Part shown: positions 1-64,000 of the stretch, one piece after another
Numbering within the stretch: position 1 is the first letter of the stretch
How the letters are laid out: each line of letters begins with the position of its first letter
Assembly: GCF_052425735.1 (NCBI RefSeq)
Contig: NC_135761.1
Coordinates: forward strand, 33,914,001-33,978,000
Length of the DNA stretch: 64,000 nt
Reading direction: 5' to 3'
Source: Oculina patagonica
Taxonomy: Eukaryota
Position numbers and translations under genes: made by a program
The notes under the pieces: model-generated
What the model was told of the DNA's origin: nothing
Database searches by the model: none
What the model saw: only the letters and a program-made list of their open reading frames with translations

Positions 1-271
1 AGTAATGTAAAAGAGACCTCCAAGATGTATCAGCTACTTTTCAGTTTGGAGGACGAGTGTACGTTTCTAAAACCATGAAAGTCATGAAAAAGATAAGTTT
101 TTTCGTTTTTTTGTTGTTGTACTGTTTACTGCGGGAGAGAATAAGACTCTTAAGTTAGTAAATAATCAGAAACGACAGGAAACTATTAACTAGCGTTATA
201 AAAGGCTATGCAAAGGCAATACTACAGGAAAAAAAACTGAAAAATTCTTTGGCATTGGTGCTCGGCATGTA

Positions 272-450
272 CTAAAACCCGAAACAACGAAACGAAACCA
301 CCGAAACGAAACGACCGAAACGAGCGAAACCACCGAAACGGCCGAAACGAAACGGCCGAAACCACCGAAACGGCCGAAACGAAACGGCCGAAACCACCGA
401 AACGACCGAAACGAAACGGAAAGCGAAACAGCCAGAACAGCCAAACGGAG
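272..450. repeat. Degenerate short tandem repeat (CCGAAAC/GAAAC/ACC units)
   Basis: Iterations of ccgaaacgaaacggccgaaacca are directly visible. The overlapping ORFs (196..621, 222..485) are low-complexity translations of this repeat. Confidence 0.85.
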
Positions 451-773
451 GTTGTGGAGTAGGAGTCCTGGGAACAGGTTAGCATGTCGGGTTTGTGACG
501 TCACAAATTCGCGCCAAAACCCGAGTGTAAGATGGCTGAACGAGAGGGCAATTCGGGCAAGAACGATGTCGAAAAAAAGGTGGGTGTTTTTCTTAGTTTT
601 CAAATGGTAGGCAAGACACAATACTTAGTTTAATGTCTACAACAACAGAAATGGAGTTATTGATAGTGTGACGAGCAGAAGTTGTAGATTCTTTCAGATT
701 CTTTCCGCCGATCATCGTTGTTCATGTTCATGGACGGATAAAAACAAGCTTACTTGCATTTTGTCACTCCTAA

Positions 774-880
774 TTGAATTGGATGAGTCATTGAATTGAA
801 TATGCATTGAATATGCATTGAATTGAATGAGTGATTGAATTGAATATGCATTGAATTGAATGAGTGATTGAATTGAATTA
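774..880. repeat. (TGAAT)n-like degenerate microsatellite
   Basis: Repeated tgaattgaatatgcattgaattgaatgag units. Confidence 0.8.
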
Positions 881-1437
881 ACAGTAACAGTAAATCTTTA
901 TTGTGCCTTACACTCCAAAGGGAGGTATTGGTCTAGTTACAATAAAGGTGTTATAACAACTATGCTAACAAATTACTTAATAACAAACACTTGAATTACA
1001 ATGCAGACGTTTATGATAATAATTGAACTATTAATTATACAACTATTTATTGATATAACTTTCAATTTAAAATTTCTTTTCTTTTTTGAAAAATGAGAAA
1101 GATATATTTAGCTATGATTCTAGAGGTAGCATTATTATCTAATTTAAGAAGGTACATAATTTTTTCATGATCAGTTAAACCTACAAAGCGAGGATCAGTT
1201 TGGGACACGATGAAATGAAGCTCTTTTCTAACATCATTATACCCTTTGCAATACATTAAAAAATGCTGTTCGTCCTCTATGTGGTTTTCCTTACATACCA
1301 AGCACTTTCGTTCTTCAACTGGTGTGGGTGCTCCTGCATTTTCATATTTTCCAGTTTGTATGCGAAGGGAATGTACCCCTAATCGTAGTTTAGTAATACG
1401 CTGGATTTTTAACTGTAGTGAGATACTCTTTTGGTAA
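879..1437 (-). mobile_element. 5'-truncated LINE 3' end (CR1/L2-group-like ORF2 C-terminus)
   Basis: The minus strand reads ITKLRLGVHSLRIQTGKY...ERKCLVCKENHIEDEQHFLMYC..Y...R, a typical LINE ORF2 C-terminal Cys/His region, with stop at 1062. An AATAAA signal and a (TTACTG)n tail follow near 879-902. Confidence 0.7.
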
Positions 1438-2394
1438 TCCCATTTAACTTCTTTGTGAGTGAATTTTTCTCTACAGCTAGAAAGTCATATGCAATTGTGC
1501 ATTAAAATCCCTGAATGTATGTATGTAATAAACTGCCATCAGGCAGGGGGCCAGAAGAAAAAAATAACTTCTTTCTTTCATTCTTACCACTAAAAAAAAA
1601 AGAAATAAAAAAACACCTGGTCGCAGGTAAAATTTTTAACAAAAGCGAGTATGTTCAAAAGGAACAAGAATCTGGGAACTTCAGACATGTGTTCAAAAAT
1701 AGGCACACCAGTATATCAGATTGCTTATTAAAATTATTGTGAGTTCATAAGCTGGTTATCACAAAATCATTAAAAACTTGGAAGTAATTGAACATTGTCA
1801 ATTATTCCCTTGGCATACACTCCCAAACCAACATGTTGGGCCTGTTCGTAGGATAAATATAAGGCACTGGAGAAACACTGTCAACTTAGGAAATGGTCAC
1901 TATCAGAGGTCAACTTACTGTGCTTGCTAGAGAACAGGGAAGAATGTGTCTTTGGTTGCTCTTGTTCTCCCTCTGGAGCCTTACTTGCCTTGAGTACCTG
2001 CTATTTCGATGGCATGTTGTGGCTTTCATGCTCAAGGACAGAGTTGGTTTTGCTTTTCCTTGTTGGATTCTCTTACACTTGTCTAGTGCTGTACGTTGAA
2101 TCTTAGTTAACTTCCAATGATTTTGACCATGCATGCATGGCTATAAAAGCCTACTTAATCTCAAAGTTGGAACTTCCAACTGAGAATACAGTAACTCGCC
2201 TTTAAAAAATTCGAAGAGTGAGGAGTTAATTTTAATCTGAAGGCTTACCAAGAAAGTGGGTTATTGCAAGGGGTAATTTTAATAATTATAGTTAATTTTA
2301 ATAATTATTTGGTTGAGTTAACCATCCTTTTTTCCCAAGATTTTACTCTCAAGGCATTTAACGCAAGTGCAGCAACCACTCAGTCAAACATCAA

Positions 2395-3219
2395 AATATC
2401 ACTCAGGAACAAACTGTCTGCCCTTAAGGATGGTGAAAAGTGATCTACATTATTAATTATTTAAACTGTTTGTCGAAACTTTTTTACCTTTTTCAAGCTT
2501 TTAGATTTTTGTCATGAACAAATTGTCTGTCCTACGGGACAGCTAGCAGTGAAAAGGACATTATGTTCAAGAACCACTGAGTCAGGCATCAAGATATCAC
2601 TCAGGAACAAACTGTCTGCCTTTAAGGATGGTGAAAAGTGATCTACATTATAAATTATTTAAACTGTTTGTCAAAACTTTTTACTTTTTTACAAGCTTTT
2701 AGATTTTTATCATGAACAAATTGTCTGTCCTACGGGACAGCTAGCAGTGAAAAGGACATTATGTTCAGGAACCACTGAGTCAGGCATCAAGATATCACTC
2801 AGGAACAAACTGTCTGCCTTTAAGGATGGTAAAAAGTGATCTACATTATAAATTATTTAAACTGTTTGTCAAAACTTTTTACTTTTTTAAAAGCTTTTAG
2901 ATTTTTGTCATGAACAAATTGTCTGTCCTAGGGGACAGCTAGCAGTGAAAAGGACATTATGTCCAGAAAACACTGAGTCAGGCATCAAGATATCACTCAG
3001 GAACAAACTGTCTGTCCTAAAGGTAAAGGATGGTGAAAAGTGACATTTGAATTATACTGTTTGTCAGAACTTTTTTACTGATTCAAGCTTTTAGATTTTG
3101 TCAGGAACAAATTGGCCGCCCTTAAGGGTGGTGAAAAGTGACATTTTATTCATACTGTTTCACAGAACTTTTTCACTAATTGAAGCTATTAGATTTCCGT
3201 CAGAAACAAATTGTCTGTC
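2395..3219. repeat. Tandem satellite-like array, left part (198-bp and ~99-bp units)
   Basis: actcaggaacaaactgtctg recurs at 2401, 2599, 2797 and 2995 (period 198). ggtgaaaagtgac then recurs at ~98-bp spacing (3032, 3130). Confidence 0.9.
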
Positions 3220-3350
3220 TGTGGAGTCCTGGGACTAGTAGAGTCGTCACGTGACAAGAAGGCCGTGTACGATCGAGTTAGTTGAGTTCTTGCCATGTGT
3301 GTGTTGTAACTCGGAGTTTACACACTGTTTTCTTTATTAAATACACCACA
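3220..3350 (+). repeat. 5' LTR
   Basis: tgtggagtcc...atacaccaca, identical by eye to 9753-9883; contains ATTAAA near its end. Confidence 0.97.
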
Positions 3351-3354
3351 TTTT

Positions 3355-3366
3355 TGGCGACGAGGA
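3355..3366 (+). promoter_or_regulatory. Primer binding site (probably tRNA-Ser GCT)
   Basis: TGGCGACGAGGA lies 4 nt after the LTR. It is complementary to the 3' end (..TCCTCGTCGCCA) of metazoan tRNA-Ser(GCT), as recalled. Confidence 0.75.
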
Positions 3367-3422
3367 ACGTGATCGAATACCACGACCAGGTAGACTAGAG
3401 TGAAGCGAAGTCTACACGGAAA

Positions 3423-6400
3423 ATGCCTACATTTGGGAAATTAGACGAATACAACGAAACGGAAGATTGGCGCCATTACACTGAGCGTGTAAATCACTTT
3501 TTTGAAGCAAACGAGATAACCGATCCGGACAAAAAAAGATCCATTTTCCTGGTTAGCGTGGGAGCCAAAACCTACAAGCTTATACGAAGTCTGGTCGCTC
3601 CGGAGGACCCGAAGACCAAAACCTATGAGGATTTAGCGAAACTCGCCCAGGAACATTTCATGCCAAAGCCTTCCGCTATTGTACAACGATTCAAGTTTAA
3701 CACTCGCACTCAACAAACAGGTGAGACAATTGCCATGTTTTTAGCTGAGTTGAGGCACCTGACCGAACACTGTGAATTTGGGGCAACATTAGATGAAATG
3801 CTACGTGATCGGCTTGTGTGTGGTGTTCACGACATCAGAATACAGCGTCGTTTACTAGCCGAACCGAAATTAACCCTGAAGCGAGCGCTCGATCTGGCTC
3901 TCGGCATTGAGGCCGCGGATAAGGATGCCTCGGAGATACAAAAGGGGGACTCTCAGGAAGGGGATACTCCGCTCAACAAAGTCGATTTTAAAGTGGAAAA
4001 GGGTGGCGAAGTTAATTGTTATCGCTGTGGCGGTAATCACTACCCCAAAAGCTGTCATTTTAAGGATGCGAAATGTTATGCTTTTGGAAAGTTGGGTCAC
4101 CTATCTCGAGTGTGCCAGAACAAAAAGAAAGGGAAACTACCACCTCCTAGTACTAATAAGAAGTCAGACACCCCACAGGATACCCATCTCCTAGAGGGGG
4201 GAGAGGAGGCAATGGGGAGAGAACAGGGTGTGGGTGCATATTCTTTGTTTACCCTTGGCGGTAAACAACCTTTGCCATACAAAGTACAGCTGAGTGTTGG
4301 TGGGCAAGCACTAGAAATGGAAGTTGACACAGGGGCTTCATTGTCAGTGATAAGTGAAGGCACCTACAAACACCTTGTCTCACAAAACGGGGCACCGCCA
4401 CTGGAGAAATCAGGAATTGTCCTTCGTACATACACTGGGGAAGAGGTCAAGCCCGAAGGGGTGTGTACAGTTGATGTACATTATGAAGGGGGCGAATACT
4501 CCTTGCCATTGTTAGTTGTAAGTGGAGAAGGCCCAGCTCTGTTGGGGAGGAATTGGCTGGAAGAAATTAAGCTAAATTGGCCAAGGATTAAGCAACTTAC
4601 TTCGCATGACAAGCGACTTGGAGAGATTTTGCAGAAACATGCACAGCTATTTGGGGAGGGTCTGGGGACCCTACAGGGGACAAAGGCCAAGATCCATGTG
4701 GACCCCACAGCCACCCCCATTTTCCATAAAGCCAGACCAGTGCCATATGCTCTCAGGGAGAAAATTGAGCAAGACCTGGAAAGACTTGAGAAGGCAGGAA
4801 CCATTGAACCCGTTCAATATTCCGAGTGGGCCACACCCATTGTCCCAGTTATGAAAAGTGATGGCACAGTAAGAGTCTGTGGAGATTACAAGCTTACCGT
4901 CAATAAGGTCTCGAAATTGGATGGCTACCCTATCCCCAAGCTCGATGATCTATACACAAAGTTGGCTGGGGGTCAAACGTTTACTGAGTTAGACTTGAGC
5001 CATGCTTATGAGCAGATGCTTGTGGATGAGAACTCAAGGGAGTTTTTGACAATTAACACCCATAAAGGCCTTTTTAGATATAACCGCCTTCCGTATGGGG
5101 TCTCTTCAGCGCCCGGCATCTTCCAGAGAACCATGGAGGGTTTGCTGCAAGGAATACCTTCGACAGGAGTCTTGCTAGATAATATCCTCATCACAGGGCC
5201 CAGCACGGAAGAGCACCTAGACTACATCGAGAAAGTTTTGGGACGCCTTTCTGATGCCGGCTTGCGGCTCAAAGCTGAAAAGTGCCAATTTATGAAGCCC
5301 GTTTTGGAGTGCCTGGGGCACCGCATTGACGCAGAAGGGTTCCATCCAGTTGAAGCAAAGGTGAAGGCCATCAAGGAGGCCCCAACCCCAACCAATCCCT
5401 CTGAGCTGAAGTCCTTTCTAGGGATGCTTAACTTCTATGGCAAGTTCATGCCCGACCTATCGTCCACCCTGGAGCCACTGCACGAGCTTCTGAGGAAAGA
5501 TATCTGTTGGAAATGGGGTACAGAGCAACAAGAGGCGTTTGATAAGGCCAAGAATCGACTTCAATCATCAGATGTACTCGTACATTATGATCCTGAGAAA
5601 GAGTTGGTGGTATCTTGTGATGCTTCACCCTATGGTATTGGGGCAGTGCTGGCCCATGTTATGAAAGATGGCTCAGAGAAACCAGTTGCATATGCCTCAC
5701 GAACACTCTCCACAGCAGAGAGGAACTATGGCCACCTAGATAAAGAGGCACTAGCTGTAGTTTTTGCCGTGAAGAAGTTCCATCAATTTCTTTTTGGACG
5801 TCATTTCAAGGTCTACACAGATCACAAACCACTTTTGGGGCTGGTTAACCCTGAACGAGCCACACCTCTAATGGCTTCAAGTAGGATGCAGCGATGGGCA
5901 TTGACTTTGCTTGCGTATGAGTATGAGCTTATTTATCGCCCTGGTGAAGAGAATGGAAACGCAGACGCCCTCAGTCGTCTACCCCTTCCAGTTGCTCCAG
6001 AGACCACGCCCGTCCCAGGGGACATTATACACCTTCTAGAGACCATCAACACCAGCCCAGTGGATGCCACTAAAGTGAAGTTGTGGACAGCCCGTGATCC
6101 AGTACTTTCTCAAGTTCATCCGTCCTTCACGGATGGCCCATGGCAGTCGAAGAAGAAGCCCTGAAGCCTTATTTTGCTAGAAGAGAGGAATTGAGTGTAC
6201 ATGCTGGCTGCCTACTTTGGGGATCCCGGGTCGTGATACCCCCACAGGGGAGAGAGGAAGTGTTGAACATACTACATGAGTCCCACCCCGGTATTGTTAG
6301 AATGAAAAGCCTAGCTAGGAGCTATGTGTGGTGGCCGAAAATGGACTCATGTTTGGAGGAAAAGGTGAAAAGCTGTGTTACCTGCCAAAGCCACCAAAAG

Positions 6401-6896
6401 AAGCCACCCAGTTCACCGTTGCACCCTTGGGAATGGCCCGGCCGCCCTTGGTCTCGAGTACATGTAGATTATGCCGGTCCTTTTATGGGCAAGATGTTTC
6501 TCCTAATTATTGATGCGCATTCTAAATGGATGGATATCCATTGTGTGAATTCTGCCACTTCCAGCGCAACCATCGAAAAGCTGAGGACAACCTTCGCTTC
6601 ACACGGCCTACCAGAGATTGTAGTGTCAGACAATGGGTCCAATTTTGTTAGCAGCGAGTTCAAGTCATTTCTACAGAAAAATGGCATCAAGCACATTACC
6701 TCCTCTGTCGAGACCAAGTTAGCTCGGTTCCTATTAAGTTATCGTATTACCCCCCAAAGCACCACGGGTGAGTCTCCTGCTCAGTTACGCTGGGGACGAA
6801 GTCTGAGGTCACATCTCGATCTGCTGCGACCAGATGTAGCGGCAAGGGTACATGCAGCACAATCAAGACAGAAGATACAGCATGATCAGCATAGCC
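3423..6896 (+). pseudogene. Gypsy gag-pol polyprotein (gag, CCHC knuckles, protease, RT, RNase H, integrase), disrupted
   Basis: Motifs: CYRCGGNHYPKSC knuckle; protease VDTGA; RT DLSHAY and PYGVSSAP; RNase H DASPYGIGAVL and TDHKPL; integrase HHCC, HVDYAGP and VSDNG. Lesions: RT motif reads LLDN instead of YxDD (5172-5183); frameshift near 6120; in-frame deletion near 6703 removing the usual 'PYHP.SNG.AER' segment; LINE insertion after 6896. The integrase C-terminus resumes at 9252-9640. Confidence 0.92.
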
Positions 6897-9200
6897 TCAA
6901 CATTATGAACTTTGGTCCAAGTTTCCTTAACTGGATTCGCACATTCTATAGCAATATTTCTAGTTGCGTTATCAACAATGGTCACTCTTCAGAGTTTTTT
7001 TCTCTACAAAGAGGAGTGAGACAAGGGTGTCCTCTTTCGGGACTGCTCTTTGTTCTCGCTTTAGAACCACTCGCACACCAGATAAGAATCACTGATTCTA
7101 TCAAAGGTCTCGAAAACGGGAATAAGATCACTAAACTTAGTTTGTATGCAGACGACACCACCGCTTTCATCCGCGACGACTCTTCCGCAGCGTCTCTATT
7201 TGCTCTCCTTGATCAGTTTAGCAATCTATCGGGTCTGAAAATTAATAGATCAAAAACTGAGGGTCTGTGGCTAGGTCGTTGGAAAAGCAGATTAGGAAAA
7301 GACGAGCCTTTTGGCATTTCGTGGCCGAAAGAATATGTCACTGCACTTGGAATATGTTTCCCTTATTGCGCGAATGTTGGAATCAAACTAAACTTTGATG
7401 AGAAACTTGCCAAACTTAAAAAAGTTCTTAACATCTGGTGCAAAAGACATCTAACCATCTTAGGCAGAATAGCCATCGTAAAGAATTTAGCAATCGCCAA
7501 ACTTGTTTATTGCTGCTCCGTCTTAAACGTTCCTGCCGAATTCATAAAAGAGGTCAACAGCATCATCTTCTCCTTTATCTGGAATTTCAAACCTGATAAA
7601 ATTAAGAGAAAAACGTTGATTGGCCCAGTCTGCAAAGGCGGTCTAAATATGATTAACTTTGAAGATGTTGTAAAATCCCTCAAGATTACCTGGGTTAATC
7701 GTTATTGCGAATCGGCTGGCAGTCACTGGTGTGCCCGCCTTGATTCCTTATTAAGTAAAGTCGGAGGAGCTTTTCTATTTCAATGCAATTTCGACCTAAA
7801 ATTTCTGAACCTCAACAATTTACCACCTTTCTATAAAAATATTCTTAAGGTGTGGCAAGAATTGAATTACAAGGAACCGCTTAATGCAAATGAATTCAAA
7901 CAAGAACTTTTATGGAACAACCGGTTCATAAAGACCAATGGTAAAACGGTGTATTATAAAACATGGGTAAATCAAGACATCTTAAAAATAAGTGATCTCC
8001 TCGACAATCACGACCAATTCCTCTCTTTCGAAAATTTTAAGCGCAAATTCAGCGTTCGATGCACTTTCCTCGACTACGCCGGAGTTCTCGCTGCTATCCC
8101 CAAAGCGTGGAAAAGAAAAATCACGTGCAACAGTGTCGGTGGTGTTAGCGAACTCCCAAAGGCTGATTCAAATAGCGATGATATCGTCTCCGCAAAAAAA
8201 GCCCGTTTGATGCTTGCGGAAAGGTCCTTCTCTCCCCCTACCGTCGAAATCACTCTAAGAAATCAAGTGACAAACTTAAAGGATGTCTACGAACTTCCAT
8301 TTAGAATCACCGTTGAAAATAGATTAAGAAGCTTTCAGCATAAACTCATACATAACATCATACCTACCAATCTCTCACTCTATAGAATGAAAATAAAAGA
8401 GTCACCACATTGCGAACACTGCCACTGTAAAAATGAGACACTTCTCCATAGGTTTTGTGAGTGCCCCGAAGTCAAGCTATTTTGGAAAGACGTCATAGAA
8501 TGGTGGAATACAAATCGCTCTGACAATTTCAATCCTACTTGTTCGGAAATTCTTTATGGATACAGACCTGAGAACACCAGCTATCATGCTTTCAATCACT
8601 ATCTTCTTATTGCTAAATATCATCTATATCTCGCAAGAAATCAGTCAGAGACTCCTAGCATAAAGGTCTTTCTTGCCTTACTGGAAAGCAAAATTAAATG
8701 TGAAAGACAAATCGCTATTAAAAACTCTAGCTATAAAAAGTATGAAACAAAGTGGACCACTCTCTGCATAAGCGATGCGGTAGCTTTCTTTCCACTGTTT
8801 AAGCAAAAGAGCCAGGTTTAGGTGCATTTTCTTTGTCTGTTATATTTATCCTTTATCATTTTAGTTACATTAGATCTGTTGTTATAGTAAGTAGCTGTAT
8901 TAGTTTAGTGACAATTTCAGTTTTTTTTGTAAGTGCAGTGTAAGTTCTGTCAATTAGCTCTTGTGCCATGTATAGCTTTATAGTATTTTAGTCTCTTTTG
9001 TATTTAAAAAATATATATTTCACTGTAAGTAGTAAGCATCGCATTGTAAGTAGTGTAAGTGTTGTAAATAGTATACAGTGTCGAATTGTAAGAAGCGCAA
9101 GTGTCGTATTGTATTGTGTACAGCTTAAGTATTTGTACAATAAGTAGTGAGTAGTGGGCATACTTTTTTTGTATTTTTGTAAGTGATGTGCTTTTGTGTG

Positions 9201-9236
<36 letters not shown>
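6897..9236 (+). mobile_element. 5'-truncated L1/Tx1-clade LINE inserted in the Gypsy integrase
   Basis: 15-bp TSD ATGATCAGCATAGCC at 6882-6896 and 9237-9251, with poly(A) at 9211-9236. The ORF2 part contains GVRQGCPLSGLLF, YADD and a C-terminal CxxC..ETLLHRFCEC zinc finger; stop at 8821. Confidence 0.95.
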
Positions 9237-9237
<1 letters not shown>

Positions 9238-9740
9238 TGATCAGCATAGCCGAATGCGTCAAGTGGAAGTCGGCGATTCAGTGAATGTTCGAAACTACTC
9301 CAGAGGCCCCAAGTGGATTCCAGGAACTATCATCCAGGAAACTGGTCCTTTGTCTGCGAGAATTGAGTTGGAAGATGGAACTGTGGTTCGAAGACACCAC
9401 GATCAACTAGCTGCTCGACCCACAGAAAGTTTCAACCCTGGTGTCACATTACCAATTACTAGCCCATTGCAGCAGGAAGGTGTGGATCCAGAGATAACCG
9501 TACCTGATGTAAATGACCCCGAGGTTGTCCATGGAGACAGAGAACCACCCAGTGCAACAATGGTTCGGGACTCGGGGCCAACTACCCCTGTCAGGCGATA
9601 CCCAGCGAGGAATAGAAACCCCCCGCAGCGTTTTTACTAATGGACTCATTCCCTCCCCCGTGAACAGTTTTAAGTTTTAGGGCAGAGGCGTTAATTTTTT
9701 TTTCTCGTTGACGTTTGTTTTCTTGCTTGTTTCAGAACTT

Positions 9741-9752
9741 GGGGGGGAGGAA
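9741..9752 (+). promoter_or_regulatory. Polypurine tract
   Basis: GGGGGGGAGGAA immediately before the 3' LTR. Confidence 0.9.
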
Positions 9753-9883
9753 TGTGGAGTCCTGGGACTAGTAGAGTCGTCACGTGACAAGAAGGCCGTG
9801 TACGATCGAGTTAGTTGAGTTCTTGCCATGTGTGTGTTGTAACTCGGAGTTTACACACTGTTTTCTTTATTAAATACACCACA
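9753..9883 (+). repeat. 3' LTR
   Basis: Identical to 3220-3350 and followed by the TSD CTGTC. Confidence 0.97.
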
Positions 9884-10570
9884 CTGTCCTAATTTAAGGG
9901 TGGTGAAAAGTGACATCATATTGATACTGTTTGTCAGAACCTTTTACTGATTCAAGCTTTTCAATTTTTGTCAAGAACAAATTGCCTTTCCTAAAGGATG
10001 GTGAAAAGTGACATTATATTTAAACTGTTTGTCAGAACTCTTTTACTCATTCAAGGATTAGGATTTTTGTCAGGAACAAAAAAAGGACATAATGTTCAGG
10101 AACCACTTAGTCAGGCATCAAGATATCACTCAGGAGCAAACTGTCTACCCTTAAGGGTAGTGAAAAGTGATCTACATTATAAATTATTTAAAAACTGTTT
10201 GTTAAAACTTTTTTACCGTTTCAAGCTTTTAGATTTTTGTCAGAAACAACTTGTCTGTCCTAAAGGATGGTGAAAAGTGACATCAAATTCAATACTGTTT
10301 GTCAGAACTTTTTTACTGATTCAAGCTTTTAGATTTTTGTCAGAAACAAATTGTCTGCCCTAAAGGGTGGTGAAAACTGACATTATTTAAACTGTTTGTC
10401 AGAACGTTTTTAGTGATTCAAGCTTTTAGATTTCTGTCAGAAACAAATTCTCTGTGAAAATTAAGTGACATTATATTATTCATACTGTTTGTCAGCTAGA
10501 TCTTTGATGAATTATAAAGAAAATTATGTGACATTACATATGTTAATACTGTACGTTTGTCAGAACTATT
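9884..10570. repeat. Tandem satellite-like array, right part
   Basis: Same ggtgaaaagtgac...caagcttttagatttttgtcag unit as 2395-3219, continuing in register across the LTR element and decaying toward 10570. Confidence 0.88.
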
Positions 10571-10961
10571 TTTTCTGAGAAGTTACTAAACTTGCTGATT
10601 AAAACATTACGGCATGCTTGTGGACTGTGGCATATTTATAAGTCAATGCAGGTGACATTTATTATGAAACCACAAAATAATAAATTATATTTTAATATTT
10701 TTTTGCATATAATTTTTGATATTCCCGTTACAGTTATTGTTAGGTATGTTTACCGTACCCAAATTCGCAAGTAGCCAATCAGAAGCCCGATCTACTGTCC
10801 TGATATCCTACGATATCAAGTCACTGACCTGATATGCCACTATATCACGGTCACTTTAAATTAAAGTAGTGTTTCCGTACGATGAATTGAAAAGAGGTTT
10901 TACATGGAAACATGCCAAAAGTTCAAAAGAATGTCTTAACTACAAGAAAGGTGTTCAATGT

Positions 10962-12226
10962 TCAGTTATCCGGGTAGCGGATATGTAACCTTTTGATACC
11001 AGGTGGTAGGGGGTGATGCAGTCCCTTTTTGGCCGGGTTCTTTTTTGGTGCTGTTGGTTGCGCTTGTGAAGGCCTCTTTGTGGGAGTCTTGACAACTTTC
11101 TCTGTATCTTCTGAAGTATTTTCATTTAGTTGATCATCTGAATTTTCTGGCGTACTTTCGCGAATGACACGCGGTTTCTTCTTGGGTGCAGTTTTCTTTT
11201 TTTGTAGAGGCGTACGTGCTTGCACCTTGGCATACAAAGAAAGATCTTCTTCACCATTTGAGTCGTCGGATTCATTTCTTTGTAGCGGCGTCTTGTTTCT
11301 TGGTTTTGGCCTTTTGGGCTTGGGGCTTTTGGCTGCAGATCGTGTTCTGGTACGTTTTGTACGTACGGGTGGCGGCGGAGGATCTTGTTGGGTCAGGAAA
11401 AGGTTTCTTTCTTGACTGTCTTCGTCTACCATACAGTCTTCATTTTCTGCTATGTCCTGCCACATTTGGTCGTACGATTCGTCTCCTTCAGCCAACACGT
11501 CGTTAGAATCTACCGTGTTTTCTTCTTCATTTTCTTCTGAGTCTTCCCAGAAGGAGTTTTGCGGGGCTATGTTTGTGGTGTCTGTTAGGTCAGCCCACAC
11601 GTCGGCTGCTGCTTGATCTGCGGTTGCTTTATTACCAATGTGCAAAATGACATTTTGCAGGTATTGTTTGAGGCCTTTTGCTGTGGGATCTGCTTTAAAC
11701 GCTGCCACTTGTGCTTAGATGCCCAATCTTTGGGGTGGTTTGCCAGCGTTTGTAAAACCATTAATTGCGCTGCGATGTGGTACATGGCACCACTTGCCGC
11801 GAAGAATTGTTTCGTCAATGTCATCAGCTTGGGGTCCATGACCGTTTTAATTAATAGATTCAGATCTTCTTTTGTTGGCTCCTCTGCGACATCTTGGTCC
11901 TTGTTGTTAAATCTTTGTAACGCTGTTTTTAATGGCTTGAACTTGTCGGTTAAGTAGGAAATGGTGCCTTTTGTGAAGACTTTTTCTTCGTACTTTTTGA
12001 GGGTCGGCAAATTGCTGTAAATAGAGCTCGATAACTCCGAGATGGCAATACTTGGACGGGTTAGCCATTCTGAAGTCCAGAGAGTGGTGCTGTCTAATAT
12101 TTCTGTATCGGTCATCACGCCTTTTGTTTTGCCATACGGTGGCATCAATTCTCTCACTGTATGCTTAAAGTAATTGACTGCTACTTTATCGGCAGGTTCA
12201 AAGGTCTTTTTTCTTGTGTAAGCCAT
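10962..12226 (-). pseudogene. Unknown protein (globular N-terminus plus acidic/basic disordered tail), frameshifted near 11705
   Basis: ORFs 11585..12232 and 10962..11708 join via a frameshift (..WASKH / VAAFKADPTAKGLKQYL). ATG at 12226. Intronless, and directly downstream of a Pif1 C-terminus. Confidence 0.6.
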
Positions 12227-12297
12227 CTGCAATCAAGAAAGCAGTCGTTAAGGAATTGATAAGAGACGTTTAGAGAACGACATCTAGCTTTTGGCAG

Positions 12298-12490
12298 TTA
12301 GTCAACAGGGGTGAAATGGTGAGGGCGCAGCGTTGTCAAAAACGCAATGTCTTGTAATTTTCGTACTCTGGACAGAGCGACGTACCCCAGACCCACAGGC
12401 ACATGTTCGCAATCCATCCACACTACTAGTTTTTCTATTGTCGCCCCTTCGCTCTTAGATATGGTCATGGCGTAGGCTGGTACCATAAGT
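12298..12490 (-). pseudogene. Pif1/RecD-family SF1 helicase C-terminal fragment (Helitron-like)
   Basis: PAYAMTISKSEGATI (motif V) and GLGYVALSRVR (motif VI). Confidence 0.8.
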
Positions 12491-13230
12491 AGCTGGTGCT
12501 TACCGGTCGTAAAATGAGAAAAACTTTCCCACCAAAACTAAACTTGAGCGCGCTCGCCAATAGCGCGATGTTTGCCGACGAGTACTGAAACATTCACACT
12601 GAAACAATGGAGTCGGAGTTTCCAAATTTTTCGCTAAATTTGGATTTTGAAAATTTAGGGAATGAAACTCCAAACAAGCGAATAAAAAAATGCGATGAGA
12701 GGACTTGATAAAAGTGTTGAAGGCCAAAAAAGTATCAATACAAGCAGGTCAACACATTTTGCACTACCTGTCTGGATTTGGCTAAATTTGGGTACGGTAA
12801 ATACCTAATCGTACCTTTTTGGTACGCTTCAGCGGCATATCAGGCTCGTTTGGTCTCGCCATGGGTATTTTGGCTCGACCAAACTCGCCAAAATACGAAC
12901 CATGGCTCGACCAAACTCGCCTGATATGCTGCCGAAGCGTACCAAAAAGGTACGATTAGGTATAAGTATTGTTCCATGAAGATTTTATGAAAATACACAA
13001 TTTAAACTATCTGGTATATGTCATATGGAATATTACTTGAGAAAGTTCCTTGACAAGCACCCCTGAGGGAGACCAGTGCTGGAATAAAGGGCTGTGGAGA
13101 ATCAAGAGCTGGACTGGCAAGGTAGAGTTGGCTGAGGTGGGCTGGGTGGCTAGGCCTGCATGGTTATAGTGGAGCTTCCAGCAGCCCAAAGGGCCGCAGA
13201 GCAGAGCCCCATACCCATAGAAAATTAACA

Positions 13231-13713
13231 TATGAAGTGTAATGTCCGCCAAAATTATACTTGGTATTACGCTAGTGGAACCTGCAGTTTTGTAATTGCG
13301 TTCCGATATCTTGCAATTGGAACCTGCTCTTTTGTTATCGGGTTCTGGTATCTTGCTACTGGAACCTGCTCTTTTCTTTCGTCTTCTGGTGTTTTGCTAC
13401 AGAATCCTGCTTTTTTGTTAATGCGATATTGCATTTTGTTTCTTTGTTCTTGCATTCTGACATTTTGCCATTGGATCATTACAACCTGCACTTTTGTCAT
13501 TTCGTTCTGACATCTTGCTATTGAAAACTTCTCTTTTGTTATTGCTTTGTGACATTTTGCCATTAGAAAATTACGACCTGCACTTTTGTTGTTGTGTTCT
13601 TCTACTTTGATGGTGTTAATTTCATTTTGGTGTTTTGACAAGGTAACATGCAGTTCGGCATGGCACTCAGTGACGCGTTTTTGGACACAATAATTTATTT
13701 CCCGCCAAAATGT
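13231..13713 (+). repeat. Left terminal inverted repeat (483 bp)
   Basis: Reverse complement of 23730-24212; internal ~42-bp subrepeats. Confidence 0.97.
13698..13709. promoter_or_regulatory. E2F-type site TTTCCCGCCAAA at the inner edge of the left TIR
   Basis: Matches the TTTSSCGC consensus with an overlapping TTTGGCGG on the other strand. It lies ~90 bp upstream of the E3 ATG and is mirrored at 23734-23745. Confidence 0.5.
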
Positions 13714-13801
13714 AAGTATTTTAATTTATGCAAAAATCTCGCGAAATGATTGGTTGAAAAGTACTCGTCGGCGAAAAGGCCATGTGATCAATGTGATCAA
13801 C

Positions 13802-16800
13802 ATGGCGGACCAAGAAGACTCGCAAACACCATTTGACCATCACAGGGCCGTTTCTTTGCTCGTAGAAGCAACCCAGTTTCTCAGGGAATACTCAGGCGGC
13901 AGTGCTGTGTCGACTCAAAGCCGTAGCGGCGAAAATTCCGAGATTCAGCCTACAGGATCACGCCGGAATGAACCGAACAGCAGCCAAAGATTACAGGCGA
14001 ATCACTCAAGGTTTCCTCACACAACAACAACAACTTCGAGCGTATTTGCAGACCAGAACAGGCAGGGAAACGAAGATAACGTGCTTGGCGGAAGTTTGGC
14101 ACGAAACAGTGCTGCAAATGGAAGAGTACTTGATAATTTTCGAAGTCTGTTTTCACCCTATGGTCGCGAAACGTCGTCAACTAGCTCATCAAGTGTACAA
14201 TCGCCATCCGCCAGTAAGAGAAGGAAACGTAACACATTGTTCTTTAAAAGAGAAACTTGGACTCACGAATTTTTCTGCTTGGCAGATAAAGATCAAATGG
14301 TAGCACCCAGCAGATCTTTAAAGATCCAACTTCAGGAGGCTGGCTTAGGCCGCAAAAAAGTATGCCTTAATGGTAGAGCTGACGCAACGGAGGTGAAGAC
14401 GACTCTAGAAGAAAGCTATCCGAAGTTAAAAGAGGGTGGAGGATTTGAGATACTAAGACGTGGCCCAAGCCCTAGCGAACTGACCTTAATTCCACCACCA
14501 CCATCGGGATATACTGTAAAATTCTTACGCGACTCCGCAGGATTGGGGCAAGCAATCGCGTTTGTGAGACCATTGCAATGCAACCTCAACCGGGAAGCCA
14601 TCAAACCTGTTCAGTCAGACCACAGCCAGGTGGGTGTTCAAATAATTATATTATTATATTCACTTCGGAAATTTTTAAAAGGCTACAGAGGACTGGCAAT
14701 AGAGATGAAAATTCTGTTTTAATGCACCAAATGATCCTTCCCCCTCATTTCTTTGAGCCATTTGAATACACCTACGGCACATTTGTTATCTTTGGGACAT
14801 TTTAGGCAAAAGGATCTGTGACATCACCCTATATAACCAATATCTTTCAATGTATCTTTGTATGTGTCTCTGAAACAGGATTCTGGCAGTGTTCCAAAAG
14901 TTGCTTGTATCAACTGTAGTCTTGAGATTCCAGTAACTCTTGTCAGACAACATTTGGCTGTTTGCTGCAATGATGATGACTTGTGAGTACAATTCACATG
15001 TAATAGTAATGAAAAATACAGTTTAGGTTGTTTTGAAAAGTGATCAAAGTTTTGTAATTTTCTTGTAAATGTATTTAGCAGTATGAAAAGTCTATCCAAT
15101 TGTTCTATCTCATACTTTTGTTGTTAGGTTACATGGTCTCACTCCTTCTAGAGTCAAAAATGGGTACTGAGGGACCTAACTGCACCTAAATACATGTAGT
15201 AACAATTCCTAAATTACAATTCCTTTTACCATCGTGGCAGAATTTTGAAAAGTGTAAATGTTTGTTTCTCTAGACAACTTGAAATGCCTACAAATATTTC
15301 AGTTGACAGAAACAGGCAGTTTGTGCTGATTTCTAATCTTATCCTTTGGTAGGCCAGACATTGCTTGTAGTGATGGAACCACAAGTACAGAATCCATAAC
15401 TCAAGTGAGGACTTAATTCATTATACACCTGTAGACTGAATTTTAGTTATACAGGATGAATGTACAGTCTAGCACACAACCTACATCTATTTCCTTTACC
15501 ATCTACATGTTTATCATTTAAGGGACCGGTCATAAAGTACAGGGGGGGGGGTGGGCTATGAAATTTTTTCTTTTTAAGTACTGATTTTCAGTGGCCCACC
15601 CCCGAATTATTTGACAAAATTGGGGCGGCCCACCCCTGGAGTGGCACAGAAAAACCAAGTGGCCCACCCCCCCCCCCCCAACCAAAATCAGTAATGTAGA
15701 TAGGTACATAGGGAACATTGGCTTACCACTTTAGTCAGAATCTCCAAAAACTTTTCGAGATCAAAAGTTTGAATCATGTCAGTGTTAGAATCCTGAAATG
15801 CTATTTTAGACATTCTGCTAGAATTTTTGTACTGTAACGGTCGTAGATGTAGCCTCTGCAGTTTAAGGGGACACTAATAGTTGGTGGTTTTGAGTTAATG
15901 ATGTTTTTACAAAGCAAAGTCAGGAGCCCATGGCAAAGTAAAGGGGTCCGGGGGAATGCTCCCCTGGGAAAATTTTGATTTTAGAAACACAGAAATACTA
16001 TTTTAGGCATTCCGGTAGAATATTTGTGCCATTGTAGATGTAGTCTCTGCAGTTTAAAGGGATAACAATAGTTTGTGTTTTTGAGTTACGATGTTTGGTA
16101 CATGGCAGATTAGGGGGTCTGGGGGGATGTTCCCCCAGGAAAATTTAAATTTTTAACACCTCAGAAACGCTGTTTTAGGCATCCTGATAGAATGTTTGCG
16201 CTTTTATAGATGCTGTTTAATGAATAATTTAACCATGACCCACCCCTAATGCAGTGCATTTTTTTTCCTGACCCACCCTTTTTGACAAGTTGAAAAATAG
16301 TGGCCCACCCCCAATTTTTCATAGCCCACCCCCCCCCTGTACTTTATGACCGGTCCCTAATACAACATGGCAATATACTTTTCATGGGATGGGTAGATTT
16401 TATATTCACGTCTATCAGTGTGCTAAATATGCTGTTTGCATGAGCCATGAGTGATTTTCAATTGGGAAATTTGATATTATTAAATCATTGTGAAACTGTT
16501 ATATTTATTGGACTTCATGTATTTGTCCAATTATATCAATGAGTGTAATTTTATTAGTCAAATGTTGTGCTTTTAGGCCCCTGTACTTTTAAGTTCTCCA
16601 TCCAGTTCCACTGGTGATGTGCATGCCACTTTCAATAACAATTTGAGTGGTGAAGAATTGAGTAGTTCCACTGCACACCCACTGTCACTTGTAAGTTTGT
16701 CTGTGGCAAAGTGCTACTCTTAGTGATAAAATTAATCTTTTCCCAAAAACAAACTACACTGTACATGGAATTAACAGGTATTTTTCTAAATGGTAACAAA

Positions 16801-19800
16801 AAATATACTATTACTAGTACATAATTATATGCCAGTAGTCTATTACCTGTAGGCATTGTTATATGTATTTTCTGCTACTAAGTACATGTTAGTTCAGTTA
16901 AAATTGCAGAGAAATGTGATCTCCAAATGCTACTGGAGTTGCTTTCATTATGTCTAGTACAACTGTCTCAGTTCATTTGTAAGGATTTATTGCGTTCTCG
17001 TGTGTAAATGATATGACAGTGTAGTTGATTGTATTTGGCAAGCTTTGGGGCAAAACTGGCTACATGCCATATCCAAGATGTATGTGTAATCATACTGTAT
17101 GTTTAGAATATATTTTTGTGATGAAGTAGACCTCATATATATGATATTGTTTTCATCTACTGTAGGACCCTGCTGCTGTAGCAGAGCTGCAGTACTTATT
17201 CCCAGATAAGGATGAAGATTCTCTGAGAGATGTACTTAGCATATGCGAGGGAAACTACAGTTTAGCAGCTTCCAGGCTTGTGAACTGGGATGGCAAGTGA
17301 CATATAATTACCTTAAATAAACAGACCTGGTTTTCTTTTCAGGGAAATGGGTTCATTATGGTTTAAATACAACTTATTTTTTCTTATTTTTTCCATATAA
17401 TGAATCATGGTCTCTTGTACTTGCTAGGAATGCGATAATGTCACAACAACTTATTTTCCAATTTATGTTCTATTATCTGTCATTTGGTGGCCTACGGGAG
17501 GTTAAAAACAAAGAAAATTTCAAACTTTTAGCTCTAAAAGTGTTCATGGTCGCTTACGAGATGTGGTCGTTTACAAGAGGTTCAAAATATAGTTATTTGA
17601 CTAGGAAACTTTTGGTACTTTGGAAAATTAAGAGGTGGTCGCTTATGACAGGTTGCAACCAGAGGTTCGACTATATTTATGTTACATCCACGTTCTCTCT
17701 CCTCTATAGAAAACCAGGCAAGCTCATCCTGTTATCTGGTAGATGAGAGTAAGGATGATGGCAATGACAGTGACTTGATGCAATCTGCATTCAGTTTGGA
17801 TTATTCAAGTAATTTAGGTATTGGATTTATTTGTAGATGTATGTGCCTCATTTCTTTACCCAAGTGTACAACAGGTCAGATATGTCCATGATTGAATGCT
17901 AATGAGATGCACGTTTCTCATGGCAGGCATCACAAAGTGTCCTCATTAAAATGTTCACCAAAACACACCAAAATCTGTCAAATATGAAGTTATATGGAAA
18001 TGCCAAATAACACAGTCAAACATGAAGTACTCATTAAACAATACTTGCATTCAATCCTGGACCAGAGATATCGCAAAGGGCCAGCTGCCAGCTAATTTCA
18101 CCGGCTGAAAGAGATTTCACATGAAAAAACACGAAATTTCACATGAAAACAAGGGCTTAGGTAAACTTTAAAAGATTCCAGGGCCAGAAAAGCCAGTTGG
18201 GCTTGTTGATGAACCGGCTTAGTGTTTTCTTAGCCTGTAAAGCCTGTAAAGACGGTGGTCTGTGTTCCATTAATGTGTAGTCTTTGCTTTGTTTGTAGCT
18301 TAATATGCTAAATAATGCTTAGTATCTGTAAATCCACCCTCCTTGAAATAACATAACTTAGGCATGCTATTAAATAAATAAAAGACATTATCACTATTTT
18401 ACATTAGTGTATTGGAGGTTTGGTGAAGTGAAACTGAACTGCCTATACTTTTATTCATATTTCTTTAGATGAAGATCTACAAAGTATCATGGGGAAGCAC
18501 AGACGACAACTGAACTCTCAAGAATGCAACAGATTAACTGTAGACCGGGAACAATTCTGGGAAGACTGTGTGGTGTTCTTTAAAAACCCAAAGTTCAATC
18601 CAAGATATCCCTTGAGAATCAGATTTGCAGGTGAAGCTGGGCTTGATGCTGGAGGACTTCGTCGTGAATTTGGCTCTCTCTTAATCAGTAAATTGTTCTC
18701 CTCAGAAGCCAAGTTATTTGAGGGTAGTGATGGTAGAAAAGTTCCTGTATGCAATGCTGATGCTGTACATTCAAACCTTTTCCACTTAGCTGGAAAGATT
18801 TGTGCCTACCTGTTGTCCCACTTAGACCTTGGTGTATCTTGCCTTAGTCCAGTGATCTATTCGTACATTGCAACTGATGAAGTCCATGAAGCATCAAAGC
18901 AATGCACCCTGGAAGATATACCAGACTACGACTTGCGTAAATTCATTGAAGAGGTATATATGTGGATGCAACACACATGAATGAGTTTTCTTTTGGATTC
19001 TATAAGTTTTTTTGGACATTTTAACGTGAGTGCAGTAAACAAGTAAACCTGTATAATTGGTCTCCAGTACAGTGCAAATATTGGGGATTGTTTGGGCTTA
19101 ATTTGCAATTGGTTAAATTGCAATTACAACTGCAATGATCACATATTCATTTCCAAAGTTCACATCATCTTCATATGTTTGTAACTTATTTACATTTTGA
19201 ACCTTATTGGAAACTGCTAGTTGGTGGTGGCCCCAGCACAAATCAAAGTTTCGGGGCCCTCTTACATGACTGTTATGATTTAGTTCCCCCCTAAGAATAA
19301 CACAAAAAACTTTTCAACAGTACGTAGCTGGGCTCAGAATTAAAAAGACGGTTTCCTTGTGGCAAGTTCAGAAAGCAGTAAGGAAAAATTTTCAGCTACT
19401 CTTGGAGGACGTTGACCAAGGAAAACTTACAAGGATACCTTCTCAATTTTTAGGATTTATATTGACAGTTCACATTAATCCTGCTAGAAAGATCGTATTT
19501 TAAATTAACTTGTATTTGTGTCAATTTTTTTTTTGATTGCATGTGTTTAACACTGGTATATTGCTTTGATTAATTGAGGATATCTTTGAACATGTAGGTG
19601 AATAATGCGAGCTCTAATGACGAACTTCAGAAAGTCTTGGATGGGAATGATCAAACAGACGCACTGCTAGCAGGAGGATGGGTGCGTGTCTTAACGGTGG
19701 AAAATAAAGGCTTGGCAATGTGGCAGTTGATGATACATGAAGTTATTTTGAAGAGAAAAGTAGCACTTGACCAGTTTTGTGCAGGTTTAAAGGTTCTGGG

Positions 19801-20681
19801 TGTCCGCGAATTGTTGATGGCTCACAGCAAAATCATGGAACCCTACTTTGTTGCAAGGGAGCAGACTCCTCTCAGTGCCGATGCTGTTCTTGGACTGTTT
19901 GAAGACATCTTACAGCAACAGTCAGATGTCAAAAAGGAGCAAGCCCGGCAGCATCTGATCAACGCTATAACAGATCTGGATGTTGAAGGTGCAGTTGTGA
20001 TAGAATAATTTATATTCTATTTGATTTGTTCTATTTTAATCAGTATCTTTATTCACACAACCCCACAAGCTTTATGCTTTAACTATCTTGTTTTTTAATA
20101 CTTTTCTATAAAAATGCCCATTGCTTTACAGGAGGCACTGCCTCATTTGGTTTGTGCTCACTGGGATTGATATAACAGTGATGTGGGATGAAAATAACAT
20201 CAATTATCACGTCCTTGATGTTAAGTTACTGAGCATTTGATGGGGAAGGAAGATAGTAAAAGCACCTACATCCCTCCCTGTTTATAGAATTTTAAATAGG
20301 CCATTTCCGAGTTACCCTTTGCCTCTGTTTCAATCATTTGAATGGTTTTGCACATAGACTCATTTTGAAACAGAGGCTAAAGGTAACTCGGAAATGGCCC
20401 ATTTAATGTTAAAAAATGTCTTGTTTCCTTTCCTTGATGCAGATTCCAAGACCGATCTTCAACACTTTCTGCACTTCTTGACAGGCCTGCAGAAAATTCC
20501 TCCTTTGGGACTAGAAACAAATCTAACAATCACTTATAAGGAGGACACGTCCAAGACTCTTCATGCGGACGTTTGTGCGTACAACTTGAATGTACCTACA
20601 GTCCACGATACCTATGGAGAATTCCAGCATTATTTTCTTCTGACCTGCCGAGTTGGTTATGTTGGCTTTGGCCTAGTTTAG
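13802..20681 (+). CDS. HECT-domain E3 ubiquitin ligase (G2E3-like HECT) with UBZ-like finger and CUE domain, ~815 aa, 9 exons
   Basis: Exons predicted by hand: 13802-14629, 14879-14982, 15353-15404, 16577-16690, 17166-17292 (GC donor), 17710-17817, 18469-18953, 19598-19988, 20443-20681. Phases are compatible; total 2448 nt with no internal stop. HECT motifs: RIRFAGEAGLDAGGLRREF, QFCAGLKVLGV, FLHFLTGLQKIPPLG, ADVCAYNLNVP (catalytic Cys) and C-terminal GFGLV* (-4 Phe). Confidence 0.88.
15522..16357. mobile_element. PIF/Harbinger-type MITE in E3 intron 3
   Basis: TIR GGGACCGGTCATAAAGTACAGGGGGGGG..TGGGCTATGAAA at both ends; 3-bp TSD TAA at 15519-15521 and 16358-16360. Confidence 0.9.
17405..17673. 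mobile_element. Decayed MITE fragment (TA-type end) in E3 intron 5
   Basis: Repeated ggtcgcttacga/gtggtcg motifs ending in gaggttcgactata; only one end is visible. Confidence 0.45.
20295..20403. mobile_element. Short palindromic MITE in E3 intron 8
   Basis: ggccatttccgagttaccctttgcctctgtttcaa ... ttgaaacagaggctaaaggtaactcggaaatggcc forms an inverted repeat. Confidence 0.8.
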
Positions 20682-21185
20682 CGTCACTTGTAATACCGCT
20701 TACTAATAATACACAGGTGTTTTGGCCTTGGTATGAATGTTTGAAAGGATCTACTAAATTAGCCACTGTTAAAAAATATTCATGTTGTGTTTCATTACGT
20801 AACAGATCGGGTACTTCCTATCATACAATCCTGTTGAGTTTTAACTTCATTCCCTTGTTGATGTTATTGATAGTAATGTCTACGATGACTTTGTTATTGA
20901 TACATGTTACGAAGTCTACACTAGGAGTTCATGGTTTCGTTCATTTCAGTTTGCATCGATTTAGTTACATGTTATTTCAGTGGAGTGCAGGACTGTGATT
21001 TTGATATTTAAGTTGTCATTTTTAATACCTTATATCAATATTCTTGGTACACGGAGCATTGAGAAAGAGATCTAATAGTTCCTGTTTGGCACTATCCCAA
21101 TATGTTAATCACAGAGAAGCTTACAACATTGTTACTCAACGTTATGATGATCATGGAAAAAATTTGTCAAAGTTTATACCTGACA

Positions 21186-21232
21186 ATTAAAGTTGTTTTT
21201 ATTACATTGTTAAACATCTAATTTCCTTTATT
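21186..21232. terminator. Facing poly(A) signals between the convergent genes
   Basis: ATTAAA on + at 21186-21191; AATAAA on - at 21198-21203 and 21227-21232. Confidence 0.45.
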
Positions 21233-21264
21233 CTATCTCAGTAACACCTTCACTGTTATCAAAG

Positions 21265-22710
21265 TCAGACGTTCCTCCATTGCTGCATGAATGACAGTGC
21301 ATTCAAGTAAATATCGACACCATAATACATGGAAGGTTCAGCAAGATCCACTTGCCTGGCAAGTGCCTGTATGCCTTGGGAGTCTAAAGCACAAAACGTT
21401 TCTGGAACCTGAACAATGACGCTGTCATCTTCGACTATTCCATCCCACTCTTCGGATGGGGCAGGTCCGTCCCAGTCGATGCCATATGCATTTCGATCCA
21501 CCTGCAAAAAATGTTTACTGCGTGTAATTATGTTTCTTTGGTTGCTTAGGCTAACGTGTTATCGCACACATACAGTGTAAGTAAAGACCCCTCCTCCACA
21601 AACACACACACCACTACACATGTGTAGATATCCCCAGGGATCCAAATTTTGCATTATACGAACTTGATTAATATATCATCAGAAATTGAATACCTGGCCA
21701 TTGAACTCTTCTGCAACTCTTCCAGTGGAATTTGACAGCATTCCTCTAATCCATAGTTGTTCTGGTGATTTGTTATGCTCAGTACTAAGTGGTCCCCTGT
21801 TGTGACCCTCGGCAAACAGGGACAGGTTTCTGTTAATACGGGGTAAGAACACATAGATGGAGTGCAGCCAAATGAAGTTCGTTTGTGATGTCTAAGACTC
21901 CGCATGCTTCCATATAGTAAAACAAATGGTAAAAAACAAATATACACCCAGAGAACATGTCCCTCCATAACCTCTCTATTCTCTGGTTGTGGACACTTCT
22001 CCCCGTAATGTGGCTTCCACGATCCGGCCCTCGTAGTGGGTGCGATAGCATGAACCATGCTACGTCAGTATTTTCTTTACCTTTGTCGGAACGTACTCTA
22101 GATGGAAGGCCGAACTTTTCGACTGCTGACTGGAATGCATCAAAAACAGTGCTGGCCCTGTTGTTTGTTGCACATCGTAGAAATACTATCATTCGAGAGA
22201 AACCGTCGATCCCGCCGTGTATGACAAACCTCCACCTGAAGAGTAACATGCCAAACACGTTAATCAGAAATTGTTAAGATAGCATCAAGAATACTAAAGG
22301 TAGCTTTAAAAGTTGGTTGTTACTGGAAAGCGTAAATAGGATTTTTTGTTCTACCTCTACCCCTGCCTTAGGGTTAGGTTTAGGGTTAGAAAAACAGCCC
22401 TCCTTCACCGTGACGTTGTAATCCGTTACCCGTTTTCCTAACAGACCTGACAAATACTTGCCTTTAGGAGAGGCAGAGGCTAGAAGGGAATTTCGGTAAA
22501 AAAAAAGAAATCAGTTCAAACTTACTTAAATGATTTAGATTTGTTCTCTCTAAAGGACATAACCCTCGTTTTCACTGATAGATAATGACCGTCTCAATTT
22601 CAAAAGGAATACCCCCCCCCCCCGATCTGGCCCCATCGTAGGGCATTTGCTCATGGGGCAATTTCACAAGGCAATTTCTCATGGGGTTATTATTATTATA
22701 ATTATAATTA

Positions 22711-22742
<32 letters not shown>

Positions 22743-22787
22743 GAATAAGACTAAATTTTGATAAACATCGCTTATTTTTATTGTCAA

Positions 22788-22841
<54 letters not shown>

Positions 22842-23711
22842 GGGCTTTTGTTTACAGGAGAGAACGATCATTCCTCAGGGAATGAACGTTCTCTCCTCAG
22901 ACTGAATCGCCGCAGAGGTAACAATCAATTTACACGCACAGTAACTAGATCAAACGAGAAGAGTAAACCGAAGTTCTTCCAATGTCATGCAATGTAAACA
23001 GTGTAATAATTACCTGATTAATTTGTGGTTTCCATCTATGTGCCATAAGGACAGAGGTCCTTGGACATAGTAAGATCTCCTTTGTATTAACCTTAACTCC
23101 AATGCACGTAGAAGCACACCTTCAGGATTTACTCGACGCATACACTCTCGAATCCTAGACTGCTGAATACGGAGGCCACGACTCAGCAACAGCCCACTCA
23201 TTCGTTTGCAGCCAACGTTTGGAAAGTCAGCTATAATATCGTTGACTATGGCATCTAATTCGGCATCTGACAAACGAGCAAAGTTTGCTCTCACACTGAG
23301 CCCAAACTCGCTTAAACGCCTTTCTAATGTTCGCTTGCTGACACCAAACAGTAGAGCCATTTCTTCAACAGTGAATCTTTTCTCTGTGAGGAATTCTAGC
23401 TGTTCTTTGGGTATATCAAACGCTGGTCTACCCCTTTCACCATTAAATGTCTTCTGAGCCTGACACGATGTTGACAGGCTTCCACTACTCGATCTATAAA
23501 GACAATCTTTAGCTTCTCTTAAGCAGCGAACTATTCTCGCGTCAATAATTCCAGTGTCAAGGTATCTTACCGTTGTGTGATAGAGCCAATCAATACGATA
23601 GTATAAGCTGTCGATTCTGTCTGAATCAAGTATTTCTGAAGCCAACTCCCTTATGATAGAAACGAGCGAGTTATTTAGAAGACGTCTTATCATTGCCTGT
23701 TCGTCCGCCAT
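21265..23711 (-). CDS. IS3/integrase-like DDE transposase, 3 exons, ~491 aa once a single 1-bp frameshift is corrected
   Basis: Exons 23711-23014, 22235-21694 and 21501-21265 (GT-AG, compatible phases). HTH-like region ([20 protein letters not shown]), then [53 protein letters not shown] (D,D,E) and C-terminal YGIDWDGP. One extra base at ~21856-21857 breaks [10 protein letters not shown]. Confidence 0.88.
22686..22841. repeat. Two (ATT)n microsatellites in transposase intron 1
   Basis: ATT tracts at ~22686-22742 and ~22788-22841. Confidence 0.95.
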
Positions 23712-23729
23712 CTTGGACTCGAGACATAC

Positions 23730-24212
23730 ACATTTTGGCGGGAAATAAATTATTGTGTCCAAAAACGCGTCACTGAGTGCCATGCCGAACTGCATGTTAC
23801 CTTGTCAAAACACCAAAATGAAATTAACACCATCAAAGTAGAAGAACACAACAACAAAAGTGCAGGTCGTAATTTTCTAATGGCAAAATGTCACAAAGCA
23901 ATAACAAAAGAGAAGTTTTCAATAGCAAGATGTCAGAACGAAATGACAAAAGTGCAGGTTGTAATGATCCAATGGCAAAATGTCAGAATGCAAGAACAAA
24001 GAAACAAAATGCAATATCGCATTAACAAAAAAGCAGGATTCTGTAGCAAAACACCAGAAGACGAAAGAAAAGAGCAGGTTCCAGTAGCAAGATACCAGAA
24101 CCCGATAACAAAAGAGCAGGTTCCAATTGCAAGATATCGGAACGCAATTACAAAACTGCAGGTTCCACTAGCGTAATACCAAGTATAATTTTGGCGGACA
24201 TCACACTTCATA
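23730..24212 (-). repeat. Right terminal inverted repeat (483 bp)
   Basis: Reverse complement of 13231-13713. Confidence 0.97.
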
Positions 24213-24359
24213 TTAACAGACCCATGCTTTTGGTTACTCATGGTCATCAGGGCTAGCAGTATGGTTCGCGGGTATGTGCACCCTAGCGACGACATCGCTC
24301 CAACATGACAGCTCCCATACTCCATACTGGGATGGTTAGGCTGGGCTGGAATGGCTGAA

Positions 24360-24616
24360 AGTATACAAATTGTATACATTTTTTGCCAATATTGGTAAGC
24401 TGTAAGTAGCAAAAATGTATACATTTTGTACATGTCTTGGATGTGGCAATGTATACATTTTGTAAACATTGAACAATTATACTTTTGTATCTAGTGATGT
24501 ATACATTTTGTATAGTTTTCTAGTTCCAAATTACCCCTACAAAATGAATACCTTCTAATGTACATTTTGTACAAAAAAAAAATATACATTTTGTTTATTT
24601 CTTTTTGGTAAGGGTA
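24360..24616. repeat. TGTATACATTTTG-repeat MITE-like end
   Basis: Multiple tgtatacattttgta units ending in tttttggtaagggta. Confidence 0.45.
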
Positions 24617-25232
24617 ATTCGGGCATACATCTTCTCAAGTTGCTGGCTTGTTGTTTTACTTTGCTCTTCATGATGTTGTACATGCTTTTTGTTGATTTCA
24701 GTTTTCTCGCGTAGAGAACATTTTTTCTCTAGAAGGTCACGGCATTCTTTAATTTCGAGTTTGGACTGCTGAAGTTCAGCTGTTGTTGTGATTAGTGAAT
24801 GTGGAAGGTCTTGAACTTTTGTTGAATTAAATATGCATTGAATTGAATGTAATTATGCTTTGAATTGACCCTAAAATAGTGCCTGAATTGAAAACGAGCG
24901 GGTTTTAAATTTTGCTACAATTGGCTTGCCATAGTGTACTTTGATCAATGTTGTGCAGATATTTCAGTACAATTTAACTGACAAAAACCTTTCCTAAAAG
25001 TCACTAACTTCTTACAGGAACCTAAAAGGTGTATGTAGACCTCTGCAATTTGGACTGAAACAGCTATAAATTACATTTTAAAATCATTTCATTTGCAGGC
25101 AAGGTATATTCCGCATTTATAGGGTAACACCACATTTATTAAAATGACACATTAAATAACCTTGGGTAAAAATGGTTATTCTGTATTCTAGTTATCCATA
25201 AATCTTGTTATAATCGTTCCTTGCTCTTTCAG

Positions 25233-27233
25233 ACTTGAAAATGTGCAACGTGTCCCAGCTTTCCTAGGTGAGTTTATTTCCGACTTGAAGGAGTCCGACT
25301 GCGACAGCCAAGGTACAAGTCAGAGCCAGAAAGAAGAAAGTTTATTTTCATGCGACGAAGTGTACCTGAGAATGTTAAAGGGAACAGCCCTAAATCTTCC
25401 TAACAATATCAAACCGAATGTAATATTGATGGAATGTGGCATCGGAGATGAGGTAAGTTTGACGTTGAATGCATAGTTCTCTTGCGATGGGGAGTTTGGT
25501 TTAATATGCTATAATAAAATATGGACAAAGAACTAGGGCATTGGCCTTCAAGAACATATTTTTGGACCTGATATTATTCATTTGATTTTTTAAAGGGTTT
25601 TGGAAAGGACGAACTACGCCTGATAGTGCAGAAGTGTTCAAGGAGAGAGTGCCAGCAACAGTTGTTCCTAGTGGAAACAACCTTTAAAATGCTGCCACAG
25701 CTAGCCACTCTCACAGAAGAGCTAAAGCTGGAAAGTGAAGTGATGATTGTGAAGGAGGACGAGTTCCGGTTGCATGAGTTGACAGGTGCAGAAGTTAATA
25801 TGCAATAATTTAACAATCACTCTGGAAAATTAACGAAACCGTGCGAGTTGGCTAGAAACAGGCGTTATTACGCAGAATGAAATTAAAATTCCATGTGGGA
25901 TGAAAACAAGAACCTTTTTCTCTTTATGCCACAAACCTTTACCTACTCTTTTATATCAAACAGTCTAAGAGCTTAGCGTTTTTTAAAACGAGCCTTTTTT
26001 ACCTACTTCTGAGATTTCAATAATTGCATGTTTTATATTGAATTAAACGTTTTATTTCTATTTATCATGTAATTGCATTGAGAATTTGAAATACGCAATA
26101 AGAACCTTTATTACTAGTATTTATTATTATTATTATTACTATTATTACCTTTAAACTTTGCTCTTCCATTTTCACCTACCCCCACACCCCCACCCCCCTT
26201 TGTAATTCCACAAGCAGTAGGTTTTTGTTCATAGACAAAACATTGCCAATCGAGTGCAACCCAGTTTTTATTTACAAGAAGACAACTGGGGCAGTTCCCC
26301 AAATCTACAACTTTCCAGTACCTGGCCTAGAGGGGATGATGGTGTCAAATTTATTTTAAGCTTCATTGACCTTCAGATGGTGGTTTGTTTCCCAGGTGAC
26401 ACTGTCCTGGACACCACATTAGATGGTAAATATATAATTATTCCTATTTTGTCGCCTTGTTTGAGGGTTGACATAATATGTATATAAAATTATGTTAAGA
26501 TGACAAGCGGTCCCCAAAAGTAAAGTATCTACAGAATTGCACCTGTGGCTGGTTCCAACACTTAAAGTCTGTGATGCAAGTACTCAATGCCAACTCTGAC
26601 GAATCTGATTGGCTAAAAACATACACAAAGAGTATCCTTTGATTGGCTTAAGGGGGAGGGGGAGAAACTCCTTTAGTACAAGTCTCAAAAATTGGTTGTA
26701 GCGGTCCGGGACAACCAAGTATGTGCAGTAGCTATCAAATGGTTGCTAAGGGCATAGCAAATATCACCACTATCTATTAGCATTGCACACTCTTCAGTCA
26801 TTAATGATTAAATCTTTCTGAGAAATCAAAAATTTGGGTGATGTCTTCATTAGCAACGGCTTCATTGACATAGACTCGCACCTTTTCCAGGCACTGCTAT
26901 GTCTTCAAGGAAAAGCGCAGACTTCCCCCCCCTGGATTGGCTGAAAATACAAAATGTGTACTCTGCGCATGCTCAGGAATCAGTTCCGGCAAGCCCCGGT
27001 GCTGATAAAGCCAAAAGTTTTTTTAAATACGAAAAACAATGTATTAAAAGAATATAATTATTTAATTATTTAGACCATTCACAACAAATCATTTCCTTTC
27101 CCCTTCAGCACAACTAGTCAAGACCATTTCCTGCAAGGAAGTAGTCGTCCTCGGATCCGACGAGGAAATAAAGATGTATAAAGAGAAGGTGTTGTGCGTC
27201 ATTCGAAGAGCGGAACAATTTAGTGGCGAATAA
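25233..27233 (+). pseudogene. Partial spliced gene of unknown function (4 candidate exons)
   Basis: Open, splice-flanked blocks at 25233-25452, 25596-25785, ~26221-26424 and 27109-27233 (stop TAA). One junction is phase-incompatible and no 5' exons were found. Confidence 0.4.
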
Positions 27234-28144
27234 AACAAGTTTAAAAACGAAATAAAAATAGAGTTACCATGATGTTCCCCTAAAATAAAACAGTGGCTTT
27301 ATTTATTTTAGACTATGCAAGCACATAACGAGAAATCTTTGCTTTAATGTGGTTACACTAGCTCTTTTGGAAAATGTGAAAGCCATTCCCTGCACTTGAG
27401 CAAAGTGCAAGAGAATTTGATTTATTTGGATGTGATTAGCTCGTAATACATGTCAACTCTCTCTTATTATCGAGGCAATTAGCGTAGGATTGGATCAAAA
27501 ATTCCAAAAATTCGGCTTCAGCAGTATTATCAAGGGTAACTTACAAAAAACAAGAATGGAGCATGCTAGAGTAGAGCCAGTTGTACCTGTGAACTGAGTT
27601 AGTGAACAAGAGACGAGTGAGTTTTGTAATATTTATTTGGGATACTTCTATTATAATAAGAGGTGTTCAACTTACTTTCTTTTAGTAAAGGTATGATATC
27701 ATTACTGTCATTGAACACATTTTTTTATTTTTGAACTGAATGAGTGAACAAAACGTTAAACACTGATTTGCCATTTTTAAAATCATGCCTGTTATACTTT
27801 GAGTATAACAGGTGTTAAAATCAATTTCTTTTAGTTAATGTTTGAAATGATTGCTGTTGAAAATATTTACACAACACAGCAGGTTTATTTTTCAACTGAC
27901 TGCATGAATAAAATGGTGAACACAGATTTTAATCATAGGTCTTATACTTTGAGAAAGGAAGCAGGAGTTAAAATCAATGTTTCAAATTATTCCTGTAATT
28001 GAACACAACTTTGTAATTTTTCGACTTAGTGGGTGAACAAAACGCGTGCTTATCACTTTGATTTTGTAATGCCATGCTAGTATTACAATAGGTATTTCAG
28101 ATCATTGGTGTAATGCTATTACAATGTAACATAAATAAGCTTAA

Positions 28145-28694
28145 CCCTCGGACGTACAAGCAAACTCATACCCCCATCATCTTACAAGGGGGGGGGGGGT
28201 GGATGGAACCCCTCCCCGGAGTTTTCGTTATAGTAAGGCGCAGCAAAACTATTTTGCTCTGAGAAGAAAGCCCTCAGCTTACTCTACAAGATTACATAAT
28301 TTTAATTGGCTGTGACGTCATAAGAGCCGCCATCTTGGATTTCAACATTTTCTTAGAAAGTCACAAAATCACGGAAATCGATGCAAAATCAAGCCAGATT
28401 GCTTATGGAATGTAAAAATAAGCAAATCTTGCACTTCTGTTTTAAAAAACTGGAAAAAATCAAGAAAAATGTTAAAAATGACGATTTTTGGCAAGACCTG
28501 CTTGTATTTGACGTTACCATGGCAACGTCATATAGCATATACACATGGTTGACATATCAAAATTTCCGCAAAGGATGAATGAACAGCTACTGAAAGTTTC
28601 AGCATTGTAGGGTAAATGCTTTTTTCAAAATTTGGAAAAAACCTTACGGGGGGGGTGGCATCCACCCCCCCCCCCCCCCTTGTACGTCCGAGGG
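28145..28694. mobile_element. piggyBac-type MITE
   Basis: TIR CCCTCGGACGTACAAG / CTTGTACGTCCGAGGG with TTAA TSD at 28141-28144 and 28695-28698. Subterminal G-run/GGATG inverted repeat. Confidence 0.92.
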
Positions 28695-28859
28695 TTAAAC
28701 GTAACATTGTTTATTTTGCAATGGACCAAGTAAAGTAAAAAGTCTCATTATTGCTTTTGTGGTGGCATAATTGTGACAGGTATAGTTTTCAGTTTATATC
28801 GTGGATTGAATAAACCAGGCACTGAGGTGTTTGGCTGTAAGTCTGCTTATTCATGGTTT

Positions 28860-29400
28860 TGGGTGAACAAAATGTCAGAGATAATATTTTTTGCATGTTA
28901 TATTTAATGGTGATATCTTGGAGGTTCATGATTGCATTCTCAATATCATCTACAGTGTCGTGTAGTGTCAAAGAAGTTGGTTTCAATAGTTTAGAAGTTT
29001 CATTTGTGAAAGCGGTTAGCCAGAGTTCATCATCTTTGTGGAGAATGCATAATTTGATGGATGGCTCACGGGAGCAGTTTGCCATCCTTTGACGTGTTTC
29101 ACACTGTTGACATTTTTTAGATGTCGACGAGAGATCGTACAAACCCTTTTTACACACTTGAAGAAAATATTGTCAACCTGCTTACAAATTTGAAGTTTGG
29201 AACACTTGTCTCTCTTTCAGGAGATTCAAGCATTTGTGGCCCAAAACAATGTAGCTAACGACTGTGTGGTATTTGTTACAGTAGTTAATGGCGATGTACT
29301 GAGAAATGTTGATCCTTGGAAATTTTTGACTGTTAACTTTGTAAACTTGTCAAATGTACTAGTCAAAGACTATGCGAAATTTCAAAAAAACTTACTGTCC
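28860..29400 (-). pseudogene. RPA1-C-like OB-fold/zinc-ribbon fragment
   Basis: xxCKKGLY...KKCQQCETRQRMANCSREPSIKLCI....ELWLTAFTNE resembles the Zn-ribbon OB fold of RPA70-C-like transposon cargo proteins; frameshifted. Confidence 0.45.
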
Positions 29401-29519
29401 CATTTTTAAGAAAAGCGAAGATATGTCTCTTGAAAGGCCTGTCTCAAGTAGCCATTAGCGTTCCATTGCAACGAAGACAACCATTCTTTTACAACCAATT
29501 GTTAGGGTGTTATCACCCT

Positions 29520-30045
29520 AGTTGTTGAAGGACTTTTTCATTGAAAAAACAAAACAGGATGACGAAGACAAAGAATATGATCCTGGGTCACTTCAAACTT
29601 ACCGTAATTGTCTTCGCTGCTATTTCCTCCACCGGCCATGTTTACCAGCACCTGACAACTTTGACATGGAGAAAAATGCAACATTTGATGAAGTTGCTAA
29701 AATGCTGTCCGTAAAGAAGAAGGATTTGAAATAGAAAGGTTTCGGAAACAAACCAAACACTGCACAGCCACTGGAAGAAGAAATTGAGAAAATGTGGTCC
29801 ACAGGAGCCGTTGGCCTTCAAAATCCTTGCTCGCTTCTCCATCTTGTTTGGTGGAAGGTTGTCACTCATCTTGGCAAGCAAGCATTCAAGGAGCAACACT
29901 GCTGCCTCGTATAAGACTTTACCATCACTTACCAGTACGTGGAATATTAAGAATGCCAGAAAAAGAATCGCCAAGAGACAAAGGAAGTTTGAGGAAACGC
30001 GCTAGAAAGTACAACAACAAGATCTGTAAGTTTTTTGCATTGAGA
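29520..30045 (+). pseudogene. Crypton-type tyrosine recombinase (DUF3504/ZMYM-like) fragment
   Basis: KEYDPGSLQTYRNCLRCYF...KKKDLK*KGFGNKPNTAQPLEEEIEKMWSTGAVGLQNPCSLLHLVWW; stop at 29732-29734 and an internal deletion. Confidence 0.75.
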
Positions 30046-30609
30046 GGAACCAATTGTTTATTAAGTTTTTTTCTGCTGATTTGCTTGTTTTGCTTCCCAG
30101 AAACTCATGTTAGCAATGGACAGTATCGTTAAATGTCTAATTCAAGAAATTCTTATTTGGAGGCAAACGATTTTAAGCTTACCAGTGAATTATCGAGTTC
30201 TTAGTTTGAATGCACGTCGCAGCTGTTCATTTTCGGCTGCTTTCAAAGAGTTTTCTTGAATTCATGATGTGTGAAGATTAAATTCCCAATAATTAAAACT
30301 CCCAGCACATTCAGTGAGATCATTTTAAATGTAAAAATGAAATCTACAGTCATTTTAAGAGTTCAGAAACGATGACTTGTAAAACATGAGGTTTGACAAG
30401 AAAGAGTTTGGTGTTTTTTGCTTGGTTCCTATTCGCTGGCTGTTGACAGTCATGATAGTACATTTGAAATGGCTTTTTACCGCCCATTGAATACTGCAAC
30501 ATTCGCCCAAATGATGTTAAATGGCTTCATTTTTTAAATGTAACGAAAATTTACCACCTCACAAATTACACATTCAATAAAAAACTGAAAAGAAGCAAAG
30601 TCTCCAACA
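30035..30609 (+). repeat. Dispersed repeat copy 1 (Crypton 3' region)
   Basis: Colinear, diverged similarity to 33847-34378 (e.g. cccagaaactcatgttagcaatgga; ccgcccattgaatactgcaacatt). Confidence 0.85.
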
Positions 30610-33589
30610 ATACCATGGTGGAACCTTCAAATTATGATCTTTTTTGTCCATAGAGGATAATGTGAAAAAGCCAGATGTTAAGGAAAGTAACAACAACGAC
30701 CAGCCCCTATCACTCTACAAGCAGGCAGGGTCATCTGGGGAGAAGAAAGCTACAGTTAAATCATACGAGGTGTAATTGCCCAAATAAATGCTTAACAGGA
30801 AAAACAGCACCCAAAAAGAACAAAAAGGAGTCACAAGCACCCAGCCTGAGAATAAACAGACTGATCAACAAGCAACGACGGTGACAAGAAGTGGCACAGC
30901 AGAAACAGTTCTAACTTTCGAAACAAGCTGATACACAACAGAAGCTTGATATAGAAGGAAGCGAAATCAAACTGCCGAAAAACACTGAAAAGGATTTACC
31001 TAGTAGCCTTTGAGGGAGAGAAAAAGAGAAAACAGATGCTCAAAGCAGCACAGCATTACAAACTGGCAAGGGAATTTCAGCTACGAGTAGCATATAAAAG
31101 AAACTAAACCTTTTCAAAGAATTATTAAACGGTCGGGATACGATCAATGTCGGGAAATTGCTTGCAAAAAATCAGTTTGGAACATTTTAGATACCAGCAA
31201 ATTACAGCAGTTACAGAACATATCTCTTATTAAATAGTACAAGTAAGTCAATTATCTTTGTCGTTTTTTAGGACACTGGTTACACAAATGAAGCTGATGA
31301 GAAATTGTTTCCTTCATGGCCATGATATCAGGGTTTTTAGCTGACATGACATGACATGAGGGGGGGGGGGGCAACTCTGTCAGTTAAACAGTCGACTCTC
31401 TTTGATAGAGGAACACTTGTTTACTTTGGACTCTCTTTGATAGAGAAGCATTTGTTTACTGCTATTGTTGGCCAGTAAACGAGCTCAGTCAATACAGCAC
31501 TCAGTTGTTATGTTAACAAAGAGAAGCCCAAAGGATAAAACATAAATAACCATATTAGTGCCTCTTTTTTGTAAAGATGATCACAAACCACATAGGGGAG
31601 CATAACAAACCATTGCCATTGGAACAAAGCCACTGCTAGTTGGTATATTTTACTGTCCAGTTTTGCAAACAAGTATTGACATCGCTACTGATAACAAGTT
31701 TTATTGTTTCTACTGACCTAAAGAACTGAAACACAAACATGATGCTGTGGGCTTCCTTGCTTGACTAAAATACACCTAAAAACACATTTTTCATTTTTAA
31801 AAATGCTTGCATCTGTCTTCATAATCCAGTGTATCAAGAAATCATTTTCTCCTATAATTCCCGTTCAGATTTGTTAACCTCATTATTGCATAGACGTCTA
31901 CCTCTGAAAATTATTTGTTGAAGGTCTTTGAATTTTGAAAGTAATTGTGTATGTCACAGATATACTATTTAAATAAATATTTTATCTTGGATAGAAACCT
32001 TATAGAACACCTTTCAAAAAATATTGAAAACATGTTTAAACAAGAACCATTTCTGAATCAGTATTTTTTGGCTATACGTTGACGTTTCTCACTCACCAAG
32101 AAGTGTTTCTCACTCACCAAGAGTGTTTTTTTTTGGAGGTCTCCTCGCCCTATCTTTTTAAGTTTTTTTGTATGTTTAATTCTGAAGTGGCAAATAAATG
32201 ATGATGATGATAAAGTTTGCAGCTGAAGGCTCAGAGCAAGGAACTGGACACAGAGAGTTAAGTTCATACAACTCAATTTATGGAGCTCCAGTTGCTAGAC
32301 CTGGTTAACAATTCTACTCTTATTAAATCAGGTTTTCTACTGAATCAGTCATTTCAAATTGTTTACTTCGACCTACTATCATTTATAAAGAGACTCCATT
32401 TTTATGTTTGTGGAGACTTTAATATTTATACATGCATCAATTTTCATCCTTTAATAATCTTATTGTAATAACAGTTTTAATGTTATTTAATTTCTAATAC
32501 GTTATTTATAAATGTCAAGGACAAGAAATCAGGAAGAGAACTGAGAATGAAATGAAAGAAAAAGAAATGTAAAAACAAAGCAAAACAAGCAATAAATCAG
32601 CATGTACATTGAGATTAACATGTAACATAATAGCCTGAATTTCAGACATCCCTCTCTGGTCGCCTACTCCCGAGAAGGGACGTCTGAAAAAATCTGGCCT
32701 TAATGCCGTCTGGTGACATCACTACACTTTGATTAAGAGGAAGACAAGGATGAAAGTAGTTCTCGGTGATGCAAAAAGGGTATGTGACATTGTTGAACGT
32801 TCACGAAAATTGGTTGAATGACAAGAACAGGAGCAGTTTTTGGCATTGTTAGGAAAGCAAAAACGACAACAATTTTATTGACAGACACAAACAGTTAAAC
32901 TTTAATATTTTAAACAATGTAAAATAATACAAACAATAAACGAGAGAATAAAAAAGATAAAAAAATCTGTCTTAGGAAGGACGGAGAGAATTATAGCCAC
33001 CTCAGGAGGGGGGGGGGATACATTTTTCAAACAAGAATTGGGAAGGGGGTATAACTTTTACCTAAATTTTTTTGGGGGGTACGTAATTAACGATCGGTCC
33101 CTTATGAGTCACACACAGTTTATGAACAAAATAATTGTTTTTGGTTGAATTTAGAAATGCTGAATTGTACATGGAATAAGGATTGCGACCGTTTGTCATG
33201 GTTTTGTATCAACAAGATGTAATTTGCTTCTTGTGTTACCAGTGTTTGTTGTTGAACTTCATTTTATCGTTTGCACAGTTAGTGAAGGATTACATTATTA
33301 CATGTAATAGTTGTGGTTAAAAGTAAGGTTATTATGTCAGGAATACAAAAGTCTTGTTTTGTTTATTTAAGTCTATGTGTTTGCAATTCCATTGTTCATT
33401 TCCCCCGGGTCTGCTGTTGCAAACAAAGTACATGTAAAATTCTATACACATTTTATCGAAAATCAAACGCTTTTGCATTTGCATCGTTTTCCTCAACTCT
33501 CCTGTAGTTTATAGTGCTTTAGTTTTTGCACTGTTGATTTAAGTATAGTCTGGGTTGCGGTTCATTTAATCTTTCTATACATCACTTGA

Positions 33590-34378
33590 TCAGGTTCTCG
33601 GCCTGAAGGAAAACATACAAACGACTTAGTGAAACTACAAGCAGCACATCATTCATTACTAATCACAAACAATCTGCATTACCACCAGCTGTACAGGGCA
33701 GAGTTCAAGGCGAAGACATTTATTCAGGAACCCCGATGAAAGCGTTGAGTGAACTGTTTACCGGGGTTACGATTACGAACTCCTCTGTAAATTTTTCCAT
33801 CAATTTTCGGTCCAATGTTAATCTGAGTAGTGAGAGAAACAGTTCTTTGCATTGAGAGGAACTTATTGTTCCTTTAGCTTTTTTCTGCTGATTTGCTTGT
33901 TTCGCCTCCCAGAAACTCATGTTAGCAATGGATATTATCGTCAAATGTCCAATTCAAGAAATTCTTATTTGAAGGAAAACGACTTAAACGAGTTCTTAGT
34001 TTGAATGCGTGTCGCGGTTGCTCATTTTCTGCTACTTTCGAAGAGTTTTCTTGAGTTCGTGATGTGAAAAGATTAAAGTTCCGATAATTAATACTCCCAG
34101 CACATTTGGTGAGATGATTTTAAATGTAAAAATGTAATTTACAGTCATTTAAAGAGTTCAGGTTCAACAGAATAAAGTTTGGTGTTATTGGCTAAGTTCC
34201 TATTCCCTGGCTGTTACAAGTGACAGTTTATTTGAAATGGCTTTTTTACCGCCCATTGAATACTGCAACATTTGCAAAGGACGTTATGTAACCTGAAAAG
34301 CTATGCAATTCAAGGAAAATTTACCACCTCAAAAATTACGGATACAATAAAAAACTGAAAAGCAGGAAAGCCTCTAAC
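33590..34378 (+). repeat. Dispersed repeat copy 2 with a Crypton-like C-terminal coding tail
   Basis: ...ALSELFTGVTITNSSVNFSINF...LH* ends at 33854 and is followed by the region shared with 30035-30609. Confidence 0.7.
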
Positions 34379-36345
34379 GGAATCCGGTCACTTCGTTCCA
34401 TGTCAAGTTGTTCCACAAAATAGTCTGGTCGTTTCACACTATATAGTCAGATCATGTCAGAAAGAAATATTTAGTTAGAAATAGTTCGAAAAAAATGTCA
34501 AACTAGTGAGAATGCTCCATTTTGCCTCGTTATTTTCTGTGCTGGAAATTTGTGCGCACGTTTTGTAGTTTGAAGATTGTTTATGTTTGTGTTTGGTTAC
34601 TAAGCTTTGACTCACCTGCATTCGCAGCTAAATGCTTTTAACTTTATTAATCAAAACAGAAAAATAGAAAATAAGTCGTCTTTTCTTAAGTAAGGAAACA
34701 TTTACGCAGGCCTGATCAGGCTGTTCTAATAGAGACATCATTAATCTTATTCCTACTCCTCAGGCCACTTGAATATTTTTGCCATGCAGTCTTCATTTCA
34801 GAAGTACTCGGGTTTTTACCACAGAATCTATCTTAGATCTAAGTTCATCAGCACAAGCAGATAACAATGCTCTTTTTTTGTCCTTCAAATCTTAAGTCAT
34901 TGTCTTGTTGGGAGCAAGCAGTCCATTTTCAACAATGTAAGGAAGATCATGGTGTAAATCAAGTTCATATCTCTAGAAGTAAACCCCTGCTAATTCATGG
35001 AACAAGTCGCTCTAATAGAAATGTTCCTTAGAAAGAAGAGTTGTTATACCCCTTGTTTGGGTAACCTTTTGCCTCCACGTAAACATTTCCCCTGCCATCT
35101 TACAGATTCAACGAACAGGCAGATTTAAATTTTTTGAATTTATAACATAAAGACAATTCGTCAAATCTTACATGCAGTCAGCATCAGCACGAGCTGGATC
35201 GGTTATACTTATAGCTACGACGGTTAAAAACGAGCACAAGCTAAACCGGTAAAAACGAAATCATTTAAAAACAATTTAAAATAAGCTTACGTTGTTAAAT
35301 GTAACTCCATTTCTTCAGAAGAGTTGGAAGTTTTAAATAGTGTTACCGATCACAATCAGAACAAGGTATTCCAAAGCGAATTAGGTAAGATTTTATCTAA
35401 CCCAGCGGTATTATCTTTATGTATACAGCAACCTTACCTTGCGCTTTATATCTTTTTACAACCCTATCAAGACATGAACATGATTCCAGAAACACCAGTA
35501 CAAGCACTACATGCATCGGGTTGTAATGTCAATATACAAGAGATCCAGGTATGAACTCAGCAATTAAAACCATAAGTAATATGAGCCAGAGCAACGTGAT
35601 GCAGTAAAATGCACGTAGGGCTCAGCCAAAGGTACCTATGGCATTGAAACGTGTGGTCTTTTGGGCCGTAATACAATCTTTCCCTCCTCGTGTTGTCTCA
35701 ACCAAAACGCCGGCCATATTTACTTATAATTTGGTCCAACCCCCTCCGGTGTCCTGCGGCCCAATGTAATTCCTTGTATATCTTCTGAGCTCTTAATGAG
35801 ACAAGATATACAAATTTTGCTGCATCTTTTTTCTGGCCTTTATAAATAGTTATTTTCAGTGAGCTCACTAGAAATATTTAAGGCCCTCTTATCTACTTAA
35901 TGTGTTGTTTTTTTAATTTAAAAAAATTAATAATGTTTAACAGAAGCATAAGTACTGGGTCAGAATATTTTATCACCGTTTTCCTCATGCCTTTGGATGT
36001 CACTGGCATGTTGAATACTTGTTTTAAGTAAAATTAAATAAATTATATATACAGCTTATGCCAGAGGTGCTGGAGGGGTGTAAAAGAGCGATTTTCGACA
36101 TAGAGAAAAGGGAGGAAGTGTTGCTGGTACAAGCGGCAGATGAGGTTGAGTGGAATTTAAAGAAAGAAGAAGAAAGGAAGAGGAAAGAAAAGCTTTGAAG
36201 GAACATAATCCCAGCAAAAGGTTTAGCTGCCAAAATAAAATTGCTCAACAAGCAATTGAACTCTACGTTTCAACAAATAAACCAAGCTTATGATCCAAAT
36301 CTCCTACTCCCCCTCCCTCCTGTCTGTAACGGCAACTAATAATTA

Positions 36346-36697
36346 TGGAGCGCCGGACTGCTGTGCGGGAGGTCCTGGGTTCGAACCCCAGACCGGACCA
36401 ACACTCAGGGTCTTTAAATAACTGAGGAGAATGTGCTGTTTTTGTAATTACATCTGCAAATGGTTAGACATTCTAGTCTTTTCTACGATAAACCATAGGT
36501 CCCATCTCCTGTATCTCTAGTCTTATAGCAGGGGACGTTAAAGAACCCACACACTATTCGCAAAGAGTAGGGCACGAAGCTCCCGGTGTTGTGGTCTGGC
36601 CTTTACAATTGTATAGTAAATTGCAGTATGTGTAAAGCACATTGGAACATATAGATATGAAAAATGCGCTATATAAATGAATTATCATTATCATTAT
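36346..36697 (+). mobile_element. tRNA-derived SINE (Nin/Deu-like core, L2-type tail)
   Basis: B-box GGTTCGAACC; core gacgttaaagaacccac..aagagtagggc; 3' gtaaagcac...atgcgctatataaat plus a (TCATTA) tail. Confidence 0.8.
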
Positions 36698-38599
36698 TTT
36701 GTTTTACGCTTGTTTGTTGTTGTTTTGAAATGCAGGTGCAGGTCTCGAACCAAAAGTCTGCACACGAAATGTAAGTAAGATTTTCAAGTCGTTAACATTG
36801 ACATGGGTTATTCTGATTTTCTGTGTCTATAAGAGAAAATGTGGGGACTCAGATTATTTCTTTGTTCCACACTAGTGACATAATGAACATTTCATCTTTA
36901 TCAGAAAAATTGGCATTTCTGCGAATTTAAATATACAATATTTATGATATTTATAACATATTTTTATGCAATTCATATGAAAATATAAGAACCTTGGTAG
37001 TCTAAATTTGTTTTAAAGTACCATTTATAAGAACCTGTTTTGGCTAAATGAAAAAATCCAGGTTTTTATGTGCTGATTTGTATTGTATTTTATGTGCTTT
37101 ATGTAATATTTTCTATAGCTTGCAATTAATTTTGTCACTTTAAAGGCCTTTAAAACGCTCATTTGTGTTTCCTTTTGATAGCAAATTAAAAAGCGCCAAA
37201 AAGAGAATAACAAACGTCAAGGTATGTGTACAAATTTTTTTTCATTAAATAGTATTTTAGTTTACCAGTAATATTTAAATTATTGGCAAGAACACCATTT
37301 ACATTTTTTAACAGTTGTACTTGACAGTTTAACTGGTTTGGTTTGAAGCTCCCACAAAAATTCAAGTCTTGAATTTAAGTCCTGAAGTTCCCGAATGAGA
37401 AATATTTATTTCATACTTTTTAACACAACATTTAACTGTTTCTGGTGTAGAATAAAGTAAACGGTGAGTAAAAACCCGTGAGTAAGAACCTAATTTTTCC
37501 TGGTTAGCCTAATCTGGTTTTTACATAAGTAATGGTTAGGTTCTAATTTTCTGAAGAAAATGGTAGGTTCTTACTCGTGAGTTTTTACTGTACTGTTCTC
37601 ATTATCACCAAGCTATTAGCACATTTTGTTCAACACTTTTTTGTTGTTGTTTCAAAATGAAGAAGCAGGTCTCAAGCCAGAACGCTCTACATGAAATGTA
37701 AGTAACGCTTGTCCTTAACATTGACATGGGTTATTCTGATTTTTAGTGTCTATATGAGAAATTACCAAAAAAAAAAACAGCAAATAGGGGTCATTTTGTA
37801 ACCAGGATTTCTCTTTTTTCGAAATAATATTATAGAAAAACATATTATCTGAACAAGCATATTATCTAAACCAGGATTGTTTTTTATTTAGTAAAGTAAA
37901 TTTTCCCCATCCTCACCCTCCCCTATACAAACTGAAATTTATTTTCATCCAAGATGTAAAAAAGAACCCACAGGATGTTTTTAAAAGATTTTTTATTCTG
38001 GAATTTTATTATTATTTTTTTATGTGTACGAGGTGGGGACTTCCAGTACTTAAATTGTCAGTGGTTTTCCGCACGTTGGGAGTGCTACCGGCGATGATGG
38101 CAGAAAAATAAACTTTACGCAGTAGGAAAATAAAGAAAAAAGTTACAGATCCTTTGTGTCTGTTATGCTTTCAATCTTTTTAATGTCAAAACAGCAACCT
38201 TACCTTTTCAGTTTACACCATGACCGAAACAAAATCATTTGAGTCTCAAGCCACACAGACTATAGTCGAGGCCAAATCATCAGCAGGCACTGCAGAGGCG
38301 ATTTACTCTATATCGATCAGCAATTGGCCCCATTGCCTGTGCAAATGAGGCTTGAAGATGAAAAGGAGATTTTGACAAGGTATGGTCACGACCTTTCATG
38401 CCATGGGCAACCACAAAAACTATGCAAGTTTTAGGTTGCAAACTTCATTTAATGGGCAATGATTTCTTGGAAAATGCTGGAATCGTGGACAGGAACGAAA
38501 AACTCATTAATCTGAAAGCCATGTCATTTTCTCGAGGTTTCGACAGAAATCCTGGTTACCAAAATATGTTTTACTTTCATTTTTCTTGAACAGGAATAT

Positions 38600-39070
38600 T
38601 TTAAAGATTATGAACATGTTCTCAGGACTCTGGGTGTGGGTCGCCTATCAGAAAACCAGTGGCTGAAGGTTGTCAAATGGCTGCACCCTGCCATAAAGCA
38701 ACTGACAATTTAGTCTTGCAAAGAGGTGAAATCCGAAATTGTAAAGCGTGGAGACAAAAACAACCATCAAGTTATGTAGGAAAGATTCTATCTAACCCAT
38801 GGATATCATGCAAATAACTCAACGGGCACAATCCACGATGAGAAAATGGGGAAAGTCATTAGTCAAACTGGAGTGAAACGCCTCAGGGGCAGAGGGAGAG
38901 ATATTTGAGGAACTGCTGGCTAGTCAAGAAGACAAGTTCAACAACAGAGAGTGTGTCATCTACCATGATGCCACATGAGCCAACACTCTACTTAAAACAT
39001 TTTCCGAGGCAGACATAATTTATTGTGGGAATCCACCCAGAACTAACTAATGTGAAGAAAATTCCTTGCC
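38600..39070 (+). pseudogene. Kolobok/Mutator-like transposase fragment
   Basis: QWLKVVKWLHPAIKQLTI*SCKEVKSEIVKRGD...FYLTHGYHANNSTGTIHD, with multiple stops. Confidence 0.5.
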
Positions 39071-39199
39071 AGGTCAGCCGATTTCTTGTTTTATTATTAA
39101 AAATAGCAATGGCACTTACTCTTCCTTTCTCAACTTTGACTACACCAAATACAATTTTCCAAACAAAGATTGAAAGTTGACGTTGGAGGGTTCCGACCC

Positions 39200-39470
39200 T
39201 TGTGGCAAATGAGTACATGGTGGACATTTTCGGCCGAGAAGAGGCTGGGCTTGTTCATTCCCAGGATGACACTCAACTTGATCATGGTCGAGGAAAACTT
39301 AAGGTAGTCTGGGAAACAAGACATGCGAAAGGCACTGACTTTTTCCAGTACTTTATAAAGAACGAGGCTTCTGACATTAGGGAAACAATGACAGCTGGCA
39401 CTAGATCCATGTGTAGTTAGGGTTTCCCTCCTGAAGTGTAGACACAAAATGTTAGCGAGTCCATCACATG
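39200..39470 (+). pseudogene. MULE-like transposase fragment
   Basis: DIFG...GLV...W...FFQYF....A..IRETM....R..C.*GFPP..*TQN.SES pattern. Confidence 0.4.
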
Positions 39471-40499
39471 GCTGGCATGGCTTGCTGGTTCGCACTATAT
39501 CCTACTTTTACCATTTGTTGTGTTGCACAGTATATTTAACAGTTAAAAAAACAATACTTATGAATGGCAATAATAAATAAATTTAAAATTTTGTATCTAA
39601 AAGAGCATTCAAATAATAATTAACAAAAGTTTTTCCACAATCTATTTTGATTTAAATGACAAGACAGACAAATATTTTTAAAGTATATAGCTCTAGCTCT
39701 GCCATTCTTTTAAAATGTGACTCACTTTGTACTAAGAAAGTGTTGTTGATGATTTCCAAGTTGGAGGTAATGTACCTTGTGAGAAATGTATCAATTGAAA
39801 AGACAAGTTTCCTGTAAAAACAACACATGGTTAACTGCTCTGCCAAAGTCTTTGATGACATCCCCTTTGAGGAGGCCTCCAGTGAGGCAGCTTAACTTTC
39901 CAGCATTGGCCAGAACTAGCAGAATTATGGCCGATACGTAGGAGGACACATCGCTTTGTTATCCGTTTTATACACCAGTGCTCCTTTTCATTACTTTATC
40001 GTTATGCTGGCATACTCTGCATACATGTTTGAATCGCCCTGTCAATGCAAACTTGACAAAGCCCCAGTCACAGATAGTGGATTTCAATACGACAAGTTTG
40101 ACACAGGTAAAGCAGTGAGTGGATTTGTTGTTAAGAGAATTAATTGTTTATTCAATGTTTTTCCTTTTTGGTTTTGTTTTTATATTTTGTTTTCACCAGC
40201 CGTTTTTGTTTTTGTATCTCGTTTTTCTTCTTTTTAATTTTCTTTTTCACTTTTGTTTTTGTTTTTTCATTTCATTTTTTTACCAACTGTTTTATTTTTT
40301 CCCTTTTCATTCTCTTTTACTTGTCTTCGTTGTTGCCAAGATGGTGATGACAGCAAACAGGAAACCTCAAACAGCTAGCAGTCGTTTGTCTCTAAATCAT
40401 GCACTGCCTCTTTACGAACGATGGCAAGTACAAAGACTTCAGGAAAAATTAATGGATATTTTTTTGCCATGTCATTTTTTAACTTTGTGTTTGTTCCAT

Positions 40500-43400
40500 G
40501 TACAGTTCCCACAAAAACTTTCTTAGGTGTCATTCCCAATCACAAAGGCATATTAAGGGGCACATGCACTGTGTGTGCATGTCTAGGCTATCGGGAGAGC
40601 AAAGAATCAAACAAATGTGGTCAATGAAGCTCAACAAAATATGCCCATAGCAATAACCGGAAAAGGCCTCAAGTCACGCATTCTTTTGTAAACATTTTTA
40701 GTTGGCTGGTCCGCTTACACTATCACAGATAGATAAAGCTTATTTTTCCACATTTTAAATCAACTTACGCATAGAAGAAAATGAACATGTTAAGTATAAA
40801 GACAAAAGGCAAAGTAAAAAAGTATGTTAAGTATATAGGCAAATGCGCAATGGAAGTAGTTTTCTTTTATAAGTAAATGCATAAGGAAACACCAAGGACG
40901 ATCAGGAGATTACTTTCTGGATGTCTCAACAACGATATTACTGAAACTTAATAAGAGAAACTTGTAGCTTGCAATTTGAGAGTAAGACATCTGTTCCATC
41001 GCTACTTTTAAACTTCTTGTTAAAATTCGGCCAGCATTGAAAAAATAACACTTGTTTGTTTTTTATTTATTTTTCAGGAGGCAATGTCCGGAGGTGAGGG
41101 GGCACAATCATGCAAGTGCACACAGTTTGTGCTGTTCCCTGGTATTCAGGGACTGTTACACTTGTGGTCATTTGGCTAGAGACCACAAGGGTCTTGGGAG
41201 AATCTCTGTCGAAGGTCAGCAAGTGAAGGGATTAAGGCTTTTGGTACGTTAATGCCTAGAAAAAATTATTATTTCTTTAATTTTTGCTCTTCTTTCCGTA
41301 GGAGCATTACAATCACCTGTCTCTATTTAATGCTTTTAGGCTGTGACCTCTAAGTCAATGACTGACTTACAATGTAAGTAGGGAGGGGGCAAATTATTCA
41401 TACATTTGTACATATACACATACATGCAGACAACTTTTTAAAGCACTCAATTTATTTTGTTTTCTGTCTATTCTGGGTTTTTTTAGAATTCATCTGCATC
41501 TGAGTATGAAAATTTTTCTGATTCAGGGAGTGATATAAATGTTGAGGTAAACTCTGACTTTTCATTGGTTGTTTAAAAATCAACTACACTGTATATACAT
41601 ACCATAGGAACACTATCAGTTCCATATTTCATAGCCACATGTACATGTAAGTGACTTACTTTGACTTTTTTCATAACAAAGAAATTCTTTTCTTTATCAA
41701 AGTTCTTAAAGGCATTTGTTTTTTTTGTGAAACATCTTGTGAAATGGTGTGAAGTTAAACATTATTACTCACTATTTTGAGCAGTCGACATTAACATTGT
41801 AATGTTTCAACATCCCATTACACTTTTTTTTCATTCAACCTCGTCTTAATCCTAACTCTCTCCTGGAGAATAGGGCCATACTATCAGCCTACAGTTTATA
41901 TAAAAACACTTCATTCCACCTACACCCTTACACCTGCGTTCAATGTTACATGCATATTAATTTTTTACACCCATCTTTTGACATCGTCTTTCAACCTGCT
42001 ATTTGAAATGAGCCAATCAAAACTGATGTATGCAGGTGTTGGTTTCTTGTAAGTGAACACAGACTGTTCAGAAGATGGGCTTTTATGGCTGGTTTTGATC
42101 TGTGTTGTTTGTTTACAATGAAGCATTCCGAAAGAAGGCTGTCAAAAGAAAGCCGCTATGCATGTAGAACTGGAAGTGGGTGTAATAGGTTATTTTCACT
42201 GTAAAACTCAACCTCTGAAATGTACTCAAAAAAAAGTTATTTTAAAACATTGATCCCATTCTTAATTACCGTTGGCTTGATATTGACTTACAAATTTTAA
42301 TTTTATTTCTTTTCACTTTTTTCCTTATCTTGTCCATAGGACAATGAATTCTCTGACTTCTTATCGAAGCTAAGGGAATCAACTCAAATTGGAGAAATTC
42401 TTGACTGAAACCAGAGTTGAGGGGCCTTCGTCAGTTCGCCCATTGCCCTTTATTAACTCCTTGAGGGAAGTTTCATCACACCTACAAGCGTTTCAGGCCT
42501 CTTCTGAGACACCTGATGGAACAGCCTGCGGTTCAGCGCTTAATGCTGCTGTCAAATTTCATATCGGTCATCTGTTTTTATTTCGATGATGAAAGCCAGC
42601 AATCCAGTGCAGCCTACATGTACAGCTTCATTATACACATCCACAACAACAGCATTGTCAATATCAGCTTCGTCAACATCATCGTCAGCATCGTCAGCAT
42701 CAACTACATCATCATCAGCATCAACTACATCAACTTAAGCATCGTCAGCATCATCTTCAGCATCAACTACATCATCTACATCAGCATCATCTTGGTTGGT
42801 GTCATCTGCATCAACATCACCTACTTTTACATCATCCAGTTTCAGCTCACTCGTATCTACCGGTACATCGTCTTACTCAACCTTGTTCAGTCACAATACA
42901 TCTGCTACAACTTGTGAATCACGCACATCAAATTTTAGTTTACCATCAGTGCAACAAGATCTGCATCCTTTGTACTCATTTAATCAGCCGTCTTCCAGTT
43001 CAGTAGTAAATCATCTGTCTTTCACTTTAAATCTGACATCTCCATTGTTTCATACTCAGCTATCTTCGACTCAACTCCTACCTTCCACATCATCTGGACA
43101 ACCTGCAACATTGCTTCCTCAAGCTCCCTGAATCTCGTCCTTGCCAATGGAAGCCATACCATCATCTTTCCAGCAAGTTTCATCATCTTTAAGCCTGTCA
43201 TATCCAACTATAGTCAGCCTTCAGTTGTTTCATCCACTGCTTTGCAGACATTTTATCCAGCTTCTGCTGTTCCAGCTCTTCAGTTGTCTGCACCTCCAGT
43301 TTCATCTTTTTCATATCATCAACTGTCACCAGCCAGCTCTTCTTTAGTGGTAGATCCTGAGACCCTTGGCATTCATGCTAAGTATGCTCTTCCTGGTCAA

Positions 43401-43500
43401 TCCTGTTTTGATCGGCTCAACTCATTGTCAATTCCAAGAAATGTTGACAGTTTGAAACAAGTTAAGGAGATCTGGGAGCTTGGATTGCCCACCCTAAAGA
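40500..43500 (+). pseudogene. Degraded spliced gene with Cys/His clusters and a Ser-rich region (probably a transposon accessory gene)
   Basis: GILRGTCTVCAC (~40550), CYTCGHLARDH (~41155), small splice-flanked blocks, and a frameshifted Ser/Thr-rich region at 42600-43350. Confidence 0.3.
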
Positions 43501-44369
43501 GATTGGACGGTGATGATGAAGAATTTGAAATTGATCAAACGAAATTCCCCTCGTTTACAGTCCATGTAAATTTATTTATTTATTATTTCAATGCCATGGG
43601 TTTAATGTTAGCACCACCTTTTTTAATTTTGTTTTGATTTTTGTGTTAAAAACAAAAACCGAACAAATTTGATGGCTATAGACCATCATGCTTTGCTGGC
43701 ATATAATGTTTTTAGATATAGCACATAAAAGTAATCTTGATATCTTCTTTGTGGGAAGCGTGTCACAGTCTTTTTACGGTCTTTTTCTTCACGTTTGGCA
43801 CTTTTAGCATCATGTTTACTGAGGTCATGTGACAAATGCTTTCCCATCAAGTTTGCATTTTGTGGTTCCGGTTTCGACAGGAAGAAGGCGCTTCAGTGGT
43901 AAGTGACTTATGGGAAGGTTTTTTGGCCGCTTAACAAAACTAACTCACCTTTGACACTTTTAGAAGAATTTTCTACCTTTTATGGATCCAAATGTCGTTT
44001 TGTTATGATTAAAAAACAAGGTATTTTGCATGATCTAAATTAAGAAAACCGAGTGGCAAAAGAAGTTGCACATAAGAAGTAAATCGGGAATTTATCCTTT
44101 GGACCAGGGGCAGATATCGAATGAGCAACTTCTTTGCACTGCGCCATCTTCTTCATCTTCTTCGCCACCAGAACCTTTGAGTAACAACGCATCTGGAGCA
44201 GTTCAAGCTTTTGAAGCACTTGAGGCTGTGCTGTCAACGCCTTCCAGGGCAAAATACAGGCGTAGGATGGACGGAAACTACGATCTTGAAGGCAGTCCAA
44301 CATTCTCCGCTTGGAAGAAACTTTACTCCGCAAAGGAAGACTTGATCGCATCCGGAACAGTGGAATTGC

Positions 44370-44510
44370 AAGGAGCAACAGCAGAGCGGTCAAATGTTGG
44401 GTCTTCGTCAACTGGAGCAACAGCGGAGCAGTCAAGTGTAGAGTCTTCGTCAACTGGAGCAACAGCGGAGCAGTCAAGTGTAGAGTCTTTTTCAACTGGA
44501 GCAACAGAAG
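44370..44510 (+). repeat. 42-bp coding minisatellite (SSTGATAEQSSVES x~3)
   Basis: Directly visible in both the DNA and the translation. Confidence 0.9.
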
Positions 44511-45553
44511 AACCGTCAAGCCGTGTAGCGTCGTCGTTAACTGTAGCGCCTACAACGAGCGAAACGCCTTCTACAGGTGTGCAGATCAACTCCTCTATGA
44601 CTGTTCTACGAGAGATTTTAACATATCCCACCCTTGAGGCTCGTGGTCCTGCAAAACGTAAAAATGTCAAAAGGACAATTCTTAATTTTGTTAGCGGCCC
44701 AGAATCCTTCCAATTTTGCTTGACGAGAAATTAAAGAAGGCTAGACAACTAGCGGAGAAGCAAAAGAAGTTACAGGAAAGGGAAAAGAAAAAGGAGGAGA
44801 GACGCAAGAAATTGGAGGAAGAGAAATTAAGGAAAGAGCAAAGAAAAAAAGAAAGAGCTGACAGAAAGAAGAAAGATCAAGGAAATCCAGGTAGTAAGAG
44901 AACAAGGAAGTCGAAGAGTAGGAGTCAAGGAGGCAGAGGGAAGACATGGCGACAGAGTGCCGGACAGAGTCATGATGACGAGAATGTTTGTAGCATTTGC
45001 TTCCCACAGATGGCGAGAATAACCCTTGGGTCCTCTGCGACGGCTGTGAATTGTGGATGCACATAGACTGTGTTCCTCTAGGAGTCGATACTGAGAGTAT
45101 TTATAGTAACGAAAAAAATTTTTGTCATGTGTGTTCTGATTAAGACTGTGCTTGTATTTCAAGGGTTGATACCTAGTGCTGATCGATGTTATCCAAGATT
45201 CCTGTACATTTCAAACAATAGTTTTAAACGATCCAGATGACTTTTTTTGATTAACGGATCAAGTAACACATGTAAAAGAGTTTTACAACCAGTTTACTTT
45301 AGACTGTGTTTGATGTATTAAAGTTCATATTAAAAAAAATCTGTATTTGTGTAAATTTTTTTTGCTCTTTCTGAATTTTTTTTATTATTCTCAATGGGGT
45401 TTTTAGTGATAAATGTAAAAGATCAAGATTGCTATTTGCTTTATATAATCATGTTAGAAATAAGATATTGACAATGACTTGAATCGCAAACTAACACGTA
45501 TAAAAATTATGACAATTGCAATTAAATTTTCCAATTTCAGATCTGTTATTGCG

Positions 45554-46136
45554 ATGCGTTTAGTTACTGTGAGCAACGTCGTGATAAAGGGCTATCACAA
45601 ATTTCAAATAAGACCTCCACAAATTGTGCGACTGCCGGTCACCAAAGAATACGGGAACAGACACGATCCCCATGCATGTTCAGTGTGGGTCCCAGAGCTT
45701 GAAAAGATTCCTTCCAATTTAAGAAACCAGATAACAGATGAAAAGCGTGGTGAGAGAGTCTCTACAATTGCTGGCTTGCCAATTGGGCGTGTACCGCGAG
45801 GGCTTTCTTCTTGTTTCTGGGATCTTTTAAGCATGGCACAGGTGAAATGCATTTAAAGGTATGTGTGGTCTAGAAACTAACATTTTGTCTTAATTTTATT
45901 GGCGTTTCTGTATCTTTATGATGCGATCTAAGAAAAATATATATAAATATTTCAGTGAACAGACTGGAAATCCGTGCAAGAGCTTCCCTCCGTGGCCAGC
46001 GCAACATCTCTCAGGAGGAGGAGCTGTCATCCCGTGCACGTACCGTATTGAAGTGCAAGATGGCAGCGAGCAGTCAAAGTGCGTGCAAACAAAGTGCGTG
46101 CAGCAGTGGAAGCTATGGAAGAGAAAAGCGTTCTAG
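45554..46136 (+). pseudogene. HIRAN-like domain gene, 2 exons, with a premature stop
   Basis: IKGYHKF...KEYGNRHDPHAC.V...IGRVPRGLS and GGGAVIPCTY; intron 45859-45955; TAA at 45854-45856. Confidence 0.65.
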
Positions 46137-47680
46137 AAATAAAAGTTTGTTAGATTCAAAAACCTTGTTTATGTCTTATCTCACATAAGCTTTAGTTCTA
46201 AAGAGGGCCAATACATGAAAATCCATCCCATACCTCTTCGCGGCGCATATCGCACATGTCTTATGCGGGTTACTCTTCTACCAGGGCCCTTCTATCCACC
46301 TCTAAGTAATCATTTTGCCTTGAAATGCTAATGTGCGGTCGCTAAGCCACTTCGTGTTTGTCAAGAAAGAGGAAACGTTGTTTAACATTGATCGGTTTCA
46401 GGGAAAATTGCGCTTTATTTCGATGACAGGAAACTGGGCAAGGTGGTCGGAAACTGGGCAACTTACTAGTTTTGCCAAAATTAGCAGAACTTCTTTATTA
46501 ATTGTGGAAAGCAGCCGCCAACATTTATACATATTAGAGGTAAGTAAATGAACAGCCTGTGATATTAAAATTAGACATTTTCCGTGCATAAACTAGAAGT
46601 TATGGCGATTACAAACTAAAGTGGCCGGAAACTGGGCCACATACTGTAAACTAACAAGGGCAGACAAGAACGGTTTTAAAACACTGACACTGCAGTTGTT
46701 GCATTGTTTAATATAAATTAAGTCTTACAAAAGCGAAATTTCACTTGTCATACCTCCTTTTTAGTTTGAGCTCACAATATCTTAAACTTGGATGCTCTCT
46801 TGACATCATTTTTTTGAGATTATCACTTGTAAACACTCCTGAAACACTTGTAATTCGTATGAACCGTACGCGAATGATGAATGCTTAGTAGCCAAGCTTT
46901 GAAATGTAGAGAGGACAACATGGCCGCACTTTCTTCGGAAAAAAAAAAGTTTTTAAAGATTTTGGAAACTGCTACCTGCAACAGGATAAAAACTTCATGC
47001 AGAAAAGGAGTTTGAGAATCCAAAAGATTCATTTGCTGTGAAGGTCAATAAAAAAGCGAAGCGGTTGGCCAATTTTCTTGTGAGTACTTTCGTTTATCTT
47101 GGTGCTTTATCGCACACGGCGGAAAGACATGCTTCGAAGTGGCCGGCAGGCTTCACTGCAAACAGCTTTGCAGAAAAACTTAAAGGCAGTGAACAACAAC
47201 AAAGTTTTCAGGTTGTTGTTTGTTTGTTCAGTGACGTCTTGAGAAGTTTAATTAGGCCGTTGAGAACTCCGAATAGAGATGTTTCCGTAGATAAGCCGCA
47301 CCCCAGATTTTTGACTTGAACTTAGAGAAAAAAGGTGAGGCTTATACACGGAACTTTACGGTAGTTTTAAAATGGAGAAACCGAAAATGCCAAAATTCTA
47401 TGGAGATGTTAGAGAGTACGCCACTGTCAGATCACATTTCAAGCACGCAATTAAAGCGAGATGGGATTACAATTTTTTGCACCTACCTACAAGGAAAACC
47501 ACTTGACCCGGTAAAGGCAACAGGCTCAGACTATGACCCGGCATATATATACTATCTTTGGCGACCAAGAATTCATATCCGACACTGTAACGCAAGACAT
47601 TATGAAGTTTTGACCGATATGTGACAGCGAAGATGCCCGATTCTGTGATTTAGTACACCGCGTCAAGCGGTGCTACAATA

Positions 47681-48282
47681 CCAGAGCCGTAGCAAGGGGA
47701 GGGGCCGGGGGGTACCATGCCCCCCCCCATTTTTTCCCCAAAAAGTAAAAACAGACCTGTATAAAATGTTGAAAATAAAATTTTATCTCCCGAGAGGTTC
47801 GAGACAATAACCTTTGTACTTCTTTTCATTTTTTAAAGTACGTAGGGTGATGCACAACAATATTAAACAGCCAAAAATTAAAACAAATGAGAAATCGTGA
47901 CCTGCAGCAGTACCAGCTAGAAGCCCAGTTTTCCCTGCTTCCAGAAGTAGTGCAGACAATGGAGTACGGCAACTCCCGATTCGACATCGCTGATCTGCTG
48001 GACTTTTTTCAGTCACTCAGAAATGCACGCAAACTCCTACTGAGTGAGCTTTGCACCCTTGGTAAGCTTATGCTTGTCATGCCAACTACCAATGCCATCA
48101 GCGAGCGCTCCTTCTCCGCCTTAAGCGAGTCAAGACCCACCTGCGTTCTACCACAGGAGAGGGCAGGCTCAACCACCTCATGCTTCTGCATGTCCACAAG
48201 GAATTGGCAGATGGTGTTGACATGGTGGAGGTCGCCAATTTGTTTGTGGGTGACAACCAGCGGCGCAAGCACCTGTTTGGAA
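47681..48282 (+). mobile_element. Internally deleted hAT element (left end plus dimerization domain)
   Basis: CAG-starting GC-rich end. VMPTTNAISERSFSAL / RVKTHLRSTTGEGRLNHLMLLHVH is the hAT C-terminal dimerization motif, frameshifted. Confidence 0.75.
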
Positions 48283-48470
48283 CTTTGGAACAAAAGCCAA
48301 GACAACTGTCCAAAAGGAAGATCCTCAGCCAGGTTGCCCGAATTTATGATCCAACTGGCTTTGCATCCGCATTTCTCATCAGAGCCAATTTAGGAACTGT
48401 GGAGAAAGGGAATCGACTGGGACAACGATTTACTCCCTGGAATTCAAGAAAAGTGGACATGCTTGTTTTA
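48283..48470 (+). pseudogene. BEL/Pao pol fragment
   Basis: LSKRKILSQVARIYDPTGFASAFLIRA is a Pao 'peptidase A17'-region motif. Confidence 0.7.
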
Positions 48471-51325
48471 AAAAAAATAGGGCCCCAATGGGTCCATGTG
48501 TTTTGCTGCTAGAGCAAAGTCTTAGGGAACATGTTGATGAAAGACAAGTGAGTCGAGATTGATATCCAACGTCTTTTATTGTCTGTCACTTGTGTGCAGG
48601 TTAATAATTGCACTATATTGTAGTCACTTTGTGTTAATTCAATCCTGATAATTTTACTGATCAATGTTATGTTGAAATCAAAGACAGCAAACATAATTTA
48701 ATTACTAGTAAGTTAACGTAATGTCTGACATGATTGTCTCTTTGATAAAAAACAGTAACTCTTAACATTATAAAAAAATCTCAATGAACTCAATGTGATT
48801 CTTTTAGTGGCGTTATCTCACTGGTTACCGTTAGTTGTATTTGGAATCATTGTCACAATGGTATTATTGACCTTATAAGAACTCAATGTGATATATTTAT
48901 TAGTGACAAGACAGTGGTTCTTTAATCACTTTCACCCAAATTAAACACTGGAACAACTAACTCTTAACAAACTTGTTGTGTCACCCTGAGTTAAATATGC
49001 AAAATTCAGAAATTATAAATAATCGCACGCGCACCGGCGTACAACAACAGAAAGACGGCGTTGAACGTAACGCAAAGTTCATTTTGAAAGCGAAAGTTTA
49101 CAAATAATTATTATCATTCGTCAGTCATCCCTTCACGCATGAACACTCGTCGAATTTCAGTGTCTTCACAACAAGATCGGAAGATCGATAAGGACCAATT
49201 TTTGATTCTGCGAAAGTTCGTTTTCTTAAAGTTTTAGAAATTTGTGAAGTTGGAGGATTCACTGAGGACTGCGTAGCCGAAGATGCAGTGGCTCGCTGGA
49301 CATCAAATTCTATTTTTCACGGCGTTTAATTAATCTTCACAAAATAAACATGTGGCGCCAGCGCGTCTGGCAGTCAAAAACTCATTTTTCAAAAAACTTT
49401 CCCTTTCCAGCTATTTTAGCGGGGCTTATACTATAGTACCTACCTGTCAGTCGTAGAAAAGCTGAAATTTAAGGATGAACTGTTTATTAAATGAAGACCG
49501 TATTATTTTTTAATAACTAGTAAACAAACTGGTCGCCACGCATTTAAACACGAACTGACGAATGTTGCATCTGATGCAGTGAATCTGGTGAATGAGAACT
49601 TCCTTTAATATTTCTTTGTTTTCGACGGTGTGCACCACTGAATAAGTTTCTTTCCCATTGTGATGTTACTAGTATTAATTCGTTTCTAGCTGTCTTTTAT
49701 ATAGCTCGAATACAGCTACAATTAGCGGTGCAGCCTACCAGCATGGTATATTCCTTTCCAGCTGTCTTTGCGTGACAAGTTACACGTTCATACATTTTAT
49801 TTTAAAATATGAAGTTCAGAGTTAATACAGTACTAGTATGCTGTAGACAGTGTAGACAAGGTGAGGGTAAGTTTATTTTCAAAGCGAAAGTTTACAAACT
49901 GTGCACTAACCGGTCCTTTGGAGAAAATATTTATGACCTTCGGCGAGGTTCCAAGTCTTCGCTCTTTTCGTAAATGATGAAAACTGCAGAATAATTTTCT
50001 CATAAAACTGGAGTGGTCGCGCCACAGTTTGTTTTCTTTCCCAATGCGATATACTTTTAAATCGGTTTTCTGTTTTCCAACATGTCCAACGTGGTTTGCG
50101 TTCGAATACTTTGGCCCGTAACTTCGAATGCGATCAGCGCTACGGTTCATTGGTTTCGATTTTGTTTGTTCATGGATTTGATTGACATCGGTAGTTCAGA
50201 TTTCTCCTCTGTTACGGCACTTACACCTTACACCTTACGGTCCTTACGGCACAAACTTCAGCTCTCAATGTGTTTTGCTTGCAGCCATTGCGGCTGCAGC
50301 AAAACACAAAAACTGAATGGCATAAGCTTCGAGAAAAATCATTGTTCTCTTAGTCGGTCGTCCTAATTGGTTGTACTGAGAAACAATTTATTATTCTTTT
50401 ACTCTGTCACGTTAATTGGTTGTTATGGGTTATTATTCTTTTACTTGGTCGCCTTAATCGGTTGTGCTGACTAATTATTGTTTTTATACTTGGTCGTGTA
50501 AATTGGTTGTACTGAGAAATCATAACTTCTATTCACTATTCTTTAACTTGGCAACCTACACTGGTTGCAATGAGGTTACTTTTTTAAATTCTAATGGAAA
50601 CTCTTGTATCTGTACGCATAAACCTTTTAGCTATAATCCAAAACAAGACATGTGTTGTTTTAGAACAGGAATGAAATATTGGAGACCTTCGAGGACGAGG
50701 ACAAGCTTTTCAGCACGCACGTTCTGACCATGCGCACTAGCCATTAATAGAACTTGCAAACTATTGCCACTCTTCTTCTATAGTTTACAAACTTACGCAC
50801 ACAGGACCCTAGATAAGACTCCAGTATCACCCAATCTGGAGTCCTACGTAATGCAGAAGCTTGGTGCTGTTTACAATCCTTTATCTTTGCAGTGTTAAAT
50901 TCTTAGTAATTATAAGCTGTAACTATACTGTACGTGAATAAAGAATTACAACAACTTTTCTCTGTCCAGGGGCCATTATGTCTCAGAAGCGTGAAATATT
51001 CATATGGAAGAAGGAAAACAAATTAAAACTTCTGAATGAAGTTGTATATGAAGAACCTTATTAATTTTTCCTTGGATCTATTTAGGGAGGGGGGCTGGAC
51101 AAAAATTGGGGATAACCTTGTAAAAAGTGGGATGAAAGAGCAACAAAGCAATCTGTCAGAAACTGTTTCAATTATTTAATGGAGTAGAATTGTGCCAGAG
51201 AAAGTGAAGAGAAAAAAGCAATTGAAGTAGAATACAACGAAATTCATCAAGCGTTGACCGAAATTCCGAGCATTTTGTATGCAATGCATATTAAAGGCAG
51301 CAACTGGTTTTTGTTCTTTTCACAG

Positions 51326-51567
51326 AATCAAAGGTACTGCTATGTGACTTCCACAGGGAAAAGGCATGGCTAGAATGGACATTTAAAAGTGATAATGGAA
51401 CTGCAGCGGTTAATGGCACTGTTCTTAGCCTTCTGAGAAACATTGCACATGCTCGTGCTACTGAAGAAGCTGCTGCTGCTGTCCTGACTCTGAAGAATAG
51501 TACACACTGGGATGAAAATGAAAAGATGAGAAACTGGTTTGGCAAGAAATGGTTGCCCAACATAGAG
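51326..51567 (+). pseudogene. Orphan exon of a MULE-family transposase
   Basis: An AG/GT-flanked open exon encoding VLLCDFHREKAWLEW...LRNIAHA...WFGKKWLP (CxFH motif). It is absent from the ORF track. Confidence 0.75.
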
Positions 51568-51899
51568 GTACATTTTGCCATTCAGTGCCACCACATCACA
51601 ATGCTAGATCAGAATACATAATGTAGAACGTTACTCACACCACCAATGTACTTTTTTCACAAGTAACCATTATGATTTACTAACAGACATTGAACTACTG
51701 CTAATGAATGATATGCGTATTTCCATTTTCAGTGTTGGTGCCAAAAAATTTTGAAGCACAAGCAACTTATAAAGATAAAGAAAATCCAAGCAATGATGAA
51801 AAGATTGTCTAGGAAACTGGACCACAAAATTAAAGTTTTGGAAAAATAGAAAAAATGCAAAGGTTTTCGTTATTATGGATTTATTTGGTGATAAATAAA

Positions 51900-52290
51900 G
51901 TGCACTGTACTTTAGTAAACCATCAATTATTAATGTGGCTATGTATATTATTAAAAACACTAGGATCTTAAAACAAAGGGAGGCCAATTATAACTGCTCA
52001 TAGTTAGTCTACTGTCGAGGCTTCTAAATTTTTACAAAGTAAATTGAGGGAGATAGTCAGTTTTTTTAAGACATACTTAAGTGACCATGGGATGGAGTAT
52101 ACGCTATTAAGTGATAGTAAGAGTCTCCTTGACATCCTTAAACAGTATCGGCATAATTCTGATAGGATTTATACCTTTGTGACTTTCGATTTTAAAGACT
52201 TGTATACTAACATTCTTTACGAGGATGCATCTAGAACCCTGAAGGATTTAAGAAAGCTACTGTGTATAAAAGAGATTGAAGGAGTTAATA
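51900..52290 (+). pseudogene. Penelope-like reverse transcriptase fragment
   Basis: LSDSKSLL....FVTFDFKDLYTNI (Penelope-like RT motif A region). Confidence 0.6.
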
Positions 52291-55200
52291 TTAGACATAC
52301 ATATTCATACTAGGTGAAGTCACTGTTGCATTTATTCACTGGCAAAAAATAAAATCCTGCTATCGGACAGTCACTTCCATGGCAATACTGGAGCTCTATT
52401 AGCTCACTGTAAATGCAAATGCATTTCTACAGTGTTGGAGGAGTACAACTTTGAATTGTTGCCATTTTTTACTTTAGTTCAAAAGAATCATTGTTGATTT
52501 TCCAATTATTATTTGATTTCTAAAATTTGTCACATTTAAGTTCTCATATCCAATTTTGAAACTTTATCTGTTTGTTTTTGATTTTTAAAACTTGTGAGAT
52601 GTGTCCCCAGTTTTAATGATGGTATCATAGAAACAAAGCAAAAGGAAGCCAAGCAAGGAAACTATAATTAGTGATGGGCGAATGCAAAACAGGGGAAAGC
52701 ATGACTATCAACATTGAAAAACTCAGCCAAATGTTTAACAATGGACTCTTAAGTGTTACCTGTGAACACGACAGCTCTGATGACAGTTCTTACTATGATG
52801 ATCATGATGTTGATGCAGAGCAGCACCTGTCAAATTTCTTTACCAGCACCAGTTATTACTATTCTTTGCATGCAAGGAACACCACAGTAAACAATGCAAG
52901 TAATGCATATCATCCAGTAAAACAACCAAGAAACCACAGCAGAGTACAAGCACTTCTTTAACCAGCTAGTAGACCATCTCAAACCTCCCAGGACCAACTG
53001 AATGATCAAACACCTGAAGGCAAACCCTCATCTCCAGTTCTTGTTTCTGAACTAACAAATCTGAACATATCAATTCCAGTTGTAATACACCATCACTCTT
53101 CAAACTGGCAAGTCCCTTGAAGTGGAAGCTTGCTTTTACTTAAATAGCCCTAACAATTGCTAAACTATTTAACGGATTTCCTGTACTGTCTACTGATCCT
53201 TTACTGCACCTTTACACGACCCTAACATATCTCTTAGTCTCTAGCATGTTTATCGGAAATCACCACTATGATAGAGTAACCCAAGGAGTGTCACAATATT
53301 TTAGTGTTAGTCTTTTCTACACCGCCTGGACCTTTCACTCAACTCAAAATCAAAAACCGCACACATATTTATACAAGGTGAAATCCCTGTTGTATGCATT
53401 TCAACTTGCAAACAATGAACTCCTGCTAGTGGACAGTCACTTGCATGGCAAAACTGTGAATGAACGGGCCTTCTAGAATTTTTAACATGGTTTAAATGAT
53501 TCAATGGTGTTCGAGGAATACCACAAAAAAATTATATTTAATTTTTGTCTTGTTTGATTTAAAAATCATTTTTGACTTTCCAGTTAACATTTTGATTTTC
53601 AAAATTTGTCTCGTTTGATTTCTCATATGCAATTTTAATTTCAAAATTTGACAGTTTGATTACATAAGTGAATGTTTGATTTTCAATCTCAATTCCAAGG
53701 CCGCACTTTTGATTTTTTATTTGCAGTTTTTGATTTCCAAGATCACACTTTTTATTTTTCAAATGAAGCTTTTGATTTCTTTAATCAGTAGTGGTTTTTC
53801 AAATGGTATCAGACGGGCGTGTTTAAAACATGAAAGGCGAAATGATGAAATGATACTGAAGATAAAAGCCAAAGTTGTAAGATATAACCGCTTGAAAAAA
53901 TGTTGCCTGATTTATTGTGTTTGGGGACCGGGCATTAAATTTTTGAGTCAAGAGGGTGAGGCGGTGGAGGATTTTTTTTTTCTGCATTGGTTCTTGTACA
54001 GTAACTCTTTTGGTTATAAATTTCTTTACCACTCCCCCCTACTTATTTGTATATGATTTCCTTTTCCTAAATTTTTTGTGCAAGAATTTTTTTTCATACT
54101 TGCTCACAGCCCCTTATAAAAATTTAATGGTAAGTAATTAAATGGACTGTAAGTACTAGTAAATAAATCCCAACAAATTAAAGAAAACAATCGTATAAAG
54201 AGGCATACATATAGGTAATTTTTTTAGAATTTTTTTTGTAATTTTCTGTAGTAAGAGAAGCAAAGCCCATAATATTACCTTTTCCAGATCCGCAGATACG
54301 CAGGATCATTCATTCGTGAGTTACATTAAAGCATGTGAACATCGGCGGGACGTAAAACCCTGCTGTCTCGTCTTTTTGTCCCCTTCGTTTCGCAGGTTGA
54401 GCTGACAAGAGACAAAAGATGAAGCGAAAGCGATACCGTAATCCAGTAAAGGATACTGATAATGACTTAAAAAGTCCGAATGCAAGAGACTCAAGAACTC
54501 CTGCCTTGGCAAATCCATGTGTGCGAAAAAACTTAGGCGTAGTATAAATGTATAATGATTGTGAAATAAAGATCAGTCTGGATTGTAAGCGAGTTGTGCT
54601 GACTGTTGTATTTTACAGGTTTATTCCAAAAGTATTCTTTAAATCTCACAAATTTTATCCTGGATATTCTCATAAATTTGTTTTAAAAGAAAAAAAGAGT
54701 CTAGCTTATTGTGCAGCTGATATGTTAGCATTTCAACAGAACACAGGACAGAAGTGGTGCTGAAGCAAAGGGCAAGCGTAAGCAAATACATGACAAAGCC
54801 ACAGGAGAATGCACAACAGAAAAGGGAAAGACAAAGAAAGCGAAGGAGAAGCAGACAAAGAAAAAGTAGCAGAAAGGCGAAGGAGAAGGAGACAAAGAAA
54901 AAGCAGCAGAAAGATACTGGTTTGTGGTAGAAAGTAATAAACTCAAAAGCACAGAAGAAGGGAATTGTTTATTTAACTCTATTTCAATCCTCCTAATTGG
55001 AACAGAAGAGTTAGTCCCTCTGGGAAGGCTGAAAAAGTGGGTAAGATGTTATGGGACTAATAAATAATAAATAATTAACTTCTATTGTGCAATTATCAAT
55101 TTAAAACATTTCAATTGCACATTACAATATAATTAAAAAAATAAAAAAAATTACAAATTTAAAATTTAAATTCACAAGCTTAAAAAGTTTAAAATTTATA

Positions 55201-56158
55201 TAACTATAAAAAGAAATGCAACCCTAGAGTATCTTAATTCTTAATTATTATTTAAATCAATTGATATATATATATATATATAATGAGCCTGAGCCAACAG
55301 GGATGTCTTGCCGGTAGGTTTCCAAAACAAAAATTCTTAGCACCTCACAGGGAGCCCTCACATCCATTTAGAATATGAGTAAAAGATAAGATTAACCTAC
55401 CTTTATCGTGCGTGTTTTATGGCGGCCATTTTGAATTTTTAATGTGAGCGCGGTCTGCTAGTGCGAGGTCTGGAACCGATATTACGGAAATCGCTCGGGG
55501 CCTGCTCGGAGCTCTAAGGAAATGACGAGGGATGTAACTGAAATGATAGCATTCCGAATTTGCATTAGTTCAAGGGGAAATTTACTTTGTAATTTGACAA
55601 AAATTACAAAAAAAAATTAAACATATTTAAGCTTATTTTGCCCAAACATTAAGAAGGTCTGTGATATTTTGGCGTTGTTTTAAACTACTCGCTTTCACGC
55701 TATGTCTCTGCCAGTTGGAAGCCACGAAAAAAAAAATGCGAAAAGTCAATTGACAGAATCAAAGCGGAAGTGAGAGTGTCACTTGTTCTGATTGGTGAGC
55801 TTTCATTCCGGAAGTTGGATGATTTTATTCCGGAAATAGAATGCTGCCTCAAGGCCAAGGCCAGGAAAGGCCATATAATTTCCGATTTATGATGCCACAG
55901 TGGCGGAAAAAGTTCGTAAACTTTTCATTTATTTGGAAGAATTCAGGAATTTCATCACTGTATAATACGTTAAGAGATTTCTTCCACTTCACAGCATGAG
56001 GTACGTTTGAATAGTAGGAGAAAATTTTGCCAATGTCAATGAACTCTAAGGTATAAATTTTGTGCTTTGACATGCCAAGGTTCTCGTTAATTGGGGACCT
56101 TTTCGGTACTACAATTCAGATCAGCTTAAAAAATATGTTGCTGTTCGTTTGCCTCTAG

Positions 56159-56390
56159 CGGTTTGACTGACTGCCAAAAGAAAGTGTTGGATGTCGTTTT
56201 GGCTGGCCACAATACTTTTCTTGCTGGGGCTGCCGGTAGGGGGAAGTTTTTCCTCGTGGAACAAATTTGTGAGCGCTCAAAGAAAACGGTTTTCGTCACA
56301 AGCACAACTGGGCGTGCGGCGAAGGTTTTAAACAAAGCCAAAACAATCCATTCATTTGCAGGAATTGGTGACTGCCACGAACCTAAAGAG
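56159..56390 (+). pseudogene. Pif1-family helicase N-terminal exon
   Basis: LTDCQKKVLDVVLAGHNTFLAGAAGRGKF (degenerate Walker A), VTSTTGRAA (motif Ia) and TIHSFAGIG (motif Ib), flanked by AG/GT. Confidence 0.8.
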
Positions 56391-56929
56391 GTATTTTGTG
56401 TGTTTCATGTTTATCTGGCTGTTTATTTTATTGTTTATTTTATGTTTGAATATATGGGTGCACGCTACTGGTATACGAACATAACAATGCAATGCAGGAA
56501 ATTTGTATTATTGTAGAAATTTCAACAATTTTTTTATGAAATGTAATTGGTGAAAAGAGCCTGGTAAATTTCGTTATGTTATTAAAGAATGCATGATGTC
56601 TAAAAATTAAATTGTTTACAAATTATCCGGCTGAATATGGGCTCTGAAAACAGATCATTAAAACAGCTGAAGTTAAGGAGGAATCTTATCCCAATCTTTT
56701 GGCTTTCTCAATGATCAAACATTTTTATACAATGTGCACGTCATGATGGATGAAATGCTAAACCATCAAAGCTTCTTTTTTGCAATACACATCTTGTGAA
56801 GAATTTTTTAACTCAAACATTTTCCTTCAGCTTTTTGCTTTAGCGACTTTTACTGCCGAGGATGAAGAAAAAGGAGCGAGAAAACAAAGAAGAAAAGAAG
56901 AGAAGAATTAACTTAATCAAAAAATTTAA

Positions 56930-57870
56930 TAACCAGAAAATAGACATCGATAAATTGTCATGCAAAGTGGCTACTAAGATTCTTATAAACAAAAAGTTTA
57001 AAACTCCGACCTCAGAAAGAAGAATGAGGCAATTGGGTCTGGGCGACGGCACAATATGCGCTATCTACAACATTCCTTTTAAAGTAACTAAAGACACTGC
57101 TATCTTCCAAGTTCAAGTTAAAATCATTCACCATATTTTACCAACCAATTCAACCCTTTACAGAGATAAAATCAAGGATCATGATAAATGTCACCTATGC
57201 GTGCAAACACAAACCCTAAAACATCTTATTGTCTCTTGTCCGAATGTACAGATTTTCTGTAATACTTTTGTTACGTGGTGGAACATCAAAAATGATGATT
57301 CCATTGAGCTACACAAGAAAAACATTATCTATGGTTTTACAATTAACTTTCCTTTACGACTTGGTTTAAACCTCTGTTTACTCATTGCTAAATATTATAT
57401 CTACACTGCCTCAAGAGATGGACAACACTTCTACTTCGAAACCTTCCTAGCCTTTCTAAAAGATAAACTATCAATCGAAAAAAGTAATTCAAAATCTCAA
57501 ATTCAAATCTAAAATTTTTATTCAGCTGAAATTCTGTAAGGCACTTTATATTCTTTTCTTTTTTTCTCGCTTTCTTTTTACTGCAATCAGTCTTTGAAGT
57601 CGCCTTGAACTCATTTATTTACTTTTTTCCCCTTTTTGCCACTTTTCGTCTTAAATGTATGTATAGCTTCTTTATCTGTGAATAGCGTTTTAGCAGTAAA
57701 AGAATCAAACTAAGCAAGCATTATATGTAAGCATTGTTAACGAGTATCGTAACTATTATTTTATTAAGTATCTGTATTGTATTTTAAGTTCAGTTCTGTA
57801 AGTAACAACATTGTATGTAGCCGTCTTTTTCTTTTCCTTTTTTTGTTTGAAATTAACCATTAAAATTTTT
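56930..57870 (+). mobile_element. L1/Tx1 LINE 3' fragment
   Basis: FQVKIIHHILPTN..LY.......CHLC...TLKHLIVSC..V..F...WWN and LLIAKYYIY, homologous to 8340-8700. Stop at 57512, followed by a T-rich 3' UTR. Confidence 0.85.
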
Positions 57871-59929
57871 AAAAAACTAAGAAAAGAAAAACAAGAAAGC
57901 AAGAAAAAATTGGATGAAAGGAAACGAAAAAACGTTAACAATAAGGCGTTATTGGCAAGACAACAGATAAGAGCTAAACATATGGCGGCCAAGCTGACCC
58001 ACATGTCAGCTGAGTTGCGGGACCTGACCAGAGATATGGAGACGATTTTTAAAAGTTTGTAAATATTTGAGAGAAAATAATTTTGAAAGACAAGAATAAA
58101 TTGAATTTTTTTTTTAATTATTATCAAAACATTTATTTTATTCAATTATACATTTATATTTTAGACTGTATACATATAGATGTCTACAGAGGATCCATCC
58201 AAGAAACATTCTTCGGTACAATCCACCTTACAGCAAGAATGTCAAAACAAACAGGATAGTGCTTCCTTTCTCTCATTGATCAACACTTTTCGAAATCAAA
58301 TCCACTTGACAAAATGTTCAACTGGAACACACTTAAACTGAGTCATAAGTCATAAGTCAGACTCTGTGGTATAATATATCAGATAAATTTCCTGATTTCC
58401 AAGGTACAGTGTAAGTATAGTCCATAAGGCCCATTGAATAGTCTCTCTCTTTATTTGCAGCATAAATCAAATCTCTGACTATCGGATTCCCACACGACAA
58501 TCATGTAAAACAGTGTCATGCTTTTTTTTATTTATTTTTTTTTAGCTTAACTGATGATTCTTTTTACCGTGTGAATAAATAAATAAATAAATAAAGATTA
58601 ATTAAGTGTTCCGGCTTATAAGGCAGTCACAGAGCTTTAATTCCGTTTTTGCTAGCCATCTGAAAAGTAAAATAAACAATCATGTTTTTTTCTTTTTTTT
58701 ACTGCTTACTTTTCTGTGGTTTTGTTGACAGCCAAATACCTTGTCAAAATGTGATGTGACTTTTACAATCGACAATTCAGGGACAAAGTGAAAGTAATAC
58801 TTGACAGTAATACCCTTACAGCCCTAACAATTGCATAACTGTTTTACACATTTCCTGTAGTCTATTGATCTTACACTTTGCTGGAAATGAAGGTGTTAAG
58901 AAATAAAGATGCTTTAAAAATAGGTACAATGAAGGTGCATGAAACTAATCCAAATTTAAATGACATGCATCGTTTATTTTTTATACATAAAGGTACTTTT
59001 ATAAAAATGATTGTTCACTCTGTGTGAACGAATCAGAATGTTAAGCTTTTTAAAAATAATTATGTAAATTACCTTAAGGAATCATGCGTAGGTCTCGACC
59101 ATTTCTCTATTTCTCTAGTTAAAAACTCATTTCAATTGTATAATATAATGAGGGCCACTAGTTTCTCAGTTTTTAACTGTTAAGTGTTTTTACCCTCGTT
59201 AAATAAAATTATTATTATTATTATTGTGTCCCTTTAACTTTAAGGTTTCATACCAAAATGATAATTTCCAGTCCAGCTTGACCAGGCTGTCACGGTGGCA
59301 AGGGAATATGCAGGGCAGAATGTTTTCAATGGGGCATCAACAAGTGTAATGGTTCAAAACCAATTGAAAGGCACGATCACAACATAAAACCAGGCAAGTT
59401 TGCAGGCTTCCTAGAAGAAAACAGCACATGGAAGAAAGAGCCCAATAGTTTTGGTTGGACAGGTCCATGCACTACATCCAGATGGGAAGGTTTCACTCCT
59501 CTGGTACAAATTCCGCAGGAACTTGTTGGGTGGAGGCTGTGAGTTGTCTAGTAACAGTCACAAGGACACCCTGTAAAGGAGAAAACTGTTTTAACAGTTT
59601 AAAACAAAGCTTAAGACAAATTCACAAAACCATCCGTGGTCAGGACTTATAAACCAGGTTAAACTTAATTGCAGACACTCACTACTACGAACAAATTCCA
59701 GATACTGGCTAAACGGAGGGACACTAAAAATTCCCCCAATAATAGAGTTAATATTAATAGTTGTAATAGAGGCAGCGGCAAAGGTTGAACAGACAACAAA
59801 CCGAGGTGAAAAATCGAAGAAGGTCAAGGTTACTTGCCGAATCTTAGTTTAACGATAGTTTTCCAAGCCATTCCTTAAGACAAACTGCACGCAGATCGAA
59901 GAAAGAGCGAGAAAACAAAATATCGTTAT

Positions 59930-60810
59930 CGGAGAAACTATTCGCTCCATCTATGATATTATGGATTGGAATGTTAAAGAAAACATCCCTGGTTTAATGA
60001 TTTTCATTGATTTATAATAGTATTGAATGGGATTTCCTTTTTAAATGTCTTGAAGCTTTTAATTTTGGTTCTGACTTTCTCCGCTGGGTAAAACTTATTT
60101 TCTGGAGTGAGTTTCAAGGTTACTGGCACCAAATCTCAAATCAGCAGGTTCATCTTTCCCTCCAAGATGTTTTATTTGGAATATTATCCAAACCATGCCC
60201 TTTACTCAACTTACTGAACTATTTTATAATCATTGGAAAACTACTTATAAGGGACTGCAGAAAATGCCAAATTCAACCCACAATTCAAGGATTTCGTACT
60301 AAAATTGCCATTAAATATAAAACGGAAAGTAAGATCAAAAAGAAAGATTATTTAAAAAAAAAAGTGGGTACTAATCCCAAATTAATTTATGTAATTTCCT
60401 TTTTTGTTAGTCACGTAGATGGCATCATTATTATTTGAACTATTTGAACAGCATGACAACTGTAACTTTTTTTTTTCTTTTCTTTCTTCTTTTTTAGATA
60501 TTCTCCTATCTGTTGTATCTCTTCATACTCAAGCTCTGTAGTATTGTTGGTATTAATTTTTGTGAGCAATGTAATTGCGTTTGTATCTTTCATGTTAATA
60601 ATCTATAAGTAAATAATTTCGGTACTGTTAGTTAATATAAAAGTGTGTTCGTCATCATCGTATTTTGTAGAGTTGTTATCGTAAGCTAACTATATATTTA
60701 TCTATGATTGAAAGTTATTTGTAGGTAATTTATTCTTCTGTAAGTAACTTTAATGTAAGCAGCGTATATCATTGTAACTTTTTTTTTGTTAGTAATTATT
60801 CTAGTCTTGT
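59930..60810 (+). mobile_element. Internally deleted L1/Tx1 LINE
   Basis: An RT segment (GLMIFID...IEWDFLFKCLEAFNFGSDFLRWVKL) is joined directly to a C-terminal segment (FWSEFQ...LLNYFIIIGK), followed by a 3' UTR. Confidence 0.75.
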
Positions 60811-60834
60811 AGTATTGTTAGTACGTTTAACAGT

Positions 60835-61420
60835 TATAATGGACAATGTTGACGCGCTTCATGTGGATCTTTTGAAATGTCTTATCATTAAGACAACATC
60901 GTCCGGTCTTGTGAAGTTGTTGGTCACCCAAAAAATGGGAATGATACTGTCTCCGAAGGTTTTTGACATCTTTAGTAAATTCATGAAAACAGACAAAGAT
61001 AATGCAACTGGTGATGTCTAACTTCTGTGTAAACTTCCTTTCTGATGAGTGGTGCAAGTATCATTACACTGTACTCAACGAAAGAAACAAGAGTGATCCT
61101 CCAGGACATGCCATTCTGTGTACTTGGATCCACACAGCTTTAGAATGCAGCGATATTGATATTGAAAATGGATCAGGGCCATGGGTTGGTTGGTAGATTC
61201 CTTATTGCAACTCCTCTAGCATACAGGCCATCGTTGTCAGAAATGGAGCATGCAACGCAGCCGATAACTGTGGAAGTTGTAGACAATTTCAAGGAACTAT
61301 TTCAAAATATCAACAGCAATGTGGATGGTAGAGTGTTAACCTTTGAATAGGAGGTGCAAAGACGTCTACGAGAGATTGTACATCAGTTCACCGTTGACGT
61401 TAATGAGGCCATCATTTTTA
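60835..61420 (+). pseudogene. DUF3987/YfjI-like P-loop protein fragment (tentative)
   Basis: TTSSGLVKLL...LSP.VFDI...D.DNATGDV.LLC and MDQGHGLVGRFLIATP across frameshifts; family recognised from memory only. Confidence 0.4.
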
Positions 61421-61574
61421 AATGATCAAATTTCACTTCGCGAAGTGTAAATTAACTATTTATAAAGAATGGAATGTCACCAGGTGCCTGAATTCATTAT
61501 TTATAAAAAATGGTTACAAGCAAAACTGTTTTTAGGGGATTTTAAAAATAACATATCAACAAAACTCGCACCTG

Positions 61575-62140
61575 CTCAGAAATTTTGTAGACTTTGTTGA
61601 CATCATTGTCCCCAAAGAGGGCAAGAAAACCATCTCTGATGCTGGGAACATTAAACTTATAGTTTCACATGGCCCTAAAAAGCCTAAATTAGAGCAAGTG
61701 ACTCTACAACAATGGGTAGTAAGCAACACCAGAATATTTTATAATTCATTAGCTCGTCATAAGTTGCAATTGTATGACAAAATCCAACATTACCTTGCGT
61801 ACACCATTAAGATTATGGAATAAGCCAATCGCTTTTAGTGGGTTTCTGATGAATTTCATCTTCTACAAACCACTTATCTGTGGAGTTTTGACTCCAATCA
61901 TTTGCATACTGTGTTATTTATGCTTGCAATCACCGCATAGCTGGGGGCAAGGCCGGTGGCAAAGTTTTTTTCCACAGTTCCTCGATTCAGAAGCAAACAA
62001 GGTCCCAAAAGCTATGACTACCCCTTTCAAATCCCCCCCTTTACCAAACATTGTGGGTAAGATAACTTGTGGCAGAGAAGGATGAAACTTTTCTAGCGGA
62101 TGGCTTTCATTTATCACCCATTAGTGCTTCGATCACAGTA
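61575..62140 (+). pseudogene. DIRS/Ngaro-like gag ORF fragment
   Basis: DFVDIIVP...KKPKLEQVTLQQWVVSNTRIF...YLAYTIKIME. Confidence 0.55.
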
Positions 62141-62961
62141 GTGAACATGGATATTTACAAATTGGCTACAAACCCCTCCACATAGGCTAAAGTTGACCAA
62201 ACCATTTGTTATTACTGCTTCTAAACCTACAGTTCTAAGCACGTTGGGAGCTATTTCTGAGCCCTATTCAACTGAAATATAATATGATAATTTTCAGTCC
62301 AGCATGGAAGTCACGCATGGCTTTCTGCGCAACTTTCCTTCCTGGAAACATCATCCTAACAGCCCAAGCTTTGAACCGGTGCCTCAGAAGACTAGCAGTA
62401 TCCAACATGGCCTGGTGTAAATTACTCTCGTCTTCTGAACTTAAGGTGCCAAGGTACAAGTTATCGCAGAAATGACTGAAATAGTGAGCAATGCTTTGAA
62501 AATATGAAAAGTAAAACTTTTCCTTTACAAATATTATGATTGAAATTACTGGTAACTGCGTTAATGTTTTCCAGCATATCAAGCTTTTTGTAGAACTGTA
62601 ATGGAGATTTTTAAGTTTGGCCCACATCAAGGGCTTGTTCCACAAACTGACTAGTTCTTCATTTACTTGAAGATGCGCGCTCTTAAGGATTTTTCTAAAA
62701 TTTTGTTAATAGCATTTTAATCATATCAAAACATGAATACCAAGAATCAATCTTGATTTCAAAAGAATCAGTTTTTTGAAGAAACACTTCTACAGTTTTT
62801 CGACAAGGGAATTGTGTTCGGTAGGAAAAATCAGTCTATTTGTTGTAAATGGGACAAAATACAGCCAAAAAATCGGATTTAGAAGCTAATTTAGCTAAAG
62901 CAGTTGCAGGAATTTTACGCCAAAGTTCAATCGGAAAATGTAAGTTTGTAAAGTATTATTA

Positions 62962-63713
62962 CGGACCTTTAGATCCACGTTTACGGCGAACCTCTAACCG
63001 CAGTTTGACGTTAGAAGTTTGCGGTTTGCCGTTAGCGCATTTCTTGATTTAGATTCAAGTTCAGTTTGCATCCTCTCCCTTCACGCTGCATTTCCTTTTT
63101 ATCAGTGGAAAACGCTTCACTGAGTCGTTTAGCTATATCTTCCCATTCACTTTCGTTCTCTGGGAAGTGTTTTGCGACATCGAGGGCCAGCGCAAGGTCG
63201 TGCCGTGTTTCCGGCCAACGAAATGGTGGAGCAATGTTTTTCTCAAAGTTTAAAATCATGACTTATAAGATAACATTCTCGCCCATGTATCAAAAATAAT
63301 CAACGTTAGACAATACGGATGAAAAATCTTTTTGTAGAACACAAATGCCTGACAGACGACCGAGAGGAGCTAAATGCTACAAAGGCTTGCTTTCACTCAG
63401 AGCGGCCGCCATATTGAATTTACAAACATGTGCAGTGTTGGTTTGCAATCGTCAACAAAAAGCTTCATATTTGTCCTTTTCCACAAAATTACAACTTAAC
63501 TGTTAGAAAAAGACTTGCCCCACATAACTTTAATATCTGTACGTGACACAAACATATATTTCAGGCTAAAAAATCTTCAGGTAAATCACTCACGTGAAAA
63601 CCTACCTCTTGCCGTTGAAAACATGCGTTGAAAACCTCAAACGTGACCTCGGGGCCTGGTCACGTGTTTTCTAGACGTTCGCGGTTTGCGGTAAACGTGA
63701 ATCTAAAGGTCTC
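62962..63713 (-). mobile_element. PIF/Harbinger-derived element with a Myb/SANT-like fragment
   Basis: Imperfect TIRs ggacctttagatccacgtttac / gtaaacgtgaatctaaaggtc. ORF 63032..63259 reads FRWP..RHDLALALDV....P.....WEDIAKRL...GRGCK (Myb-like). The TSD is not clean (TTA vs TAG). Confidence 0.6.
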
Positions 63714-64000
63714 TAGTATCCATGAATCAACCCATTGCTCATTATTTTAGAGACACTGCAGCTAGCTCTTTTATACTACAACTACACAATAAGAAATAAG
63801 CCTCAGAAGCATCGTGTATAATTTTCATTGCGACGAAGTACTTGTGTTATTTGAATTGAAAATCACGATGCTCACTTCCTTAAACTAAATGTGTTACCTA
63901 TCTGAATGTTATTTGGCCTTGTTTATTGATAATAATGATAATAAGATGAACTTTGTTGGGGGGAATATTGTTTATTTGCGCCCGCGTAGAAGCGCTGGCG

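Follow-up and report, generated by a model that had tools for sequence, protein, structure and literature searches.

A young IS3EU/GingerRoot transposon copy in a stony coral pairs an integrase-like transposase gene with a gene for a G2E3-like HECT ligase, a probable accessory factor

Introduction

Eukaryotic DNA transposons carry genes for ubiquitin/SUMO-pathway proteases, dioxygenases, kinases and nucleases. In the literature, we found no described case in which such a transposon has a conserved E3 ubiquitin ligase as a partner. The 64,000-nucleotide stretch of DNA from the stony coral Oculina patagonica analysed here (the window) contains, at positions 13231-24212, a 10,982-bp transposon in which a HECT ligase gene lies beside a transposase gene, raising the question of whether the ligase is part of the transposon's own equipment or a host gene that was carried along. 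We consider it highly probable that the locus is a young, structurally complete copy of an IS3EU/GingerRoot element, from a clade that combines an integrase-like DDE transposase with a G2E3-like HECT ligase, and that the ligase would act as an accessory factor.

Results

An earlier note, made from the sequence alone, had described the locus as a complete transposon with 483-bp terminal inverted repeats (TIRs) that differ at one visible position, and with a perfect 6-bp target-site duplication (TSD), a match expected at random once in 4096. Both features were confirmed (Table 1); the arms of 484 nt reported by the inverted-repeat search comprise the 483-bp TIR and one base of the duplicated target. 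The tips of the element read TATGAAG...CTTCATA, i.e. TA..TA, and the TATG tip, together with a CAAAATT box about 20 nt further inward, is common to the window element and the termini of related elements, which read TATGG...CCATA. The subterminal repeats of the TIR are likely candidates for transposase-binding sites. Within the remaining window sequence no further copy or fragment of the element was found, and no Rfam family matched anywhere in the window. The locus is a young copy, complete in structure, of a DNA transposon that moves by cut-and-paste.

Table 1 Positions of the element's features in the window.
Feature	Position	Strand	Basis or remark
Left TSD, TTAACA	13225-13230	.	Read directly; identical to 24213-24218
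Left TIR, 483 bp, tip TATGAAG	13231-13713	+	Inverted-repeat search; single mismatch at 13241 (A vs G)
Two subterminal direct-repeat arrays in left TIR, ~42 bp x 3.6 and ~50 bp x 3.3	13271-13600	+	Tandem Repeats Finder; secondary inverted-repeat pairs I2-I8
HECT E3 ligase gene, 9 exons, 815 aa	13802-20681	+	Splice joints in RNA-run contigs X1, X2, X4; splice sites checked; frame open
HECT gene exons	13802-14629, 14879-14982, 15353-15404, 16577-16690, 17166-17292, 17710-17817, 18469-18953, 19598-19988, 20443-20681	+	
HECT exon 5, probable CUE (ubiquitin-binding) three-helix module	17166-17292	+	Intron with GC-AG boundary; Pfam CUE E = 0.0018
Catalytic Cys781 codon	20574-20576	+	34 residues before C-terminus of the 815-aa protein
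Phe812 codon, -4 residue	20667-20669	+	...GFGLV
DDE transposase gene (rva_4/rve type), 3 exons: 23711-23014, 22235-21694, 21501-21268	21268-23711	-	Pfam rva_4 6.4e-57, rve 2.3e-8
Transposase frame break (~21856) and exposed premature stop 21835-21833, codon 367	21833-21859	-	Segments B and C in different frames
Right TIR, 483 bp	23730-24212	-	Inverted-repeat search; pairs with left TIR
Right TSD, TTAACA	24213-24218	.	Read directly; perfect 6-bp match to left copy

The element shares with IS3EU/GingerRoot (2019, PMC6839031; Kojima et al. 2023, PMC10045372) its TA..TA termini, 6-bp TSD, TIRs and DDE transposase, which is integrase-like, has an N-terminus of HTH type and lacks an HHCC zinc finger upstream of the core; the assignment was made by traits in published descriptions. 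The TA ends and 6-bp TSD that the earlier note had given for IS3EU agree with the literature (PMC10045372; PMC12730594), elements of this group have already been reported from corals (PMC6839031; PMC10045372), and the TATGG..CCATA ends of the window element's relatives correspond to the TAYGG..CCRTA motif of fungal IS3EU (PMC12730594). Unlike the published elements, whose TIRs measure 100-150 bp, the window element has TIRs of 483 bp, and its clade carries a conserved HECT ligase gene. Neither 'ubiquitin' nor 'HECT' appears as a word in PMC6839031 or PMC12730594, and no link between IS3EU/GingerRoot and HECT was found in the searchable literature.

The interior of the element is occupied by two convergent spliced genes, a gene arrangement that the earlier note had recognised correctly. 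The first, described there as an intact nine-exon HECT E3 gene, has this structure in spliced RNA contigs: all eight of its introns, of which seven are GT-AG and one is GC-AG, are missing from RNA-run contigs that carry three organism labels and are close to identical to the window (0-1 differences in the listed pieces of one 2445-nt contig). The ligase gene of this element's family is therefore transcribed and correctly spliced. The last exon matches the Pfam HECT family with 25.1 bits (cut-off 23.9), while the N-lobe exon matches the HECT chains of TOM1, SMURF and HUWE1 in a sequence search of solved structures (E = 4e-5 to 1e-4); together with a model of the partner ligase from Orbicella, these matches define an N-lobe and C-lobe HECT domain at the C-terminus of the protein. 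The C-lobe catalytic Cys and -4 Phe that had been claimed are both present. The Cys aligns in six lineages (the window, L005, L006, L008, Clytia and Orbicella). All three C-termini that are complete (window, Clytia, Orbicella) have Phe as the -4 residue.

Across the clade, the ligase combines its HECT domain with a probable CUE module and with an N-terminal domain that is conserved. In the window the CUE assignment comes from exon 5, which scores 18.4 bits against Pfam CUE, under the 21.1 cut-off; in the Orbicella relative this place has a weak CUE match (E = 0.011) and is modelled as a three-helix bundle. A UBZ zinc finger in exon 2 was rejected, since the stretch 14837-14983 has no Pfam match at E <= 0.1, and hence none to a UBZ family, and displays a CxxC...HxxxC pattern only. 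The structure model of exon 1 has a pLDDT of 51, too poor for a fold search, and a Ubl fold is therefore not endorsed for the window copy. A comparison of the window ligase with L003, a degraded ligase fragment amid retroelements, gave a dN/dS of 0.23 over 247 codons, a measure that the earlier note had proposed. The ligase is under purifying selection, with its catalytic residues retained.

By fold, the nearest reviewed protein is G2E3. The AlphaFold model of the Orbicella partner ligase (pLDDT 81) matches solved HECT domains at E ~1e-12 over ~390 columns, predicting a full bilobal HECT fold with high confidence, and a fold search with this model returned G2E3 as the top reviewed match (1.8e-19, vs 4e-14 for the next family). 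Of the three PHD/RING-like zinc fingers that G2E3 has N-terminal to its HECT domain, Pfam finds none in exon 1, P0162, P0175 or P0178, and the resemblance is confined to the HECT part. The window ligase shares a strongly divergent HECT domain with the G2E3 and G2E3-like (GL-Metazoa) families (Grau-Bove et al. 2013, PMC3673628), a HECT survey in which transposons are not mentioned. It differs from G2E3 in lacking PHD/RING-like fingers, in place of which it has a probable CUE module and an N-terminal domain specific to its family, and in being encoded within a transposon.

This resemblance bears on whether the ligase is an enzyme at all. It could instead be a catalytically silent scaffold or ubiquitin-binding adaptor with a structural role for the element, as reported for the mammalian G2E3 HECT domain: a passage in PMC3673628, citing Brooks 2008, describes the HECT domain of human and mouse G2E3 as non-functional, and the HECT domain studied here is very divergent, with a Pfam score just above the cut-off and PDB sequence matches of ~1e-5. 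We think this rather unlikely, however, given a catalytic Cys kept in all aligned lineages, the -4 Phe, the low dN/dS and the bilobal fold predicted for the Orbicella partner.

A broader reading seems doubtful to us: that most of the fast-evolving HECT genes called G2E3-like in animals belong to transposons of this IS3EU clade, that vertebrate G2E3 shares their ancestry, being either a copy that was domesticated or the source that was captured, and that the ligase is an essential co-factor of transposition that reads and writes ubiquitin marks at the site of excision or insertion. If true, this would be the first known case of DNA transposons with an E3 ligase of their own.

The second gene, on the opposite strand, encodes the transposase. 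Its GT-AG boundaries were inferred from sequence and homologues, and it is 47-66% identical to the transposases of related elements. The protein has the catalytic residues D226, D283 and E320 and an HTH-like N-terminal part; Pfam found no zinc-finger match in the N-terminal exon, and full-length relatives gave HTH matches only. The exons total 1474 nt, leaving a remainder of 1 on division by 3, and the frame breaks after the DDE triad, inside the core domain. The segments that flank the break lie in one frame in four relatives (L004, L005, L006 and L007), and uninterrupted transposase ORFs of 488-546 aa are found in L007, L009 and L010. The earlier description of a complete transposon stands as to structure (TIRs, TSD, two convergent genes), but it missed that the transposase gene is not intact, the coding sequence meeting a stop at codon 367. 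As assembled, the window copy lacks the uninterrupted frame expected of an autonomous element; it is therefore probably not autonomous, and it does not by itself demonstrate a working pair. For its movement it would probably depend on transposase from sister copies.

Bacterial IS3 elements use programmed frameshifting. This was ruled out for the window copy, as the break falls within the core domain instead of between two ORFs, and no slippery motif is present. A micro-intron was likewise ruled out, since homology restarts one base after it stops, leaving no room for one. The break could also be an assembly error in a copy that is in fact fully autonomous. The transposase is otherwise intact, with its splice sites, DDE triad and a C-terminal exon in open frame, the summed length of its exons misses a multiple of three by exactly one base, and the TIRs differ by one base only. 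Yet errors in long-read assemblies usually fall at homopolymer runs, and the site of the break is not one, so we assign this explanation a low probability.

A search that started from the ligase recovered the same pair at seven other loci, including loci in Orbicella, Porites and Clytia, with the genes convergent in 6/7 and bounded by TIRs in 5/7. Three (L005, L007 and, from Porites lobata, L006) are convergent pairs within TIRs, and L005 also holds a second, degraded copy of the convergent pair. The earlier note had asked for further loci with both genes convergent inside TIRs and with distinct 6-bp TSDs, and these exist: at L009, for example, the pair lies inside perfect TIRs of 362 nt with the TSD AACTTG. 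At L010 (Orbicella faveolata) the pair also lies inside TIRs, and the flanks match at 5/6 positions. In Clytia (L004), both genes are adjacent, on the same strand and annotated as ordinary genes, and no TIRs were found at the locus. At L008 the ligase is present, and no transposase was found in ~3 kb downstream. Two word-based searches that used the Clytia protein yielded nothing beyond its own isoform and a single weak match, whereas a profile search succeeded; database records gave no exact match to the window ORFs or the Oculina protein.

Sampling from the transposase side gave a similar picture. A convergent HECT gene was present in 14/20 informative metagenome loci, defined as those with at least 3 kb of downstream sequence; 8/14 are copies of one family. 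Because many loci in the assembly WLWD01 are copies of one family, this is not a count of 14 independent lineages. Loci without a ligase are nested among those that bear one. WLWD01 contains at least seven copies with a shared TATGG terminus and different flanks, and one locus, L022, is a deletion derivative with the perfect TSD CTCCTT. A scan of the metagenome contigs for the TIR tip gave no match. The proteins of the sampled elements are 23-50% identical for the ligase and 46-66% for the transposase, and in the clade the two genes nearly always stand tail to tail. The clade is so far known from cnidarians (stony corals and one hydrozoan) and metagenome contigs. Together with the rest of the unit, the ligase has been inserted at many different places, and pairs in divergent elements with TSDs of their own uphold the earlier claim that the E3 moved with the transposon.

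Congruence between the phylogenies of the two genes, another check proposed earlier, was complete in a small sample and partial in a larger one. For seven elements, maximum-likelihood trees of ligase and transposase have an identical unrooted topology, one of 945 possible. For 15 elements, 4/12 splits are shared (P = 0.0007 by label shuffling), one of which joins the near-identical rows L010 and L033, and the placement of L038 conflicts between the trees with an SH-aLRT of 99 in both. A Mantel test on the seven elements was weak (r = 0.30, p = 0.09), so that we relied on tree topology instead. The ligase gene was already in the common ancestor of the sampled elements, and its divergence has largely run in parallel with that of the transposase, apart from occasional loss and at least one likely exchange. 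Together with its recurrence in the transposase-first sample and with purifying selection, this supports the view that the E3 is the dedicated partner of a transposon lineage.

Two further explanations can be judged against these data. In one, the ligase is a host or domesticated gene that now serves the animal, and the copies are remnants of an old association; the Clytia genes with their ordinary annotation, shared strand and undetected TIRs fit it, as do the solitary ligase of L008 and a window copy in which the transposase frame is broken and the ligase intact and expressed. We regard it as very unlikely, however, since the ligase lies within near-perfect TIRs with TSDs in the window, L009 and L010 and has been copied with the transposase to many sites in WLWD01; single domesticated copies elsewhere would leave the identity of the window locus unchanged. 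The other, a recent one-off pick-up of a host HECT gene in Pack-type style, giving a pairing without wider meaning, is already contradicted and exceedingly improbable: acquisition of host gene fragments is reported for GingerRoot elements of Selaginella (PMC6839031) and the window holds no second copy, but the pair is found again in divergent elements that have TIRs and TSDs of their own and in the transposase-first sample, the seven-element gene trees match, and the ligase gene, far from being a fragment, is complete, spliced and under constraint.

Discussion

That the ligase has been kept with the transposase through deep divergence implies a benefit to the element. As an accessory factor serving the transposon, it would most likely ubiquitinate a nuclear target, which may be the transposase itself or a host protein of repair, chromatin or silencing, and its ubiquitin-binding module may guide it there. 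The activities that the earlier note proposed, namely degradation of silencing factors, chromatin remodelling and turnover of the transpososome, are speculative. RAG1, derived from ProtoRAG/Transib, has an N-terminal RING finger with E3 ligase activity, and ProtoRAG has two convergent genes between TIRs. The window element resembles these systems in that a DDE transposase is tied to ubiquitin-ligase activity, predicted in its case, but the RAG1 RING is fused to the transposase, whereas the window ligase is a separate HECT protein and its transposase belongs to an unrelated superfamily (RAG evolution is treated in PMC4411706).

A closer parallel in organisation is found in fungi, where genes for TET/JBP dioxygenases and alpha-kinases travel on IS3EU and other DNA transposons, the cargo enzyme being thought to help the element against host silencing (PMC12730594). 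In both cases an enzyme gene lies between the TIRs beside the transposase, in conserved gene order and opposite orientation. The cargo differs, a ubiquitin ligase in cnidarians versus a dioxygenase and kinase in fungi, as does its history: TET/JBP genes hop between transposon superfamilies, whereas the ligase largely co-diverges with its transposase. With two genes and defined ends, the coral element offers a tractable system in which to study how a transposon manipulates host ubiquitin signalling, and to ask about roles in repair of the excision gap, removal of transposase from DNA and escape from silencing.

In the genomes of corals and other cnidarians, the annotations 'G2E3-like' and 'uncharacterized HECT protein' can stand for transposon genes, and where they do, apparent expansions of host gene families are inflated. 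The earlier suggestion that such annotations conceal transposon genes holds for one case: the NCBI Oculina patagonica protein named "G2E3-like" is a rearranged copy of the window element's ligase gene.

An IS3EU/GingerRoot element carrying a HECT ligase gene

The dominant inverted pair returned by the repeat finder within the window (13230-13713 versus 23730-24213) delimits a DNA transposon of 10,982 bp, which carries a HECT E3 ligase gene on the plus strand and a DDE transposase gene on the minus strand. A base-by-base comparison of the two ends confirmed the 483-bp TIRs with one mismatch and the perfect TSD, TTAACA, described in an earlier note on this DNA: the arms differ at a single base (13241, A versus G). 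The chance of a 6-bp flank match is 1 in 4096, and a near-perfect inverted repeat of 483 bp cannot have arisen by chance. The element tips read TATGAAG...CTTCATA, and two arrays of subterminal direct repeats, with units of about 42 and 50 bp, lie within the TIRs. Most relatives have in common a terminal motif, TATGG followed about 20 nt inward by a CAAAATT box, of which TATG and the box are both kept at the window termini. The features published as hallmarks of IS3EU/GingerRoot (PMC10045372, PMC6839031) are all present: the tips are TA..TA, the TSD is 6 bp long, and the transposase is of the integrase-like DDE type and lacks an HHCC finger. On these hallmarks the locus is a member of this known superfamily.

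The inner end of both TIRs (13700-13720 and 23723-23740) reads ...CCGCCAAAATG. On the left, GTAAGT-like letters that could be a 5'-UTR splice donor come next; on the right, the sequence continues with the ORF that opens P0179, an Oculina patagonica protein named 'G2E3-like' at NCBI.

Features of the window and of related TIR-bounded elements
Locus	Feature	Position	Strand	Details
Window	Left TIR	13231-13713		483 bp; both ends read, base-by-base comparison
Window	Right TIR	23730-24212		483 bp; both ends read, base-by-base comparison
Window	TSD TTAACA	13225-13230 and 24213-24218		abuts both outer ends
Window	Transposase exons	23711-23014, 22235-21694, 21501-21268	-	inferred from sequence and homologues; all GT-AG
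Window	Two long ORFs, 913 and 893 aa	3423-8821	+	retroelement-like domains
Window	64-nt inverted repeat pair	12801-12963		91% complementary, 35 nt apart; about 270 bp left of element
L005, ENA assembly	TIRs, about 190 nt			ends eroded
L006, Porites lobata	TIRs, complex, about 430 nt			flanks offset by one base
L007, ENA assembly	TIRs, 88 nt, 92%			no recognisable TSD
L009, ENA assembly	TIRs, 362 nt, 100%			TSD AACTTG, perfect
L010, Orbicella faveolata	TIRs, about 420 nt			flanks match at 5/6 positions

The ligase gene is transcribed and spliced

The ligase gene sequence is present in RNA-labelled public runs of three organism labels and in a coral metatranscriptome. RNA contigs aligned to 14600-20599 leave out eight stretches, which are introns with seven GT-AG boundaries and one GC-AG boundary, and a 2445-nt RNA contig shows 0-1 differences from the exons per listed piece. 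Once the nine exons are joined, the reading frame is open over 815 aa; the spliced contigs and this frame together bear out the nine-exon HECT gene previously claimed. The last exon scores above the Pfam HECT threshold, and the large N-lobe exon matches the solved HECT domains of TOM1, SMURF1/2 and HUWE1. The predicted catalytic Cys and -4 Phe were identified as Cys781, which lies in a ...VCAYNL... context 34 residues before the C-terminus, and Phe812. In Pfam, a CUE match in exon 5 is sub-threshold, and no zinc-finger family matched a CxxC...HxxxC stretch in exon 2.

This second exon (14879-14982) is left out in contigs from one RNA run, X4, with a joint from 14627 to 15351; since it is 104 nt long, the skipped isoform would be out of frame. 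The GC-AG boundary is that of intron 5 (17293-17709). Small repeats also lie inside the ligase introns: a 42-nt inverted pair occupies 20292-20406, and a second repeat spans about 17800-18400. Summed RNA-contig depth over these repeats is 500-6700, versus 5-45 on exons. They are probably members of abundant MITE-like families; no further copy was found elsewhere within the window.

The transposase frame is broken in the window copy as assembled

On the minus strand, 22258-21833 matches Pfam rva_4 at 6.4e-57, together with rve. The transposase has an HTH-like N-terminal part and the residues D226, D283 and E320, and its exons sum to 1474 nt. Its homology runs in one frame to about 21857 and in another from about 21855, with a stop at 21835-21833. 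Judged from sequence, the window copy as assembled would give a transposase ending 46 residues past the catalytic Glu, without about 125 C-terminal residues. The break may be an assembly error; the same two segments share one frame in L004, L005, L006 and L007, and uninterrupted ORFs of 488-546 aa are found in L007, L009 and L010, all of them related loci reached from the ligase. The earlier description of a complete two-gene transposon therefore holds for the TIRs, the TSD and the open ligase frame, but not for the transposase, whose frame is broken as assembled.

Ligase and transposase recur as a pair

When the N-lobe exon was used as query in a full HMMER scan, 1137 relatives were identified, mostly exon-sized gene calls, and the DNA around eight of these was inspected. 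Five of the eight loci are TIR-bounded elements with a ligase and an rva_4 transposase arranged tail to tail (L005, L006, L007, L009 and L010), so that convergent pairs inside TIRs, for which a search had been proposed, do occur elsewhere. L005 also contains a second convergent copy, which is degraded. In Clytia hemisphaerica (L004 10001-19219), ligase and transposase are neighbours on one strand with 3.8 kb between them, and the locus showed no detectable TIRs; the pair may have been immobilised or domesticated. L003 holds a degraded ligase fragment only, and L008 has a ligase, with no transposase found in roughly 3 kb of contig downstream.

Several of these loci have features of their own. 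The Clytia annotation treats both genes as ordinary ones with isoforms. The Orbicella faveolata element (L010 6257-16325) has one ligase gene at 7029-9211 and another at 10001-12830; besides its two terminal TIRs it has a third, partial one internally at 9457-9649, which points to a partial tandem duplication within a single element. The Porites lobata element has an in-frame stop in the transposase N-terminal region (L006 18768-19511) and, given this stop and its offset flanks, appears to be an older, decaying copy.

We also approached the pairing from the transposase, where a profile scan of metagenome contigs returned 80 loci. With informative loci defined as those with 3 kb or more of sequence downstream of the transposase (n=20) and a ligase sought within 8 kb, the possibility that other copies lack the ligase was put to this transposase-first sample. 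A convergent ligase gene was found in 14 of the 20, eight of which are copies of one family in the metagenome assembly WLWD01, so that the independent count is below 14. The WLWD01 copies have a common terminus and seven different left flanks, and thus represent separate insertions. Loci without a ligase are scattered among ligase-bearing loci in the transposase tree, and two are obvious derivatives: L040, which is nearly identical to the ligase-bearing L036, and L022, a 4.2-kb deletion derivative flanked by CTCCTT as a perfect TSD.

Co-divergence and constraint

ML trees built from the first seven elements, one for the ligase N-lobe and one for the transposase, have an identical unrooted topology, ((win,L005),(L006,L009),(L010,(L004,L007))), where win is the window element; this is one of 945 possible shapes, with several nodes of the ligase tree weakly supported, and the Mantel test is weak. 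Across 15 elements, the two trees have 4 of 12 splits in common, where 0.35 would be expected (P = 0.0007); a pair of near-identical rows accounts for one of these four. The congruence sought between the two phylogenies is thus complete for seven elements but partial for 15, where a metagenome locus, L038 (contig Ga0099808_1055005), is in conflict: its ligase groups with the window element and L005, and its transposase with a Clytia/Orbicella clade, with an SH-aLRT of 99 in each tree. Such strongly supported conflict suggests exchange of the ligase module, and hints that modules may sometimes be swapped between element lineages.

The dN/dS calculation proposed in the earlier note gave 0.23 for the ligase (dS 0.69; 247 codons, against a 75%-identical fragment in L003). 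The catalytic Cys is aligned in every lineage in which a C-lobe was found, Phe occupies the -4 position in all three complete C-termini, and the N-terminal domain of the ligase is conserved family-wide.

Relationship to G2E3 and to known systems

An AlphaFold model of P0175, the Orbicella ligase partner protein (mean pLDDT 81), has a compact alpha/beta domain at the N-terminus, a full HECT domain and, at the site of the CUE match, a three-helix bundle. Its top Foldseek matches are four reviewed G2E3 orthologues (E = 1e-17 to 2e-19), followed by SMURF2 (about 4e-14), and it matches solved HECT domains at about 1e-12. While the HECT part is alike by fold, the PHD/RING fingers of G2E3 were not found in the transposon ligase, which is therefore G2E3-like and not G2E3.

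The proposal that 'G2E3-like' annotations are transposon genes found support in one Oculina case. P0179 corresponds to residues 373-815 of the window ligase at 89% identity; the transposase-side subterminal region supplies its first twelve residues, and a stretch of exon 8 is translated in a different frame, which together identify it as a rearranged copy that carries a host-gene annotation. The match also points to Oculina or a close relative as the likely source of the window. A survey of eukaryotic HECTs lists G2E3 and 'GL-Metazoa' as fast-evolving families, never mentions transposons, and states that the mammalian G2E3 HECT domain is non-functional (PMC3673628), this last point being the main reason for caution about ligase activity.

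Accessory enzymes have precedent in the superfamily, since TET/JBP and alpha-kinase genes occur in fungal IS3EU families (PMC12730594), whereas the gene carried here encodes a HECT ligase. A full-text literature search, with Repbase entry notes outside its scope, found no paper on a pairing of IS3EU/GingerRoot with a HECT ligase. The window element, with the anatomy, expression and splicing, recurrence, co-divergence and constraint documented here, represents a superfamily variant with a long-standing HECT ligase partner, described in no paper found. We infer that this ligase is active and of benefit to the element.

Neighbourhood of the element

The 913-aa ORF to the left of the element encodes a PNMA-like gag, an aspartyl protease, RT and RNase H, and the 893-aa ORF an integrase (H2C2 and rve) followed by a second RT and zf-RVT. 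This stretch resembles the pol region of an LTR retrotransposon with a non-LTR fragment directly next to it, and these retroelement-like ORFs make the neighbourhood of the element rich in mobile elements. The 64-nt inverted repeat pair may be a small MITE.

Follow-up and report, generated by a model that had tools for sequence, protein, structure and literature searches.

Within the window, a stretch of 64,000 nucleotides of coral DNA, an initial annotation had placed a ubiquitin ligase that both reads and writes ubiquitin, with a putative ubiquitin-like fold, a UBZ finger, a CUE domain and a HECT domain dispersed over small exons of a transposon cargo gene. The locus raises two questions: whether those exons are joined in RNA, and whether the modules are what they were taken to be. 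The answer we favor, at a probability of roughly 70%, is that a transposon of the IS3EU/GingerRoot type encodes an expressed nine-exon HECT ligase of 815 residues with modules in a fixed order, namely a low-complexity N-terminus, a beta-grasp domain, a C2HC finger, Ser/Thr-rich linkers, a CUE-type helical bundle, an acidic linker and the HECT domain (Table 1). We document the exons and their splicing into RNA, the conservation and predicted folds of the modules, and a constant pairing with a transposase. The proposed reader-writer map stands for the beta-grasp domain, the CUE-type bundle, the C2HC finger and the HECT domain, and the identity of the finger as a UBZ is plausible.

Table 1. Features of the ligase-bearing transposon, in positions of the window.
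Feature	Position	Strand	Remarks
Whole transposon	13231..24212	.	5'-TA...TA-3' termini; TSD and termini read from sequence
TSD TTAACA, 6-bp	13225-13230 and 24213-24218		Flanks transposon on both sides
Terminal inverted repeats	13231-13713 and 23730-24212		484 nt, 100% complementary
Ligase exon 1	13802..14629	+	aa 1-276; ATG at 13802; donor CAG/GTGGGT; joint 14629>14879 in runs X1, X4
Beta-grasp (ubiquitin-like fold) domain	14252..14578	+	aa ~151-259 (TWTHEFFCL...FVRPLQ); AlphaFold2 model
Ligase exon 2	14879..14982	+	aa 277-311; RNA-contig joints at both borders
C2HC zinc finger C-x2-C-x11-H-x3-C, CINCSLEIPVTLVRQHLAVC	14906-14965, frame 2	+	aa 286-305
Ligase exon 3, Ser/Thr-rich linker, 52 nt	15353..15404	+	Joints 14982>15353 (4 runs), 15404>16577 (2 runs), both GT..AG
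Ligase exon 4, Ser-rich linker, 114 nt	16577..16690	+	Joints 15404>16577, 16690>17166 in runs X1, X5
Ligase exon 5	17166..17292	+	aa 367-408; joints in runs X1, X5
CUE-type three-helix bundle, DPAAVAELQYLFPDKDEDSLRDVLSICEGNYSLAASRLVNWD	Exon 5, 17166..17292	+	Pfam, PDB, AlphaFold2, Foldseek
Ligase exon 6, acidic linker, 108 nt	17710..17817	+	Joints 17292>17710, 17817>18469 in runs X1, X5
Ligase exon 7, HECT start (N-lobe)	18469..18953	+	RNA-contig joints
Ligase exon 8, HECT middle	19598..19988	+	Joint 18953>19598 in runs X1, X5
Ligase exon 9, HECT C-lobe	20443..20681	+	Stop codon 20679-20681; acceptor inferred
Partner gene, integrase-type (rva_4/rve) transposase, several exons	21265..23795	-	Convergent to ligase; N-terminal HTH

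The ends of the element read TTAACA/TATGAAG...CTTCATA/TTAACA. A 4-bp TSD (TAAC) was considered and rejected; setting the end one base inward gives the 6-bp TTAACA and TA..TA termini. Two further loci (L005 and L011) and a cichlid locus (L014) are arranged alike, and a separate 6-bp TSD flanks each of them. The partner gene matched the Pfam families rva_4 (E=6e-57) and rve (E=2e-8). IS3EU/GingerRoot elements have a 6-bp TSD, TA..TA termini, TIRs and an integrase-type DDE transposase (PMC6839031, PMC10045372), and the element here agrees in TSD size, termini, TIRs and transposase type, although GingerRoot TIRs measure 100-150 nt as opposed to 484 nt. By these sequence features, which were taken from the two papers and stand in place of a transposase phylogeny, the element belongs to the IS3EU/GingerRoot type. 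We conclude that it is a young cut-and-paste transposon in a coral-type genome, carrying a ligase beside its transposase.

Splicing of the ligase gene was assessed by comparing positions 14450-20449 with contigs of four public runs, which we presume to be RNA and whose contigs may stem from sister copies. Seven introns in total were removed, in contigs from 2-4 runs and up to 3 studies: intron 14630-14878 in two runs, intron 14983-15352 in four, and introns 15405-16576, 16691-17165, 17293-17709, 17818-18468 and 18954-19597 in two runs from two studies each. Exons 6, 7 and 8 lie together on a single contig of 1889 nt. Splice signals are in order at every exon border and the phases agree, the intron after exon 5 being of the GC-AG type. 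Because the contig joints, exact at the splice sites, remove the introns on either side of exons 2 and 5, these exons, which the initial annotation had recovered by manual splicing, are spliced into RNA.

The 815-residue model is thus borne out at seven junctions, with exon 5 now ending at 17292; the last acceptor, at 20443, is inferred, and alternatives at 20374 and 20383 would give 838 and 835 aa. The junction from 19988 to 20443 lacks contig confirmation because it lies at the edge of the compared stretch. An end of exon 5 at 17279 was rejected, as the exon continues to 17292 (...ASRLVNWD); pairing a donor at 17279/17280 with an acceptor at 17718 fits the frame, but the contigs join a GC donor at 17293 to an acceptor at 17709/17710. 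An open frame at 19279-19500 was likewise discarded as an exon, since a contig joint runs directly from 18953 to 19598. In four other copies, exons 2 and 5 are 92-96% identical, whereas the introns beside them can be aligned only in part, at 67-90% identity. With zinc ligands that are invariant (see below) and exons conserved above introns, the exon and finger signal, as judged from sequence, exceeds chance.

By sequence the HECT domain is intact and complete, with a predicted catalytic Cys. In phmmer searches of the PDB, exon 7 matched the HECT domains of TOM1, SMURF1 and HUWE1 (E 4e-5 to 3e-4), and exon 9 alone reached 25.2 bits against Pfam HECT (PF00632; cut-off 23.9). Cys781 of 815 (20574-20576) lies at the usual distance of some 35 residues from the C-terminal end, and in alignments it falls on the catalytic Cys of the C-lobes of HUWE1 and AREL1; the residue preceding it is Val here and Thr in copies L010, L011 and L012. 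The HECT assignment accordingly holds in both lobes. Canonical G2E3 carries PHD/RING-like fingers N-terminal to its HECT domain. The C-terminal HECT is common to G2E3-like ligases and the coral gene, and no exon of the latter gave a Pfam match to PHD or RING; a beta-grasp domain, a C2HC finger and a CUE-type module take the place of those fingers, in agreement with the difference from G2E3 noted at the outset. This comparison follows NCBI's automatic naming of some teleost relatives and uses the description of G2E3, not its sequence.

The three peptides from which the modules had been read lie where they had been placed, the first bounded by TWTHEFFCL (14255-14281) and FVRPLQ (14561-14578) in exon 1. 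This exon encodes a Ser/Thr-rich, low-complexity N-terminal region followed by a family-specific domain, for which an AlphaFold2 model from a 76-sequence alignment had a pLDDT of 89.6 and a pTM of 0.80. The best VIA-align matches were the ubiquitin-like domain (ULD) of TBK1 (Z 8.1; rmsd 2.5-2.9 A over 78-84 residues), Ufm1 (7.0) and the IKK1 ULD (6.7), and the best 50 were all beta-grasp folds, as were the best 50 from Foldseek (best E 0.018, none at E<=1e-3). Rgl2/RalGDS Ras-binding domains were, with the TBK1/IKK ubiquitin-like domains, among the best fold matches. None of the 76 members matched a Pfam family, and no PDB sequence matched the domain profile. A predicted model and two structure aligners therefore agree on the suspected ubiquitin-like fold, without a sequence-family match. 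With 1448 representatives at 50% identity, the domain would define a large, unnamed beta-grasp family.

The exon-2 finger has the C-x2-C-x11-H-x3-C spacing of RAD18, and none of its four zinc ligands varies among 14 family members. In the PDB, the finger profile matched TRAFD1 (2d9k, E=2e-4), the RAD18 UBZ (2mre, solved with ubiquitin, E=3e-4, and 5vf0, E=1.7e-3) and TRAF4 (E=8e-3). The RAD18 match is a single stretch over 26 of 36 profile positions, reaching into a similar lead-in before the finger and the 'IP' motif after the second Cys. RAD18 itself is a RING ligase with a UBZ4 finger, whereas the catalytic domain here is HECT. To bind ubiquitin, RAD18 and WRNIP1 require the UBZ4 Asp two residues past the His (H-L-D-x-C). 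That position is Ala in this copy, as had been remarked, and varies in the family: Asp is present in 3 of 14 aligned fingers (L007, P0136, P0138) and also in L012, outside that alignment. Family fingers matched zf_C2HC_14, XAF1_C, zf-C2HC_2 and TRAFD1-XIAF1_ZnF in Pfam, and no UBZ or RAD18 name appears among the listed matches. Sequence comparison thus places it as a C2HC beta-beta-alpha zinc finger of the RAD18-UBZ4/TRAF class, for which 'UBZ' is a plausible label. Of the proposed Rad18-type UBZ4 identity, the ligand spacing stands; the label is insecure because the profile matches TRAFD1 and TRAF4 as well as RAD18 and because the Asp is Ala here and unconserved in the family.

These observations bear on a narrower account, in which only the HECT and CUE modules act in ubiquitin biology. 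The finger would then be a TRAF/TRAFD1-type C2HC finger for protein interaction (or nucleic-acid binding), and the beta-grasp domain a docking domain, be it Ras-association, TBK1-ULD or UBX-like; 'reader-writer' would be an overstatement, and substrates would be chosen through protein-protein contacts, for example with the transposase. Such a division fits the first rank of TRAFD1/FLN29 and the presence of TRAF4 among the finger matches, the Pfam names, the unconserved Asp, and the docking modules (Rgl2/RalGDS RBD and TBK1/IKK ULD) among the fold matches. It sits less well with a RAD18 score practically level with that of TRAFD1, with the retention of H-x-D-x-C in three sublineages (L007, L012 and P0136/P0138), and with a ubiquitin-binding-type fold kept beside the finger in diverged copies. 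We consider it possible, if rather unlikely.

The evidence for a CUE-type module in exon 5 (peptide VAELQ...ASRL, 17178-17279, frame 3) comes from both sequence and predicted structure. CUE (PF02845) was the best of 24,736 Pfam models (E=0.0018, 18.4 bits, below the gathering cut-off of 21.1 bits), aligned over profile positions 2-39 of 42 with the Phe-Pro loop included; DMA, which we take to be a UBA-clan relative, ranked second. Among 177,635 PDB sequences the best two matches, at sub-threshold scores, were the CUE domains of Tollip and SMARCAD1. The AlphaFold2 model (pLDDT 93.1) has helices at residues 2-11, 17-26 and 31-40, and Foldseek superposed it on Tollip CUE (TM 0.88, rmsd 0.7 A, probability 1.00) and SMARCAD1 CUE1 (TM 0.88), and also on the CUE domains of CUEDC1 and gp78 and the UBA of EDD. 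The Phe-Pro loop that follows helix 1 in the CUE domains of Tollip, SMARCAD1, CUEDC1 and gp78/AMFR recurs in the module, which superposes on their three-helix bundles at TM 0.75-0.88 and rmsd 0.7-1.2 A. CUE domains contact ubiquitin through a Met-Phe-Pro loop and a di-leucine in helix 3. In exon 5, Leu-Phe-Pro aligns with the Met-Phe-Pro of Tollip, the usual form, and Leu-Val with its Leu-Leu. The CUE pattern first recognized by eye is thereby supported, at a Pfam score below cut-off, by a predicted three-helix bundle and its superpositions.

Could exon 5 instead be a generic three-helix linker that resembles CUE/UBA domains by chance of size and composition and has no role with ubiquitin? All of its sequence scores are sub-threshold, the Foldseek E-values for this 42-residue model all exceed 0.2, short helical bundles have many look-alikes, and teleost relatives lack the module. 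Chance likeness would, however, have to account for a first rank in Pfam spanning 38 of 42 positions with the Phe-Pro loop, for two CUE domains heading the PDB matches, and for structural matches that are almost exclusively CUE/UBA (rmsd 0.7-1.0 A). In addition, two diverged coral elements, L007 and L009, keep a UBA-fold-like module at the exon-5 position (open frames read by eye), that of L009 matching UBA_8 (E=0.005) and UBA_4 (E=0.007) and that of L007 having Phe-Leu instead of Phe-Pro. We judge a mere linker improbable. Searches for the CUE exon by phmmer and tblastn found nothing past copies of ~80% identity, and a mixed CUE/UBA-like profile had NUB1 UBA as its sole, non-significant PDB match. 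Some CUE domains bind proteins other than ubiquitin, as does SMARCAD1 CUE1, solved bound to KAP1 (6h3a).

In a cichlid and in several assemblies from coral samples, ligase and transposase lie side by side within elements that have TIRs and 6-bp TSDs. The ligase and rva_4 transposase pair recurs in L005, L009, L010, L011, L012 and the cichlid L014, and gene order and convergent orientation persist even between elements that share no more than 45-70% identity in the N-domain. Copies from teleosts possess the beta-grasp domain, the finger and HECT (homologue P0178 scored 63.5 bits against Pfam HECT over profile positions 26-305) and lack the CUE module, which is therefore not essential to the family. 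Among known proteins the coral gene is represented almost solely by single-exon ORFs, not by full-length relatives. That the ligase is a mere passenger, a captured host G2E3-like gene with no part in transposition and perhaps decaying in this copy, is very improbable. In its favor, GingerRoot elements frequently carry captured gene fragments (PMC6839031), many copies are broken (exon-1 stops in L005 and L011, exons 5-7 deleted in L012/L013), and here Ala stands in place of the finger Asp and Val in place of the Thr before the catalytic Cys. Against it, the gene here is complete and stop-free, contigs show its transcription and splicing, its exons are conserved above its introns, its arrangement with the transposase persists from diverged copies to the cichlid, and its N-domain family is as large as expected of a transposon-borne gene.

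If the ligase is built as we favor, its CUE module, and perhaps its finger, would bind ubiquitin or an already ubiquitinated protein, and HECT would then add or extend ubiquitin on the bound target or a neighbor. The initial annotation had likewise conjectured a ligase that would dock on ubiquitinated substrates, chromatin or repair sites among them, and might guide integration or amplify ubiquitin chains. The CUE domain of gp78 and the UBA domains of HUWE1 and UBR5 assist their ligases, and by analogy ubiquitin reading may aid HECT writing here. The beta-grasp domain could be a docking surface that receives either a partner or the CUE module of the same protein; in the latter case it would be self-inhibitory, as are the ubiquitin-like domains of Parkin and HOIL-1. 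Since corals and fish alike have the ligase paired with the transposase, a role in transposition is most likely, and the protein might modify the transposase itself, chromatin, or factors of repair or restriction where the element is cut out or inserted. A bolder view, which we hold to be unlikely, makes the ligase an indispensable second subunit of an ancient transposon of two genes found from cnidarians to teleosts, with transposition dependent on ubiquitin reading and writing: the CUE module and finger would recognize ubiquitin at the donor or target site once it is broken, and the ligase would in turn mark the transposase, histones or repair factors with ubiquitin. Were it true, this would be the first transposon shown to have its own ubiquitin 'reader-writer'.

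The domain design has partial parallels. HOIL-1 and Parkin combine a ubiquitin-like domain with an RBR ligase, HOIL-1 adding a ubiquitin-binding NZF finger, and HUWE1 and UBR5 are HECT ligases with a UBA. All place ubiquitin-like and/or ubiquitin-binding modules before a ligase domain that works through a thioester, as the coral gene does. The comparison is made at the level of design; HOIL-1 and Parkin differ in the folds of finger and catalytic domain, and the ligase here is transposon-encoded. We know of no described protein in which a CUE domain is joined to a HECT ligase. Ubiquitin- or SUMO-removing proteases are carried by Ginger1, some Mutator elements and Helitrons. Ginger1 transposases carry OTU or Ulp1 domains, enzymes of the ubiquitin/SUMO pathway, for which a role of the ubiquitin pathway in transposition was proposed (PMC2836005); there a protease is fused to the transposase, whereas here a ligase is a separate gene. 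The papers describing IS3EU/GingerRoot and Ginger1 elements do not mention a HECT ligase (PMC6839031, PMC10045372, PMC2836005). A conserved ubiquitin-adding enzyme with ubiquitin-binding modules would show that transposons have recruited the other half of the pathway as well, and would offer a concrete way to test how cut-and-paste elements cope with chromatin, repair or host defence. NCBI names the teleost members 'G2/M phase-specific E3 ubiquitin-protein ligase-like' or 'uncharacterized protein', and many 'G2E3-like' and 'uncharacterized' gene models in coral and fish annotations would be explained as transposon genes.

We identify the ligase as a HECT enzyme that has modules of ubiquitin-binding type and is encoded by a transposon of the IS3EU/GingerRoot type; its interest lies chiefly in the conserved partnership with the transposon. 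The DNA of the window is animal, with a G+C content of about 38% and no N, and includes a perfect inverted repeat of 484 nt that encloses an element of about 11 kb. Moving the ends inward by one base gave the bounds of the element, which has the termini 5'-TA...TA-3' and is flanked on either side by a 6-bp target-site duplication, TTAACA. Both the duplication length and the termini equal those of IS3EU/GingerRoot transposons (PMC6839031, PMC10045372), a likeness shared by the cichlid element described below. The ligase gene and an integrase-type transposase occupy opposite strands of the element (see table). Within the inner end of the terminal inverted repeat (13639-13713 and 23730-23795) the transposase reading frame begins (MQFGMALSDAFLDTIIYFPPKC). 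A mirror-image copy of this inner end is thus found directly upstream of the ligase gene, so that identical sequence precedes both genes.

Features of the element and of the ligase gene, in window coordinates
Feature	Position	Strand	Remarks
Inverted repeats	13230-13713 and 23730-24213
Transposon	13231-24212		bounds after moving the ends one base inward
Transposase, integrase-type		-	Pfam rva_4 E=6e-57, rve E=2e-8; HTH upstream
HECT ligase gene		+	same element as rva_4 transposase
N-terminal domain (TWTHEFFCL...FVRPLQ)	14252-14578	+	member of large family
Exon 5 (CUE-type module)	17166-17292	+
Intron	14630-14878	+	GT-AG; 2 runs
Intron	14983-15352	+	GT-AG; 4 runs
Intron	15405-16576	+	GT-AG; 2 runs
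Intron	16691-17165	+	GT-AG; 2 runs
Intron 5	17293-17709	+	GC-AG, donor G|GCAAGT; contigs of 2 runs
Intron	17818-18468	+	GT-AG; 2 runs
Intron	18954-19597	+	GT-AG; 2 runs

A gene model was built from splice signals and reading phases and was tested with Logan contigs from four public runs, tentatively taken to be RNA, placed on 14450-20449. The contig joints excised exactly seven introns of the ligase gene, and because such joints border exons 2 and 5, both exons are present in the mRNA, as the initial annotation had proposed from manual splicing. A single 1672-nt contig (run X5) joined exons 1 to 6 with introns 2 to 5 spliced and intron 1 kept, so that intron 1 is either retained or was caught before processing was complete; its presence introduces a stop after exon 1. 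Exons 6, 7 and 8 were joined in a single 1889-nt contig that extends beyond them. Every peptide quoted in the initial annotation was recovered where it had been placed. Its protein length of 815 residues was reproduced, free of stops, using an inferred acceptor at 20443, at the edge of the contig-covered interval, but its exon 5 ended too early, the exon being slightly longer. When the element was compared with its copies L005, L006, L010 and L011, exons were 92-96% identical and fully alignable, whereas introns were 67-90% identical and often alignable only in part; exons 2 and 5 behaved as the remaining exons did. The ligase gene is intact, and is transcribed and spliced in the presumed RNA runs, with three conserved accessory modules.

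Parts of the introns are repetitive. About 840 nt of intron 3 (15520-16359) have no counterpart in L005 or L010, two related copies, and contain internally repeated units, with contig joints that 'go back 169'; this stretch probably arose when a short repeat inserted here, nested within the element. Contig depth was 800-3500 at 17850-18249 and 20250-20449, compared with 2-60 in the rest of the gene, and these intron pieces are copies of highly abundant short repeats. The second contains a 42-nt inverted repeat pair (20292-20406) with a MITE-like look.

The catalytic assignment was borne out by matches to both lobes. Exon 7 matched the HECT N-lobes of TOM1, SMURF1 and HUWE1 (E 4e-5 to 3e-4), and exon 9 scored above the Pfam HECT cut-off and aligned to the HUWE1 C-lobe with Cys781 opposite the catalytic Cys. 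A Pfam scan of the ligase exons found no PHD or RING finger, in agreement with the architecture originally read from the sequence.

For exon 5, proposed to encode a CUE domain, the predicted fold and the best matches agree with the proposal, but the Pfam score falls short: CUE was the best match at E=0.0018 and 18.4 bits, below the cut-off of 21.1, covering 38 of 42 positions, followed by the DMA motif. The top two among 177,635 PDB sequences were the CUE domains of Tollip and SMARCAD1 (E 0.25-0.29). An AlphaFold2 model formed a three-helix bundle (pLDDT 93.1) that superposed on the Tollip CUE with a TM of 0.88, an rmsd of 0.7 A and a probability of 1.00, and on SMARCAD1 CUE1 with a TM of 0.88. 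The model also fitted the EDD UBA, CUEDC1 CUE and gp78 CUE domains, and nearly all rows of its structural matches were CUE or UBA. Below ~80% identity, exon 5 itself could no longer be detected in other copies. In the diverged relatives L007 and L009 a comparable module lies between the finger and the HECT domain, alignable with exon 5 over its length in the former (L007:15108-15233) and with UBA-like Pfam matches in the latter (L009:12855-12986; UBA_8 E=0.005, UBA_4 E=0.007). No CUE/UBA-like module was found in the teleost proteins of the family.

The exon-2 motif, C-x2-C-x11-H-x3-C, recurs after the N-terminal domain across many different members of the family, cichlid and mormyrid proteins among them, and its four ligands are the only invariant positions in an alignment of 14 fingers. 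Queried as a single sequence, it matched best in the PDB, though not significantly (E=0.1), the RAD18 UBZ structure determined together with ubiquitin (2mre); the family profile matched TRAFD1/FLN29 (E=2e-4), RAD18 UBZ (E=3e-4 and 1.7e-3) and TRAF4 (E=8e-3). The invariant ligands and the profile matches place this conserved C2HC finger in the RAD18-UBZ/TRAF class. Pfam matches of the family fingers were weak and leaned toward C2HC, XAF1 and TRAFD1 fingers. The earlier UBZ assignment is compatible with the spacing and the RAD18 similarity, but is not secure given the TRAFD1 and TRAF4 matches and the UBZ4 Asp after His-Leu, which is Ala in the window copy and present in only 3 of the 14 aligned fingers and in L012. 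From its sequence, a ubiquitin-binding UBZ is plausible. The diverged L009 element has two such fingers rather than one (L009:11894 and L009:12654), with a single open frame running through the second finger, the UBA-like module and the beginning of the HECT domain.

The N-terminal domain belongs to a family with 1448 representatives at E<=1e-3 in a search of 1.84 billion, nearly all short single-exon ORFs from coral-sample metagenomes or assemblies, together with teleost gene models; it matched no Pfam family or PDB sequence. An AlphaFold2 model from a 76-sequence alignment was confident (pLDDT 89.6, pTM 0.80). No Foldseek match to it reached E<=1e-3; the best 50 were without exception beta-grasp folds, including the Ras-binding domains of Rgl2 and RalGDS, SAP18, UBX, RAWUL, USP7 UBLs and FERM F1. 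The best 50 from an exhaustive VIA-align search were likewise beta-grasp folds only, led by the TBK1 ubiquitin-like domain (Z 8.1), Ufm1 (7.0) and the IKK1 ULD (6.7). This uniformity supports the predicted ubiquitin-like fold suggested earlier for exon 1, as a fold only, which by itself carries no functional meaning yet.

The ligase travels with the transposase, the two genes being convergent in every long-enough relative examined (L005, L009, L010, L011 and L012/13) and in the cichlid Simochromis diagramma as well. There, a protein of 726 residues with N-terminal domain, finger and HECT is followed by an rva_4 gene, and the pair is enclosed by inverted repeats of ~340 nt (99%); the termini are TA..TA and the target-site duplication is CAGGAG. 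L012 and L013 lie ~96 kb apart on one contig; both have lost ligase exons 5-7, and each is flanked by TNF-domain genes inside near-perfect 1.4-1.6 kb inverted repeats, which suggests that a large segmental duplication took in the element. Upstream of the element in L001-L003, L005 and L006 is a shared ORF pair (for example, L005:5172-6484) with a weak phage-integrase (tyrosine recombinase) match, accompanied in one locus by DUF3504, hinting at a neighbour of Crypton/DIRS-like type or at a context favoured for insertion.

A HECT ligase in such elements is mentioned neither in PMC6839031, PMC10045372 and PMC2836005 nor in the literature returned by full-text searches. OTU and Ulp1 protease domains have been reported in Ginger1 transposases, and a role for the ubiquitin pathway in transposition was proposed by the same authors (PMC2836005). 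In the window element, ubiquitin or proteins modified with it would be bound by the CUE-type module and perhaps also by the finger, and this binding would direct the HECT activity or make it processive; the beta-grasp domain may dock either a partner protein or the CUE of the ligase itself, and the whole ligase would serve transposition. Guidance of integration to ubiquitinated chromatin, as envisaged in the initial annotation, is one of several possibilities.

Other mobile sequences were read by eye in the same window. The translation of 3423-8821 is a Gypsy-type LTR retrotransposon polyprotein (gag, protease, RT, RNase H and integrase), its integrase broken by a non-LTR reverse-transcriptase ORF, and tandem repeats of ~99/198 nt border the element at 2354-3243 and 9861-10480. 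A short minus-strand ORF at 12298-12486 resembles the C-terminus of a helicase of the PIF1/Helitron type.
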